DNA of 53,856 nucleotides from Thermoanaerobaculia bacterium (GTDB lineage Bacteria; Acidobacteriota; Thermoanaerobaculia; Multivoradales; UBA5704), in contig JBGAGQ010000041.1 of assembly GCA_044226625.1 (NCBI GenBank), forward strand, positions 1 to 53,856, given 5' to 3'. The translations under genes and the position numbers were made by a program. The notes beneath the pieces are model-generated. The model ran no database searches and was not told the DNA's origin. It saw only the letters and a program-made list of their open reading frames with translations. This document shows positions 1 through 53,856 of this stretch, in pieces; positions within the stretch are counted from its first letter, which is position 1, and each line of letters opens with the position of its first letter.

Positions 1-1589
1 TCGGTCCATTCGGTGAAGGCCACCTCGGCCACGAGCTTAGGCTCGACCCAGGTGACATCACGGGCCTCGGCTCCCTTCGGAGGATCGACGAAGGCCGGCG
101 TCTTTCGAACCAGAGGCTTCAAACGCCTTGCGAGCTCGGCGAGCATTTCGTCGTCGAATCCCGTGCCGACCTTGCCGGCGAATTGGAGATCCTTGCCGCG
201 GTAGACACCGATCAGCAGCGCTCCCAGGTTCGAGCGCGAACCTTTGGGCGCGGTGTAGCCGCCGATCACCACCTCTTGGCGGCCAAGGCATTTGATCTTG
301 AGCCAGCTCGTCCCTCGGCCGCTTCGATAGGGAGCGGCGCTCTCCTTCGCCACGATCCCTTCGACGCCGAGCTCACAGGCACGCGCGAAGAACGCCGCTC
401 CCTTGCCCGTCATGTGATCGTTGTAGCGAAGGACGCCCTCGGTCTCTCCGTCAGCGAGTAGCACTTGCAGCCGCTCCTTCCGTTCGAGGAGCGACAGTCC
501 GGTGAGGTCCTGCCCGTCGAGCTCGAGGAGGTCGAAAACGAAATAGGTCAGCTGGGCATCGCGACCGGCGCGCAACGCGTTCTGCAACCGCTGGAACGAG
601 GACCGGCCCTTCTCGTCGAGCGCCACGACCTCTCCGTCGAGGAGCGCGGATTCGACCGATAGCCCGGCCACGGCCTCGGCCACCTGAGGAAACCGTTCCG
701 TCCAGTCCTTGTCGTTGCGGGAGGTGAGCTTCGCCTGCCCGCCGCCGACCGAAGCCAGGATGCGGTACCCGTCGAGCTTGAGCTCGTAGAGCCATCCGGC
801 CTCCGTTGGCGGCTCGGCGACCAGCGTCGCGAGCTGAGGCGGCACCGCCTTCGGGAGGGAACCGCGCTTACCACCCGCTGGGGTTTTCTTGGCGTTCGGC
901 GCAGCTTTCGCCGCAGGTTCCGACTTGGTTCGCGCCTTCTTGGTGCCGGTGGCTTTGGCGGCGGAACGCTTCTCGGGAGCGATCTTCTCCTCGCCCGAGC
1001 CGGATCTCCACACCCGATCGGGCGACGCCGCGATCTCTTCGAGCGTCCTGCCGGTTGCGACGCTCTCCGGCCGCTCCTCGAGGACGTCACCCTCGGCGAG
1101 GGGCCGAGCGCTCTCATCCTCCTCCTTGATCAGCAGCCAGTTCGGCTTCGGGTCGCCGCCCTTGAGGCGAATGAGATTCCAGCCTCCGCGTAGCTTCTCG
1201 CCCTCGAGGCGGATCTTGAGATGGCCGTTCCGCCACCCTTCGACCGGATCGCCCTCGGGGTGCCAGCTGCCCTGGTCCCAGAGCAGCACCGTACCGCCGC
1301 CGTATTCGCCTTTCGGGATGATCCCTTCGAACGAACCGTATTCGATCGGATGGTCCTCGACCTCGACGGCCAGCCGTCGCTCCTTCGGATCGAGCGACGG
1401 GCCTTTCGGCACCGCCCAGCTTTTGAGCACGCCGTCGCTTTCGAGGCGAAAATCGTAATGCAGCCGCGTGGCGCCATGCTTTTGGATCACATAGCGGCCC
1501 CCCTTGGTGCCGGACTTCTTTTTACCCTCTCCACTTGGCTCGGGAGTGCGGTCGAAATGGCGTTTCCGACGATATTCGGCGAGCCCCAT
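1..1589 (-). CDS. ligD: DNA ligase D (NHEJ); phosphoesterase and ATP-dependent ligase domains; 3' part runs off the window
   Basis: Manual translation from ATG at 1589: MGLAEYRRKRHFDRTPEP...YVIQKHGATRLHYDFRLE...KSWAVPKGPSLDP...VEDHP (PE domain), then WLYELKLDGYR (ligase motif I KxDGxR), EGIVAK and WLKIK. Absent from the ORF track because it has no stop in the window. Confidence 0.95.
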   Translation of the reverse strand, partial: MGLAEYRRKRHFDRTPEPSGEGKKKSGTKGGRYVIQKHGATRLHYDFRLESDGVLKSWAVPKGPSLDPKERRLAVEVEDHPIEYGSFEGIIPKGEYGGGTVLLWDQGSWHPEGDPVEGWRNGHLKIRLEGEKLRGGWNLIRLKGGDPKPNWLLIKEEDESARPLAEGDVLEERPESVATGRTLEEIAASPDRVWRSGSGEEKIAPEKRSAAKATGTKKARTKSEPAAKAAPNAKKTPAGGKRGSLPKAVPPQLATLVAEPPTEAGWLYELKLDGYRILASVGGGQAKLTSRNDKDWTERFPQVAEAVAGLSVESALLDGEVVALDEKGRSSFQRLQNALRAGRDAQLTYFVFDLLELDGQDLTGLSLLERKERLQVLLADGETEGVLRYNDHMTGKGAAFFARACELGVEGIVAKESAAPYRSGRGTSWLKIKCLGRQEVVIGGYTAPKGSRSNLGALLIGVYRGKDLQFAGKVGTGFDDEMLAELARRLKPLVRKTPAFVDPPKGAEARDVTWVEPKLVAEVAFTEWT

Positions 1590-1719
1590 GGAACTCGGAG
1601 GTTGCACTCTCCATGCCGAGAAAGGCGCTCGAGGTCCGGCAACCCTTGCCTCGATGTAGCCGATCAGCGCACAGATTTGCCGCCCGGCTTTCCTCGCGGT
1701 TTCGCTCGGATCGGCCCGC

Positions 1720-2223
1720 TCAATGCCGCTCGAGCCGCGCCAGGATGCGTTTCATCTGATCGATCTCGGATCGTTGCGACCGGACGATCGAGTCGCAGAG
1801 CTGTCGGATCTCGTCGTCCCGAATCGGGGCCTCGTCGCACATCAGGATCGCTCCCGAGTGGTGCGGGATCATCGACTTGAGGAACTGCCGGTCGCCGATC
1901 GCGGTTTGCTTCCGAATGGCGAACCAGAAGCCGGCCAGGGCCAAAGCCGACACCGCGACGATGACGAGGTTGACCCTCTTGTCCGGGTACATCCCGCCCA
2001 TCAGCGCGAGCTCGATGATCGCCATCGCGGCCACCATCAGTCCGGCCATGTAGATCTGATTCGAGTTGGGAGTCGCGTCCGAGAACGTGTCGACCATCGC
2101 GTACATGAGTGCGAACATCGCGGCGAACGAGACGAGCATCATCGCGGCAAACCGGCCGTAATGCCCCCCGCCCTCGTGATGGCCTTCCGCTTGTCTACGG
2201 CCGTCCGGTGCTGAATCTCTCAT
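1720..2223 (-). CDS. DUF305-family (ferritin-like) membrane protein
   Basis: Three hydrophobic segments followed by DRQFLKSMIPHHSGAILMC...SQRSEIDQM, the typical DUF305 HH motif; AGGAAGGG-type RBS upstream. Confidence 0.8.
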   Translation of the reverse strand: MRDSAPDGRRQAEGHHEGGGHYGRFAAMMLVSFAAMFALMYAMVDTFSDATPNSNQIYMAGLMVAAMAIIELALMGGMYPDKRVNLVIVAVSALALAGFWFAIRKQTAIGDRQFLKSMIPHHSGAILMCDEAPIRDDEIRQLCDSIVRSQRSEIDQMKRILARLERH

Positions 2224-2469
2224 GAAGGTCCCTTCCTCTCCTTAGGCCCGCTGGCATTCAGGGGCTTTCGGTCGTAGGGAGCAATCGATGCGCCACTCCA
2301 TGTCCGTTAGCCGACCCGAGCCCTGCGAGGGCGTACCCGTCTCGAGTTCGGCCTCCTCCCTTGGCGCCTACCCGTGTGGACGAAAGAGAAAGACAACCCG
2401 GTGGTGATGGACGCTCCGTCGGCGTCGCCAAAGAACTCTGAGCCTCGCGTAGGAGTCCTCCTTCCCGTG

Positions 2470-2508
2470 CCCCCGCCTGGCAGGGGGCGGGGGTGGTGCG
2501 CCCGGGAG
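2470..2508 (-). other. Possible att-site remnant (tRNA-Arg 3'-end match) with adjacent GC hairpin
   Basis: 2494-2508 TGGTGCGCCCGGGAG vs 41191-41205 TGGTGCGCCCGAGAG (14/15). An 8-bp stem CCCCCGCC/GGCGGGGG (2470-2477/2486-2493) abuts it. Confidence 0.35.
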
Positions 2509-2719
2509 CGCGTCTATCCCGGCGATTGTCTGTATACTTATGTTTATACCCGCGTGAGGGCTCTCCTTCGCCAGCCGATCGGTCTCGGTAGGTTCCCTCC
2601 TACTCCCGCCCGTTCGACTCAACGGATTGCCAACGGACGTTTCCTATACGGGGTAGACACCCCGATCCGGAGTCTCGCTCCGGACCGATGTCCATCCCTT
2701 GTCTTCGATTGAGAGTGCG

Positions 2720-5700
2720 ATGAGATCGATGCCCCTTGTAGTTCGCCTCCGTGGCAGCGCGGCTTTTGCCCAGTTGGGAATCACCGCCTTCCTTTTTCTC
2801 TTCGGCTCTATGGCCGCTCGGGCGGAGCTGGGGACGGGAAGCCTCCTGATCGCGGGCACGCAGCTCACGGTCAGTCCGGAAAGCCAGACGGTTCCGTTTT
2901 CGACTCCAACGATCGTTCAGACGACACTCGAGGGGTTCGATCCCGACCGCGGCACGCTGCCGGCCGATCTGCGCGTGCTGGGCGATCTCTCCGGGCCGGA
3001 GATTCCAGGGACGCTGACGCTCGAAACCCGCCCGGGCGAGCCGTTCCGCATCCCGCGCTTTTCGCTCGAAGGGGAATACGTCCTCGACGACATCCGCCTC
3101 GTTCGCGGCGACCGGCTGCTCGCCTATGCCCAACCGCGGTCGGCGGTGATCCGGGTGACGCAGATCCTGATCACCAAGGTGACATCGCGCGCCCTCACCC
3201 TCGACGAGATCCGCAGCCGCGGCATCGTAATCTCGGGCGAAAACTTCAAGGCGTTCGATTTCACATTCGGCTTTACGGTCGAAGGTCGGACGATCGACTA
3301 CGACGTGCCGATCCTCTGGCGTCCGCACGGCGAGCCGGCGCTGCCGGTGTACGGTCCCGAGGCGGGCTCGGCGGCGGTGCGCTTCCAGCCGCCGCAATTG
3401 GCGCCGTTCGTCCTCGACTTGAAGCCCGAGCCGGACCAACCTTCGGATTCGGGCGGCTGCCTGGACCCGAGCGGCGATTGCTCCATCCCCGATCCGCCGC
3501 CGGTGCCGGGAGTGATCCTCTTCCCGACCGACTCGAGCCTGCTCCATCAGTTCTTCTCCGTCGTCCTGATGGTCCAGAACGGTGCCCCGGCCGGCGATCC
3601 GCTGGTGATCCGGGATCTCACCGCGAAGATCAATCTGCCGGCGGGGCTGCGCGCGGCCACCACGGAGCCGCCCACTCCCCTCGGAACGCCCGTGCCGGTC
3701 CACGTACCTGGCCCCGACGGTAAGCTCGGTACCGCGGACGATCTGACCTTCCTGGTCGCCCAAGCGATGGGCGAATCGGAGTTTCTGGTCGAAGGGTTGC
3801 GGGAGGGGACGCACGTCGTCTCGATCGACCTCGACGGCGTTCTCGAAGGGTTGCCGACAGGGATTCGGCGCATCGGCGGCGTGGCGCGCGGCGCGGTGCT
3901 GGTGCGCGATCCACGCTTCGCGATCCACATCTCCCATCCGGACGTAATCCGGCGCTCCGAGGAGTACTCGCTACGCCTTTCGGTCTCGAACGTCTCGAAC
4001 GCGCCGGCCAACCTGCTGAGCATCGGACTGCCCGCGAGCGGCATCGCGGGCGCCGAGCTGGTCGATCCGAGCCAATTCCGCAAGACCATCGCGACCCTTC
4101 TTCCAGGGGAATCGAAGAGCGTCGAGTTCCGCCTGCGGGCGCTGCGCACGGGACGGGTGACCGCCTCGGCGGCGCGCACCGACGCGACGGCGACGCCCAC
4201 CTTCGACCTGGTGACCGGCGTGGGCGAGACCGGCATTCCGTTCTCGCCTAATTCGATCGTCCTTTCGCGCTCGTCCGAAGCGCTGCCCGCGGCGCTGGTC
4301 GACTCCGCGCTCGACCTCGCGGGCCTCGGCCTCTCGCTCGCCGAGGCGCCTGCGGCGAGCCTCGCTCCCGGTCTGCCGCAGATCTCGGGTGCCACCGTCG
4401 ACCAGCGGGTCTGGCAGCTCGCGCAGGCGGGGCGTCACGTGTCGCTCGGCGAGGATCTGTTCGACAGCACGGCGGTCTTCGCCTCCGAATGGCTCGGCGC
4501 GCGCGATGCCGACTGGGATTGGGATTTGCTGCGGCGGACGACCCAGACCGGCGGGCGCTTCGTCGCCAGCCTCGCCAGCATCCTCACCGCCGAAATCGCC
4601 GCTCACGGGGCCGAGACGGCGTTCGAGCGCTTCGCGAGCACCACGGCGTTTCTGCCGCCGCTCGGCGGCGCGCTCGCGACGGGTGACGGGGTGCATCTGG
4701 AGGTGGCGAGCCGTACGAGCGGCCGGCGCCTCACCTCGGGAGCGGGCGCGGGCAGCGACGTCCGCGATCTGCCGTTCGCCGACCTGCTGCACGGTAGCGG
4801 CGCCGAATGGGCTCTCCTGGGCTCTCCAGAGGCGGGGGGATATCGCGCCCGGGTGTTTGCCGATCACGCGACGACGTTCGAGCTGCAGCTGCTGGTGACG
4901 GCAGCGGGGCCCGAACTGCGCGCCCTGCGCTTCCGCGACGTGCCGATCGGCGCCGGAGGCTCGGCGGTCGTCGAGTGGACGGCGGGCGACGGCTTGCCGT
5001 TCCTTTCCGTGGACCGCGAAGGCGACGGCGACGAGGACGATCGGATCCCCGCGCTCGTCGAGGTCTTGTCGCCGCGGCCGTTCCAGATGGTGTCCGCCGT
5101 GCAGAACGCGCGCGTCGACCCGACCGGGCACGTGGTGGACGTGCTGTTCTCCGGCGACGTCGACCTCGCGAGCCTGATGCCCGCCGATCCGACCCATTTC
5201 GAGATCCCGGGCAAGCTCTCGAACGGCGGTCTCCTGCCGGTCGAGCAGGGCAACTACGTTGAGCCGACCGTCGAAGGGGGCGAGCCGCTCCATCGCAATC
5301 CGTTCGAAGGTCTTCGCGATACCCGGGTGGTCCAGGTGGTGTTCAACAATCCGCTCTCACCTTATCTCCAGCAGCTTCTGAAAGCGGGGGGCGTGCGGAG
5401 CGTGCTCGGGGAGACGGCGGCGACCGTCGAGCGACCGGTGCTCGTCACGGTGACGACGCCGGGCGGCCTCGTCGAAGGGCGGATCATCGGCCCGGACGGC
5501 GCACCGCTTCCGTCTGCCCTGGTCTCGCTCACCGAGACCGACCTCGATCCCACGACGGGCGATTGCGTGCGCCACAAGACCGCCGCGGTCCGCGCGGACG
5601 AAAGCGGCGGTTTCCTGTTCGACTACGTCCGTCAGACCGAGTGCAGCGCGCCGTTCGAGCTTTCGGCGAGCGATCCGGCGAGCGGCAAGCGCGGCACGGC

Positions 5701-8700
5701 GGCAGGCCGCATCCGCTTCGTCGGCAGCCGGATCCGCCTGGACATCGTCCTGCTCGGGCGCGGCAAAGTCCAGGGAACGGTGCGCTACGACGACGGCACG
5801 GTCCCCTCGGGACTGTCGATCGTCGGTTACAGCCCGGCGTTCAAGGAAGGGCGCTCGGCGCGGATCGATGCGGCGGGAAACTACGACGTCGGCGATCTTC
5901 CGGTCGGCACGATCAGTCTTTCGGCGACGGCGGGCGACGGCAGCTTCGCGCTCGCGACGGTCGAGATCCCCACCTCCGGAGCGACGGTCGAGCGCGATCT
6001 CGTGCTCTTGCGCCGCCCCGACCATCCCACCGGCGAGGTGCGCGGCACGGTGGTCGAGTCCGACGGCGCGACGCCGGTCGCGCAGGCATTCGTCGCGATC
6101 TACGTCGACGGCAATTTCCTGGGAGTCCGGCGGAGCGACGTCGACGGCCGGTTCGACTTCGGCGTCCTGCCGACCGGGGTGGCCGAGATCGAGGCATTCT
6201 CGCCCGAGACCGGCCGCGGCGGCGCACGAATCTTCTTCGATCTGCTCGCCGATCGAGCGAACGACGTCCGTGTCGTCCTGGTAGACGAGCGTGGCCTGGT
6301 CGAGGGGCACGTCTACCGGCGGACCCTCTCGGGCGTCGTGCCGGTCGCGGGAGCCGTGGTCTACGCCTCCGAGACGCCGTTCCACACCGTCTCAGACGCG
6401 ACGGGAGCCTACCGTTTGGAGAACGTGTTCGCCGGTCTCGTCACCGTGCGAGCGGCGGATCTCGCCACGCAACAGTCGGTGGCCGGAAGCGTCAACGTCC
6501 GCGACGGCGCGGTCGCGAACCTCGACCTCTATTTCGAGGTGAACGAACGCGGATCGATTTCGGGGGCGATCCATGACGCCACGGGAGCGCCGCTCGGCGG
6601 CGCCACGATCCACCTCGCGACCGCCGATTCCGACCACTGGATCGCCGAAGCGATCGCGGATCCTTCGGGGAGCTTCGCGTTCGCCGACGTCCTGCCCGGT
6701 ACCTATGACGTCCACGGCTATCGGGAGGAGGACGGGGCGCGGGCGCGGATCGCGGTGCGCTTTGCCGGCGATTCGGCGTTCGCCGACCTCAGGGTCTTCC
6801 GCGGCACGATCCGCGGCCGCGTCCAGGCGGCCAACGGCGCGGGCGCGCCGATCGGTGTGGTGGCGCTGGTGCGCTATCGAACCTCGACGGTACGCCTGGG
6901 CTTGATCGGACCCGACCTCTCGAGCCACGACCTCGAGACGGCCTCGGACGGGACGTTCGAGATCCCGAACGTCCTCGCGGGCCCCTACTCGCTCACGATC
7001 TCGAACGCGCTCTACGGGTCGCGCTCCTTTACCGGCGACATCACCGCGCAAGGGCAGGTGGCGACGCACGACGTCCTCTTCGAGCAGAACGGTCGGATCA
7101 CCGGCACGATCTTCGATCAAGACGGGGTGACGCCCGTCGAAAACGCCCTGGTCCGCCTGGTCCATCCGAACTTCTTCCACGATCCGACCGGCTACGAGGT
7201 CCGCTCCGGCCCCGACGGCCGCTTCCTCGCCGACCTGATTCCGCCGACGCCGAACGCGTTTCCGATCGACGTCTTCTACGACACCGGCGCCGTCCACCGG
7301 AGCGCCCGGGCCTGGGTGCGGTTCACCCAGTTTCGACAGCAGCTCGACGTGCCGATCACCCTGCTCAAGCAGACACGGGTGAGCGGGCGCGTCGAGGACG
7401 CCGACGGCAACCCGGTGCCGCTCGCCGACGTTTTCCTGCGTGGAGCGGAGTTCCCGAACCAGACGCTTGAGCAGCAGACCGACGAGACGGGGGCGTTCTC
7501 GTTCGCGAACGTCCTCGAAGGGCCGGTGACGGTGAGTGCCACGGCGCCCAGTCTGGGCGGTCTCTCCGGCAAGACCGCGACGGCGGTGGTGGCGGAGAAC
7601 GCCGAGGTCCACGACGTCGTCGTGCGCCTCGAAGCCACCGGGGAGATCCGCGGCAGGCTGCTGTCGCCGGTCGACGGATCGCCGGTGTCCGGAGCTTCGG
7701 TGATCCTCGTGCGGTTCGGCCGGCTGCTCGACTCGGCGACCTCGGACGATCAAGGCCGCTTCGACTTCCGCCTGCTGCCGCTCGCGCCGTACCGCATCGA
7801 GGCCTCGGATCCGCGCACCGGACGGCAGGGGCGGAAGGAAAACCTGCAGATCGCAGCCAACGGCCAGATCCTCGAGGTCGACGTCGTTCTCGAAGCGCGC
7901 GGCGAGGTAGTCGGCCGCCTGGTCGACCCGAGCGGCGACGTGCCGGTGCCGGGCGCGCCGGTCCGTCTCGTTTCGGCCGGCATCCTTCCCCTGACCACCT
8001 ATTCGAGCACCGACGCGCTCGGCGCCTTCGAGTTCCTGGGCGTGCCGCAGGGGAGCTTCACGCTCCTCGGCTACGAGCCGGAAGGCCGGCGGAAGGCGAT
8101 GGGCGACGGGCAGATCGCGACCGAGGGAGAGCGGGTGACGGTCGACCTCGTGCTCGAACCGCAGGGAGTGGTCTACGGCACGGTAACGCGCCCGACCGGC
8201 CAGCCTGCCGGCGCGTTCGCTCCCACCAACGTCGTGCTCTACCAGGACGGCCTCCGGATCGGCGCGACGCTCGACAATCCGTTCCGTTTCGAAGGGGTGA
8301 TCGTCGGCCATTCGTTCGAGCTCAAGGTGACGGAGCCGGGCGGAGATCACATCGGGCGCGTCCGCGGCGTCGTCGCCTCGGCCGGCCAGGACGTCCAGGC
8401 CGACGTGCCGATGCAGTCGGTCGCGACCGTCGAGGTCGAGGTGACCGACGGCAACGGCGCCCCGGTTCCGGGCGTCGAGGTGGTCGGCCTCACCACCATG
8501 CTGGTCCTCGATTCGCCCCAGCTCTTCGGCAACGGCGTGGTCAACGGGACGACCAACGCGCTGGGGATCGCGACGTTCCCGCGCCTTCATGAAGGGACGA
8601 TCCAGGCGATCGCCCACGATCCGGTGAGCCAGATCGGTGGACAGGTCTCGGGCGTCATCAGCCTCGACGGCGTAACGACGCGCCTGCATCTGATGCTCGA

Positions 8701-11700
8701 GCCCGCGGGGATCGTCAAGGGGCGTTTCGTCACCTCGGACGGCACCACCCCGGCGGCCGCGGCGCTCGTCGTTCTCACGAGCCACCCGGGAACCTTCAGC
8801 GCGTACGCCCTGCGCAAGGCGGCGGAGCCCGACGGCACGTTCAGCTTCCCGGTCCGTCTGGGGATCTTCACGATCGACGCCGCGCAGGACCTCGGGCCGG
8901 GGCGCTTCTTCGCCTTCGGCCGGATCGACACGACGGGAAAGGTGTTCGATTTCGGCACGGTGGTTCTCGACGACGAGAGCCCGAGCCTGCTCGGCATCGA
9001 GCCGGCCGATGGCGCCACCGGCGTGCCGATCGGCCAAGCGATCCGGGTGCGTTTCAGCGAGCCGGTGCAGCCGCTCGGATCGCTCGAAGCGATGATCGGC
9101 CTCACCCAGGTCGCGAGCACGTCGAGCTCGGGCGGCCAGGCGATCCCGAAGGTCACCACCTACGCGGACGGCGGCGCGACCCTCGTCGTCACGCCGGGGT
9201 TCCCGCTCGGCAGCGAGAGCTTGTATCGGGTTTCGGTCGAGGCGTCGCAGATCCTCGACCACGCCGGCAGAGGTCTGCCCGGCGGCCGGGTGGAAACGCA
9301 TTTCGCGACCGCCGACGTGGTGGCGCCGAGCGTAGTCTCGGTCGTTCCCTCCTCCGGCGCGATCCAGGTGCCGCTCGCGGCCGACGTCCACCTGACGTTC
9401 AGCGAGGCGCTCGCCGCCGCGAGCCTCGACGGCTCGCCGTTCCAGCTGTTCGACCGGACCGCGGGCGTCGGCGTCGCGACCGCCTTCTCCGTCGCGAGCG
9501 GCGGCCGTGAGGTCGTGCTCACGCCGCTTTCTCCCCTGCCCGACAGCCACGCGTTCGAGATCCGGGCGACCGGCGTACGAGACCCTTCAGGCAACGTGAT
9601 GCCGCCCTATACGTCGCTCTTCACCAGCCTCGACACGACGCCTCCCGCGGTCGCGCTCGCGGCGCCGTCGCCGATCTATCGAGACGTCTCGATCGCGCTC
9701 GTCGCGACGCCGGTCGCGAGCCCGGATGTCGCCTCGGTACGCTTCTATCGAGGCGACTCCCTGCTCGGGACGGTGGCCGCATCGGCATCGACGCCGCCTT
9801 TTACCTGGAGCTACTTGCCGACAGCCGCGGACGAGACGGCGGGAACGGTGACGTTCGCCGCCGAGCCGATCGACCGAGCGGGCAACGTGGGCGCTCGCGC
9901 CACCGCGATCGCCACGGTCGAGCCGCCGCGGATCGCCCTGACCGTGCCGCCGACGGTCGTCCGCGACGAGGCCGCGACGCTCGAAGTCCGGCCGGTCGTC
10001 GGACCGCAGATCGCCTCGGTCCGGTTCTTCAAGGGCGAGCAGCTTCTGGGAACGGCGACCGCCTCCGCTTCGACGCCGCCGTTCGTCTGGACCTACACGC
10101 CGGACGCTGCGGATGCCGCCGCCGGTTCGATCACCTTTGGCGCGGAGGCGGTCTACCTCGCGGGCAACACCGGACCGCGGGTGACCGCGACCTCGACGGT
10201 CGACGCGAACGCGCCGTCGCAGGTCACGATCACCACCGTGCCGTTCGTCGAGGTTCATCCCGGCGCGAGCCTTCAGGTGAACGCCGAGATCTCGGACGCG
10301 AACGGCATCGTTTCGTGGTCGCTCCTCCTCTCCGGGGCGGTCGAGCAGACGTTCGAGTCGGGCCCAGTGTCGGGCGACTCGTTCTCGATCTCGGAGACCG
10401 TCGTGGTCCCGAGCGATCCCGCCGTTCTCTCGGTCGCGATCCGGGTGCGCATCGTGGATGGGCTCGGCAAGGTCTTCCTCTCCGACCCGGTCTCGGTCCC
10501 GGTCCAGGCTCCTCCGACTCTCTCGTTCGCCTGCCCGGAGTCGCGGAACTTTCACGACACCGTCTACGTCGCTCCGGGGCTGCGGGTGCACTTCGTCTTG
10601 AACGCCGCCGACGCGAGCGGCATCTCGAACGTCTCGACGACCGGCCCGCTCGGTTCGTTCGCCGATACGGCCGCGCCGTTCGAATTCGATCTGACGGTAC
10701 CCGGCACGGGCACCACGTTCACGCAGAGCTTCACGGCGGTCGATCGGACCGGCGCGAGCCGTTCGATCACCCGCCGGTTCCTGGTGATCTCGGGCGCGGC
10801 CACGCTCGGAGCGGACGTGACGCTCGGGGGCGAGCGCCCGAATCCTTATCTGGAGGTCGGCGCGCTGGTGGTGTCGAGCGGGCGGACGCTCACGCTCGAC
10901 GGGTATGTCGAGCTGCCGGCGCTGATCGTCGCCGACGGCGGCCGGGTCGTGGTGCTGGCGGCGACCGGGACCGAGGTGCCCGACGCCAAGCTCTACCTGT
11001 TTCCCCAGGGGAGCCAGCCGGCGCTCTGGGTGGCCTGCCAGGGGACGCTCGACGCGAGCGGCCGCGGCTTCTTGGGCGGCGGCTCGGCCTCGCAGTCATC
11101 GGCCGGCGCCCCCGGACGGGGCGTTGACAACGATCCGACCGAAGGGGCTCCCGCCGGCACCGGTGGCAGCCACGGCGGGCGTGGCGGCGCGGCGTCGCCG
11201 AACCTCGATCCGCTCCTCGGCGCGCCGTTCGACTCGCCGTTCTGGCCGACCGAGCCGGGGGGCGGTGGTGGCGGCGGCGCGACCGCGGACGGCACGGCAG
11301 GCGGCGGCTCGATCGAGATCTACGGCTTCGGCAACGAGATCGTGATCGACGGCGCGGTGCTGGCCAACGGCGCGAGCGGCGCGGGGCCGACCGGCGCGGG
11401 CGGTTCCATCCTGATCTCGCACAACGACCTGCCGATCTTCCCCGAGCTTTCGGCGACGGCGAGCCGCGAACGGATGCGCAAGGGTTCGGCTCCGCGTGCT
11501 CCTGGAGCGGTCGGCAACGCCTCGCCGTTCGAGGCGCTCCGCGGCGCGGGCAAGCTGGAAGCCTCGGGCGGGGCGTCGACCTCGAACGGACCGACCGGCG
11601 GAGGCGGCCGAATCGCCCTCTGGGGGATCGTCGAAGGGGCGTTTCGCGATCGCGCGGTCGCCGCGGGAGGGAGCACCGGATCTACCGTCCCGTCGGAGGT

Positions 11701-12472
11701 CGGCGGCGGCGGAACGATCTATCACCTCGGGGGCGACTACCCGGAGGAGAGCCAAGACGTCCAGCCGGTCTTCCCACCGTCCATCCAGACGCTTCGCGTC
11801 GACAACGCGGGCCGTACGACCGCGAACGCGACGGCGCTGCCGAGCGTCGGCGAAGGCACGGTCACCTCGTTCGACGAGACGAGCTTCCAGTTCACCGACC
11901 TCTCGGCCGATTGGAGGAGCAGCCTGCTGGGGGCTCACGTCCGCTTCGGCGACGACGGCTCCGGTCCGCTCTGCTCGGTCGCCGCGCACGCGCATCACGT
12001 CGACACGCTCCCGCTGTTTTCCTGCTCCGTAGGCTTTCCCCCGGCGAGCGGGGTGGGGACGCCTTACCTCGGCCTGTTGCAGATCGACGGCCTGTCGCTC
12101 CGAGGCGGCGGGCGGCTCGATCCGGCGGCGCTCTGCGAGGCGAGGTCGATCGAGGTCGACGACAGCTCCGCGCTCCTCGCCGACTGCACGCCGCCGATCG
12201 GCTTTGCGGCGCCACGGCTCTACCAGCACTTCGCGCCGGGCGAAGAGATCGTCGTACGCCTCGCGGTGCGCACCGACGTGAGCCTCGCCTCGGCGACCGC
12301 CACCTATCAGGGCGTCGCGACGACCGACGATCAGGCGCCGTTCGAATGGACCTTCGCCGCGGCCGATCCGGGCCAACCGGTGGCGCGGGGGATCTCGATC
12401 GATGCGACCGACGAGGCTGGCGTCCACCATCTCTTCGACACCGTGATCTTCCTCGACCCCGTGACCCCTTGA
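2720..12472 (+). CDS. Giant secreted protein (~3250 aa): carboxypeptidase-regulatory-like repeats, Big_5/Ig-like domains, Gly-rich C-terminal region
   Basis: Long ORF with an N-terminal signal-like segment (..LGITAFLFLFGSMAARA). Many GxVxGxVxxxDGxxPVxxAxV...xDxxGxFxF repeats; Big_5-like P.DGA.GVP...I.V.FSEPV; GGSHGGRGG/GAGGSI Gly-rich motifs. Start could be 2720 or 2729. Confidence 0.85.
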   Translation: MRSMPLVVRLRGSAAFAQLGITAFLFLFGSMAARAELGTGSLLIAGTQLTVSPESQTVPFSTPTIVQTTLEGFDPDRGTLPADLRVLGDLSGPEIPGTLTLETRPGEPFRIPRFSLEGEYVLDDIRLVRGDRLLAYAQPRSAVIRVTQILITKVTSRALTLDEIRSRGIVISGENFKAFDFTFGFTVEGRTIDYDVPILWRPHGEPALPVYGPEAGSAAVRFQPPQLAPFVLDLKPEPDQPSDSGGCLDPSGDCSIPDPPPVPGVILFPTDSSLLHQFFSVVLMVQNGAPAGDPLVIRDLTAKINLPAGLRAATTEPPTPLGTPVPVHVPGPDGKLGTADDLTFLVAQAMGESEFLVEGLREGTHVVSIDLDGVLEGLPTGIRRIGGVARGAVLVRDPRFAIHISHPDVIRRSEEYSLRLSVSNVSNAPANLLSIGLPASGIAGAELVDPSQFRKTIATLLPGESKSVEFRLRALRTGRVTASAARTDATATPTFDLVTGVGETGIPFSPNSIVLSRSSEALPAALVDSALDLAGLGLSLAEAPAASLAPGLPQISGATVDQRVWQLAQAGRHVSLGEDLFDSTAVFASEWLGARDADWDWDLLRRTTQTGGRFVASLASILTAEIAAHGAETAFERFASTTAFLPPLGGALATGDGVHLEVASRTSGRRLTSGAGAGSDVRDLPFADLLHGSGAEWALLGSPEAGGYRARVFADHATTFELQLLVTAAGPELRALRFRDVPIGAGGSAVVEWTAGDGLPFLSVDREGDGDEDDRIPALVEVLSPRPFQMVSAVQNARVDPTGHVVDVLFSGDVDLASLMPADPTHFEIPGKLSNGGLLPVEQGNYVEPTVEGGEPLHRNPFEGLRDTRVVQVVFNNPLSPYLQQLLKAGGVRSVLGETAATVERPVLVTVTTPGGLVEGRIIGPDGAPLPSALVSLTETDLDPTTGDCVRHKTAAVRADESGGFLFDYVRQTECSAPFELSASDPASGKRGTAAGRIRFVGSRIRLDIVLLGRGKVQGTVRYDDGTVPSGLSIVGYSPAFKEGRSARIDAAGNYDVGDLPVGTISLSATAGDGSFALATVEIPTSGATVERDLVLLRRPDHPTGEVRGTVVESDGATPVAQAFVAIYVDGNFLGVRRSDVDGRFDFGVLPTGVAEIEAFSPETGRGGARIFFDLLADRANDVRVVLVDERGLVEGHVYRRTLSGVVPVAGAVVYASETPFHTVSDATGAYRLENVFAGLVTVRAADLATQQSVAGSVNVRDGAVANLDLYFEVNERGSISGAIHDATGAPLGGATIHLATADSDHWIAEAIADPSGSFAFADVLPGTYDVHGYREEDGARARIAVRFAGDSAFADLRVFRGTIRGRVQAANGAGAPIGVVALVRYRTSTVRLGLIGPDLSSHDLETASDGTFEIPNVLAGPYSLTISNALYGSRSFTGDITAQGQVATHDVLFEQNGRITGTIFDQDGVTPVENALVRLVHPNFFHDPTGYEVRSGPDGRFLADLIPPTPNAFPIDVFYDTGAVHRSARAWVRFTQFRQQLDVPITLLKQTRVSGRVEDADGNPVPLADVFLRGAEFPNQTLEQQTDETGAFSFANVLEGPVTVSATAPSLGGLSGKTATAVVAENAEVHDVVVRLEATGEIRGRLLSPVDGSPVSGASVILVRFGRLLDSATSDDQGRFDFRLLPLAPYRIEASDPRTGRQGRKENLQIAANGQILEVDVVLEARGEVVGRLVDPSGDVPVPGAPVRLVSAGILPLTTYSSTDALGAFEFLGVPQGSFTLLGYEPEGRRKAMGDGQIATEGERVTVDLVLEPQGVVYGTVTRPTGQPAGAFAPTNVVLYQDGLRIGATLDNPFRFEGVIVGHSFELKVTEPGGDHIGRVRGVVASAGQDVQADVPMQSVATVEVEVTDGNGAPVPGVEVVGLTTMLVLDSPQLFGNGVVNGTTNALGIATFPRLHEGTIQAIAHDPVSQIGGQVSGVISLDGVTTRLHLMLEPAGIVKGRFVTSDGTTPAAAALVVLTSHPGTFSAYALRKAAEPDGTFSFPVRLGIFTIDAAQDLGPGRFFAFGRIDTTGKVFDFGTVVLDDESPSLLGIEPADGATGVPIGQAIRVRFSEPVQPLGSLEAMIGLTQVASTSSSGGQAIPKVTTYADGGATLVVTPGFPLGSESLYRVSVEASQILDHAGRGLPGGRVETHFATADVVAPSVVSVVPSSGAIQVPLAADVHLTFSEALAAASLDGSPFQLFDRTAGVGVATAFSVASGGREVVLTPLSPLPDSHAFEIRATGVRDPSGNVMPPYTSLFTSLDTTPPAVALAAPSPIYRDVSIALVATPVASPDVASVRFYRGDSLLGTVAASASTPPFTWSYLPTAADETAGTVTFAAEPIDRAGNVGARATAIATVEPPRIALTVPPTVVRDEAATLEVRPVVGPQIASVRFFKGEQLLGTATASASTPPFVWTYTPDAADAAAGSITFGAEAVYLAGNTGPRVTATSTVDANAPSQVTITTVPFVEVHPGASLQVNAEISDANGIVSWSLLLSGAVEQTFESGPVSGDSFSISETVVVPSDPAVLSVAIRVRIVDGLGKVFLSDPVSVPVQAPPTLSFACPESRNFHDTVYVAPGLRVHFVLNAADASGISNVSTTGPLGSFADTAAPFEFDLTVPGTGTTFTQSFTAVDRTGASRSITRRFLVISGAATLGADVTLGGERPNPYLEVGALVVSSGRTLTLDGYVELPALIVADGGRVVVLAATGTEVPDAKLYLFPQGSQPALWVACQGTLDASGRGFLGGGSASQSSAGAPGRGVDNDPTEGAPAGTGGSHGGRGGAASPNLDPLLGAPFDSPFWPTEPGGGGGGGATADGTAGGGSIEIYGFGNEIVIDGAVLANGASGAGPTGAGGSILISHNDLPIFPELSATASRERMRKGSAPRAPGAVGNASPFEALRGAGKLEASGGASTSNGPTGGGGRIALWGIVEGAFRDRAVAAGGSTGSTVPSEVGGGGTIYHLGGDYPEESQDVQPVFPPSIQTLRVDNAGRTTANATALPSVGEGTVTSFDETSFQFTDLSADWRSSLLGAHVRFGDDGSGPLCSVAAHAHHVDTLPLFSCSVGFPPASGVGTPYLGLLQIDGLSLRGGGRLDPAALCEARSIEVDDSSALLADCTPPIGFAAPRLYQHFAPGEEIVVRLAVRTDVSLASATATYQGVATTDDQAPFEWTFAAADPGQPVARGISIDATDEAGVHHLFDTVIFLDPVTP

Positions 12473-12497
12473 CCTTGGGATCGACCGAGCCTTTTCG

Positions 12498-15400
12498 ATG
12501 AGAATTCCTATGCCTTCGCTCCGCACTCTTCGCTCGTTCGCCTGGGGCCTGTCGCTCCTCCTTTCGGTTTCCGCGGCCCGCGCCGTCGGCACGCCCGTTT
12601 ATTCCGAGCCGTTCGAGACGTACGGCGCTCCGGGAGAGCCGCCGGGATGGTTCGACAGCTCGCCGGGCCATCCCGGAAACGAGGCGCCGGGGCAGTTCAA
12701 GGTCTGGAACGACCCGACCCTCGCGGGCAACCACGCGTTTGGACATAAGGGGGCCTCGGAGTCGTATTCACACTACCGCGCGCGGACCTTCGCCGCGGCC
12801 GACGGGTTCCGTTTCGAAGGGCGCCTCCTGCGCACGAAGTCGAAGGCGCATCTCGGGGTGACATTCCTCTCCGATTTTCCGGTTCGCGACGAGCACTACC
12901 GGTTGGCGCTCACGAACGACAACGGCACGGTCCGCCTCGAAGGTCGCGGCTCCGGATCGGCGAACGGCGACACGGAGTCGGACGTCTCTTTGAGCCTCAA
13001 CGTCTGGTACCGCTTCGTCGTTGAGGTGGCCAAGGAAGGCTCGCTCCAGCGCATTCGAGCGAAGGTCTGGAAACAGGGACAGGGCGAGCCCGCGGCGTGG
13101 CAGATCGACGCCACCGACTCGAGCGGCGAGCGGCCGACCGGCTGGATCGGCGTCTGGGCCGAAGGGAGCGGCGAAAAATACTGGGACGACCTGAACGTCT
13201 CGAGCTCCGCCGCGGTCGACCAGGACCCGCCGTCGATCCAGATCACCGAAGGCGGATCGGTGCTCGTCGACGGCGCGCTCTTTGCGCGGTCGGTGGTGCC
13301 GACGATCCAGGTCGTCGACGCCTCGCCGGTCACCTCGTCGGCGACGCTCGACGCCCAACTCTTCGCCTCGGGAACCGCGGTCTCCGCGGAAGGCTCGCAC
13401 ACGCTCGTCGTCTCCGCGACCGACGCCGCGGGGAACTCGGCGACGAAGACCGTCCATTTCACGATCGACACGACCGCGCCCGTTTTCGTTTCGATCCTGC
13501 CTCCGAACGGCAGCCTCACCCGCGATCCGAGCGTCGTCCTCTCCGGGCAGGTAACGGGGGCGGCGACGCTCTCGATCGACGGCGCCCCGACGGCGCTTTC
13601 GGGGACCTCGTTCTCGAGCGCGGTCCTGCCCCTGGCCGATGGGGTTCGGACGATCCCGCTGGTCGCCGCTGACGCGGCAGGCAACTCGACGACGTTCCTC
13701 TATCGGATCGAGCGCGACTCCCTCGCGCCCCAGATCTCGATCGCCTCGCCCGCCTCGCCGGTGGTCGGCTCGGCGCCGATCGAGGTGAGCGGCACCGCGA
13801 CCGACGCCCACTTGGCCTCGGTTTCGGTCGGCGGCGCGGCGGCCACCCTTTCGGGCTCGACGTTTTCCCGTGCAGGAGTTCCGCTCGTCGAAGGCGGCAA
13901 CTCGATCGCGGTTCAGGCGACCGATGCCGCCGGCAACGTCGCGAATCTCTCGATCTCGGTCGTCCTCGACACCCAGCCGCCGGTGGTCACGATCACCGAG
14001 GAAGAGCCGGGACAACCGGCGCAGCCTCTCGTCGACGGCAGCCGCTTCCATCGCGACGTGACGCCGCGATTTACGGCGACCGACGCCACGGAACTTTCCG
14101 TGGTGGCGCGCCTCGACGGCGTAGCGTTCGTGTCCGGTTCCACGGTTTCGGAAGAGGGACCGCACGAGGTTTCGGTCGAGGCGCTCGACGCCGCGGGCCA
14201 CCGCACCGCGAGGCTCCTCCGCTTCGAGATCGACCGGACGCCGCCGGAGATTTCAGGCCTCGATCCCGAGGAGGGCTCGTTGCTCCGGACGAGCCCCGTC
14301 GTCATCCACGGCCGTGCCGCGGCAGCGGCGAGCGTCTCGGTCGGAGGCCGGCCGGCGACCCTTTCGGGTGAGCTCTTCACCTCCGCCCCGATCGATCTTT
14401 CGGACGGCGCCAATACCCTCGCAATCGCCGCGGAGGACGCCGCGGGCAACCGGACTCTCGCGACCCTTCATCTGATCCTGGACACCGCGCCTCCAGCTCT
14501 CTCGATCGACGAACCGGCCGAGGCCGCGGTCCTCGGCGCATCGCCGATCACGGTTGCCGGCTCCGCGAGCGACCCGCATCTCGAAGGAGTGCGCGTCGGC
14601 GGGATCGAAGCCGTGCTCGCGGCCGGGACCTACCGTCGCGACGGGGTACCGCTCGCCGCCGGGGCGAACACGCTCGTCGTCGAGGCGCGCGACGGCGCGG
14701 GCAACACGACCCGGTTGGAGCGCCACGTCGTGCTCGACGCCGATCCGCCGGTGGTGCGCCTCCTCGTCGCCGGGGCCGAGCTTCTCGACGGCGCCCGCTT
14801 TGCGCAAGCGATCTCGGTCGCGATCGAGGTCGAAGACGCGACGGCGACGACGGTCGAGGCGCGGTTGGACGGCACGCCGTACGCCTCGGGAGCCGCGATC
14901 GGAACCGACGGGGTGCATACGCTGTCGGTCGTCGCGACCGACGCCGCGGGGCATCGGACGGCGCGCGCGGTCGAGTTTTCGATCGACGCCTCGGCGCCGG
15001 TGTTCGGCGCGGTCGCCCCCGAGGACGGCACGATTCTCTCGGCCGCCCAGGTTTCGATCTCTGGCCGCGTCACCGACGCGACCTCGGTGGAAGTCGACGG
15101 CGCCGCCGCGACGCTCCAAGGAAACGACTTTACCGCCGGGCCGTTCGCGCTCGTGGAGGGCGCGCGAACGTTCCATCTCGTCGCTCTCGACGAAGCCGGC
15201 AATCGCGCGGAGACGACCCTCACGGTCGTCCGCGACGCGACCGCCCCGGTCGTGACGATCTCAACGCCCGCCCCCGACGCTCTGATCGGAACGACTTCGA
15301 TCTCTGTCACCGGGACCACCACCGATCCGCACCTTCAATCGGTCGCGGTGAACGGCGTCGCGGCGACTCTCGCCTCGGGCGGAAGCTCGTTTACCGCGGC

Positions 15401-18400
15401 GCAGGTGCCGTTGGTCGAAGGGGACAACGAGTTGGTCGCCCGGGCCCTCGACCGGGCGGGCAACGCGGCCGAGGCGCGACGCTCCGTGACGCTCGACACG
15501 ACGGCTCCGGAGATCGCGATCCTCGATCCGGCCGCGGGTACGGTCGTCGCGGCCGATTCGATCGAGGTCTCGGGCTCGGTCTCCGACGCCCATCTCGATC
15601 GCGTCACCGTCGGCGGCGTCGCGGCCGTCGTCACGAGTGGGTCGTTCCGCGCGACCGTCGCCCTGGTGGAAGGACGCCAGACGCTCACCGCGACGGCGGT
15701 CGACCGGATCGGCCATTCGGCCGAGGCGACCGTGTCGGTCGAGCGTCGCTCGACCGCGCCGCGGATCGAGATCGATTCGCCGGCCGAGGGATTCCGGACC
15801 TCCGCCGGATCGATCGCCGTCGCGGGCACGGTCGAAGAGAGGGAAGGTCTCGTCGTCACCGTCGCCGGGCTGCCCGCGACTCTTTCGGCGGGACGTTTCA
15901 CCGTGGCCCAGATTCCCCTGGTCGAAGGGGAAAATCGCCTGATCGCCCGCGCTCGCGATCCGCTCGGCAACGAGGGTGTGCACACCCGGGTGGTGGTCCG
16001 CGATACCGAGGCGCCGCGGTTCGTCCAGAGCGATCCGGCGGACGGCGCGCTCGCGATCCCGGCGGGGAGCGCCCTTCTCCTCACCTTCTCTGAGGAACTT
16101 GCGGTTCCGGCCGCCAGCTCCATTCGGCTCTCGAGCGGCGGCGCGGAACTTGGCGTCGGCCTGGAGCTCACCGGAGAGACGCTCGTCGTCCGTCCGTCTT
16201 CGTCGCTCCCTGCCGGCGCCTCGGTTTCGCTCGAAGCGACCGCGGCGATCCGCGATCTCGCGGGCAACCCGCTCGCGAACCCGACGACGCTTACGTTCCA
16301 CGTGGCCGACCGGGTGCTGCCTGCCGCTCCGGTCCTTTCGCCGCAGCCGCCGGCCGCGCTCTGCGCCGAGGTCGTGACGCTCACCGGTTCGGCCGAGCCG
16401 GGGTTAGCGCTGCTGGTCGAAGGCGGGGCGGGGTCGGTATCCGGCCGTGCGGACGACCAGGGCGCGTTTTCGCTCGCCGTGCCGCTCGCGCCGAATGCCC
16501 TCAACCGCCTCCGTCTCTACGCGCTCGACGCGTCGGGCGAGCGCTCCTCGCCGGCCGTGGCGGATCTCTACGCCGACTGCGTGGCCCCCGCGGTGGTCTC
16601 GGCCGAACGTCTTGCGGATGCCTTCGCGGTCGGGTTCTCCGAGGAGATCGCTGCCGCGAGCGCCACAGGGTCCGTGGGACTTCTCGGCGCCGGAGGGCCG
16701 ATCGAGGGTTCGATCGAGCTTGCGCCGGACGGTCGGTCGCTGCGGTTCGTCCCGGCCGTTCCGGTCGCCGAGACCGCGCCGGTGCGCCTCACGGTCGAGA
16801 CGTCGATCCGCGACCTCGCGGGGAACGCTCTGCCCTCTCCGTTCGTCCGCCGGTTCGGCGGCGAGGCCGGGGAGAGCTTCTTTGCCGGGACCGCGCTCGA
16901 CGCGGGAGTCGGCCGGCCGCTCGCCGGAGTGCTGGTCGTGGTCGAGGCGACCGACGGTCTGCCTCTAGACCTGCCGCTCGAACAGACGACGCTCGCCGAC
17001 GGCCGGTTCCAGCTTGCCGTGCCGGTGGGAGCCCACCGGGTTCGCTTCTCGCGCGAGGGGTATACGCCGGTGTTCCGAACGGTCGCGACGGATTCGACCG
17101 CGGGGGTGGACGTGTTCGATCCTCGACTCTCGCCGGGTGCGCCGACCGTAACCGTGGCCTCCCCGGGCGGCCGCGCCACCGGTTCGGAAGGTGCGTACCT
17201 CGACGTTCCTGCGGGCGCGCTCGCGGAGACCGCCGCGTTCTCGGTGACCGCGCTCTCCGAGCAGGCGCTCCCCGCCGTCCTACCGCTCGGCTGGTCGCCA
17301 CGCGGTGCCGCCTGGATCGAGGTCGGCTCGTCGCTTTCCCAGCCGGCCACCCTGCATCTGCCCGTGGAGGCGCCGAATGGCGTCGAGCTGGTGATCGCGG
17401 CGCTCGACGCCGCGACGCTCACCTGGCGCGTCGTCGGCAGCGCCCAGGTCTCCAGTGGAGCGGTGGCGATCTCGGTCTCGAGAGGTGGCGGTTACGCCGC
17501 GCTCGATGCCGACCGCGGCGCGACGGCTCCTCCCGCTCCGGTTCCCGGTACGCCGCTCGGCGCCTCCACCCCGGGTGGCGAGGTCGCGAGCGCCTCGGTC
17601 GCGTTCGATCCGGAACAGGTCCTCCCGGGTCAGCGTTCGGAGGCGACGGTCGGCTACGACCTCGGCACCGATCCGGCAGCCCTTCCGAGCGGCACGCCGC
17701 TTACCCTGGAGGTGCGCGAGGAGCTGCGTTTGCTCGGTGGCGATGTCCGCCGCGAGCCGCCGTTCTTGGCCGACCTGTCGATCTATCGCACGAGCGACGG
17801 CGCCCCGCGCTCGAAGTTCTTCCTTCGCCCGTCGGAGGCGGCGGAGCTGCTGCCGATCGAGCTCGGCCGCGACGACGTGACGGTCGACCGGTACGGCTCG
17901 GGCGGCGCGGGCGGCAACGTGGTCGGCCCGGGCGGCGGAAGCGTCACTTCCACTGAGGGGGACCGGCTCGACATTCCGGCCGGCGCGCTCGATGCCGCGA
18001 CCGTGGTCACCGTCTCCCGGCGGACGATCGCCGAGCTTCCGCTCGCCTTGCCCGCCGGACTCGCCCCGGGGGACGTCCTGGGCATCGTCCAGCTGAATTT
18101 GGGAGGACGCACACTCCATCTTTCGGCCGCCCTTTCGCTGGCCCTCGGGAGCGCTCCTCCTTCGGGTGAGGACGGCCTGTTGCTCTCCGCCGTCGATCGC
18201 GGACGCGGCGTGGTCCTCGAAGCGGTGGCGCACCTGCTCCCGACCGCCGAGGGGTGGACGACCGCGCCGATCGACCCGCTCGATTTGCCGTTCGACGGGG
18301 TCCGCCGCGGCGGCTTTTATCTCTTCGTGCGCACACCGCCGCTCGGCTTCTTCCGCGGCACCTGTTTCGGTACGAACGGCGTCGCGCGCGGCGGCATCGA

Positions 18401-21400
18401 GGTCTCGGTGCGCGACAGCGGAGTCCGTCCGTGGCTCCAGGCGAGCGTGGAGCCGAACGGGCGGTACGTCCTTCCCGCGGTCGTGGGGGCGAATACGGTC
18501 CTCGCCCGCGATCCGGCGACGGCGACCGGCGGCGACTCGGTCGAGGTCTCGACGGCGATCCCCACGGCCGGCGCGCGCGTCAACCTCGATCTGCAGCTCC
18601 AGGTGATCGGCCCGCGCCTGGTCTCGACGACTCCGGTCGACGGAGCGACCGGAGTTCCGCCCGGTATCGAACCGACGGCGACCTTCTCCGAAGCGGTGGC
18701 GCCGACCTCGCTCTCCGGAGCGATCCGCTTGACCGAGATCGCCGCGGACGGCACCGAGCGGACCCTCGACGCGGCGATCGAGGCGCAGGGCGCGCTGGTC
18801 CGCGTCGTCCCAGCCGCGACGCTCGCGCCCGAGACCCTCCATGAGCTCAGCGTTGGCACGGGGGTGCTCGACCTCGAAGGCAACGCGCTCGAAAACGCCG
18901 CGGCGATCCGCTTCACGACCGCCGAGGCCGCGCCGGAAAACGGCGCGCTCGACCTGACGAAGGTCTCCCTCCTCGAACCCGACGCGTCGGGCATGGCGCG
19001 CGTCGAGGGCGCTCCGGGAGCGGTGCCCGCCCACACCCTGGTGGTGGTCGAGAACGCGACCTCGCTCGTTTCGGTCCCTTCCGCCGAAGCGGCGGCCGAC
19101 GGCTCGTTTGCGCTGGAGGTCGCCGCCACCGTGCGCGACACGCTCCTGCTTCACGTTCTGCAACCGGGAGCGAACGAGCTGGTCGTCGAGCTCGGTCCGT
19201 TCCTGCACCGGGACCGACGCGGCGCGCTGGTCGGTCCGCGCGGCGGACGCTTCACGACGGTCGACGGCTACGCGGTGGGGGTCGCCGGGGGGACGTTCGC
19301 CGACCTTACGCGGGTCCGTCTCGCGCCTCTCCCCACCGGATCCGAGGCGCCCGCCCTTCCCGATTGGCTCGCGAACGGAGCCGATTTCACGCTCGATTTC
19401 GGCGGCGCCACGGCGACCAAGCCGCTCGAAATCGCCCTGCCGCGCCCAGCGGGGGCGACCGGCGACGGGCCGTTCCTGCTGCTCCGGCGGATCGACCTCG
19501 ACGGCGACCGCGCCTGGATGCTCCACGATCTCCTGCGCGTGGACGGCTCGCGGTTGACGACGACCGAGGCCCCCGCCGGTCAGGCGGCGCCGCTCGCCGT
19601 CGCGACGCTCACGGGTGCCGACGCCCCCGGAGGAGGAGTCGTCGGAAACGCCGGCCAGAACCCGAAGGCCTATCTGCCGGGTGCAGCCTTCGCGGGGACC
19701 TATCGGATCGCTGCGCCGACCGTGCCGCTCGCCTTTGTCGCCGCCTCGTATCCACCCGGCGGTGGCGTTTCGTTCGCTTTCGGTGAGGACGAAGGGATCG
19801 GCGCGGCGATCACCGCGGCGATCGCCCGGCTGCTCCCCGGCAACGCGATTCTCTTGCCGGTCCGCCTGGGACGGCCCGTGCATCTCGTGATCCGCGATCT
19901 GTCGAGCGGCGTCCTGCGCTTCGACGGCGAGCTGGGCGCACCGCCCGTGGCGGGCGAGGTGACCGTGCTGCCGATCGACGCGCTCGGCGATCAACGGGCG
20001 CCGTGGCCGGTCGGCGGCTCGCCGCTCCGCTTCTTCGCCCTCACCGCGGCGGCGGGCGACGCGGAGATTCTCCCCGGCGTCATGGTCCGCTTCTTGGGCG
20101 GCCAGCTTTCGGTTTCGGCCCAAGACGGTGCGCTTCCCGCCGGCATCCAGGCCCGTCTGATGGGCATCGACGACGGCGCGGTGAGCGTGGCGGACAGCTC
20201 GCCGGAGGGAAGCCTCGCCCTCTCCGTGCCCGCCGTTCTCGGACGCCGCTACGTCCTCGGTCTCGGCGCGAAGATCGCGACGAACGAAGCGATCGAGGTC
20301 CGCTGGAGCGAGGCGCTCAGCGCCGACCTCGACGGCATCACCGTGCTCGATGCCGACGGGCGCGACGTCGCTCCGACGAAGACCGTGCTGGACGTGGGCG
20401 ATACGGTGCGGCTCGCTCCGGAAAGCGCCTGGCAGGCGGGGGGGACCTACACGCTGCATCTCGGGCCTCCCGTCACGGATGCCGCCGGCAACCGGTGGAA
20501 CCGCTCGTTCGACCTTCGTTTCACGGTCGGCTCGAGCGAGGTGCTCGACACCTTCGACCTCGCGAGCGTGCGCGAGATCGCCCGGCTCGGCAATTGGTTG
20601 TTCGTCGCGGCGGACGCCGACGGTCTCGTCGTGCTCGACGCGGCGGATCCGCGGCACTTGAGGAACGCGGTCGCTCCCGCGTTTGCCTTCGAGCTGCCCT
20701 ACCGCGATCCCGTCCGCGCGGTGGCGATCGACGCCCACAACCGCATCTTGATCGCGGGCGGCGGCGTTCAAGGCTTCGGCCAGTTGAAGGTGCTCGATCC
20801 TCTGCGCTTCGATCCGGCGGCGATCGCGGCCCATCCGGACGACCCGGAGGTCCGCTTTGCGGCGTTCCGCGGCACGGCCCTGATCTCTGACCCGTTGCAG
20901 CCCGACGTCGGTACGCAGCTGCCCGAGGGGGCGCCGCGGAAGATCGCGATCCTCTCGAACGACGTGACCGACCGCTGGGAGGCGGGGAGCGCCGCCCCCC
21001 ATCCGCTCTCGGCGACGCTCGAAGCGATCGGCACGGAGGGGCTCGCGACGCTTTCGGTCTTCGGCGACGACGCCGCGCCCCACGCCCCGGTCACCTTACG
21101 TAGCGGCGGCCGTTGGGCGCGGGTTCTCGCCGACGAGTCGGGCCATTTCGTGGTCGATCTGCCGGTGCGGCGCGGCGACGAGGTGGAGATCAAGCGGAAC
21201 CAAAACACGCTCGCCTACGTCGCCACCCTCGGCGCGGGGATCGAGGTCGTCGACGTCAACGCGATCTTCGACCGGCCCGAGCCCACGTCGCCGCGCGCGA
21301 GCGATCTGCTCGGCGTCTACAGCGGCGAGCACGATCCTTCGCTCGTCCTCTGCGGGGAGGGCGTGTCCGACCTCGGCTCGGCGCTGCTCGACCTCGACGG

Positions 21401-24400
21401 CTTGTTCGATGCCGGAAACGTCCATCCCCTCACCATCGCCGGGTCGGTGGGCAACCGCGGTCTCGCGCTCCTCGAGAGCAATCCGCAGTCGGCCGGGGAG
21501 ATGTCGTTCCTGTCCGAGCAGTGCGCCACGTTCGACGGGTCGCGCGCCGTGGCCGGGCTCGAAACGCTGTTGGACTACGGATTCGATTTGGACGGCGACG
21601 GCACGATCGCTCCCGCCGAGCGGCGCGACTACGCGTTGCTCGCGCATCGGGTGGCGGGAGTCCTCGTCTACGACGTGACGAACCGCGCGGCGCCTCACCT
21701 CGTGGGACGCATCCGCGTCGGATCCGCCTCGGCGATCACCGCCGACCGTGGCGCGCGCCGCCTCTACGTCTCGATCGGCGCCGAAGGGATCGCGATCGTC
21801 GATTTCGATCGCCTGCCGAACCTCGATCCGCTCGACCGCAACGGCGACGGCCGGGACGACCGGATCGTCGAGACGATTCCGCTCGGACCCGTGGATTCGG
21901 GCAACACGAACGCGCCGGTCTTCGTCGCACCGGAGCTCGGCCTGGTCTTTGCCGGCGGCCAGGGGCGAGGCGTCAAGAGCATCGCGATCGGTCATCCGGC
22001 GCTCTACGCGGTCGATGCGGAATCGGGTGGCACGGGAAGCCCGATCGGTCGGCTGGTGCCGTTCGGAGTTCCGGGCGCCTCCTCCTCCGACACCGGCGCG
22101 TTTCGGTTGATCGCCTATCTGCCCGGGGTCCTCGCTTCCGCGGTGAGGTTCGACGTCGCGAGCCTCGGCGCGTCCGGTGTTTCCCTGCCGCCGCTCGGTC
22201 CGTCGACCGGGCTGTCCGGTGCGCCGAGCGTCGGCTACACGGGCTCTTCGGGCATCACATTCCGCCGCGAGAGCGATGACCCGAGAGAGGACGGCATCTC
22301 GCGTTACGTCTCCGAGCCGATCGTCGCCCTCGGCGACCTGCGCGCCTCGCGCGCTTGGAATCGCACGGCGCGGGAAAACGAAGCGTGCGTCCATTGCATA
22401 CCGCCCGTCCTGCTCCCAGCGGATGCCAAGGAGATCCTCTCCGGAGATTCGATCTCGATCCGGCCGGGCTCGACGCTCGCGACCGAGCTCGCCTCGATCT
22501 ACGGCGCCGAGCGCGCCGCCTCGTTCCGCCTCGACCTCCCTTCAACCCGTTGGGAGATGGCTCCCTCGGTGCGCCAGGAGCCTCGACTCGGAGCCAATTT
22601 CGGCGCCGGCGAAGCGGCACCCGGCACGCTGCTCGGCTCGGGCGAGGCGACGTTTACGGCGACGGATCTCTACGTCAAAGGGCGCGGGCTCGATTTCGCC
22701 TTCACCCGCACCTATCGCAGCCAGACCGCGGGGAGCGGGCCGCTGGGACCCGGTTGGGACTTCGGCTACCACGTCCGCCTGCGCGAGCTGCCCACCGGCG
22801 ACGTCGAGCTCTACGACGGCCGCCTCCGGCGCGAGCGTTTCGAGAAGGGCGCCGACGGTAGCTACCGCTCGCCGAAGGGGTTGTTCGCGGTGCTCACCAA
22901 GAGCAGCTCCGGCTTCCTGCTGATCGAGAGCGACCATTCCTTTGTTCGCTTCGACCTCTCCGGCCGGCTCACCTCGATCGCCGACGGGCTCAAGGATTCC
23001 GAGGCGACCGGCAATGAGATGCGCTTCGAGTACGACGCCGCGGGCGAGCTATCCGGCGTGGTCGACTCGCTCGACCGACGCTATGCGTTGACCTATCGCA
23101 GCGACGGCCGTTTGATCCGCGTCGCCGATTTCGACGGCCGGGTCGTCCAGTACCGTTACGACGACTTGGGCCGCCTGCAAGAGGTGGAGTTGCCGGAGGT
23201 CACTTCCGGGGTGATGCCGGGAGTGGGTGCGCGCGTAACCCGGTATTCGTATGAAACGGTGACGCCCGCGACGGCAACGGCTGCCGCTGCCGAGGATCTG
23301 GCGACCCGCTGGACGGTCGCCGACAACCTCACCCAGATTCTCGATCCGCGGAGTTTGGTGCCACTTGCTCTGACCTTTACCGACGCCGACGGCGATCAAC
23401 GCGCCGACGAGGTGACGAGCGAGCAGTGGGGGATAGGGACGGTGACCTTGGCCTACGACTTCGCCGCCAAGAAGACCATCGTCACCGACCGTCGAAGCCA
23501 TGCCACGACCTACCAGCACGACTCCGAAGGCCGAGCCGTCCGGCGTGAAGACCCGGCGAACGCCGTCTGGGCCTGGTCCTATGACGACGAAGGTCTGCCG
23601 GTCGAAGCCACTTTGCCGCTCGGCGGCAAGACTGAGTGGACGTACGGCACCCGAGCCGACCGCCGCGCCCGCGGCAACGCGACGCTGATCACCGAGACGC
23701 CCGACGAGCGCGGACCGAACGGCAGCCCGGCCACACGAACCACGGAGATCACCTACCAGGGCTGGTCGAACCGGCCGACCCGAGTCGTCGATCCGCGTGG
23801 AACGGAGACGACGATTCGGCGCCTGCCGACCGGCTTGCCGATCGAAATCCATGGCGCCGTCGGCACTCCGGACGAGACGATGACTCGGATCGCCCACAAC
23901 GAGCACGGGCAGCCGACGGAGATCGTCGATCCCAACGGACACCGGACGACGTTCGACTACTTCGACGCCGGTGTGGACCGCGGGTACCTGCAGCGCGTCC
24001 TTCGCGATCCCGCGGGATTGAGCCTGACCACTTCGTTCGATGTCGACGCCCGCGGCAACGTGGTCCGAAGGACCGATCCTCGCGGCGTCCGGACCGATTT
24101 CGCTTGGAACGAAGCGGACTGGCCCGTCTCCACGATGGTTGCCGCGTCCCCGTCGAGCGACGGTGCGCCGGCATTGCGCTACGCGACGCACTACATGCAT
24201 GACGCCATCGGCCAGCTCTTGGAAACCGAAGAGCCGGATGGTGACGACGGCAGCGGGGTGCTCAAGGTCAAGCAGCGGTTCGGACTGCTCGGCGAGTTGG
24301 AGGAGATGCGACACGAGATCGGGCCGGGCACCGAGAGCATCGTGTCGTATGACTACGACGAAAACGTCAACCGGGTGATGATCACGGCCCCGAACGGCCA

Positions 24401-27400
24401 GAAGACCCATTGGATCTACGACGAACGAGATCTGCCGCAGGCGATCACCCGCGGCTTCGGCGCGGCGGAGGCGGTGACCGAGACGCTCGGTTTCGACGCC
24501 GAAGGCGCCTTGATCCGGCGCGTCGATGGTCGATCGAAAGTTTGGCCGATCGAGTACGACGGTTACGGTCGGACGATGATCACTCGAGACCCGCTGGGGA
24601 ATGCAAGCGAGGTCACCTACGACGCGGGGGACAACCCCCTGCTGAGCATGGCGCTCGACGCCAACGGCAACATGCTCGCGGAAACCAAAGCCGAGTACGA
24701 CGCGCTGGGTCGCCGTAAGAAATCGAAGCAGATGCTCTGGGAGCCGGGTGCCACCCGCGCTGCGGCACGGGAGCTGGTGACGACCTATGACTACGACGGT
24801 GTCGGGAACTTGATGGCGATTACCGACCCGCTTGGACACGCGACGACCTATCACTACGATAGCGCCGACCGCCTGAAGATGGTGCGTGACGCCGTCGGCA
24901 ATGAACAGGAGATCGAGCTCGACGGGCAGGGCAACGCCATGCGTTTCATCCGTCGAGAGCAAGTCCCGGTGGGACCGCCGGTGACCGTGATCGAAACCGC
25001 CAAGTACGACGCGCTCGGCCGCCCGATGGAGCGGAGCGACGCCTTGGGCAACACGTGGCACACGACGTGGGATGCGCGGAGCCGCGCTCGGCGGACGACC
25101 GATCCGGAAGGGGCGACGACCATCCGCACGTACGACGGCCTCGATCGCATGGTCCTACAGGAGCGGCCGGAGGGAATCACCGAGCACTGGACCTACGACG
25201 AGAGCTCACGCCTCCGCGCCTATTCCGACGCCAGGAACCAGACGACTCGGTACGACTACGACCCGCTCAACCGTGAGATCGAGATCCGCTGGCCGGACGA
25301 CACGAGGAAGACCTTCGCTTTCGACGCGGCCCACAACGTCCGCGAGATCCGTGACCCCAACGGCAACGTCGTCGTCCAAGAACACGACGGGGCCAACCGC
25401 CTCTTGGTGCGCACCATCACCCCCGCTCCGGGTGTCGTCGGTCCTACGTCCGAGACGTACGCCTATGACGGCTTGAGCCGATTGACGTCGACAACCTCCG
25501 GTGGGCAGACGGCCGGCTTCGAGTACGACTCGCTCTCCCGCGTCGTACGGGAAACCCAGAACGGTCGCGCGGTCGAGTCGACGTACGACGACGCGGGCAA
25601 TCGTGCGGCGCTGCTCTATCCCTCGGGCCTGAAGGTCGGAACCCACTTCGACGAGCTGGATCGGCTTCGATCGGTGATGAGAATGGGTACCTCGGACACG
25701 CCGGTCGCGTCTTACGGTTATCGCGGGCAGGATCTCCTGGCGGAGCGAAATGTCGGCGGCCTCTCGGGCCGGATGGTGTTCGACGGCGCCCGGCGCCTCA
25801 CCGCGACGACCTATCAAGACCTGGCCTCGGCGACGGCCTTCGGCGAGACCCTGGGTTGGAACAAGCGCAATCAGCTCACGAGCCAGTCGCGTGCCGACCT
25901 GAACGACGCAGCGAAGCTCTACCAATACGATCCGGCCGGAAGGATCACGGGAACCCTTTCGTATCGAGGAGAATTGCCCGCCGACCCGACGGGACTCGAC
26001 GGCGAGCGTTTCCGTTACGACACCGCCGACAACCTGACCGAGCAGTCGAAGAAGGCGTTCGGGATCGACCAAGTGACGACGCTGCCCGTCGACCCCTCCG
26101 GTCGCAACCGTCCCGCTTCGATCCACGGCATTCCGCTCACCTGGGATCCAAACGGCAACCTCACCGACAAGGGCGACCTGCACTTCGAGTACGACTACCG
26201 GAATCGCCTATCTCGAGTGACCCGCAGCGGCCAGGAGGTCGCGACCTACGGCTATGACGCCTTCAACCGTCGGGTCGAGAAGTCCGTCGATGGGAGCACC
26301 CAGCTCACCTCATGGTCCGGATGGCAGGCGCTGGAGAAGTCGGAGAACGGTCAACCGACGGAACGGAGAATTTACGGCAACGGCATCGACGAGCTGGTTC
26401 AGCTAGAGAAGGTCGAAGCCGGAGTGAGCCTGACCTACGCGCCGGTCTACGACGCGAAGGGAAACCTCGCCCTGCTGACCGATGCGAACGGCAAAATCGT
26501 CGAGCGGGCCAATACCTCTACCTACGGCCAGACCACCTGGTCCGCGGACTCGACAGCGCCGACGATCACGCAGTTGCGGCTCCGGAGCGGAACGCTGGAG
26601 CTCCGGACGAGCGAGGAGGTACGCCTTGCGGCACTCCTGTCGGCGCTCACGAGCGGCAAGGCCACCCTCGTCGAGACGGGGACGAATCACCTAATCCAGG
26701 TACTTGCGACGCAGCCTCCGGGCATCACCCGGACCCGTCTGGCGCTGACGCCCTCGACCGCGATTTCGCCCGGCACCGAGCTGCGCCTGCGCATGGAGCC
26801 GGAAGCGATCGAAGATCTCTTCGGCCATTCGCTCGATGAGCCTTTCGAGCAGACACTTACCTGGCAATCCACCGCCGACACCGTCCTTGCGGACACGGCA
26901 GCGCCCGAGATATCGCACGTCCTGTTGCGCGGCGCGAGCTTGGAAGTTGGCTTCAGCGAGCCGCTGGACGCCGCGGGTGTCGCCGCCGCGATCCTCGTGG
27001 ACGGCCAAGCACAGACCTGGACCGCAGGAAGCGACGGCGAAGTCTGGACCGCCGCCAATGTGCCGGACGGAGACCATACCCTGACCATTGGCGCCTCGCC
27101 GCTCGATCTTTCGGGTAAGCCCCTCGCGGAGGAATTCGAGAAGCCCTTCCGGATCGAGGCGAGCCATCCCGACCAGATCGTCTACCGGAGGCCCGATTCC
27201 TCGGAGCTTCCGACGTCGGCGACCGGTGCCGTGCTTACCTTCCAGGGCTTGGAGCTCGATCCCGAGACGGGCTTGCTCTACGTGCGCAACCGGTACTTCG
27301 ATCCCGAGCTGGGGCGCTTCATCACGGCCGATCCGTTGGGGTATCCGGACGGCCCGAGCGGGTATGGGTTTGGGGCCGGGGATGCCGTGAATGGTCGGGA

Positions 27401-28259
27401 CCCGATGGGGCTACAGGAAGGGGCGGAGATTCGGCAACGTCAAAAAGATGCAAATCACCTCGGGTTTGATCCGCTTCACGGTCAAGAATCAGCAGAGGCT
27501 ATTCGGCGGACGCTATCCGACCCGTACACTCAAGGTCTTCTTCAAGTCCTGGGCGGTTGTTCCGAAGCCACTCTTGGGGCGATATCGGCGGCAGGTTCCG
27601 CTGGAGCAGCTGCGATTCCCGGACTATTTGCGATGATGCATGGTTCCGACACCTGCGCTGCGGGCTTGAAAACGCTTTACTACGGTCAGTCGAACGACAC
27701 AATCACTGAAGAGGGTCTTGAGAGGGCTCTAATTTATTCTGGCGTTCCTCCAGGGCGGGCGAGATATCTGGCTCAGCTTGGAGACGGCCTTCTAGGGGCG
27801 TTGAACTCGGCGTACGCATCCCGAGCGTTGATGCCGGAGTTTACGGTTCTTCCGCCGCCGACGCCGATGACCAACGAGGAGATACTGGATCTCGGGAAGG
27901 GACCGTTGGCGCCTGAAGCGGCGGCGAATCTAGGGGCTAGCATGGAAAGCAAGCCGCTTGCGCTTGGCATCGATGCTCACCTGGACGCCTTCGCAAGGGC
28001 GAGGGGAGCTTCCACTTGGAAGGAATTCTCAGACAGCACAAATTGGCGATCTGGAGTCCTGGATGCTCTTGCCGATAATGGTCGGACAGTCTATTTCAAT
28101 TTGGACGGCGTAGATGTCTGGGAGGGTTTGCAACGCGCTGCCTCCGGCAGGGGAGGCGCCACCGACTGGGAGCTTCTGATGATCAAGCAGAATCCGCAGT
28201 TCTGGGATAAGCTGATCTTCTGGAAAGACGGTTCGCCAGTCCCGAATCCATTTCAGTAG
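12498..28259 (+). CDS. Giant Rhs/YD-repeat polymorphic toxin (5253 aa) with Ig-like stalk, LVIVD-like propeller, DUF6531-like domain, Rhs core and C-terminal toxin CT1
   Basis: Signal peptide; many DTTAP...ATDAAGN Ig repeats; LVIVD-like repeats; GEATFTATDL..KGRGLDFAFTRTYRSQ..GPLGPGW; YD repeats; core DPETGLLYVRNRYFDPELGRFITADPLGYPDG...NGRDPMGL ending at 27413; lower-GC variable tip after it. Confidence 0.95.
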   Translation: MRIPMPSLRTLRSFAWGLSLLLSVSAARAVGTPVYSEPFETYGAPGEPPGWFDSSPGHPGNEAPGQFKVWNDPTLAGNHAFGHKGASESYSHYRARTFAAADGFRFEGRLLRTKSKAHLGVTFLSDFPVRDEHYRLALTNDNGTVRLEGRGSGSANGDTESDVSLSLNVWYRFVVEVAKEGSLQRIRAKVWKQGQGEPAAWQIDATDSSGERPTGWIGVWAEGSGEKYWDDLNVSSSAAVDQDPPSIQITEGGSVLVDGALFARSVVPTIQVVDASPVTSSATLDAQLFASGTAVSAEGSHTLVVSATDAAGNSATKTVHFTIDTTAPVFVSILPPNGSLTRDPSVVLSGQVTGAATLSIDGAPTALSGTSFSSAVLPLADGVRTIPLVAADAAGNSTTFLYRIERDSLAPQISIASPASPVVGSAPIEVSGTATDAHLASVSVGGAAATLSGSTFSRAGVPLVEGGNSIAVQATDAAGNVANLSISVVLDTQPPVVTITEEEPGQPAQPLVDGSRFHRDVTPRFTATDATELSVVARLDGVAFVSGSTVSEEGPHEVSVEALDAAGHRTARLLRFEIDRTPPEISGLDPEEGSLLRTSPVVIHGRAAAAASVSVGGRPATLSGELFTSAPIDLSDGANTLAIAAEDAAGNRTLATLHLILDTAPPALSIDEPAEAAVLGASPITVAGSASDPHLEGVRVGGIEAVLAAGTYRRDGVPLAAGANTLVVEARDGAGNTTRLERHVVLDADPPVVRLLVAGAELLDGARFAQAISVAIEVEDATATTVEARLDGTPYASGAAIGTDGVHTLSVVATDAAGHRTARAVEFSIDASAPVFGAVAPEDGTILSAAQVSISGRVTDATSVEVDGAAATLQGNDFTAGPFALVEGARTFHLVALDEAGNRAETTLTVVRDATAPVVTISTPAPDALIGTTSISVTGTTTDPHLQSVAVNGVAATLASGGSSFTAAQVPLVEGDNELVARALDRAGNAAEARRSVTLDTTAPEIAILDPAAGTVVAADSIEVSGSVSDAHLDRVTVGGVAAVVTSGSFRATVALVEGRQTLTATAVDRIGHSAEATVSVERRSTAPRIEIDSPAEGFRTSAGSIAVAGTVEEREGLVVTVAGLPATLSAGRFTVAQIPLVEGENRLIARARDPLGNEGVHTRVVVRDTEAPRFVQSDPADGALAIPAGSALLLTFSEELAVPAASSIRLSSGGAELGVGLELTGETLVVRPSSSLPAGASVSLEATAAIRDLAGNPLANPTTLTFHVADRVLPAAPVLSPQPPAALCAEVVTLTGSAEPGLALLVEGGAGSVSGRADDQGAFSLAVPLAPNALNRLRLYALDASGERSSPAVADLYADCVAPAVVSAERLADAFAVGFSEEIAAASATGSVGLLGAGGPIEGSIELAPDGRSLRFVPAVPVAETAPVRLTVETSIRDLAGNALPSPFVRRFGGEAGESFFAGTALDAGVGRPLAGVLVVVEATDGLPLDLPLEQTTLADGRFQLAVPVGAHRVRFSREGYTPVFRTVATDSTAGVDVFDPRLSPGAPTVTVASPGGRATGSEGAYLDVPAGALAETAAFSVTALSEQALPAVLPLGWSPRGAAWIEVGSSLSQPATLHLPVEAPNGVELVIAALDAATLTWRVVGSAQVSSGAVAISVSRGGGYAALDADRGATAPPAPVPGTPLGASTPGGEVASASVAFDPEQVLPGQRSEATVGYDLGTDPAALPSGTPLTLEVREELRLLGGDVRREPPFLADLSIYRTSDGAPRSKFFLRPSEAAELLPIELGRDDVTVDRYGSGGAGGNVVGPGGGSVTSTEGDRLDIPAGALDAATVVTVSRRTIAELPLALPAGLAPGDVLGIVQLNLGGRTLHLSAALSLALGSAPPSGEDGLLLSAVDRGRGVVLEAVAHLLPTAEGWTTAPIDPLDLPFDGVRRGGFYLFVRTPPLGFFRGTCFGTNGVARGGIEVSVRDSGVRPWLQASVEPNGRYVLPAVVGANTVLARDPATATGGDSVEVSTAIPTAGARVNLDLQLQVIGPRLVSTTPVDGATGVPPGIEPTATFSEAVAPTSLSGAIRLTEIAADGTERTLDAAIEAQGALVRVVPAATLAPETLHELSVGTGVLDLEGNALENAAAIRFTTAEAAPENGALDLTKVSLLEPDASGMARVEGAPGAVPAHTLVVVENATSLVSVPSAEAAADGSFALEVAATVRDTLLLHVLQPGANELVVELGPFLHRDRRGALVGPRGGRFTTVDGYAVGVAGGTFADLTRVRLAPLPTGSEAPALPDWLANGADFTLDFGGATATKPLEIALPRPAGATGDGPFLLLRRIDLDGDRAWMLHDLLRVDGSRLTTTEAPAGQAAPLAVATLTGADAPGGGVVGNAGQNPKAYLPGAAFAGTYRIAAPTVPLAFVAASYPPGGGVSFAFGEDEGIGAAITAAIARLLPGNAILLPVRLGRPVHLVIRDLSSGVLRFDGELGAPPVAGEVTVLPIDALGDQRAPWPVGGSPLRFFALTAAAGDAEILPGVMVRFLGGQLSVSAQDGALPAGIQARLMGIDDGAVSVADSSPEGSLALSVPAVLGRRYVLGLGAKIATNEAIEVRWSEALSADLDGITVLDADGRDVAPTKTVLDVGDTVRLAPESAWQAGGTYTLHLGPPVTDAAGNRWNRSFDLRFTVGSSEVLDTFDLASVREIARLGNWLFVAADADGLVVLDAADPRHLRNAVAPAFAFELPYRDPVRAVAIDAHNRILIAGGGVQGFGQLKVLDPLRFDPAAIAAHPDDPEVRFAAFRGTALISDPLQPDVGTQLPEGAPRKIAILSNDVTDRWEAGSAAPHPLSATLEAIGTEGLATLSVFGDDAAPHAPVTLRSGGRWARVLADESGHFVVDLPVRRGDEVEIKRNQNTLAYVATLGAGIEVVDVNAIFDRPEPTSPRASDLLGVYSGEHDPSLVLCGEGVSDLGSALLDLDGLFDAGNVHPLTIAGSVGNRGLALLESNPQSAGEMSFLSEQCATFDGSRAVAGLETLLDYGFDLDGDGTIAPAERRDYALLAHRVAGVLVYDVTNRAAPHLVGRIRVGSASAITADRGARRLYVSIGAEGIAIVDFDRLPNLDPLDRNGDGRDDRIVETIPLGPVDSGNTNAPVFVAPELGLVFAGGQGRGVKSIAIGHPALYAVDAESGGTGSPIGRLVPFGVPGASSSDTGAFRLIAYLPGVLASAVRFDVASLGASGVSLPPLGPSTGLSGAPSVGYTGSSGITFRRESDDPREDGISRYVSEPIVALGDLRASRAWNRTARENEACVHCIPPVLLPADAKEILSGDSISIRPGSTLATELASIYGAERAASFRLDLPSTRWEMAPSVRQEPRLGANFGAGEAAPGTLLGSGEATFTATDLYVKGRGLDFAFTRTYRSQTAGSGPLGPGWDFGYHVRLRELPTGDVELYDGRLRRERFEKGADGSYRSPKGLFAVLTKSSSGFLLIESDHSFVRFDLSGRLTSIADGLKDSEATGNEMRFEYDAAGELSGVVDSLDRRYALTYRSDGRLIRVADFDGRVVQYRYDDLGRLQEVELPEVTSGVMPGVGARVTRYSYETVTPATATAAAAEDLATRWTVADNLTQILDPRSLVPLALTFTDADGDQRADEVTSEQWGIGTVTLAYDFAAKKTIVTDRRSHATTYQHDSEGRAVRREDPANAVWAWSYDDEGLPVEATLPLGGKTEWTYGTRADRRARGNATLITETPDERGPNGSPATRTTEITYQGWSNRPTRVVDPRGTETTIRRLPTGLPIEIHGAVGTPDETMTRIAHNEHGQPTEIVDPNGHRTTFDYFDAGVDRGYLQRVLRDPAGLSLTTSFDVDARGNVVRRTDPRGVRTDFAWNEADWPVSTMVAASPSSDGAPALRYATHYMHDAIGQLLETEEPDGDDGSGVLKVKQRFGLLGELEEMRHEIGPGTESIVSYDYDENVNRVMITAPNGQKTHWIYDERDLPQAITRGFGAAEAVTETLGFDAEGALIRRVDGRSKVWPIEYDGYGRTMITRDPLGNASEVTYDAGDNPLLSMALDANGNMLAETKAEYDALGRRKKSKQMLWEPGATRAAARELVTTYDYDGVGNLMAITDPLGHATTYHYDSADRLKMVRDAVGNEQEIELDGQGNAMRFIRREQVPVGPPVTVIETAKYDALGRPMERSDALGNTWHTTWDARSRARRTTDPEGATTIRTYDGLDRMVLQERPEGITEHWTYDESSRLRAYSDARNQTTRYDYDPLNREIEIRWPDDTRKTFAFDAAHNVREIRDPNGNVVVQEHDGANRLLVRTITPAPGVVGPTSETYAYDGLSRLTSTTSGGQTAGFEYDSLSRVVRETQNGRAVESTYDDAGNRAALLYPSGLKVGTHFDELDRLRSVMRMGTSDTPVASYGYRGQDLLAERNVGGLSGRMVFDGARRLTATTYQDLASATAFGETLGWNKRNQLTSQSRADLNDAAKLYQYDPAGRITGTLSYRGELPADPTGLDGERFRYDTADNLTEQSKKAFGIDQVTTLPVDPSGRNRPASIHGIPLTWDPNGNLTDKGDLHFEYDYRNRLSRVTRSGQEVATYGYDAFNRRVEKSVDGSTQLTSWSGWQALEKSENGQPTERRIYGNGIDELVQLEKVEAGVSLTYAPVYDAKGNLALLTDANGKIVERANTSTYGQTTWSADSTAPTITQLRLRSGTLELRTSEEVRLAALLSALTSGKATLVETGTNHLIQVLATQPPGITRTRLALTPSTAISPGTELRLRMEPEAIEDLFGHSLDEPFEQTLTWQSTADTVLADTAAPEISHVLLRGASLEVGFSEPLDAAGVAAAILVDGQAQTWTAGSDGEVWTAANVPDGDHTLTIGASPLDLSGKPLAEEFEKPFRIEASHPDQIVYRRPDSSELPTSATGAVLTFQGLELDPETGLLYVRNRYFDPELGRFITADPLGYPDGPSGYGFGAGDAVNGRDPMGLQEGAEIRQRQKDANHLGFDPLHGQESAEAIRRTLSDPYTQGLLQVLGGCSEATLGAISAAGSAGAAAIPGLFAMMHGSDTCAAGLKTLYYGQSNDTITEEGLERALIYSGVPPGRARYLAQLGDGLLGALNSAYASRALMPEFTVLPPPTPMTNEEILDLGKGPLAPEAAANLGASMESKPLALGIDAHLDAFARARGASTWKEFSDSTNWRSGVLDALADNGRTVYFNLDGVDVWEGLQRAASGRGGATDWELLMIKQNPQFWDKLIFWKDGSPVPNPFQ

Positions 28260-28267
28260 GAATTTTT

Positions 28268-28612
28268 ATGACGAAAGACAGTCTGGCTACCCGAACATTT
28301 CAGCTATGGGAGTACCGTGTCAGCCACGGTTCCCTCCTGATTCGTAGCCCTAGAGTTCAGGGCGTAAAAACGAACCTGGACATTGTCTTCTTGGGGGTCG
28401 AGTACTTGGCCCTACCGCGATACCTTCACGGTGTTGAGATCGTGGAAGCACTGCCTGACGAGCTGGCAAGGCTGGGAGAGATTTTGGGAGAGCGGATGTC
28501 GGAATTGCTCGTCCGTGTTCTTGTTTCGTCAGGGCAACGGCATCCGATAGTGGCTGCCTTTGTTCGATTAGATGAAAACGAAAACGAAATATTTGATAGT
28601 CCTTTCACGTAG
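28268..28612 (+). CDS. Putative immunity protein for CT1
   Basis: 114-aa lower-GC ORF starting 8 bp after the toxin stop; N-terminal RTFQLWEYRVSHGSLLIRS. Confidence 0.8.
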   Translation: MTKDSLATRTFQLWEYRVSHGSLLIRSPRVQGVKTNLDIVFLGVEYLALPRYLHGVEIVEALPDELARLGEILGERMSELLVRVLVSSGQRHPIVAAFVRLDENENEIFDSPFT

Positions 28613-28615
28613 TAC

Positions 28616-28873
28616 GGTATCCCGTCCACCTGTCCGCCGAGGTTCCTCGGTGCCCCGCAGGCTGAGTTTTGGCGGCTTCCGCGCTCGTTCGGTGTCCCGT
28701 CCACCTGTCCGCCGAGCCTCCCCGCTGTTCCTGGGGGCTGATTTTGGTGGCTTGTCCGCTCGTTCGGGCTCCCTGAACGGCCCGCCTACCGACTCCACTT
28801 TCGGCTTTTCCCCCTCCTCAGACCGTTCTACAGGTACCCGAGCCATCCGGAAGCACACCTTCTCTGTGGACGG
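28616..28873. repeat. Cassette-boundary repeat, copy 1 (short unit A + long unit B)
   Basis: GTCCACCTGTCCGCCGAG at 28624 and 28699. Unit B is bounded by inverted CCGTCCAC (28697) / GTGGACGG (28866). Confidence 0.9.
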
Positions 28874-28912
28874 TCGAGTGCTTTGTCTTCGGCGCTCCAC
28901 TTCCCTTCTTCG

Positions 28913-29827
28913 TCAGTCTGGCACGTAGAAGCCTGAGAGCACGCCGCTCCAAGCCTGAAACCGCCTGCGTTTGCCAGTTCGCGCCGGCTCTCTCTCGCCC
29001 TTCCAGACCTCGGCGGGGCGTGAGACCCTGCAGGTTCTGGTGCGGCCTGACGTGGTTGTACCAGAGGCGAAAGAGGGGCAGGTCCGGCAACTCTTCGCAC
29101 GCGCTCGGTTTTGCGGCCCGCAGCTCGCGCAGGCATTGCTTGAAGGTGCCGAAGAAGCGTTCGATTCGCCCGTTCTGCCAGGGGGCATGGAGTACGGTCC
29201 GCTGGTGGCGGATGCCCAGCAGCCAAAGGGCCAGACCGAAGAGCTTCGACGTAAAGGTGGCCTCGTTGTCGGTTCGGAGCGTCGCTGGCCGACCGAAGCG
29301 ATCGATCAGGTCGAGTACCACGCGAAGCACGGCGACGGTGGTCTTGCGATCGAGCTCCTGAAGCGCAAGGCAGGCGCGAGTGCCGTGATCGATCACGCCG
29401 AGGAGGGGGCGTAGACCGCTCTTGGTTCCAACGTACGTGAGATCGAGCGCCCAGATGCAGTTCTTCCCGTAGCGCGCGGTCTTCGCTGCCGCAGGTTGCG
29501 GCGGGCTCGCATTACCTCCTCCTGACTGCTTCTGAGCAGGTTGGCGACGTAGCTCTTGCCGATGGTCATCCCCTTCGGCCCGGAGTACAGGCGGTTGAAG
29601 GTGCACGCGATCGTACGGCAGCCGGCCTTCGGAATCAGCGCCTTGAGCCGGATCACTTCCTTCCGGACCCAGGGCGGCTTGGGGCGGAAGCCCAGGTGCA
29701 CCCGGGCGGTCGGAGTGCTCGCTTGGCGTCGGCGCGTTAAGGCCAGGATGCTTTGGCGATGGCCGCGGAGAGCCAGTAGGGCCGCAAGTCCGACGAGCCC
29801 GAGGAGGCAGAAACACAGAGCCATCAT
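28913..29827 (-). pseudogene. DDE integrase-core (rve) protein, copy 1 (subtype alpha), two frameshifts
   Basis: Same 915-bp length as the intact copy at 33473-34387. One G is missing near 29468 and one extra G is present near 29016, so the protein is split across frames in the ORF track. Confidence 0.88.
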
Positions 29828-29878
29828 GGGCTGAAGGTACCGCAGGGGACGAGTTCTCGGCGCCGATCGCTGCGAGGG

Positions 29879-29962
29879 TTCTCGGACGGCTCGGACCCAC
29901 GTCAGGGCGGTTCGGATCGAGGTCTGGACGGCTCGGATTGGGGTCTGGACGACTCGGGCTCA
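29879..29962. repeat. Four imperfect 21-bp tandem units
   Basis: TTCTCGGACGGCTCGGACCCA / CGTCAGGGCGGTTCGGATCGA / GGTCTGGACGGCTCGGATTGG / GGTCTGGACGACTCGGGCTCA, lying between the integrase upstream end and the orphan Rhs cassette. Confidence 0.65.
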
Positions 29963-29966
29963 GACG

Positions 29967-32873
29967 TTCGCTTACGACGCGGCCCACAACGTCCGCGAGA
30001 TCCGTGACCCCAACGGCAACGTCGTCGTCCAAGAACACGACGGGGCCAACCGCCTCTTGGTGCGCACCATCACCCCCGCTCCGGGTGTCGTCGGTCCTAC
30101 GTCCGAGACGTACGCCTATGACGGCTTGAGCCGATTGACGTCGACAACCTCCGGTGGGCAGACGGCCGGCTTCGAGTACGACTCGCTCTCCCGCGTCGTA
30201 CGGGAAACCCAGAACGGTCGCGCGGTCGAGTCGACGTACGACGACGCGGGCAATCGTGCGGCGCTGCTCTATCCCTCGGGCCTGAAGGTCGGAACCCACT
30301 TCGACGAGCTGGATCGGCTTCGATCGGTGATGAGAATGGGTACCTCGGACACGCCGGTCGCGTCTTACGGTTATCGCGGGCAGGATCTCCTGGCGGAGCG
30401 AAATGTCGGCGGCCTCTCGGGCCGGATGGCGTTCGACGGCGCCCGGAGGCTCACCGCGACGACGTATCAAGACCTGGCCTCGGCGACGGCCTTCGGCGAG
30501 ACCCTGGGTTGGAACAAGCGCAATCAGCTCACGAGCCAGTCGCGTGCCGACCTGAACGACGCAGCGAAGCTCTACCAATACGACCCGGCCGGAAGGATCA
30601 CGGGAGCCCTTTCGTATCAAGGAGAGCTGCCCGCCGACCTGACGGGACTCGACGGCGAGCGTTTCCGTTACGACACCGCCGACAACCTGACCGAGCAGTC
30701 GAAGAAGGCGTTCGGGATCGACCAAGTGACGACGCTGCCCGTCGACCCCTCCGGTCGCAACCGTCCCGCTTCGATCCACGGCATTCCGCTCACCTGGGAC
30801 CCGAACGGCAACCTCACCCACAAGGGCGACCTGCACTTCGAGTACGACTACCGGAATCGCCTCTCTCGGGTGACCCGCAGCGGCCAGGAGGTCGCGACCT
30901 ACGGCTATGACGCCTTCAACCGTCGGGTCGAGAAGTCGGTCGATGGGAGCACCCAGCTCACCTCGTGGTCCGGCTGGCAGGCACTGGAGAAGTCCGAGAA
31001 CGGTGAGCCGACGGAACGGAGAATCTTCGGCAACGGCATCGACGAGCTGGTCCAGGTGGAGAAGGTCGAAGGGGGAGCGAGCCTGACCTACGCGCCGGTC
31101 TATGACGCGAAGGGAAACCTCGCCCTGCTGACCGACGCGAACGGCAAAATCGTCGAACGGGCCAATACCTCTACCTACGGCCAGACCACCTGGTCTGCGG
31201 ACTCGACGCCGCCGACGATCACGCAGTTGCGGCTCCGGAGCGGAACGCTGGAGCTCCGGACGAGCGAGGAGGTACGCCTGGCGGCACTCTCGACGGCGCT
31301 CACGAGCGGCAAAGCCACCCTCGTCGAGACGGGGACGAATCACCGAATCCAGGTACTTGCGACGCAGCCTTCAAGCGTCACCCGGACCCGTCTAGTGCTG
31401 ATGCCCTCGACCGCGATTGCGCCCGGAACCGAGCTGCGCCTGCGCCTGGAGCCGGAATCGATCGAGGATCTTTTCGGCCACTCGCTCGATGAGCCTTTCG
31501 AGCAGACGCTCACCTGGCAGCCCACCGCCGACACCGTCCTCGCGGACACGGCGCCGCCCGAGGTATCGCACGTCCTCCTGCGCGGAACGAGCGTGGAGGT
31601 CGGCTTCAATGAGCCGCTGGATGCCGCGGGTGTCGCCGCCGCGATCCTCGTGGACGGCCAAGCACAGACCTGGACCGTAGGAAGCGACGGCGAAATCTGG
31701 ACCGCCGCCAACCTGCCGGATAGCGACCATACCCTGACCATTGGCGCCTCGCCGCTCGATCTTTCGGGTAAGCCCCTCGCGGAGGCATTCGAAAAACTCT
31801 TCCGGATCGAGGCGAGCCACCTCGACCAGATCGTCTACCGGAAACCCGATTCCTCGGAGCTTCCGACGTCGGCGACCGGTGCCGTGCTTACCTTCCAGGG
31901 CTTGGAGCTCGATCCAGAGACGGGCCTGCTCTACGTCCGGAATCGGTACCTCGATCCGGAGTTGGGACGGTTTGTCACGGCGGACCCGCTGGGGTATCCG
32001 GATGGGCCGAGCGGGTATGGATTTGGGGCAGGGGATGCAGTGAATGGACGGGATCCGATGGGGCTTGCCAATGCAACTTCTGGTGTTTCGATTCCCAAAG
32101 CTAACCCAGCGGCTACCGAGGACGCCAAGCGGAGTCTTAAATTTCTGGGAAGGATGGCCTCCAGGGCAAATACACACCTCTTAAACATACCTGTCTACGT
32201 CGCGCGGATTCCGGGCGCAACCATGGCATCGCTCGGTAATTTGTCGAAACACGCGAGTTACTTTGCCGACTGCTTGATCGTGCACACTGAAGAGTGCGCG
32301 CGAGAATTACTGGGCGCGATTAGATCCACTCCGGATTACGTCGATTCCCAAACGAGGGCCTACCTCGACGCACCGGCTGAGGAGCATGCTGATGCGTGGA
32401 GCGATCAATTGACGCTGACGGCTCTTTTCGGGCTTTTGGGTTCTACAAGTGAAGTCGAAGCTACATACCTGGGGAACATGAGGGCTCCTCGATTACCATT
32501 GCCTGAACCTGAGGTTTCCCCTCTTCCCTCTGTTCCAAAGCCAGGGCAGGTCCCAAGAGCACTATCGAATGCGGAGGTTCGGGCCTGGTACAACGCTCGG
32601 GTTCGTACTGTCGATGTGTCCGGCGCCCTCACAAGGGAAACCGCGGAGCGAGTTTTTGCAGCGCGGAATGCACTTAAGGTCGAGGCTCGCGGTATGATGG
32701 GAGACAGGGCTGCAGCGGCTGAATTGGAACGCACGGATCCGATCCGGACATTCGAGTTCTACGTCCAGAAGTACTCGGGGCAAGGATACTCAGGAGAGTT
32801 ACTCTGGCAGCGGATCATTCAGGGAGGCAGAACACCAAATAAGGCCGTGAACGAGCGGTTCGGGGTAGACTGA
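29967..32873 (+). CDS. Orphan (start-less) Rhs core + toxin tip CT2
   Basis: 29967-32065 is a colinear near-identical copy of 25314-27412 (constant offset 4653). It diverges right after DPMGL into a different tip (..LSNAEVRAWYN..RNALKVEARGMMGDR..VNERFGVD). No signal peptide or ATG start. Confidence 0.92.
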   Translation, partial: FAYDAAHNVREIRDPNGNVVVQEHDGANRLLVRTITPAPGVVGPTSETYAYDGLSRLTSTTSGGQTAGFEYDSLSRVVRETQNGRAVESTYDDAGNRAALLYPSGLKVGTHFDELDRLRSVMRMGTSDTPVASYGYRGQDLLAERNVGGLSGRMAFDGARRLTATTYQDLASATAFGETLGWNKRNQLTSQSRADLNDAAKLYQYDPAGRITGALSYQGELPADLTGLDGERFRYDTADNLTEQSKKAFGIDQVTTLPVDPSGRNRPASIHGIPLTWDPNGNLTHKGDLHFEYDYRNRLSRVTRSGQEVATYGYDAFNRRVEKSVDGSTQLTSWSGWQALEKSENGEPTERRIFGNGIDELVQVEKVEGGASLTYAPVYDAKGNLALLTDANGKIVERANTSTYGQTTWSADSTPPTITQLRLRSGTLELRTSEEVRLAALSTALTSGKATLVETGTNHRIQVLATQPSSVTRTRLVLMPSTAIAPGTELRLRLEPESIEDLFGHSLDEPFEQTLTWQPTADTVLADTAPPEVSHVLLRGTSVEVGFNEPLDAAGVAAAILVDGQAQTWTVGSDGEIWTAANLPDSDHTLTIGASPLDLSGKPLAEAFEKLFRIEASHLDQIVYRKPDSSELPTSATGAVLTFQGLELDPETGLLYVRNRYLDPELGRFVTADPLGYPDGPSGYGFGAGDAVNGRDPMGLANATSGVSIPKANPAATEDAKRSLKFLGRMASRANTHLLNIPVYVARIPGATMASLGNLSKHASYFADCLIVHTEECARELLGAIRSTPDYVDSQTRAYLDAPAEEHADAWSDQLTLTALFGLLGSTSEVEATYLGNMRAPRLPLPEPEVSPLPSVPKPGQVPRALSNAEVRAWYNARVRTVDVSGALTRETAERVFAARNALKVEARGMMGDRAAAAELERTDPIRTFEFYVQKYSGQGYSGELLWQRIIQGGRTPNKAVNERFGVD

Positions 32874-33091
32874 TGACGACGATTCGATCGGTCAATGAGT
32901 TGACGAGAGCGACAGTCACCTGGAGGAGGGTGGCACCTGGCTGCTGGCTCACAACGGTCGCAGGGGAGGAGTGTTCGTTGGAGATGAATGATTTTCCAGA
33001 TGAGCCTATGTATACAGTCCGAGCTTTTGGGGAATCTGTTGACATCGAAGACGCCCCAGGCTCGTGGGCAATAGAGATGCCCCCACCGTGA
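32873..33091 (+). CDS. Putative immunity protein for CT2
   Basis: 72 aa; TGATG overlap with the CT2 stop; acidic MNDFPDEPMYT motif. Confidence 0.8.
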   Translation: MTTIRSVNELTRATVTWRRVAPGCWLTTVAGEECSLEMNDFPDEPMYTVRAFGESVDIEDAPGSWAIEMPPP

Positions 33092-33170
33092 ACTTGCAGT
33101 TATGTGCGCTGTCTCTCAAGATTTTCCAGCGAGATTCTTACCGCTGCGACTACAGTATGTTGATTCCCCG

Positions 33171-33436
33171 TTGTGCCGTTGTCCCGTCCACCTGTCCGCC
33201 GAGCTTCTCGGTGCCCCGCAGGCTGAGTTTTGGCGGCTTCCGCGCTCGTTCGGGTTGTGCCGTCCACCTGTCCGCCGAGCCTCCCGGCTGTTCCTGGGGG
33301 CCGATTTTGGTGGCTTGTCCGCTCGTTCGGGCTCCCTGAACGGCCCGCCTACCGACTCCACTTTCGGCTTTTCCCCCTCCTCAGCCCGTTCTACAGGCGC
33401 CTGAGCCATCCGGAAGCACAGCTCCTCCGTGGACGG
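33171..33436. repeat. Cassette-boundary repeat, copy 2 (A + B)
   Basis: Core at 33186 and 33262, preceded by tandem TTGTGCCG/TTGTCCCG. B is bounded by GCCGTCCAC/GTGGACGGC. Confidence 0.9.
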
Positions 33437-33472
33437 CCGATCTCCCTGTCTTCGTCTCTTCCCCTTCCCTCC

Positions 33473-34387
33473 TCAGTCCAGCACGTAAAAGCCTGAGAGC
33501 ACCCCGCTCCAAGCCTGAAACCGCCTGGGCTCGGCAGTCTGCGCCGGCTCGGTCTCGCCCTTCCAGGCCTCGGCGGGCGTGAGACCCTGCAGGTTCTGGT
33601 GCGGCCTGACGTGGTTGTACCAGAGGCGAAAGAGTCGGAGATCCGGTATCGCTTCGGCCTCGCTCGGCCTTGCGGCCCGCAGCTCTCGCAGGCATTGCTT
33701 GAAGGTACCGAAGAAGCGTTCGATCCGCCCGTTCTGCCAGGGGGCATGGAGTACGGTCCGTTGGTGCCGGATGCCCAGCAGCCATAGCGCCAAGCCGAAG
33801 AGCCTCGAGGTAAAGGTGGCCTCGTTGTCGGTCCGAAGGGTGGCCGGCCGACCGAAGCGATCGATCAGGTCGAGCAGGACGCGGAGCACTGCGACGGTGG
33901 TCTTGCGATCGAGCTCCTGAAGCGCGAGGCAGGCGCGAGTGCCGTGATCGATCACGCCGAGGAGGGGGCGTAGACCGCTCTTGGTTCCAACGTACGTGAG
34001 ATCGAGCGCCCAGATACGGTTCTTCCCGGTAGCCTGCGGTCTTCGCCGCCGCAGGTTGCGGCGAGCGCGCATCACCTCCTCCTGACTGCTTCTGAGCAGG
34101 TTGGCGACGTAGCTCTTGCCGATGGTCATCCCCTTCGGCCCGGAGTATAGGCGGTTGAAGGTGCACGCGATCGTGCGGCAGCCGGCCCTCGGAATGAGCG
34201 CCTTGAGCCGGATCACTTCCTTCCGGACCCAAGGCGGCTTGGGGCGGAAGCCCAGGTGCACCCGGGCGGTCGGAGTGCTCGCTTGGCGTCGGCGCGTTAA
34301 GACCAGGATGCTTTGGCGATGGCCGCGGAGAGCCAGTAGGGCCGCAAGTCCGACGAGCCCGAGGAGGCAGAAACACAGAGCCATCAT
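33473..34387 (-). mobile_element. Intact DDE integrase-core/transposase (304 aa, subtype beta) with N-terminal hydrophobic segment
   Basis: MMALCFCLLGLVGLAALLALRG...PKPPWVRKEVIRLKA...IWALDLT...LRTDNE..(35 aa)..NGRIERFFGTFK...WYNHVRPHQNLQGLTPAEAW. Canonical D-D(35)-E spacing counted by hand. The start is set by comparison with copy 1; the ORF-track extension to 34705 is antisense Rhs. Confidence 0.92.
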
Positions 34388-34444
34388 GGGCTGAAGGTAC
34401 CGCAGGGGACGAGTTCTCGGCGCCGATCGCTGCGAGGGTTTTCC

Positions 34445-36665
34445 ACGATCACCTCTGCTCCGGGTGTCGTCGGCCCTACGTCTGGGACGTACGCCTATGA
34501 CGGCTCGAGCCGATTGGCGTCGACGACCTCCGGTGGGCCGACGGCCGGCTTCGAGTACGACTCGCTCTCTCGCGTCGTGCGCGAAACTCAAAACGCTCGC
34601 GCTGTCTAGTCGACATACGACGACGCGGGTCGAGCGGAAGGCGGACGACCAAACCCAGACGACGGTCTGGAACGGCTGGCAGTCGATCGAAGAGTACGCG
34701 GGCAACGCCCTCGACGAGCAGAAAGTCTACGGCCTCGGTCTCGACGAGGTGGTCGAGCGGGCGAAAGCGGACGGGGCGGGCGGCTTCGATCGCTATGGGT
34801 TGCTCTATTCCTCGACGGGCGAGCCGGCGGTGCAGATCGCCGCGGACGGCCGCCCCGTCGAGCGGTATGAACACTCCACGCTCGGAGAACGGAAAGTCCT
34901 TGTCGACGTCGAGCGCCCGACCGTAGGCCAGGTGTCGGCGACGCCGAGCAGCATCCGGATCGAGCTGTCGGAGCAGGTTCGGGCGCCGGGTGAGACAACC
35001 GGTGCCTCCGGTTCGCTTCGCGCCCAAGGGCCCGATATCGCTCTTACCGACGCCGCGACTGGCGCCTCGATCGATGTGATCGCGAAGCTCGCCCCCGCGC
35101 CCGGCCCCGGCCTCGAGCGCCGCCGGTTGGAGATCGACGTGCCGAGCCCGCCGCCTGCTGGCACTCAGGTGAAGTTGAGCCTGGCACCGCAAGCGCTCGA
35201 GGACTTCTTCGCCAACCGCCCGGACGGCATGTCGGAGTGGACCTTCGCCTGGCCGGCATCGGGACTCTCGATCGTCGAGGACACGGCGCCGCCTGAGCTG
35301 GTGCGGGCGCTGCTCCGCGACGGCAAGATCGAGGCGACGTTCTCGAAGGCGGTCACGCCTGAGGGCTTGGGCGATGCCGTCAGCGTCGACGGTGCGTCGG
35401 TCGCCTGGACTGTTTCTGGGAACGGACTCGTCGCGACGACCTCGGCTGCGCTTTCGGGAGGAGCGCATCACGTCGAATTCGGCACGGCCCCGATCGACCT
35501 CGCGGGGAAAGGTTTGGCGACTCCGATCGCGGTCGACCTGACCGTTCCTTCGGCGCTCCTCCGCGCCCAGGCGGGGAACGTCCTCCTCGTCTTCGAGCCC
35601 CGCAATCCGCGGGAGTTGGACCAATCGCCGACCGGACAGCAGGCGAGCTTCCAAGGCCACCCGGTCGATCCGGAAACGGGCTTCGTCTACCTGCGGAACC
35701 GGTACTTCGATCCGGAGCTGGGACGCTTCATCACGGCGGACCCGATGGGGTACCCGGACGGCCCGAGCGACTACGCCTTCGGGGCTGGGGATGTGGTGAA
35801 TGGGCGGGATCCGATGGGGCTCGAAAGACCGCTTCCAAGGTCCATTCAGCCGATTCGTCCTGACGAATCGCTGAGCGAACAGATGATGGAGGACCAAGCT
35901 TGGAAGGCATTCTGGCGCTATCAGGACCGTCTCGAACGGATCGAGAACGCGATCGCTCGCGGCCTCCAAAGTGTTCCGAATACCGCCACTGAGGAGGAGT
36001 GGCGAGATGCCGTTCAGAGCGAGCTCGCGCGTGAGATCGGTCCAACCTACGCTGAGGCGGAAATGTGGAATCGCTTCGGTCCCGCAGGTCCCTGTGAGAC
36101 GAATCAAAGCAGGATCTTTAGGAATGTCGGCAACACGGCCGGTACAATTGCTCCCCACCTCTGGTTCGCGTTTCAGGTGGAGATGGCTGTTCTTCCTTTC
36201 GCCGATGCGGGTGCGGTCGGTGTCGAAGCCTCGTATCTGGAGGGCTTGAGGGCTCCTCGGGTGCCTCTGCCGGAACCGCAGATTCCTAGGCAATGGGGCA
36301 GCGGGTTTTCTGGCCCGGAAGAGTTGACGCAGAACCTCCCGAGGAGGATTGCAACAGTCGATCCCAGCACCGTAAGGTTTAGCCAGGACAGCATCGGCCG
36401 AACCTTCGGCGAGGGCGGGACGCTTCGCGAGGCGATCGAAGGACTGCGAGACGGTTCGATATCTCCGGAGGCTTTCCCTCCTATACGTGTCTTTGAGCGC
36501 AACGGCCTCAGGTTTACGCTTGACAACCGACGGTTGTTTGTTTTTCAACAGGCAGGCGTCCCGATACCTTCGGTTCAGGCAACCGTAGAGGAGATCGCGG
36601 CAGATGCATGGAAGTTCACAACACGTAACGAAGGCATTTCAATTCGCGTCAGAGGTGGACTATGA
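34445..36665 (+). CDS. Orphan chimeric Rhs core + toxin tip CT3 (ParB/Srx-like)
   Basis: 34445-34630 is a decayed copy of 25413-25598 (TAG at 34607). From ~34626 a divergent Rhs core reads open to DPETGFVYLRNRYFDPELGRF...DPMGL (35822). The tip has VRFSQDSI...PPIRV...FTLDNRRL. Confidence 0.88.
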
Positions 36666-36916
36666 AGCTTGTCGAACGTGCCCAGGAAGTTAGAACACGC
36701 GAGGATCTGGAGGTTTTCGTGCTCGAGCTAGGCGCAGACCTCCAGGCGAATCCGAGCGAATGGACGAACCCGAACCTGGGGTCATTTCTCGAAGCGATGG
36801 CAGCCTGGATCTCAGACATGGAAGCCTACTATCAGAACACCGGCCAGGAGTACTCGGATCTGTCACCGTGGAAAGTCGTTGCCGACATGTTGATGGCTGC
36901 GCGCATTTACGAGTAG
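36662..36916 (+). CDS. Putative immunity protein for CT3 (resembles DUF7660)
   Basis: ATGA overlap with the toxin stop; motif WxNxxLxxFLEAMAAWxxD...W..vAxxLxAAxIYE. Family name recalled, not searched. Confidence 0.8.
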   Translation: MKLVERAQEVRTREDLEVFVLELGADLQANPSEWTNPNLGSFLEAMAAWISDMEAYYQNTGQEYSDLSPWKVVADMLMAARIYE

Positions 36917-36921
36917 CTTGA

Positions 36922-37107
36922 GTTGTGCCGTCCACCTGTCCGCCGAGCCTCCCGGCTGTTCCTGGGAGCTGATTTTGGTGGCTTGTCCGCTCGTTCGGGC
37001 TCCCTGAACGGCCCGCCTGCCGACTCCACTTTCGGCTTTTCTCCCTCCTCAGCCCGTTCTACAGGTGCCCGAGGCACCCGGAAGCACACCTTCTCTGTGG
37101 ACGGTCG
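36922..37107. repeat. Cassette-boundary repeat, copy 3 (solo unit B, no integrase)
   Basis: Core at 36930, 13 bp after the immunity stop; similarity ends 3 bp past GTGGACGG. Confidence 0.9.
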
Positions 37108-37316
37108 GTGGCCTTGGGGGCAACTATCCAGAGCCACGACTGAGTCTCGCCGGAACGCAGGAACTAGAATTACTGGAGGTTGCAGTGGGAGATCAACGGG
37201 TCCAAGTCGAGGCGGAGACCTTTGTAGGGCTCACCATCTCTGGCCCCGTTGATCTTCTTGACAAGCTCCAGGGGATGCTCACAGATGGTACTCGTCGAGA
37301 GGCTCGGTTCAATTAG
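37108..37316 (+). pseudogene. 5'-truncated small gene, probably an orphan immunity gene
   Basis: Open frame ..AGTQELELLEVAVGDQRVQVEAETFVGLTISGPVDLLDKLQ..; the nominal ORF start lies inside the repeat. Confidence 0.5.
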
Positions 37317-37487
37317 TTGTCCCTGAGCAGGAAAATTACAGACTCTGGGACGTTTCCGGTGGGGACGTTGGTCGATACCGCTCGGGCGGACCGAATCCTC
37401 GTCCCGGTAGGAAACAATGGTCTGGCGGTCTATCAACTCGCACCCAATGGGACTGCGAAGCTGAAGACGATATTGACTGCGAGGTGA
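37317..37487 (+). pseudogene. 56-codon toxin C-terminal remnant (CT4)
   Basis: Hand translation LSLSRKITDSGTFPVGTLVDTARADRILVPVGNNGLAVYQLAPNGTAKLKTILTAR*; its TGA overlaps the next ATG. Too short for the ORF track. Confidence 0.6.
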
Positions 37488-37696
37488 TGGAAAGCAACGA
37501 GGAGTTCGAACTCAGAGTGAGCGAGGACGATCGAGGTGGCGCGTACCTCAGGTTGCCGGGACACCCGGGAACAGCACCCGGAGTCGTAAAGAGGAGCGTG
37601 AGCCTGCGAGAGCTAATACATGAGTACGTGGGGCCGGACGTCAACCTCGATTTCTGTGAAGGGGACAGACTCATCGGGATCGAAGTTGTTGGATAG
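37487..37696 (+). CDS. Putative immunity/antitoxin, DUF2283-like
   Basis: 69 aa from ATG 37487 with GAGG RBS; AYLRL...VNLDF...LIGIEV pattern typical of DUF2283. Confidence 0.75.
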   Translation: MESNEEFELRVSEDDRGGAYLRLPGHPGTAPGVVKRSVSLRELIHEYVGPDVNLDFCEGDRLIGIEVVG

Positions 37697-37737
37697 AGGG
37701 AGATTGGAGCGACTCTGTCTTGGCTCGCAGATCAAGT

Positions 37738-38031
37738 GGTGTCCCGTCCACCTGTCCGCCGAGGTTCCCCGGTGCCCCGCAGGCCGAGTTTTGGCGGCTT
37801 CCGCGCTCGTTCGGGTTATCTGAACGGCCCGTCTTCCAACTTTTCTCTTGTGTGCCGTCCGTCTGTCCGCCGAGCCTCCAGGCTGTTCCTGGGGACTGAT
37901 TTTGGTGGCTTCCGCGCTCGTTCGGGCTCCCTGAACGGCCCGCCTACCGACTCCACTGTCGGCTTTTCCCCCTCCTCAGCCCGTTCTACAGGAGCCCGAG
38001 GCATCCGGAAGCACACCTTCTCTGTGGACGG
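37738..38031. repeat. Cassette-boundary repeat, copy 4 (extended A + B)
   Basis: Core at 37746 and variant GTCCGTCTGTCCGCCGAG at 37857. Confidence 0.9.
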
Positions 38032-38067
38032 TCGAGTGCTTTGTCTTCGGCGCTCCACTTCCCTTCG

Positions 38068-38503
38068 TCAGTCTGGCACGTAGAAGCCTGAGAGCACGCC
38101 GCTCCAAGCCTGAAACCGCCTGCGCTTGCCAGTTCGCGCCGGCTCTCTCTCGCCCTTCCAGACCTCGGCGGGCGTGAGACCCTGCAGGTTCTGGTGCGGC
38201 CTGACGTGGTTGTACCAGAGGCGAAAGAGGGGCAGGTCCGGCAACTCTTCGCACGCGCTCGGTTTTGCGGCCCGCAGCTCGCGCAGGCATTGCTTGAAGG
38301 TACCGAAGAAGCGTTCGATTCGCCCGTTCTGCCAGGGCGCATGGAGTACGGTCCGCTGGTGGCGGATGCCCAGCAGCCAAAGCGCCAGACCGAAGAGCTT
38401 TGAGGTGAAGGTGGCCTCGTTGTCGGTTCGGAGCGTCGCTGGCCAACCGAAGCGATTGATCAGGTCGAGTACCACGCGAAGCACGGCGACGGTCGTCTTT
38501 CGA
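38068..38503 (-). pseudogene. DDE integrase copy 3 (alpha), 5'-truncated
   Basis: Matches the 3' half of copy 1 (ends GFYVPD); lacks the first catalytic Asp. Confidence 0.9.
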
Positions 38504-38954
38504 CGGCTCTTTTCGGGCTTTTGGGTTCTACAAGTGAAGTCGAAGCTACATACCTGGGGAACATGAGGGCTCCTCGATTACCATTACCTGAACCTGAGGT
38601 TTCCTCTCTTCCCTCTGTTCCAAAGCCAGGGCAGGTCCCAAGAGCACTATCGAATGCGGAGGTTCGGGCCTGGTACAACGCTCGGGTTCGTACTGTCGAT
38701 GTGTCCGGCGCGCTCACAAGGGAAACCGCGGAGCGAGTTTTTGCAGCGCGGAATGCACTTAAGGTCGAGGCTCGCGGTATGATGGGAGACAGGGCTGCAG
38801 CGGCTGAATTGGAACGCACAGATCCGATCCGGACATTCGAGTTCTAGGTCCAGAAGTACTCCGAGCAAGGATACTCAGGAGAGTTACTCTGGCAGCGGAT
38901 CATTCAGGGAGGCAGAACACCAAATACGGCCGTGAACGAGCGGTTCGGGGTAGA
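38502..38954 (+). pseudogene. Duplicate of the CT2 toxin domain with a nonsense mutation and no immunity gene
   Basis: Colinear with 32417-32869 (offset 6085); about 8 substitutions including TAC>TAG at 38845-38847. Confidence 0.92.
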
Positions 38955-39012
38955 AACCTTTACGAGGTTTTGGTGGGAGGGGAAGGGCGGCGGCGGGGGT
39001 GTCGCTTGACAT

Positions 39013-39114
39013 CCTGAACGGCCCGCCTACCGATTCCACTTTCGGCTTTTCCCCCTCCTCAGCCTTTTCTACAGGCGCCCGAGCCATCCGGAAGCACACC
39101 TCCTCCGTGGACGG
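39013..39114. repeat. Cassette-boundary repeat, copy 5 (partial unit B)
   Basis: CCTGAACGGCCCGCCTACCGA...GTGGACGG; the core 18-mer is missing. Confidence 0.85.
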
Positions 39115-39150
39115 CCGATCTCCCTGTCTTCGTCTCTTTCCCTTCCCTCC

Positions 39151-39693
39151 TCAGTCCAGCACGTAGAAGCCTGAGAGCACCCCGCTCCAAGCCTGAAACC
39201 GCCCGGGCTCGCCAGTCTGCGCCGGCTCGGTCTCGCCCTTCCAGGCCTCGGCGGGCGTGAGACCCTGCAGGTTCTGGTGCGGCCTGACGTGGTTGTACCA
39301 GAGGCGAAAGAGTCGGAGGCCCGGTATCGCTTCGGCCTCGTTCGGCCTGGCGGCCCGCAGTTCTCGCAGGCATTGCTTTAAGGTACCGAAGAAGCGTTCG
39401 ATCCGCCCGTTCTGCCAGGGGGCATGGAGTACGGTCCGCTGGTGGCGGATGCCCAGCAGCCAAAGCGCCAAGCCGAAGAGCCTCGACGTGAAGGTGGCCT
39501 CGTTGTCGGTTCGGAGCGTCGTTGGCGGACCGAAGCGATCGATCAGGTCGAGCACCACGCGGAGCACGGCGACGGTGGTCTTTCGATCGAGCTCCTGAAG
39601 CGGTAGGCAGGTGCGAGTGCCGTGATCAATCACGCCGAGGAGGGGGCGAAGGCGGGTGTTGGTTCCGACGTACGTCAGGCCGAGCGCCCAGAT
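39151..39693 (-). pseudogene. DDE integrase copy 4 (beta), 5'-truncated, first catalytic Asp changed to Gly
   Basis: Ends GFYVLD like copy 2; IWALGLT instead of IWALDLT; similarity stops near 39693. Confidence 0.88.
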
Positions 39694-39804
39694 GCTGCCG
39701 GTTTGGCGGTGCGAAGCATCAGGTTCCAGGCGGGAGCTGTTGCAACTAAGATACGCTTTCTCCCTCAGGCTGCGGAGTAAATTGTTCCCTTCTTGGAGTA
39801 GGGG

Positions 39805-40032
39805 GTGTTGGTGGAGTGGTGTTGCGCATCGTTCGAAGGTCATTTCGAGAATGCAGGTCGTCGTGGCCTGGCCGTGTTCTTTGCCGGGGGCGAGGCAAGG
39901 CCGATGTTCGTTCTTCAAGTGCGCGCAGTCGAAGGTAACCCAGAGGGGTTCGCGTTTGGTGGTCCAATCTCTCTGGTCACTGAAACACTGAAACGGGGCT
40001 GCAATATTGTCCTTGGTGCGGACGCCACTTAA
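39805..40032 (+). pseudogene. Possible 3'-truncated orphan immunity gene
   Basis: WCCASFEGHFENAGRRGLAV...FVLQVRA; lower GC; same orientation as the other cassettes; purine-rich RBS-like stretch upstream. Confidence 0.4.
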
Positions 40033-40196
40033 TGACTTGGTACGGGCAGGGCCTAGAGCTGCTGACCAAATGCGACCTAGCAGTCGGTTGGAAGTGACCA
40101 TTTCGGGTTAAACTTCCAGGCATCCGGCCTGGCGAGACTACCGGCTGCCCCCAGGGCCTGAATTTGCTGCCTGTCCGCTCGTGCGGGGCTCTTGAG

Positions 40197-40487
40197 CTAT
40201 CCGTCTTGGGTGGAATGGCGCCTGCGGCGGTTGTAGAAATTCTCGATGTAGTCCTCGATCTGCCAGTGGGCCTGCGCCATCGTCGCCCACCGTCTGCGAT
40301 GCTCCAGTTCCTTCTTGAGGGTCGCAAAGAAGCTTTCGGCGGCCGCGTTGTCCCAGCAGTCGCCCTTTCGGCTCATGCTCGCTCGATAGCCTCGACTCCT
40401 TATCCGACGCTGGTAGACCGTCGACGCGTATTGGCTGGCTTGATCGCGGTGCACGATCGAGCCAGCCCTCCGGCTGACGTGTCGCAA
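40197..40487 (-). mobile_element. IS3-family OrfB transposase remnant
   Basis: IVHRDQASQYAS...SMSRKGDCWDNAAAESFFATLKKE...YIENFYNRRRRHS. Confidence 0.88.
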
Positions 40488-40913
40488 TCGCGTGATCCAA
40501 CGGCGCGTGGGCCACGGCGAGCTCCAAACGTGGACTTAGCTACCAGCCCGCAACTCGACGGGAGAAAAGGTCCAGCAAGACCGCCAGATAGAGCCAGGCC
40601 TCCGCCGTCCAGAGGTCGAAGCGGATGCGGATCTTTGCTTAGATTCCGATGGCTTAATTTATTTCTTATGTCTTGGTAAGGAGAGTCGAAGGCATGGCCG
40701 CACCGAACTATTACGAGGGAGCCTGGGATCTCGCGGCTCGCCTCAGGGCTGAGGGCGGTCGTCGGCGGAGTCACCCATTGCTCAGGTAGTCGCTAACTTG
40801 GGCTACCCAAGCTGGAAACCGGCTTGGCTCTTCACTATCTCCGACGACGCCCTGGAAGAGGATTGGATTAACGTACGCCGCAACACAGAACAGGATGCGG
40901 TGCGATCGATCGG

Positions 40914-41144
40914 CGAATTCGATTTTCTCTCCCCCGAATTCGATTTTCCGGTCTGCGAATTCGAATTTCTCCCCCGCGAATTCGTTCATCGGGCTCCCGA
41001 ATTCGAATTTCTGGGCCCCGAATTCGAATTTCCGGCGCCCGAATTCGAATTTCTCTCTCGCGAAATCGAATTTCTGGGTCCCGAATTCGAATTCGCCGTC
41101 CGCGAAATCGAATTACTTAGCCAGAAAATCGAATTCGGCCAGGA
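40914..41144. repeat. 11 x 21-bp tandem array (conserved CGAATTCGAATT + variable 9 bp)
   Basis: Units read directly, e.g. CGAATTCGATTTTCTCTCCCC, CGAATTCGAATTTCTGGGCCC, CGAAATCGAATTTCTGGGTCC. Confidence 0.9.
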
Positions 41145-41190
41145 AACTCTCTGACTGGCTGCATGATTTCTACTGGATTGGCCCAACAGA

Positions 41191-41267
41191 TGGTGCGCCC
41201 GAGAGGATTCGAACCTCTGACCTACAGCTTCGGAGGCTGTCGCTCTATCCAGCTGAGCTACGGGCGC
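41191..41267 (-). tRNA. tRNA-Arg(CCG)
   Basis: GCGCCCGTAGCTCAGCTGGATAGAGC-G-ACAGC CTCCGAA GCTGT...GGTTCGAATCC...CGGGCGCACCA; CCA encoded. Confidence 0.97.
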
Positions 41268-41355
41268 CTTGGTTTGCGAACGCCGGGGGTCGAGAGGGTG
41301 GCTCGACCTTCGTTCCGTCGTTCCGCTTTGAAGAACCGCGCCACTTTAGAGGAAG

Positions 41356-41432
41356 TGGCCTGCCTGGAGGGATTCGAACCCCCGACCCGCGGCTTAGAAG
41401 GCCGCCGCTCTATCCAACTGAGCTACAGGCAG
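41356..41432 (-). tRNA. tRNA-Arg(TCT)
   Basis: CTGCCTGTAGCTCAGTTGGATAGAGC-G-GCGGC CTTCTAA GCCGC...GGTTCGAATCC...CAGGCAGGCCA. Confidence 0.97.
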
Positions 41433-41488
41433 CCGAGGCACGCAGCCCGTCACCGTAAATCGTGGGAAGAGTCTCCCGGCGATTGAAT

Positions 41489-41562
41489 TCGGGGCGCCCA
41501 GATTTGAACTGAGGACCCCCTGCGCCCAAGGCAGGTGCGCTACCAGGCTGCGCTACGCCCCG
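41489..41562 (-). tRNA. tRNA-Pro(TGG)
   Basis: CGGGGCGTAGCGCAGCCTGGTAGCGCA-CCTGC CTTGGGC GCAGG...TTCAAAT...CGCCCCGA; CCA not encoded. Confidence 0.96.
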
Positions 41563-41634
41563 ACGGAAACGCGCGAGCGAGTCTAGTGCAGCCCGAGCAA
41601 GGGGGTCAAATCGGCGGCTCGACGGAGGGCGAGG

Positions 41635-42531
41635 TCAGCTTGGAGGGGCCGATCGTCGGCGTCGGCGGGTCAGGAAATCGGCGAGGAACGCGGTCGGGGC
41701 GCGGCCCGGGGCTCGGACGTCCGTTTCCGGGTGGCGTTCGCCGAGCAGCAGCTCACGGGCGCGCAGACGGCCGAGCTCGAAGGTGCGGGTGATCGTGCTC
41801 CAGTCGCGCTCGACGAAACCGATCGGCAGGCGATGGCGCGGACGGAGGATGACCATCCGGTCGATCAGCTCCGGCGGCGGCCGGTGGTCGGTGTCCTTGG
41901 GGCTGCGGGCGAGACCCCCCTCGCTCTCCCCTTTGTTGGAGAGCAGAACGACCACGTCGCATCCTTCGGCGAACGCCCGCTCGTAATGCAGGTTGTCCGA
42001 GAGAGCCCCGTCGGCGTAGCGCTCGCCGCCGATCCGCGGCGGGCGGGTGTAGAACGGCGGCAGGTAGTTCGAGGCAAGAAGGAGCTGGAAAGGATCCGGG
42101 ACCTCGCGGACGCCGAGGAGGACCGGCGCGCGATCCGACAGCCGGGTGAGGCCTACGTACAGGGGCAGAGCTTCAGGCGAGAGAAGCCGTGCCGTCCCGA
42201 CGTAGCGTCGGAAGCTGCGCCGGTGGATCTCGGCATAGCGGAAAGGGGAGGCGGAACGGAACAGGTTTCCCAGGTCGAGCGGCGGCATGCGATGAAACGC
42301 GCGCCAGTAGGAGCGGAGGCGGTCGTCCGTTCCCGCAGCGACCGCCGCGGCGTTCCAGGCGCCCGCCGATACGCCGATCGTGAGCGATGCCCGGATGCCG
42401 AGCTCGCGCAGGGTATCGAGCACTCCGACCTGGAAGGCGCACCGCGCCGAGCCGCCGGAGAAGACGAAACCGATCTTTCGCGCCGCGCGGAGCAGTTCGA
42501 GGGGAGGGATACCGGGCGCTGTCGCCTCCAT
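41635..42531 (-). CDS. Patatin-like phospholipase family protein
   Basis: FSGGSARCAFQVG, GVSAG nucleophile elbow and YADGA; ATG at 42531 preferred as start. Confidence 0.9.
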   Translation of the reverse strand: MEATAPGIPPLELLRAARKIGFVFSGGSARCAFQVGVLDTLRELGIRASLTIGVSAGAWNAAAVAAGTDDRLRSYWRAFHRMPPLDLGNLFRSASPFRYAEIHRRSFRRYVGTARLLSPEALPLYVGLTRLSDRAPVLLGVREVPDPFQLLLASNYLPPFYTRPPRIGGERYADGALSDNLHYERAFAEGCDVVVLLSNKGESEGGLARSPKDTDHRPPPELIDRMVILRPRHRLPIGFVERDWSTITRTFELGRLRARELLLGERHPETDVRAPGRAPTAFLADFLTRRRRRSAPPS

Positions 42532-42669
42532 CTTGGGAATTATAGGGAGGGACGCAGCGGATGGAATCGCACGGCGACACGGAGGGGGGAGGGCCAACGC
42601 CTCCCGGGCCGCGTTTTTAGGTCCACCGACCGAACACGGGCGGAGGCTTTCCGCTCACTCCTGTGCCTT

Positions 42670-44685
42670 CTAGGAGGCCGGCTCGATCTCCGTTAGCAAT
42701 AGCCGGTTGACCAGCTTGGGGCTCGCCTGGCCGGTGTCGGGGCCTGCTGTCGCGATGCGCTTCATGGTCTGGGCGACCAGGAATCCGAGCAGACCCGTCT
42801 TGCCCGAGCGGTACCGCTCGACCTCGGTCGGATGGGCGGCAAGCACCTCCCTTACGATCGGCAGGAGCTCGGGGCGAAGGCGGTCGAGCTCCTCTTGCTC
42901 TTCAGCCGACAGCGGCTCGGGCGCCTTGGCTTCCACGACCTTGGGAGGCCTGGGTGGCGCCGGCGCCGGCGGGCCGGGAACGGCCTGGGGCGCCTGCTTC
43001 TGTGCTTCCAGGGCCCAAGAGTCGCGGAGCGGGACGGTGCGATTGAACACCGGCGCCGCGGCGGTCGAGTCGATGGGGTCGACGAAGAAATACCCCTGGC
43101 GCTCGAATTGGAAGCGCTCCCCGAGATCGAGAGCGAGCGCGGCGGGCTCGATGCGGGCTCCGGAGAGGATTTCGAGCGAATTCGGGTTCAGGTAGGTTTC
43201 GAAATCGCCTTCCTCGAGGTCGGGGCGCTCGACCTTGAACAGCCGGTCGTAGAGCCGCACCTCGACCGGACGCGAGGTCTCGGCCGAAACCCAGTGGAGC
43301 GTCCCGGGTACCTTGCGGCCGTCGGGCGAAGAGCCGCCGCGGCTCTCCGGATCGTAGGTGCAGCGGACTTCGACGACTTCGCCGGTCGCGGGATCCTTCA
43401 CCACGCTCTCGCAGCGGACGAAATAGGCGTAGCGCAGCCGAACCTCACGGCCCGGCGAGAGGCGATGGAAACCCTTCGGAGGAACCTCGGCGAAGTCGTC
43501 CCGCTCGATCCACAGCGTGCGCGAGAACGGCACCTTGCGGCTCCCTTCCTTCGGCACGTCGTTCGGATAGAGGGGCGCCTCGAGCTCCTCGGTCTGGCCC
43601 TCGGTATAGTTTTCGATCACCAGGCGGAGCGGCCGCAGCACGCACATCACGCGCGGGACGTCCGGGTTCAACGCCTCGCGCTGGCAGTGCTCGAGGAGCG
43701 TCACGTCCACCGTGCTGTTCGCCTTGGCGACGCCGATCCGATCGCAGAAATCCCGCAGGGCTTCCGCGGTGAACCCGCGGCGGCGGAAACCCGCGAGCGT
43801 CGGCATGCGCGGATCGTCCCAACCGGAGACGAGCTTCCTCTGCACGAGCTCGAGCAGCCGGCGCTTGCTCATCATCGTGTAGGTGAGATTCAGGCGCGCG
43901 AACTCGGTCTGCCGCGGCGGATCTTCGAACGGCAGGGAGTCGACCAGCCAGTCGTAGATGTCACGGTTGTTCTCGAACTCCAGGGTGCAGAGCGAGTGAG
44001 TGATCTTTTCGAGCGCGTCCGAGAGCGGATGGGCGAAGTCGTACATCGGGTAGATGCACCAGGCGTCGCCGCGCCGGTAGTGCGAGGTGCGCTTGATCCG
44101 GTAGAGCAACGGATCGCGCAGCTTCATGTTCGCCGCGGCCATGTCGATCTTGCCGCGCAGGACGTGGGCGCCGTCCTCGAACTCGCCGGCCCGCATGCGC
44201 GCGAAGAGGTCCAGGTTCTCCTCGACGGTTCGGTCGCGATAGGGGCTGTTGCGCCCCGGTTCTTTCACCGTGCCGCGGTACTCGCGGATCTCGTCTTCCG
44301 AAAGGCTGCAAACGTAGGCCTTGCCGCGCCGGATCAGCTCGACCGCGAAGTCGTAGAGCGCCTCGAAATAGTCGGAGGCGAAGAACAGCTTGTCGCCCCA
44401 ATCGAAGCCGAGCCACCGCACGTCGCGCTGGATCGAAGCGACGTACTCCTCGTCCTCGGTTTCGGGGTTCGTGTCGTCGAAGCGGAGGTGGCAGGTGCCG
44501 CCGTACTCGGCGGCGAGGCCGAAATTCAGGCAGATCGACTTGGCGTGGCCGATGTGGAGGTAACCGTTCGGCTCAGGGGGGAATCGGGTGACCACGCGGC
44601 CGGCGTACGTACCGGCGGCGCGGTCGCGGTCGACCAGGTCGCGAATGAAGTCGCGGCCGGGAGCGTTCGAAAGGGTGTCGGACAC
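42670..44685 (-). CDS. glnS: Glutamine--tRNA ligase with C-terminal Yqey/GatB-like extension
   Basis: [38 protein letters not shown]; Pro-rich linker followed by [21 protein letters not shown]...ASPKLVN. Confidence 0.96.
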
Positions 44686-44819
44686 GGGCGTAGATCCTTG
44701 AGAAAGGGGAGAAATCCGGCCCGAAAGATATCATCGCGGCGCCGCCCTCGGGTTCAGGACCCCTTCGAGGGCGGCGGATCGAAAGCTACCGAAGACACCC
44801 CTCCGAAAGGTCGATCATC

Positions 44820-45590
44820 ATGCCGAGTCAAAGCGAAAAAGCGGAAACCTTCTTCCGGCTCCACGTTCCCGGAGAGCCGGTCGTGCTGTTCAACGTGTGG
44901 GACGCCGGTAGCGCCCGGGTGGTAGCTGGGGTAGGCGCCAAGGCGCTCGCGACCGGCAGCTGGTCGGTCGCCGCCTCCTACGGCTATTCCGACGGCGAGG
45001 AGATTCCCTGGAACCTCGCGCTGTCGAACCTCCGCCGGATCGTCGTGAGCGTCGACCTGCCGGTCTCGCTCGATTTCGAGGGGGGATATGGCCGGACCCC
45101 CGAGGCCGTCGCCGGGAATTTCGCCCAGGCGCTCGACTGCGGAGCCGTCGGCTGCAACTTCGAGGATTCGATCGCGGGCGACGATCAGAATCTCTACTCG
45201 ATCGAAGAGCAGGCGGCGCGGATCCGCGCCCTGCGCACGGCGGCCAAAGACGCTGGGGTCGAGGCGTTTGTGAACGCCCGGACCGACCTATTCCTCATTG
45301 CCGAGCCCGCGCGCCACGATGCTGCGCTGGTCGACCAGGCGCTCGAACGAGCGGCGGCCTACGCCGAGGCGGGGGCCTCGGGTCTCTTCGTCCCCGGGTT
45401 GGTCGACGAGCGCTTGATCCGGAAAGTGTGTGAAGGCACGCCGCTGCCGGTCAACGTCATGTGGTTCGAGGGCGTACCGGCCCCCGAAAAGCTAGCTGAA
45501 CTAGGCGTCGCCCGCATCAGCCACGGCCCGGGGCCGTACCGCCTGGCAATGAGGGCCCTCGAAGACGCGGCGCGAAAGGTGTACGAGTAA
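44820..45590 (+). CDS. Isocitrate lyase/PEP mutase family protein
   Basis: NVWDAGSA, PVSLDFEGGYG, GCNFED, VNARTDLF, YAEAGASGLFVPG. Confidence 0.92.
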   Translation: MPSQSEKAETFFRLHVPGEPVVLFNVWDAGSARVVAGVGAKALATGSWSVAASYGYSDGEEIPWNLALSNLRRIVVSVDLPVSLDFEGGYGRTPEAVAGNFAQALDCGAVGCNFEDSIAGDDQNLYSIEEQAARIRALRTAAKDAGVEAFVNARTDLFLIAEPARHDAALVDQALERAAAYAEAGASGLFVPGLVDERLIRKVCEGTPLPVNVMWFEGVPAPEKLAELGVARISHGPGPYRLAMRALEDAARKVYE

Positions 45591-45637
45591 GTCGCAGGGG
45601 GAAAATACGGTAAGGGGGCTGGGCCATGTCGGTTCAG

Positions 45638-45798
45638 GCCCCCCACCTAACCTCCCCCCGCAAGCGGGGGGAGGGATCCTTCGGCGGACGCCTGCGATGT
45701 GCGCCCCCTCCCCCGCAGGCGGTGGGGGGGATCCTTCGGCGGGCGCTTGGGATGTACACCCTCCTCCCCCGCTTGCGGGGGAGGACGGAGGTGGGGGA
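45638..45798. repeat. REP-like palindromic cluster between convergent genes
   Basis: Hairpins CCTCCCCCCGCAAGCGGGGGGAGG, CCCTCCCCCGCAGGCGGTGGGGGGG and CCTCCCCCGCTTGCGGGGGAGG; outer CCCCCACCT/AGGTGGGGG inverted pair; GGATCCTTCGGCGG twice. Confidence 0.8.
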
Positions 45799-45828
45799 AA
45801 TGAGGAAAGGGAGGCTCGAGAAGCCGCT

Positions 45829-47673
45829 TTACCGCATCTCAACCAACGCCCGCGCCACCTCCGGCTGGTTCGGATCGAGCGCGAGCGACCGCTCGAGCGC
45901 ACCACGAGCGGCCGCCGGATCCCCAGCGCAGAGGTAGGCCAGCGCGGCAGTGCCCCAGGCGAGCGGATCTTGCGGACCGATCTCGGTCGCGAGCACGAGA
46001 TCGGCTCGCGCCTCCTTGCAATCCCCGCTTTGAAGCCGTTCCTTGCCCCGGTCGAGCAGTCGCGGCAGGGCATCCGGCAGCCCCGCGCGCGCGGCGCGAC
46101 GGAGCAGGTCGCCCGATCGGACGGGGTCGCTCGCGGCGAGAAGGTCGCTCAAATTCCAGAGCGCCGAGGCGGAGCTCGGATCGATCGCGATCGCCTTCTC
46201 GAAAGCGGCGGCAGCCTCGGCGGTTTGGCCCCGAGCGCGCCGAATCAACCCCTCGTTGTTGTAGGACCCGGGGGTGCGGGTGCCGTCCTCGCCTGGGAGC
46301 ACCGCTCGGGGCGCCCGCTCCGGCTCGCCCGCGCCGAGGTAGCCGAGCGCTCGAAGCGATTCGAGCTCTTCCTTCGAGGCCTGGGTTCCCTCGGATGGAG
46401 CCTCTGGCGCCGGCGCTTTCCCGCGTTCGAAACGTGCCGCGTAATCGACCTCCTCGCGGGCGGGCTCGAGCGTCGCGGCCGGCACGCCGGGGAGGGGAGG
46501 CCCGGCGAGCCCGCGCCCGGGCGGCAAGCCGAGCAGCGCGAGCAGGGTCGACGCGACCTGCTCGATCCGGCCGCGAGTCCGCGCGGAAGGCGGCGCGATT
46601 CCCGGCCCGAGGAGCAGGTAGATCCCCTCGTCCCGATGCCAGAGGCCCGCGGTCGCCGCCTCGGCGCTGCCGGCGTGGACGGGGCGCCCCTCCCCCCAGC
46701 GAAACCCATGGTCGGAGGCGAGCATCAGGATCGCCCCTTCCTTCTCGGCGATGGCGGCGTAGCGACCGAGAAGGCGGTCGATCTCCGCGAAATAGCGGCG
46801 GGGTACGTCGGAGTAGAGCGCGAAGTCGGCCTCGGAGACCTCGGGCCCCTTCGGCGCGAAAAACGGCGCGAACAGGTGACCGATCGCGTCGGTCCCTTCG
46901 AAGTAGACGATCGCGAGATCGGGATGCGTTTCCTCGATCGTCCGCCGCGCGAGCTCGTCGTAGACCAGGGTTTGAACCAGGATTCGGCGCAACCCCTCGA
47001 CTCGGTTCTCCAGCCCGGGCGGCGCGGCGAGGAGCGCTTGGAGCCGCTCGCGGTAGAGGCCAGGAAGGTAAGCTTCGATCGCCCCGGCATCGATCTCCCG
47101 CTCCGCCTTTTGGCGTGCCTCGAGCGCCGCGGCTTCGCGTTGGCGGGGCCAAACGAGGCCGGGGGGAGGAGTGCTTTCCCGCGTTGGGAACGAGAACAAT
47201 CGATCGGAGACGAGCACGCCCTCGACCGGCTCGGCCGGCCAGGTCGCCCAGAGCCCGAACACCCCGACGCCGCGGCCCGCGCTCGACGCCATGTTCCAGA
47301 TCGCGGGCACCCGCCGTTCCACGGAGGAAATGGGCTCGCGGGCGCCCGAGCGGGGATTGAACCGGGTGAAGTCGAGAATCCCGTGCTCGAGCGGCGAGAC
47401 GCCGGTCATCATCGTCGTCCAGAGCAGGGGAGAAAGGGGAGGCTGCGCGGTCTCGAGCACGCCGGAGTGGCCGGTTTTCAACAGCCGCGCGAGGTTCGGC
47501 ATCGTCCCGTCCGCCGCGAACCGATCGAGCAGCTGCCAGTCGGCGCCGTCGAGGCCGACGAAGAGAACGCGCGGATGAGACGGGGGGGTGGCTCGACCGC
47601 AGGCGACGAGGAGGGAGAGCGCCACCACGAGCAGCGACTCGAGCACGAGCCGGGGCGCCCCTGGCCGGGTCAT
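45829..47673 (-). CDS. Alkaline phosphatase-superfamily (nucleotide pyrophosphatase/phosphodiesterase-like) lipoprotein with C-terminal TPRs
   Basis: True start MTRPG.. at 47673 (overlaps the upstream stop); lipobox LLVAC; VLFVGLDGADW, WTTMMTG, LASDHGF, LRALGYL, TPR helices. Confidence 0.88.
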   Translation of the reverse strand: MTRPGAPRLVLESLLVVALSLLVACGRATPPSHPRVLFVGLDGADWQLLDRFAADGTMPNLARLLKTGHSGVLETAQPPLSPLLWTTMMTGVSPLEHGILDFTRFNPRSGAREPISSVERRVPAIWNMASSAGRGVGVFGLWATWPAEPVEGVLVSDRLFSFPTRESTPPPGLVWPRQREAAALEARQKAEREIDAGAIEAYLPGLYRERLQALLAAPPGLENRVEGLRRILVQTLVYDELARRTIEETHPDLAIVYFEGTDAIGHLFAPFFAPKGPEVSEADFALYSDVPRRYFAEIDRLLGRYAAIAEKEGAILMLASDHGFRWGEGRPVHAGSAEAATAGLWHRDEGIYLLLGPGIAPPSARTRGRIEQVASTLLALLGLPPGRGLAGPPLPGVPAATLEPAREEVDYAARFERGKAPAPEAPSEGTQASKEELESLRALGYLGAGEPERAPRAVLPGEDGTRTPGSYNNEGLIRRARGQTAEAAAAFEKAIAIDPSSASALWNLSDLLAASDPVRSGDLLRRAARAGLPDALPRLLDRGKERLQSGDCKEARADLVLATEIGPQDPLAWGTAALAYLCAGDPAAARGALERSLALDPNQPEVARALVEMR

Positions 47674-49058
47674 TTGGACGGTTCTCGGAGCACCGATCGG
47701 AGCGCCGCGTTCAGCACGATCCCGAGAGTGATCGCGAGAACCACGCCGTTGCCGAGAAACAGCTTCGCGATCGGCGGCAACGCAGCAAACCACTCCTTCT
47801 GCGCCCCGGCGACGACCGGCAGGGTAAGCGCCACGGAGAGCGTGATCGCGGTGGTGAGCAGGTAAGCGTCGTCTTTCCTCCCCGATCCGAGCAGGCGGAG
47901 GCCGGCGGTCGCGATCATGCCGCAGATGACGAGGAAGACCGTGCCGACGATCGGGCGCGGGATCAGGACCAAGAGGACGCCGAGCTTCGGCGAAAGGCCG
48001 TAGAGCAGAAGGAGCACGGCGGCCACCTGGACGACGCGCCGGCTGGCCACGCGGGTCGTGGCGATGACGCCGGTGTTCTGCGAGTACGTGGTGAGCGGCA
48101 GCGCGCCGAAGAACGGGCCGATCGCCGAGGCGATCCCTTCGACGGTGATGCCGCGATGGATGTGGCGCAGCCGATATACCGTGCCGGAAACGGCGCAGGT
48201 GCCGGCGTAGTCGCCGATCGATTCGGCGATCGAGCCGACGTAGCCGATGATCACGCCGATCACGGCGCCGGCCGCGAGACGCCATCCGTCCCAGGGAGCG
48301 CCGAAGGCGAAAGGCCGCGGCAGCGCGAGCCACCGGGCGCGCGAGAGCGCCGAGAAATCGGCGAGCCCGATGGGGCCCGCGATGGCGACTCCCCACAACA
48401 GGAGCGAGAACAGGAGCGCGCCTCGCGCGAGCACGCCCAGTCGGAGCCGATGGCCGATCACGGTGAGGAGGACGATCGAGGCGACGGTGCCCCCGGCGAG
48501 GGCGAGCATCTCCGGCCGCGGATCGGCCAACAGCCATCCGCCGGCCACGCGGGCGAGCGAGACGCCGATGGTCAGGACGACGATGCCGCAGACGTAGGGA
48601 GGGAGAAAGCGCCGGAGCGAGGCGAGAGCGCCCGAGAGCCCCAGCGCGGTTTCGAACAGCCCGCCGACGAATCCGGCCATCCACATCGCCGGGGCACCGA
48701 AGATCGAGCCCGCGGTCGCCATCGCGCCGGTGTCGGTCGCCGACGGCCCGAGGATCGACGGGAGGCGATTGCCCCAGGTCGCGTTGGCGAACGTCGCGAT
48801 CCCCATCAGCACGAGGCAGGCGGAGATCATCGCCGCGGTCTGCTCCGGGCCGTAACCCACGGCGCCCGCCACCAGGATCGGGAGGACGTACGGCGAGACG
48901 TCGACCAATGTGTGCTGCCAGGCGTAGAGCAGAGTCTCGGCCGGAGGAGGCACGTCCTCGATCCCGTAGTCCGGGATGACGGCTTCGAGCTCTTCGTCCC
49001 ACACCGGCTCGTCGTCCGCCATGGGTTCGGCTGGCCGATCCTCGCGCGCCGCGCTCAT
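47670..49058 (-). CDS. NCS2-family (uracil/xanthine) permease
   Basis: QH motif in TM1; ESIGD; TTYSQNTGVIATTRVASR NAT signature; many TM helices. Confidence 0.93.
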   Translation of the reverse strand: MSAAREDRPAEPMADDEPVWDEELEAVIPDYGIEDVPPPAETLLYAWQHTLVDVSPYVLPILVAGAVGYGPEQTAAMISACLVLMGIATFANATWGNRLPSILGPSATDTGAMATAGSIFGAPAMWMAGFVGGLFETALGLSGALASLRRFLPPYVCGIVVLTIGVSLARVAGGWLLADPRPEMLALAGGTVASIVLLTVIGHRLRLGVLARGALLFSLLLWGVAIAGPIGLADFSALSRARWLALPRPFAFGAPWDGWRLAAGAVIGVIIGYVGSIAESIGDYAGTCAVSGTVYRLRHIHRGITVEGIASAIGPFFGALPLTTYSQNTGVIATTRVASRRVVQVAAVLLLLYGLSPKLGVLLVLIPRPIVGTVFLVICGMIATAGLRLLGSGRKDDAYLLTTAITLSVALTLPVVAGAQKEWFAALPPIAKLFLGNGVVLAITLGIVLNAALRSVLREPSK

Positions 49059-49117
49059 GCCCGCTCTCCTCGAAAGGTTCCGGTGAGGGCCTCAGTGTAG
49101 ATTAACCTTCCGCCGCC

Positions 49118-49552
49118 ATGGGACGAGAAGACCGCAAGGGCCCTCCAGGTCCGACCGATCCGGAGGCCGGGATCTTCCAGGGGCGCTCGATCGCGCGCCG
49201 GTTCGTATCGCCCGACGGGATGACCGTTCTGGTCGGCAAGACCGCCGAGGACAACGACGTTCTGTCGCTCAAGCTCGGCAGCCCGCGCGATTTCTGGCTC
49301 CACGTCGCGGGCGATTCGGGCTCGCACGTCGTCGTGCGCAACCCGGAGAACCTCGCTCGGCCGTCGCGCGAGACGCTGCTATTCGCGGCCGGGCTCGCCG
49401 CCGGCTTTTCGAAGGCTCGGAACGGAGGGCGGGTGGCGGTCCATTGGACCACCTGCGACGAGGTGAGCAAGCCGCGCGGTCTGCCGCCGGGCAAAGTCCA
49501 GCTCGGCCGCTACGACACGGTGCAGGCGGCGCCGATCCGAGGCGCAGGTTGA
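49118..49552 (+). CDS. NFACT RNA-binding (DUF814) domain protein
   Basis: VLVGKTAEDNDVL...DFWLHVAGDSGSHVVV...AAGLAAGFSKA...VSKPRGLPPGKV. Confidence 0.9.
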   Translation: MGREDRKGPPGPTDPEAGIFQGRSIARRFVSPDGMTVLVGKTAEDNDVLSLKLGSPRDFWLHVAGDSGSHVVVRNPENLARPSRETLLFAAGLAAGFSKARNGGRVAVHWTTCDEVSKPRGLPPGKVQLGRYDTVQAAPIRGAG

Positions 49553-49620
49553 GGAATCGCGACGCGGCGGACCGAGCCGAGGATCGAGCGCCGGAAAGGC
49601 TCTGATACCCTTCGCGCGCC

Positions 49621-50469
49621 ATGAACCGACCGACGATCGCCCTCGCGCTTTCCGTTCTCTCCTTCGTCACCGCTCTCCCCTCGCTCGCCGCACCCCCGGC
49701 GCAAGCCCCGGCGGTGAAACCCGCGGTGGAGGCGATTCCCGCGCCGCCGGACGTCGCGGCGCCGCCAGCCGACGCGCAGACCACCGCCTCGGGCCTGGCC
49801 TCGAAAGTGATCCAACCGGGCACGGGAACGATCCGGCCGGAGCTCACGGATTCGGTCAAGGTGCACTACACGGGCTGGACCGTCGACGGCAAGATGTTCG
49901 ATTCGTCGGTCGCCCGCAAGCGGCCGATCGTCTTTCCGTTGAACGCGGTGATCTCCGGCTGGCGCGAAGGGGTCCAGCTCATGCTCGAAGGGGAGAAGCG
50001 CCGGCTCTGGATCCCGGCCAAGCTCGCCTACGAAGGGGTTGCCGACCGGCCTCAGGGGATGCTCGTTTTCGACGTGGAATTGCTCGAGATCTTGCGCGTC
50101 CCGGAGACGCCCGCCGACGTCGCCGCGCCGTCCGCGGACGCGGAAAAGAGCGCCTCGGGGCTCGCCTGGAAGGTGCTCGAGCCCGGAACCGGAACGCGCA
50201 AGCCGTCGGCGCAAAGCATCGTCCGCGTCCACTACACGGGCTGGACGGTCGACGGAAAGAGATTCGATTCGTCGATCGCCAAAGGTGCGCCCGCGGTGTT
50301 CAAGCTCACTGAGGTGGTCCCCGGCTGGACCGAGGGCCTGCAGCTCATGGTCGAGGGAGAAAGCCGCCGTTTCTGGGTTCCCAAAGCGCTCGCCTATCGC
50401 GGCGCGCCGGGAAAACCCGAGGGAATGTTGGTCTTCGACGTCAAGCTGATCGAGATCACAAAACCCTAA
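49621..50469 (+). CDS. Secreted two-domain FKBP-type peptidyl-prolyl isomerase
   Basis: Signal peptide; two copies of VHYTGWTVDGKxFDSS...GWxEGxQLM...LAY...LVFDVxL. Confidence 0.95.
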   Translation: MNRPTIALALSVLSFVTALPSLAAPPAQAPAVKPAVEAIPAPPDVAAPPADAQTTASGLASKVIQPGTGTIRPELTDSVKVHYTGWTVDGKMFDSSVARKRPIVFPLNAVISGWREGVQLMLEGEKRRLWIPAKLAYEGVADRPQGMLVFDVELLEILRVPETPADVAAPSADAEKSASGLAWKVLEPGTGTRKPSAQSIVRVHYTGWTVDGKRFDSSIAKGAPAVFKLTEVVPGWTEGLQLMVEGESRRFWVPKALAYRGAPGKPEGMLVFDVKLIEITKP

Positions 50470-50582
50470 GTTTCAAGAAACCCGGCAGAAAATGCACATT
50501 TTGCTGTACACTCGGCGGCACAATTCGCCGGCCCTAGGGCCCTTTCCTGCGATCGCAGTAAGCATTTGTGAAAGGTATTCGC

Positions 50583-51914
50583 ATGAAAAGACCGACCTTG
50601 ACCGGGATTCTGCTGTGCGCGGCAGCCGCCGCGTCTGCACCGCCACTCCAAGCGGGCGAGTCCTTCATCCCCATCGCGCGTAACCAGCCGAACGGCGGCG
50701 GCACGAGCCGCACGCTGGTGTTCGTCACGAACCTCTCGTCGTCCTCGAAAACCTTCCTCTCCCAGTTTCTGGTCGCGGGCACGGACGGGGTGGCGAATCC
50801 GGGGGAGACGACCAACCTGTCGATCGCCGCGGGACAGACCATGCAGCTCGCGACCAGCGTCCCCATCGGGGCGACCGGTATGCTGCGGATCGACGGCCCG
50901 TCGGATCTCCTGATCGACGCGCGCCTGGATACGGTGAGCGCGCAAGGCGGTGTGCTCTCCCAGTCCCGGGTGCCGGTGTTGAGCCCCGAGCGGAACACCC
51001 CGGCGGGCGAGACGGTCTACCTGCAGGCGCTCGAGCGCCGGGCGGATGGCAAACCGCTCACCGACTTCGGCATCGCGAACCTTTCTCGCGACCCGTCTTC
51101 CTGTACGGTCGCCGCGGTCCGAGCCAACGGCGAAGCGATCGGCTCGGCGGCCACGTTCAGCCTGTTTCCTCTCTCCCTTCGGGAGTTTCCCGAGGTCTGG
51201 GTCACCCTGGGAATCCCCGAAATCGCGGACGCGCGGATCTCGGTGACCTGCAGCCGGCCCTTCAACACCTTCGCGTTGGTCTTCGACGTCGGCGGTCCGC
51301 GGACCGTGGCGGTGACCCCGGGTGGAGTGCTCGATGGAACCCTCGAGCCGATCATCCGGCCCGGGGAGGTCGAGTTCAACGTGCCGGGCGACTTCCTGAT
51401 CGCCAAGAACGGTGACTCCTTCCGCACCTACAACATTCCGTTGGTGCCGAACCAGAAGTATCAGAAGGCGATCGTCGACTTCGACATGTTCCTCAACAAG
51501 TTCCCGCCCGGCCTGTTCACCGGGGTCACCTCGATGCGTCGGACGCACCGCGATCGGCACCAGCGGATCCTGTACTACGGCATCCAGATCCGAAACGACA
51601 ACAAGAAGACGAACCTCGACCTCGGCGACGAGGTGCTGGTGCGCAGCGGCGGCGGGGTGTGGAAGAAGAGCACCCAGTACCACATGCACTTCGAGTACGA
51701 CTTGACCACGAACCGGGTCACCCTGATCGCGACGCAAGACGGCCGGCAGACCCTGTCGTTGTCCGGTCCGCCGCAGACTCCCGAGCTGGTGGACAACGGC
51801 AATGCGATCAGCGTCGACTTCGGCCAGACCGGCATCGCCGACGGCGCCTATTTCCCGCCGATCGGCTGGGTCTACTCCAATCTGCAGGTGAAGTTCGAAG
51901 CGAAGGAGGACTGA
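50583..51914 (+). CDS. Uncharacterised secreted beta-rich protein (paralog 1)
   Basis: Signal peptide MKRPTLTGILLCAAAAASAPPLQA; homologous over its length to the next ORF. Confidence 0.8.
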   Translation: MKRPTLTGILLCAAAAASAPPLQAGESFIPIARNQPNGGGTSRTLVFVTNLSSSSKTFLSQFLVAGTDGVANPGETTNLSIAAGQTMQLATSVPIGATGMLRIDGPSDLLIDARLDTVSAQGGVLSQSRVPVLSPERNTPAGETVYLQALERRADGKPLTDFGIANLSRDPSSCTVAAVRANGEAIGSAATFSLFPLSLREFPEVWVTLGIPEIADARISVTCSRPFNTFALVFDVGGPRTVAVTPGGVLDGTLEPIIRPGEVEFNVPGDFLIAKNGDSFRTYNIPLVPNQKYQKAIVDFDMFLNKFPPGLFTGVTSMRRTHRDRHQRILYYGIQIRNDNKKTNLDLGDEVLVRSGGGVWKKSTQYHMHFEYDLTTNRVTLIATQDGRQTLSLSGPPQTPELVDNGNAISVDFGQTGIADGAYFPPIGWVYSNLQVKFEAKED

Positions 51915-51918
51915 AGCG

Positions 51919-53394
51919 ATGCTTCGCACGGAAACACGGCACCTCACCCTTCTGCGCCGCGGCATGATCCTCGGCGTTGCTGCCCTGGCCGCTCTGGCGG
52001 CCCGTCCGGCCACGGCCGGCACCGCTCTCATCCCGATCGCCTCCAACCAGTCGGTCAACGGCACGCTCTACCTGACCAAGCTTTGGGTGACGAACCAGGG
52101 CGGCTCGGCCCGTCGCTTCTCGACCAAGTTCATCGCGGTCGACGCGAACGGAACGCAGGCTCCCCCGTCCGGCCAGATCACCGTCGGCCCCCGCTCGACG
52201 ATTCTCCTCACCAACGTCGCGCCCATGGGTCAGGCCGGCATGCTGTTGGTGACGGGAGCGCCGCAGTTGGTCGTCTCCGCGCGCCTGGAGGCCTTCGGCA
52301 CCGGCGGGGCTCTTGCCTCGGCGAACCTGCAGGCGGTCACCGGACGTCAGGTTTCGGTCGCGGACGCCACCGTGGTGCTCCAGGGTCTCGCGCGGCGGAC
52401 GGACGGCCTGACGACGAGCATCCACGTGGCGAACACCACGACGCAGGCGGCGACCTGCGTGCTCAAGGCGTTCCGCAAGGGCGGCCAGCAGATCGCCCAG
52501 AACATGACGATCTCCGTCAAGCCGCTCTCGCTCCGCAGTTTCGACGATGCGTTCTCGACCCTGGGAGAGACCCAGATCGCCGACGCGCGTTTCACGGTGT
52601 CCTGCAACAGACCGTTCTATGCGTTCGCCCGGGTCCAGAAGCCGGGCACGGCCGAGCTCGAGGTGGTCAGCCCCTCGGCGACCGTGGGCCGCGCGCCCTC
52701 GGTCACCAGCCTGGCGGACGATCCGGCGGACCTGCCGCAGGGCGACGCCTATCCCGAGCCGGACGAGTCGGCGCTGTCGGCCGCGGCAGTCGAGTTGGCT
52801 CCGGCCGACGTCGCCGCGGACGGTACGCTCACGATGGAGGTCCCGGGCGAGTTCCTGCGCGTCAAGCAGGGGGCTTCGTTCAAGGCCTACACCCTGCCGC
52901 TGCGCGAGAATCTGGAGTACGGCGAAGCGGAGATCGAGTACGATCTCGAGATCGCCAAGTGGCGGACGCCGTTGTTCCACGGTCTTATGGGTTTCAAGCG
53001 CTCGAATCCCGACCGGCGCCAACGCGTGCTCTATCTGGGCTTTCTGATTCGGGGAAGCAGCGGATTCAAGACGATTTTGGATATCGGTAAGGATCCCCGG
53101 ACCGGCGAAGGAGAGCTGATCAAGAGCAATACCGGTCCCTGGCGCGAGCGGAACAAGTACCACGTGAAATTCCGCTACGACACGGTCGCCCGTCGCGTGA
53201 CGATGACCGTATTCAAGAACAGCCAGCTGATCCAGACCCTCGCGGGCGAGATCAACAACCGCGACCTGCGCGACCTCGGTCCCGGCAAGCGGGTGACCCT
53301 GGACTTCGGCATGACCGGGATCGCCGACGGCGCGTATTTCCCGCCGCTCGGCTGGGTCTATTCGAACCTGAAGGTCAAGGTGTCGCCCCGCTAG
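51919..53394 (+). CDS. Uncharacterised secreted beta-rich protein (paralog 2)
   Basis: GGAGG RBS; signal peptide; shares DFGxTGIADGAYFPPxGWVYSNLxVK with paralog 1. Confidence 0.82.
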   Translation: MLRTETRHLTLLRRGMILGVAALAALAARPATAGTALIPIASNQSVNGTLYLTKLWVTNQGGSARRFSTKFIAVDANGTQAPPSGQITVGPRSTILLTNVAPMGQAGMLLVTGAPQLVVSARLEAFGTGGALASANLQAVTGRQVSVADATVVLQGLARRTDGLTTSIHVANTTTQAATCVLKAFRKGGQQIAQNMTISVKPLSLRSFDDAFSTLGETQIADARFTVSCNRPFYAFARVQKPGTAELEVVSPSATVGRAPSVTSLADDPADLPQGDAYPEPDESALSAAAVELAPADVAADGTLTMEVPGEFLRVKQGASFKAYTLPLRENLEYGEAEIEYDLEIAKWRTPLFHGLMGFKRSNPDRRQRVLYLGFLIRGSSGFKTILDIGKDPRTGEGELIKSNTGPWRERNKYHVKFRYDTVARRVTMTVFKNSQLIQTLAGEINNRDLRDLGPGKRVTLDFGMTGIADGAYFPPLGWVYSNLKVKVSPR

Positions 53395-53417
53395 CGGCAC
53401 GCTCCGTCTCGAAGCTC

Positions 53418-53446
53418 AAAAGGGCCTCCTCCGGGAGGCCCTTTTT
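53418..53446. terminator. Bidirectional rho-independent terminator
   Basis: AAAAGGGCCTCC-TCCG-GGAGGCCCTTTTT between convergent genes. Confidence 0.9.
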
Positions 53447-53476
53447 CATCGCCCTCTTTCCCGCAGCCTCAGGCCC

Positions 53477-53856
53477 CTACATGACATAGAGCGCGGCGAA
53501 GGTTTCGATTCCGTCCCAGAGGTTCTGGAGCCGCAGGTTCTCGTCGTGGGTGTGCTGGTTGTCGTCGTGGTTGGCGATCGGCACGATGAGCAGCGGCACC
53601 CCGAGGACGGCATCGAACGCGGCGAGCGGCAGGCTTCCCCCCAAGGTGGGCAATCGGACCAAATCCCCGTGCGCGGCCTCGAGCGCGGCGACCACCCGGC
53701 GCGCCGCGGGAAGGTCCATGGGCGTTCGGATCGCCCGGTAGCCTCCCGGCTCGCGCTCGATCCGCGCGACCCGCGGGTGGGCGAGGCGCTCGCTTTCGGT
53801 CGGCTCGTCCTCGGTGACGAAATACCCTTCCTTCCGGACGTGGTCGATCACTCGAT
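53477..53856 (-). CDS. M20/M25/M40 metallopeptidase, C-terminal part (5' end outside window)
   Basis: PTLGGSLP...IVPIANHDDNQHTHDENLRLQNLWDGI. Confidence 0.85.
   Translation of the reverse strand, partial: RVIDHVRKEGYFVTEDEPTESERLAHPRVARIEREPGGYRAIRTPMDLPAARRVVAALEAAHGDLVRLPTLGGSLPLAAFDAVLGVPLLIVPIANHDDNQHTHDENLRLQNLWDGIETFAALYVM

Follow-up and report, generated by a model that had tools for sequence, protein, structure and literature searches.

A probable cis-acting DNA end beside a DDE integrase gene in a Thermoanaerobaculia toxin-immunity array

The locus

The window, by which we mean the whole 53,856-nt stretch of Thermoanaerobaculia DNA analysed here, carries a gene for a 5253-aa Rhs-type protein followed by an array, each unit of which is made of a 5′-truncated Rhs fragment, an immunity-like open reading frame (ORF) and, on the opposite strand, an integrase gene with rve and rve_3 domains. 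The Rhs fragments of the array units each carry a different C-terminal tip. The 3′ side of the integrase gene faces the immunity gene, and the repeated segment that concerns us here, unit B, lies in the interval that separates this gene from the integrase stop codon. The genes of the array are listed below.

12498..28259, plus strand: main 5253-aa Rhs-type protein; its 3′ end and a small ORF (28268-28612) face the terminus of module 1
28916..29827, minus strand: integrase copy 1 (rve and rve_3), frameshifted
29878..29958, plus strand: junction of the integrase 1 upstream region with Rhs fragment 2, holding two exact GGACGGCTCGGA copies; weak candidate for a left end
30057..33091, plus strand: orphan Rhs fragment 2, with a different C-terminus, and a small ORF (32873-33091)
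33476..34387, minus strand: integrase copy 2, 304 aa, intact
34464..36916, plus strand: orphan Rhs fragment 3 and a DUF7660 ORF (36662-36916)
38071..38503, minus strand: integrase copy 4, 5′-truncated and joined to an Rhs C-terminal fragment
39154..40101, minus strand: integrase copy 5, 316 aa, open frame; N-terminal third unlike the family and first catalytic D replaced by G (ALGLTY)

A gene for a DDE (rve) integrase of ~300 aa, a spacer and a tail of ~180 bp together form a module of ~1.2 kb, and across the assembly the integrase is found at this locus only. The catalytic D, D and E of the rve and rve_3 enzyme are kept throughout its family and in copy 2, which is the sole copy to combine them with an open frame; only one of the four looks functional. 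Copies 2 and 5 are 96.7, 96.7 and 85.6% identical at codon positions 1, 2 and 3, a pattern that is the mark of an integrase gene evolved under selection. The best NCBIfam matches of the window integrase are IS481 and then IS3, both under the respective cut-off (93-137 bits against 224 for IS481, 75-112 against 160 for IS3). The other boundaries of the array units do not share one position in the Rhs core (they correspond to 25295 and 25412), which is compatible with independent joining events and does not in itself identify their mechanism.

Extent and copies of unit B

Unit B measures 177-184 bp, and at this one locus there are four full copies of it, a half copy and, older than these, three partial copies that we call A; nine matches to it were found in the entire 6.6-Mb assembly, every one of them inside the window. 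The four full copies (28697-28873, 33260-33436, 36928-37104 and 37855-38031) are 93-100% identical, and the three A copies, ~73-111 bp long and 79-81% identical to the left part of B, stand in tandem directly outside it. The first-pass annotation of this DNA had counted five highly similar copies of a discrete unit, and here the similarity and the discreteness stand while the count becomes four full copies plus one half. It had B copy 1 begin with CCGTCCAC at 28697 and finish with GTGGACGG at 28873; both ends are confirmed, and the block common to the copies proves to be a little wider (28693-28876), starting 4 nt earlier at TGT(C/G) and ending 3 nt later.

28620..28692, minus strand: A1, older 73-bp copy matching the terminal part of a tail like B, in tandem outside B (assembly match 28622-28698)
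28693..28876, minus strand: B copy 1, from inner inverted motif to terminal motif and tip on the integrase strand
28693..28716, minus strand: terminal motif of B copy 1, reading TGTCCCGTCCACCTGTCCGCCGAG on the plus strand and ...CGGACAGGTGGACGGGACA on the integrase strand, the family-wide terminus
28866..28876, minus strand: inner inverted motif of B copy 1, GTGGACGG plus 3 nt; counterpart of the family's YGTCCRC, 36-93 nt past the stop
28877..28912, minus strand: spacer separating B from the integrase stop codon (28913-28915), diverging fast
33178..33254, minus strand: A2 (assembly match 33184-33254)
33256..33439, minus strand: B copy 2, with a 9-bp inverted repeat
36924..37107, minus strand: solo B copy 3, 8 nt past the stop of the DUF7660 immunity-like gene and with no adjoining integrase
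37738..37850, minus strand: A4′, a longer old partial tail of ~111 bp (assembly match 37744-37841)
37851..38034, minus strand: B copy 4, left arm mutated to CCGTCCGT
39013..39117, minus strand: B copy 5, right half only (assembly match 39013-39114)
40133..40187, plus strand: weak piece that looks like the left part of B; it lies between integrase 5 and the remnant of an IS3-type transposase

Each of the four copies other than the solo one lies 36 nt past an integrase stop, and the tails of the window, from stop codon to tip, are 217-220 nt long. The inversion reported at the two ends of B, 8 bp and 9 bp in copy 2, holds for copies 1, 2 and 3 and shrinks to 6 bp in copy 4, because the left arm there is CCGTCCGT. 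When B was shuffled, 107 of 200,000 sequences had an 8-bp inverted repeat lying no more than 14 nt from each end, and 672 of 20,000 had one anywhere with arms at least 100 nt apart. The solo copy (36924-37107) does stop 3 bp beyond GTGGACGG on its right, as had been noted. A non-coding unit of 184 bp bounded by inverted repeats is what a MITE-type element would look like, and we return to that likeness below.

Conservation within the window

Differences in B were set against differences at integrase third-codon positions for pairs of copies in the window. By this measure B is 2-3 times less diverged: copy 2 differs from copy 1 at 11/184 sites of B and 31/181 third positions (p=0.0009), from copy 4 at 16/184 and 30/144 (p=0.002), and from copy 5, for which the comparison covers the right half of B only, at 5/105 and 27/181 (p=0.01). 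The proposal that B is a selected unit tied to the integrase therefore survives comparison with the synonymous-type sites of the gene (11/184 against 31/181), and it gains further from the recurrence of the same architecture behind distant integrase relatives. The spacer between B and the integrase does differ strongly between the two subtypes, as claimed, at 56-64% identity against 91-95% for B (MAFFT); the number of differing spacer sites depends on the aligner, being 10/36 with one and 16/39 with MAFFT. Between units 1 and 2, identity runs from 96% in the 5′ part of the integrase gene to 91% in its 3′ part, 59% in the spacer and 94% in B. Since identity along the block is so patchy, gene conversion among the copies is a possible contributor to the conservation of B and, as conservation of its interior does not extend from the window to the family, could explain part of that local conservation.

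Searches elsewhere

As DNA, B was sought in 61 related genomes. Besides the genome it comes from, only G003 and G039 gave matches, of 50 nt and 24 nt respectively, the latter being of chance size. The 50-nt piece sits within another Rhs array. On contig C23 of G003 a decayed integrase abuts what is left of the terminus, its last 12 nt, and beyond that the order is the one seen in the window: immunity-like gene, toxin tip, Rhs core. A 20-mer allowed two mismatches hit 87 of 92 family genomes, mostly as coding-sequence noise; its only exact match outside the window was on contig C68 of G003, and a two-mismatch hit on C130 of the genome studied here, within a queD-like gene, is put down to chance. 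A metagenome scan yielded 43 stretches, five of which (L175, L189, L190, L181 and L191) are related as judged by BLAST and by reading them; the other 38 were judged unrelated from their flanks and BLAST only. In a viral-contig scan one of eight stretches (L227) had an integrase beside the motif. A coding reading of B was tried and set aside: the open frames of the window copies have no counterpart in relatives, and among eight aligned relatives the in-frame run before the tip is 6-37 codons.

The integrase is far more widely represented than the DNA of B. About 1100 relatives were found in a protein collection, mostly aligned over the catalytic half only, and a genome scan gave 77 loci at 38-56% identity in several phyla, selected by integrase similarity alone.

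A common tail layout behind related integrases

The terminus that follows the window integrases recurs behind their relatives as CGGAC-NNN-CGGACGGGACA. A fuzzy scan for it across the 77 loci returned 21 matches, against none with the reversed motif. Of these loci, 71 extend 330 nt or more beyond the integrase stop; in 26 of the 71 the terminus motif ends 213-285 nt past the stop on the integrase strand, against 0/71 on the opposite strand and 1/71 upstream; these counts come from a fixed pattern that under-counts, and dropping one of the 26 (L020) alters no conclusion. An exact inverted 7-mer of the terminus lies 36-93 nt past the stop in 15 of the 26. The remaining 45 loci gave no pattern match, and five of them carry the terminus at another spacing; these are the five copies of one ‘Multivoradales’ contig, all of which hold the inner CTGTCCACGG and a terminus spaced slightly differently. 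A copy on an Undibacterium plasmid shows the same tail layout in a GAAC variant.

Read from the stop codon, the tail thus has a fixed order, namely an inverted GTCC-type motif, a variable interior, an A-run and a double GGAC motif ending ...GGGACA. In an alignment of three window tails with those of 15 relatives, conservation is confined to the inner motif, the A-run (~45 nt before the tail end) and, at the end, the double motif that carries the tip; columns are on average 38% identical, the interior is not conserved across the family, and BLAST finds no similarity beyond about 29 nt. The window tails, at 217-220 nt, fall within the family range of 213-285 nt, and B as first defined runs exactly from inner motif to terminal motif. 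Orientation is uniform in all 18 aligned tails, in five further copies and in all window copies. The tip itself is of the 5′-TG...CA-3′ type, with ...GGGACA in every copy and relative and TGTCCC when read from outside.

Co-variation and folding

Inner and terminal motifs change together. Written as a helix, the inner motif and the tip-proximal terminal unit pair in 89.6% of cells, against 30-47% in slid controls (G-U allowed), and three pairs are changed on both sides, a result reached by 15 of 500 shuffles. Matched variants include CCGTCCAC/GTGGACGG in the window, CCGTCCGC/GCGGACGG in L029, TGTCCGT/ACGGACA in L046 and CGTTCGC/GCGAACG in L068. In Undibacterium, the two direct terminal units both have GAAC, and the inner motif has GTTC. 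A concerted change of two direct units, which are unable to pair mutually, favours recognition by a protein as far as sequence can suggest it, and because the change is shared by both direct units and the inner one we read the motifs as repeated predicted protein-binding sites rather than as a stem, with which the data are compatible.

The folding of B as a whole is modest. RNAalifold places a sole helix in the family consensus, the 6-8-bp pairing of the two end motifs. The minimum free energy (MFE) of B has a z of -1.39 on the plus strand and -2.43 on the minus strand, where 1/200 shuffles was as good; across 20 tails the mean z is -1.19 on the sense strand, with four tails positive, and -0.91 on the antisense strand. 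The short internal hairpins listed in the first-pass annotation are present as written, and with such z values they are not notable. Among the window copies 0/55 predicted pairs are compensated and seven are broken in one copy. An Rfam scan of 24000-44000 found three tRNAs and nothing on B, terminator-like sites numbered one against 0.6 expected, and the tails are purine-rich on the integrase strand (0.51-0.71). The two ends of B, TGTCCCGTCCAC... and ...GTGGACGGTCG, hold no GTTRRRY core.

What the tip faces

Downstream ORFs were extracted for 24 terminus-bearing loci, and the 23 loci that had one were scanned against Pfam. The tip neighbours an Rhs, LHH, PT-VENN or haemagglutinin-repeat protein in six of the 24 loci, type-I-secretion substrates in at least three more and housekeeping genes in three (L028, L078, L087); the remainder gave no domain match. 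CdiA-like cargo is also among the toxin genes that the tip faces in relatives.

L033, L046, L059: Rhs proteins on the tip side
L055: LHH-nuclease protein on the tip side
L091: PT-VENN protein on the tip side
L093: haemagglutinin-repeat protein on the tip side
L034, L069: small ORFs of HEAT or ankyrin type, followed by large unassigned proteins, tip side
L051, L071, L079, L085, L090: RTX, cadherin-like and lipase proteins on the tip side, with type-I-secretion ABC/HlyD genes just upstream of the integrase
Undibacterium: a 38.8-kb repeat-protein gene on the tip side

The type-I-secretion linkage comes from a handful of related Betaproteobacteria and so does not count as multiply independent evidence; in these relatives the tip-proximal part carries an outward-reading ribosome-binding site and ATG. 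Several loci, such as L046 and L039, repeat the array plan of the window, with small ORFs on the opposite strand separating one module from the next.

The tip as a joint

Where related loci can be compared, homology stops at or within ~10 nt of ...GGGACA. Joints of this sharpness are seen in the window at the A|B and immunity|A junctions and, elsewhere, between the flanks of L175 and L189, in L089, where the tip runs straight into the 3′ part of a gene that L058 has in full, and at G003:C23, which kept only the last 12 nt beside the deleted integrase. A contig of run X1 carries a B copy with a left flank absent from the assembly. Tandem duplication of the tip region, with the copies 23-161 nt apart, is seen as well, in L068 (three), L024, L046, L181 and L190 and in four of the five copies on the ‘Multivoradales’ contig; the A-B tandem of the window is another case. 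The genomes of five relatives contain 1-3 tips apiece, every one directly after an integrase.

No left inverted repeat appeared among the 25 longest inverted pairs of each window unit, the end motifs being the only inverted pair found at the window locus, and an upstream inverted end was absent in 13 of the 14 relatives inspected, L035 being the exception with two. In one complete genome, two type-I-secretion-linked paralogues share DNA only over the gene, beginning ~8 nt ahead of the start codon and ending at the stop, and over the last ~54 nt of the tail. The best left-end candidate is the pair of GGACGGCTCGGA copies at 29884, inside 29878-29896, and at 29926, partly common to L175 and L189; it is a weak and unconvincing one. 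No target-site duplication is evident at the solo copy (36924-37107), and assembled contigs of three DNA runs contained no rearrangement or strand-switch joints.

What unit B may be

We consider B to be the cis-acting DNA end of the adjoining integrase gene module, a reading to which we give a probability of about 60%. Because the tail design recurs beside related integrases at secreted-toxin genes, B is most likely the DNA site of the integrase. The enzyme would bind sites of 7-8 nt of the GGAC/GTCC type; an inner inverted site together with a terminal double site would allow it to assemble on this single end, and it would then cut and join DNA at the tip ...GGGACA. Cutting and joining there would explain why the boundaries between the module and foreign DNA, that is toxin and immunity cassettes, fall exactly at that point. 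Binding, cleavage of the tip and any part in building arrays of orphan cassettes are what we infer from these patterns. Against this reading we count the confinement of the unit to one locus, the missing left end, the absence of an evident target duplication at the solo copy, integrase scores below both family cut-offs, the 45 loci without a pattern match and the fact that a single integrase copy looks functional.

The alternatives that turn on folding share an ambiguity, in that complementarity of inner and terminal motifs is equally compatible with a stem in RNA or in single-stranded DNA. If B were transcribed, whether as a small RNA or within the integrase mRNA as the 3′ untranslated region, its end motifs could form a closing stem that regulates or guides the integrase, an unlikely explanation with several points in its favour: complementarity is kept across the family, RNAalifold selects this very helix, the minus-strand fold is matched by few shuffles, and the purine-rich integrase strand is an asymmetry suggestive of transcription. 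The structured RNA proposed at first pass is nevertheless weakened by what surrounds that helix. The co-variation it predicted is found between the end motifs and extends to no other conserved pair of the family alignment or, with none of the 55 pairs compensated and seven broken in one, to the window copies; Rfam offers no match, the mean z of the 20 tails is slight, a stem of 6-8 bp closing ~160 nt is weak by itself, and pairing would not demand that the two direct units of Undibacterium change with the inner one. The companion proposal, an attC-like folded single-strand site of an integron-type system, does account for a conserved site after each cassette and for imperfect internal palindromes, yet we find it scarcely credible: the neighbouring enzyme is of the DDE/rve type and not IntI, the ends are without the GTTRRRY core, fold scores look unremarkable (z -1.39 and -2.43), and B goes with the integrase copy rather than with each cassette alone.

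Other explanations detach B from the gene beside it. The solo copy bounded exactly by both motifs, the fall in subtype similarity at the inner motif (94% in B against 59-72% in the spacer) and the fact that the end motifs are the only inverted pair of the locus would suit a MITE-like miniature element, one that the integrase would move or exchange without its own gene. This seems to us a shade more unlikely than the RNA, for the inner motif stands 36-93 nt past the stop in 15 of 26 relatives, as expected of a built-in part, the tips of five other genomes are each beside an integrase, and there is neither dispersal through the genome nor an evident target duplication at the solo copy. That B is a functionless passenger of a duplicated block (Rhs 3′ part, toxin tip, immunity gene and decayed IS) homogenised by gene conversion is improbable: although identity between units 1 and 2 is patchy (96, 91, 59 and 94%), three of four integrase copies are broken and the interior of B is unconserved in relatives, the end motifs co-vary and are kept, with the tail length, behind integrases only ~40-55% identical in several phyla, and conversion leaves unexplained how a 36-nt spacer escaped between two converted tracts. 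A ~170-bp segment bounded by inverted repeats, beside a recombinase gene and facing toxin genes, with an outward ribosome-binding site and ATG near the tip in the type-I-secretion-linked relatives, also invites comparison with an invertible switch flipped by the neighbouring recombinase to turn the toxin locus on or off. We hold this to be very improbable, given a single orientation in the 18 aligned tails, five further copies and all window copies, the absence of strand-switch joints from contigs of three runs, a recombinase of neither the tyrosine nor the serine kind, and homology that ends at the tip, where invertible segments have conserved DNA outside both repeats.

To the question of how displaced toxin tips and orphan immunity genes come to be assembled into arrays, the reading of B as an integrase end brings an integrase clade and a putative DNA end located exactly at cassette boundaries. 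Possible routes to an array are one-ended mobilisation with adjoining DNA, integration of a circle holding cassette and module, or frequent insertion into tolerant loci. More speculatively, the module may be an undescribed and effectively one-ended DDE device for polymorphic-toxin loci (Rhs, CdiA-like and type-I-secretion), its tip serving as the joint at which toxin and immunity DNA is captured or displaced; we regard this as possible and on balance doubtful. Were it true, orphan-cassette arrays would be integrase-built, and not the product of homologous and illegitimate recombination alone. If the link with toxins reflects mere tolerance of insertion, B would be the end of an unusual insertion sequence. 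There is now a defined protein and a defined putative substrate of ~180 bp.

Comparison with known systems

A search of the literature, with subscription journals outside its coverage, found no description of this integrase-tail module. Its closest likeness is to IS481 and IS3 elements: the rve enzyme has D, D and E with a K seven residues after the E, the end starts with TGT from outside, the module is ~1.2 kb long, and the outer 10 nt, TGTCCCGTCC, are the inverted-repeat tip listed for the IS3-family ISPa57 in PMC7378034. It differs from both families in an integrase that scores below their cut-offs and has a hydrophobic N-terminus in place of the first helix-turn-helix, in having no matching left repeat upstream of the gene, in a long tail (213-285 nt past the stop) with an inner inverted site, and in copies that number 1-3 per genome in five relatives' genomes and are not dispersed. 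With scores under the cut-offs and the left repeat missing, we file B as the predicted end of an IS481/IS3-like module whose membership of either family is unproven.

One-ended mobilisation of the ISEcp1 or Tn3 type offers a second parallel, since the module has one precise end and variable DNA opposite, and the units of the window begin at a fixed tip and stop at variable Rhs points. Elements of those types have transposases of other families, and their second repeat can be recognised; the window data bear no sign of replicative one-ended events.

Like an integron platform, the window sets an integrase beside a fixed junction with variable genes beyond it and promoterless cassettes in arrays. 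It departs from that model in an enzyme that is DDE and not a tyrosine recombinase, in the absence of attC features, and in an integrase module repeated within the array rather than placed once at its head.

In Mu, Tn7 and Tn552-type elements each end carries short transposase-site repeats over 100-200 bp, and B too has several short putative transposase-site repeats across such a length; those systems have two ends and larger, multi-protein machineries.

For effector/immunity arrays, Kirchberger et al. 2017 (PMC5361080) draw the integron parallel and say expressly that such insertions had not been tied to any integrase. IS elements appear in Poole et al. 2011 as disrupting orphan modules, and XerC/D genes are placed next to polyimmunity loci by Zhang et al. 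2012 (PMC3482391). The window likewise has a recombinase beside arrays of toxin fragments and immunity genes, one that differs from XerC/D in being of another class and in having, as we predict, a defined cognate DNA end.

A start codon within the tail

In 10 Beta- and Gammaproteobacterial relatives (L079, L089, L051, L090, L058, L071, L085, L088, L206 and L214), the conserved A-run of the tail, the stretch 3' of the integrase gene that corresponds to B, is a ribosome-binding site with an ATG, placed 30 nt ahead of the 19-nt terminal motif, the double GGAC motif that ends in the tip. Examples are as follows.

Positions of this arrangement in loci outside the window
L079, 4815-6626
L089, 4732-5997
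L051, 4976-5926
L090, 3249-4058

The reading frame opened by this ATG stays open for more than 100 codons in half of these relatives (5/10), crossing the tip, the outer end of the tail, into the downstream gene, the genes so entered being RTX, lipase or cadherin-like. In those loci variable cargo receives its start codon, and with it a short leader, from the tail. The window tail carries ATC at the place of its relatives' ATG. Purines make up 0.51-0.71 of the integrase strand across 20 tails, and 0.64-0.67 in the window.

Repeated tail ends and changing flanks

Among relatives, tandem repeats ('stutters') of the tail's last 23-161 nt are common, with at most three consecutive units, resembling the footprint that repeated events at the tip would leave.

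Tandem stutters of the tail end
L068, 4798-4863
L024, 5183 and 5323
L046, 4742 and 4903
L054, L033, L041 and L048
L181, two units 119 nt apart

Two related genomes, represented by loci L058 and L089, have both flanks of the integrase module in common and differ by blocks of ~2.8 kb that adjoin it on opposite sides, which looks as though the module had stayed in place while cargo was swapped around it. Sequencing run X1 holds an additional B copy from the same sample, on a contig ending at window position 28690, whose left flank is found neither in the window nor in the assembly; its source may be a different strain or a locus that was not assembled.

Neighbouring features in the window

In the N-terminal part of the giant Rhs-type protein (12498-15998) there are seven Glucodextran_B repeats, accompanied by several bacterial Ig-like domains. 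Rhs fragment 2 has its toxin tip at 32417-32869, and a second copy of this tip, 98% identical, lies at 38502-38954; the second copy lacks its immunity gene and is fused directly on its left side to the truncated integrase 4. The segment from the solo B to the next module (37108-37737) has no Rhs homology.

37484-37696, ORF of 70 aa that matches DUF2283 weakly, inside that segment
40197-40487, minus strand, IS3-type transposase remnant (rve_3/rve_2), different from the B-linked integrase

The IS3-type remnant ends ~10 nt before a piece (40133-40187) similar to the left part of B.

Further along, about eleven 21-bp units, each starting CGAATTCGAATTT, stand in tandem at 40914-41144, an array partly palindromic when taken whole and located just ahead of three minus-strand tRNA genes (41194-41562).

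The integrase protein

Integrase copy 5 (39154-40101) retains an open frame of 316 aa; it is probably inactive, because over the first ~130 residues it fails to align to the family and glycine replaces the first catalytic aspartate. In an alignment of the window copy at 33476-34387 with 11 relatives, the family N-terminus opens with a hydrophobic segment of ~20 aa, and a basic stretch comes next. Whereas IS481 transposases begin with a first helix-turn-helix, this family has the hydrophobic and basic N-terminus in its place, and such a hydrophobic N-terminus is unusual among transposases.

Follow-up and report, generated by a model that had tools for sequence, protein, structure and literature searches.

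The intact transposase gene of this locus probably encodes an enzyme of an unnamed IS481-like family, with elements of ~1.3 kb, that carries an N-terminal membrane anchor, and the copies present in the window are one-ended. The window is the whole stretch analysed, 53,856 nt of contig JBGAGQ010000041.1 from a Thermoanaerobaculia bacterium (GCA_044226625.1). Members of the family are built from a very short N-tail, a hydrophobic helix (~20 residues), a linker of ~25 residues that is basic and disordered, HTH-like helices, the D,D(35)E rve core and a conserved C-terminal hairpin. The membrane location of the transposase is a prediction from hydropathy, charge pattern and a helix in the AF2 model. 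To our knowledge, DDE transposases of the IS3, IS481 and retroviral type are regarded as soluble and nucleoid-acting, and a membrane anchor is not a known trait of the class. In our full-text literature searches, no DDE/rve transposase with a transmembrane anchor came up, and neither did this IS481-like family at polymorphic toxin loci. If the prediction is true, a widespread anchored clade would represent a new way to control both the site and the frequency of transposase action.

Domain organization and family placement

The intact gene, copy 2, reads on the minus strand from an ATG at 34387 to a stop codon at 33475–33473, and the coordinates that the sequence-only reading gave for it are all correct (Table 1). 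Its product (P0001) begins with MMALCFCLLGLVGLAALLALRGHRQ and contains a 20-residue run free of D, E, K, R, H, N, Q and P, followed by R21, H23, R24 and RRR at 32–34; the earlier description, ~19 apolar residues and then basic ones, agrees with this. The HTH-like region and the complete D-D(35)-E core described with it are borne out by Pfam, by an alignment of 44 homologs and by the AF2 model. The rve model scores 46.2 bits against a gathering threshold of 32.6, and rve_3 scores 52.7 bits against one of 26.5; D129 and D187 are invariant in the alignment and E223 is kept in at least 90% of it, with 35 residues of spacing between D187 and E223 (D,D(35)E); and the catalytic core of the model spans residues 125–260. 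The top Foldseek matches of the model are intasome integrases, that is, the retroviral integrase fold, and the ESM Atlas returned only generic rve clusters labelled 'transposase/hypothetical'.

The best NCBIfam model for P0001 is IS481 (NF033577), at 112.8 bits, which is below threshold, as the curated cut-off lies at 224 bits, roughly twice this score. The alignment covers model positions 61–284 only, with residues 1–51 of P0001 outside it. All 44 members tested match this model (best E-value 6.3e-36). The IS3 model (NF033516) scores 104.3 bits, under its cut-off of 160, and P0001 is a single ORF with no IS3-type OrfA-OrfB frameshift organization. By its sequence the family is IS481-like, large and so far unnamed, and lies below the NCBIfam cut-offs for both IS481 and IS3. 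It shares with IS481 a single ORF of ~300 aa, an rve D,D(35)E core, the lack of a frameshift, TGT...ACA ends and, in the canonical relatives, an element of ~1.3 kb; inverted repeats of IS481 elements begin with TGT (ISfinder). It differs from IS481 in more than the score: model positions 1–60, the N-terminal DNA-binding part, are unmatched and a hydrophobic helix with a basic linker stands in their place, ~200–240 nt of non-coding DNA precede a very conserved right end, and most copies are without a left inverted repeat. With IS3 OrfB and retroviral integrases the family has the catalytic fold and triad in common, but it lacks both the OrfA/OrfB frameshift and the zinc-binding N-terminal domain and has the hydrophobic N-terminal helix.

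At E ≤1e-30 the family comprises 403 clusters at 50% identity, with hundreds of relatives across many bacterial phyla that likewise begin with a predicted anchor. Each of two collections yielded more than 500 loci, and 166 of more than 1,100 were fetched. The distribution is patchy, with the family found in none of 7 species of the same genus, none of 18 genomes of the same family and 2 of 12 genomes from other families of the order. A tblastn search of plasmids gave only distant IS3-type matches and one 39% relative.

Table 1. Positions of the transposase copies, their parts and the neighbouring Rhs modules in the window
Feature	Position	Strand	Remarks
Main Rhs/YD-repeat protein	12498..28259	plus	5253 aa; Sec-type signal peptide; 3' end converges on copy 1
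Copy 1 right-end motifs	28618..28705	minus	28618-28630 and 28693-28705; begin 6 nt past stop of immunity-like ORF 28268-28612
Copy 1, full length, two frameshifts	28916..29827	minus	residues 1-123 95% identical to copy 2
Orphan Rhs fragment 1 (RHS_repeat)	30057..32873	plus	homology to main Rhs from ~29950; followed by small ORF 32873-33091
Copy 2, 3' non-coding right-end region	33180..33472	minus	two tandem ~75-nt units, each ending GGTGGACGG(G/C)ACA (33180-33192, 33256-33268)
Copy 2, intact transposase ORF	33473..34387	minus	304 aa + stop; rve/DDE enzyme
Copy 2, codons 120-275, RNase H-like catalytic core	33563..34030	minus	D129, D187, E223; Pfam, alignment, AF2, Foldseek
Copy 2, codons 52-114, helical HTH-like region	34046..34234	minus	from conserved KPPWV..E..RLKAL motif; aligns from IS481 model position 61 onwards
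Copy 2, codons 26-50, basic low-confidence linker	34238..34312	minus	probably disordered; pLDDT 50-67; Arg-rich in homologs
Copy 2, codons 2-25, predicted N-terminal transmembrane (signal-anchor) helix	34313..34384	minus	AF2 helix 2-25, pLDDT ~90; KD17 maximum 2.76; 20-residue uncharged run
Upstream sequence common to copies 1 and 2 (~53 nt)	34388..34440	minus	no left inverted repeat; Rhs-core sequence beyond
Orphan Rhs fragment 2	34464..36665	plus	starts at left boundary of copy 2; followed by immunity-like ORF 36662-36916
Solo right-end motif, no transposase gene	36924..36936	minus	8 nt past stop of DUF7660 immunity-like ORF 36662-36916
Copy 3, C-terminal ~147 aa only	38068..38511	minus	right-end motifs 37740-37752 and ~37851-37870
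Copy 4, residues ~95-304 only	39151..39786	minus	84% identical; in-frame fusion to unrelated upstream sequence

The hydrophobic N-terminus across the family

Whether the hydrophobic N-terminus is conserved was the check that the sequence-only reading had named, homologs lacking the stretch being what would speak against an anchor; the outcome is the opposite. The homolog set comprises 121 proteins (120 among the matches listed plus the query), of which 103 are evaluable at the N-terminus, and in 83 of these 103 the N-terminus is TM-like, with a KD17 of at least 1.6. The segment begins within the first eight residues in 91 homologs and has no charged residue ahead of it in 74, while the 15 residues past it hold a median of five R/K and no D/E. 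This pattern, nearly uncharged before and basic after, fits an N-out/C-in signal anchor as predicted from sequence. Among representatives at 50% identity, 38 of the 56 evaluable have a TM-like N-terminus. The hydrophobic N-terminus is a trait of the family that is conserved in character rather than in sequence.

A hydrophobic or amphipathic helix could also belong to a soluble protein, where it would serve transpososome multimerisation or a peripheral, reversible contact with membrane or DNA, and we regard this as unlikely. It draws on the 20–32% of evaluable members whose N-terminus is shorter, rich in W, L, F and R and amphipathic-looking (among them 20/66 in DNA sample 1 and 18/56 representatives), and on the AF2 helix being silent on lipid. 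Soluble rve proteins can also reach the KD threshold, which is not specific: one of two rve ORFs from three other rve loci of the same genome, with an IS3 OrfB-type N-terminus, attains 1.87, and the remainder of the protein gets to 1.6 in 22/103 family members. Against a soluble helix stand the form of the segment in most members, 17–23 uncharged residues at the extreme N-terminus, after which come an R/K cluster and a linker of low model confidence, and the contrast at the stricter level, where a KD17 of at least 2.0 is reached by the N-terminus in 72 of the 103 proteins and by the remainder of the same proteins in only one.

The membrane-anchor reading further requires that the stretch be translated. 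Were the true start downstream, for example at the in-frame GTG of V43, a possible alternative start in copy 2, the open frame upstream would be a 5' leader. No Shine-Dalgarno-like sequence precedes the ATG of copy 2, a scan of 33000–34800 for promoter and terminator consensus found none, including no sigma-70-like promoter before the ATG, and in 18 of the 121 database gene calls the start lies at the conserved motif, past it, or fewer than 17 residues ahead of it. We nevertheless judge a downstream start quite improbable, because an open, hydrophobic frame is maintained across phyla and G+C contents despite sequence divergence. In DNA sample 1 the hydrophobic segment lies in the coding frame of 46/66 copies versus 7 and 6 in the other frames, and an independent second sample repeats the result (45/58 versus 5 and 3). 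Hydrophobicity kept in the coding frame of so many independent loci is not due to chance. In-frame stops in sample 1 number 0.29 per 55 codons in the coding frame versus 1.65 and 1.08 in the others, low-GC copies of that sample are hydrophobic in the coding frame in 14/19 cases versus 4 and 3 elsewhere, and a start codon lies ahead of the segment in 57/66 copies.

Element ends and the Rhs toxin-cassette context

The right end of the family is strongly conserved and reads ...GCGGAC-N3-5-GGACGGGACA-3'. With at most one mismatch, GGACGGGACA occurs in 70/79 evaluable copies, mostly 200–240 nt 3' of the stop codon, and in 55/60 copies of the second sample. The window contains six matches to the right-end motif where 0.17 are expected, and in whole-genome scans the motif occurs in one orientation only, with 0–1 control matches; a fourth match in the organism's own genome (C23) falls within an ORF of 1310 aa and was set aside as chance. 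RNA folding of the 3' non-coding region of copy 2 gave no structure signal (z = −0.55), and an Rfam scan of 28400–40200 (E up to 1) yielded only an HgcF match, judged to be chance.

A few relatives are canonical two-ended insertion sequences of 1.33–1.39 kb with the inverted repeat TGTCCTGTCCGCGTGTCCGC / GCGGACGCGCGGACAGGACA. Five of them (L018, L106, L121, L123 and L127) measure 1330–1388 bp and have 20-bp inverted repeats, and L018, the canonical relative whose protein was read, also has a hydrophobic N-terminus. Such two-ended relatives offer a directly testable system, in which the wild-type enzyme could be compared with an anchor-deleted one. Their flanks show no consistent direct repeat recognizable as a target-site duplication, and a search for an empty site in 40 further genomes from the genus to which L076 belongs, together with L076's own, found no match in any other genome. 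When the first 80 loci were scanned over their whole length for the left inverted repeat with up to three mismatches, only L018 had it; L082 gave a three-mismatch match that is probably chance. Upstream of the gene, a search at a single locus did not find the repeat, and the aligned upstream regions of a betaproteobacterial subgroup (6 of 17 loci kept by the motif filter) gave no common left end. A weak subterminal likeness between the left 53 nt of the window element and its right end, seen by eye only, was dropped as unconvincing.

The window holds four copies, one of them intact, and these carry the right end only. Similarity between copies 1 and 2 ends ~53 nt before the ATG, as had been noted from the letters, and the near identity of their N-termini noted at the same time holds over residues 1–123; copy 1 is disrupted by a 1-nt deletion and a 1-nt insertion and aligns as three pieces. 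A left inverted repeat is missing from the window copies. They look left-truncated and possibly immobile, and are probably not autonomously mobile. The window element is one-ended, its right end abutting the stop codons of Rhs immunity-like ORFs and its left side cut off 53 nt ahead of the ATG, where Rhs-core fragments adjoin it. Most likely, the four copies multiplied together with 4.6-kb Rhs-CT/immunity units. Logan contigs from four DNA runs are fragmented across the repeats, with unitigs that span 32417–33236 and 34411–36951; only covered parts were taken as evidence.

Around the copies, RHS_repeat is matched in the main protein and in orphan fragment 1, and the core sequences ...RYLDPELGRFVTADP...GRDPMGL are present. 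A variable C-terminus and a small ORF after each Rhs module fit a Rhs/YD-repeat polymorphic toxin locus, in which the toxin and immunity roles are putative. The orphan fragments begin at left boundaries of the element, at different core positions, and the duplicated Rhs segments of the window are 99% identical. The tie to toxin cassettes that the sequence-only reading drew is real and general, as the convergent layout recurs across phyla beside Rhs and other giant secreted toxin genes. Canonical two-ended copies are also found beside ordinary genes (ChaC, PNP_UDP_1) and next to a DUF4258 protein whose own neighbour is HTH/MqsA-like.

Possible roles of the anchor and related systems

By the positive-inside rule, the helix would insert N-out/C-in, so that a short tether would hold the DNA-binding and catalytic domains, both cytoplasmic, to the inner membrane. 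Most likely, such an anchor would restrict diffusion of the enzyme and so favour action in cis and keep activity low; the enzyme might also come to prefer DNA close to the membrane, for instance the genes of exported giant proteins. In a bolder form, which we consider possible but improbable, the anchor would amount to a spatial choice of target. The enzyme would meet DNA that is kept at the membrane because transcription and translation of giant secreted proteins (Rhs, RTX, CdiA-like, tandem-95) are coupled to their export, and would for that reason accumulate at the 3' ends of their genes, and one-ended copies with tandem right ends would act as joints that capture new toxin-immunity cassettes and displace old ones into orphan arrays.

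The sequence-only reading had proposed that a membrane-tethered recombinase could couple DNA uptake or cell contact to cassette acquisition, which here would mean the capture of new toxin cassettes by an enzyme held at the envelope. The copies do sit exactly at cassette boundaries, with right ends 6–8 nt past two immunity-like stop codons, and the left boundaries of the orphan fragments and the recurrent convergent layout point the same way. We think this coupling rather implausible, however, as no link of the family to competence or contact genes came to notice, canonical two-ended copies flank the ordinary genes and the DUF4258 gene as well, and homologous recombination or duplication accounts for the 99%-identical Rhs segments, so that the integrase is not required for them. 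Export of the enzyme behind a cleavable Sec signal peptide, suggested by a hydrophobic stretch of similar length, is very hard to credit, given the lack of a positive n-region in P0001 and of any charge before the segment in most homologs, the basic residues directly after it, which disfavour translocation of the C-terminal part, the different look of the true Sec signal peptide that the Rhs protein next door carries (MRIPMPSLRTLRSF...AARA), and the need of a DDE enzyme for DNA and Mg2+ in the cytoplasm.

A membrane anchor on a protein that acts on DNA has parallels elsewhere. Regulators of the ToxR/CadC type and FtsK/SpoIIIE have a cytoplasmic domain for DNA binding or processing that is kept at the inner membrane by transmembrane segments plus a linker. 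The comparison is one of analogy only, namely that membrane-tethered proteins can act on chromosomal DNA; their folds and functions are unrelated to those of the family, and none of them is a transposase.

That the family recurs at polymorphic toxin cassette ends is relevant to how Rhs and related toxin loci gain C-terminal modules and build orphan arrays. H-rpt, the ISAs1-type element of E. coli Rhs loci, belongs to another transposase family, and P0001 has no ISAs1 Pfam match. In the available part of their texts, one study (PMC4612132) gives transposases only as counts and another (Zhang 2012, PMC3482391) names no integrase and refers to a transposase once, in an unrelated context. In Snodgrassella and Gilliamella, 'Rhs-associated integrase-like genes' lie by Rhs C-terminal toxin/immunity modules and were suggested to aid the capture or transfer of Rhs sequences (Steele et al. 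2017, PMC5727410). The available part of that report does not mention a membrane anchor, and we liken these integrases to the present family by description only. What H-rpt and the bee-gut integrases share with the family is a mobile-element gene repeatedly found beside Rhs C-terminal modules.

The transposase gene and its family

The minus-strand gene referred to here as copy 2 runs from an ATG at 34387 to a stop codon at 33475–33473. Its 304-residue product, P0001, is a DDE transposase and belongs to a separate IS481-like family, marked by a hydrophobic helix at the N-terminus and by a conserved right end. P0001 matches the Pfam families rve (46.2 bits, cut-off 32.6) and rve_3 (52.7 bits, cut-off 26.5), and aligning 44 homologs shows no variation at D129 or D187, while E223, separated from D187 by 35 residues, is kept in at least 90%. 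At the N-terminus, MMALCFCLLGLVGLAALLALRGHRQ, 20 consecutive residues include none of D, E, K, R, H, N, Q and P, and basic residues follow at R21, H23, R24 and 32–34 (RRR). An AlphaFold2 model built from the 44-sequence alignment has a mean pLDDT of 88.9 (regions in the table) and is matched by Foldseek to the integrases of retroviral intasomes (best E 2.6e-12). Upstream of the ATG, the sequence common to copies 1 and 2 ends after about 53 nt. The sequence-only reading had described this upstream stretch, the hydrophobic and then basic N-terminus, the DDE core and the likeness of copy 1, and it is borne out in every element. A consensus scan of 33000–34800 found no promoter consensus near copy 2, and this intact copy may be expressed.

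Features of the window and predicted regions of P0001
Feature	Position	Strand	Remarks
Rhs/YD protein	12498–28259		5253 aa, Sec-type signal peptide
Transposase copy 1	29827–28916	−	full length, two frameshifts; residues 1–123 95% identical to copy 2
Orphan Rhs 1	30057–32873	+	Rhs fragment
Transposase copy 2	34387–33473	−	sole intact copy of the four
Orphan Rhs 2	34464–36665	+	Rhs fragment
Transposase copy 3	38511–38068	−	last ~147 residues
Duplicated orphan Rhs 1 C-terminal tip	32417–32716 and 38502–38801		99% identical; duplicate between copies 3 and 4
Transposase copy 4	39786–39151	−	residues ~95–304
Different, IS3-OrfB-like rve transposase	40197–40487	−	fragment (...DQASQYAS...DNAAAESFF...)
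Tandem repeat	40914–41144		at least eight 21-nt units (CGAATTCGAATTTC...), internal 71-nt imperfect inverted repeat; just ahead of tRNA cluster
tRNA genes Arg-CCG, Arg-TCT, Pro-TGG	41191–41563	−	right-hand boundary of Rhs/transposase region
P0001 N-terminal helix	residues 2–25		pLDDT ~90
P0001 linker	residues 26–50		low confidence, pLDDT 50–67
P0001 helices	residues 52–114
P0001 RNase H-like core	residues 125–260
P0001 C-terminal hairpin	residues 287–302		invariant W293, G295, L297, G299

Among the classes against which the sequence-only reading had proposed to place the enzyme, IS481 provides the best NCBIfam model (112.8 bits, cut-off 224) and IS3 follows (104.3 bits, cut-off 160), but the scores fall below the curated cut-offs of both. 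The IS481 match covers model positions 61–284 only, leaving the N-terminal 60 positions unmatched. All 44 aligned members match both models but stay well short of the cut-offs, with best E-values of 6.3e-36 for IS481 and 1.1e-31 for IS3. The enzyme probably works like an IS481/IS3 transposase, yet it lies below the membership scores of both groups and lacks their N-terminal start.

An HMM search of 1.84 billion representatives recovered 403 clusters at E ≤1e-30 and 4503 at E ≤1e-10. Relatives occur at 539 places in one-genome-per-species contigs, with hosts that include Acidobacteriota, Gamma- and Betaproteobacteria, Nitrospirota and Fibrobacterota, and at no fewer than 572 further places in metagenome contigs. 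Within its own lineage the gene was detected in none of 7 other species of the genus and none of 18 genomes of the family, and 2 of 12 genomes outside that family but within the order carry it, a patchy presence that fits horizontal spread of the gene.

The Rhs loci of E. coli are known to carry a mobile-element gene, H-rpt. As a class the enzyme is ordinary; what is unusual is the conserved predicted anchor, the one-ended build of the element and its repeated placement beside toxin cassettes. A search of the main texts of the literature returned no description of a transmembrane-anchored DDE transposase. The text examined of a large polymorphic toxin survey (Zhang 2012, PMC3482391) makes no mention of integrases, and a study of bee-gut bacteria describes 'integrase-like' genes at Rhs loci (Steele et al. 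2017, PMC5727410).

The hydrophobic N-terminus across homologs

A word-seeded search scored 8000 candidates and gave 1904 proteins at E ≤0.001, of which the 120 listed share 44–83% identity with P0001 and are mostly 290–320 residues long. Together with the query, 103 of these 121 proteins were evaluable, that is, they carry a K/R-P-x-W-V motif with at least 17 residues ahead of it; the remaining 18 gene calls begin at, after or just before the motif, as judged from the protein calls. The 17-residue Kyte-Doolittle maximum reaches 1.6 in 83 of the 103, a threshold that is not fully specific, the membrane call combining hydropathy, charge and a predicted helix; it reaches 2.0 in 72 N-termini versus 1 of 103 in the remainder of the same proteins. 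The hydrophobic segment starts within the first 8 residues in 91, is preceded by no charged residue in 74, and is followed within 15 residues by a median of 5 R/K and 0 D/E.

Because start sites are picked by gene callers, the comparison was repeated on DNA. At 80 genome loci (the first sample), 46 of 66 evaluable copies are transmembrane-like in the coding frame, compared with 7 and 6 in the other two frames; in-frame stops per 55 codons number 0.29 in the coding frame versus 1.65 and 1.08, and a start codon lies ahead of the segment in 57 of the 66. A second, independent sample (80 metagenome loci and 6 loci from relatives) gave 45 of 58 versus 5 and 3. Counts over loci are not one per genome or per study, since they take in multiple copies from a genome and multiple contigs from a study. 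Of the 56 evaluable representatives at 50% identity, 38 are transmembrane-like. In the proteins and in both DNA samples, most homologs keep a hydrophobic N-terminus of the kind that the sequence-only reading had predicted to be a membrane anchor. Members below threshold mostly have a shorter, amphipathic-looking N-terminus in which W, L, F and R abound, and the N-terminal hydrophobic helix is therefore close to universal in the family, with the full-length transmembrane-like form in about 70–80% of members. In the 44-sequence alignment the amino-acid sequence of this segment is itself not conserved; retention of hydrophobic character under a changing sequence points to selection on the property.

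Ends of the element and layout of the window

The conserved right end, GCGGAC-N3-5-GGACGGGACA, lies about 200–240 nt 3′ of the stop codon, and sequences diverge immediately beyond it. The exact 10-mer GGACGGGACA is found at 46 of 80 genome loci, always on the gene's strand; of 79 evaluable copies in the first sample, 47 are exact and 23 have one mismatch, and 55 of 60 in the second have at most one mismatch. The window holds 6 occurrences versus 0.17 expected, and five whole genomes hold 4, 9, 1, 1 and 25, in one orientation per genome (reversed control, 0–1). One of four matches in the window's own genome is a chance match inside a 1310-residue ORF (L091, G000:C23, 5786–9718, minus strand), which by eye alone has a CHAT/NB-ARC/TPR-type look. 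The right end often recurs in tandem: the window has a pair of units, each about 75 nt long, and other loci have as many as five.

Complete two-ended elements also exist in the family. An inverted left copy is rare, occurring only at L018 among the first 80 loci and at L106, L110, L121, L123, L127, L134, L150 and L163 in the second sample. These loci are canonical insertion sequences of 1330–1388 bp with left repeat TGTCCTGTCCGCGTGTCCGC, about 180–250 nt ahead of the ATG where measured, and right repeat GCGGACGCGCGGACAGGACA; no target duplication was recognised beside them. IS481 elements, as described by ISfinder, have TGT...ACA termini and such a size, and the two-ended elements resemble them in both. 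The L018 transposase, the one whose protein was read, also has a hydrophobic N-terminus. At all other loci, many of them on contigs too short to show neighbours or a left end, the left boundary falls 50–170 nt ahead of the ATG without a repeat, including multi-copy genomes with readable copy boundaries, such as Nitrincola (three copies, ~1240 bp) and a 'Multivoradales' MAG.

Left ends can be reiterated too, two lying 64 nt apart in L018 (8416–8500) and three in L123 (1586, 2121, 5610), and some right-end-like motifs stand alone with no transposase gene beside them. Upstream of the start codon in the Nitrincola copies (L082, ~3380–3400 and 9796–9816), some 25 nt in from the left boundary, GCGGGCT-AAGGT-AGCCCGC makes a perfect 7-bp stem-loop.

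In the window, the Rhs/YD gene and a small ORF precede copy 1; orphan Rhs 1 and its small ORF come next, ahead of copy 2. Beyond copy 2 lie orphan Rhs 2 with its DUF7660 ORF, a solo right end, and partial copies 3 and 4 with the duplicated tip between them, and further on the tRNA genes. Such genes bound many genomic islands. The transposase genes are convergent with the Rhs modules. In plus-strand terms, a right end starts 6 nt past the stop at 28612, 8 nt past that at 36916 and 89 nt past that at 33091. Each orphan fragment starts at the element's left boundary, but at differing Rhs-core positions, and 99%-identical duplicates of Rhs-core segments recur every 4.6 kb. The window copies have probably lost their left end and the greater part of the 5′ leader, and most likely multiplied with the 4.6-kb Rhs units through homologous recombination or duplication. 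An ORF across the tandem repeat reads as PEFEF repeats. Contigs from unrelated sludge metagenomes pile up at 40128–40578, across the IS3-OrfB-like fragment, as expected of a widespread IS.

Neighbourhoods and possible roles of the predicted anchor

The window's Rhs proteins matched 27 of 80 genome loci and 19 of 86 second-sample loci by tblastn, all on the strand opposite the transposase among the matches listed. Of 54 copies whose flank reaches 1.5 kb or more, 30 have a convergent ORF of at least 600 residues within 3 kb of the right end; these 30 come from about 14 genomes and are therefore not independent. Pfam matches of 59 neighbouring ORF pieces include RHS_repeat (5), RTX repeats (4), Lipase_3 (3), DUF637 (2), PT-HINT, Tox-REase-7, SUKH-1, a Tle1-like phospholipase and a teneurin-type YD shell, along with housekeeping families. 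A plasmid relative adjoins a giant 'tandem-95 repeat protein', and one betaproteobacterial subgroup has its giant neighbour in the same orientation as the transposase. Among two-ended elements, L121 lies beside an Rhs module, L123 beside a DUF4258 protein with an HTH/MqsA-like neighbour, and L106 and L127 beside ordinary genes. The element is strongly, though not invariably, associated with genes for giant secreted proteins and toxins.

By the positive-inside rule, the helix would insert with its few N-terminal residues outside and the remainder inside, so that a basic tether of about 25 residues would hold the HTH and catalytic domains in the cytoplasm. ToxR-type regulators and FtsK are membrane-tethered yet act on chromosomal DNA, and their likeness to the predicted anchor is one of analogy. 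Of three possible roles, we rank first limited diffusion, which would favour action in cis and low activity. Second is a bias to DNA near the membrane, for instance genes encoding giant exported proteins, which would also explain the neighbourhoods. Ranked last, and unsupported, is the proposal of the sequence-only reading that the anchor could couple the enzyme to DNA uptake or cell contact.

The tip of orphan Rhs 2 (36309–36653, residues 615–730) is 39% identical to 13026–13367 of L076, a locus in a complete Stenotrophomonas nitritireducens genome, where it forms the tip of a giant ORF convergent with the family's transposase; the same toxin-tip type lies beside the same element in different phyla. 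In one MAG (L014–L032), all but one of 25 right-end motifs fall within 163–270 kb of contig C4 and 10–61 kb of C5, where full-length Rhs genes (2,500–3,100 residues) alternate with transposase copies, and in most copies another co-directional ORF stops just upstream of the transposase gene.
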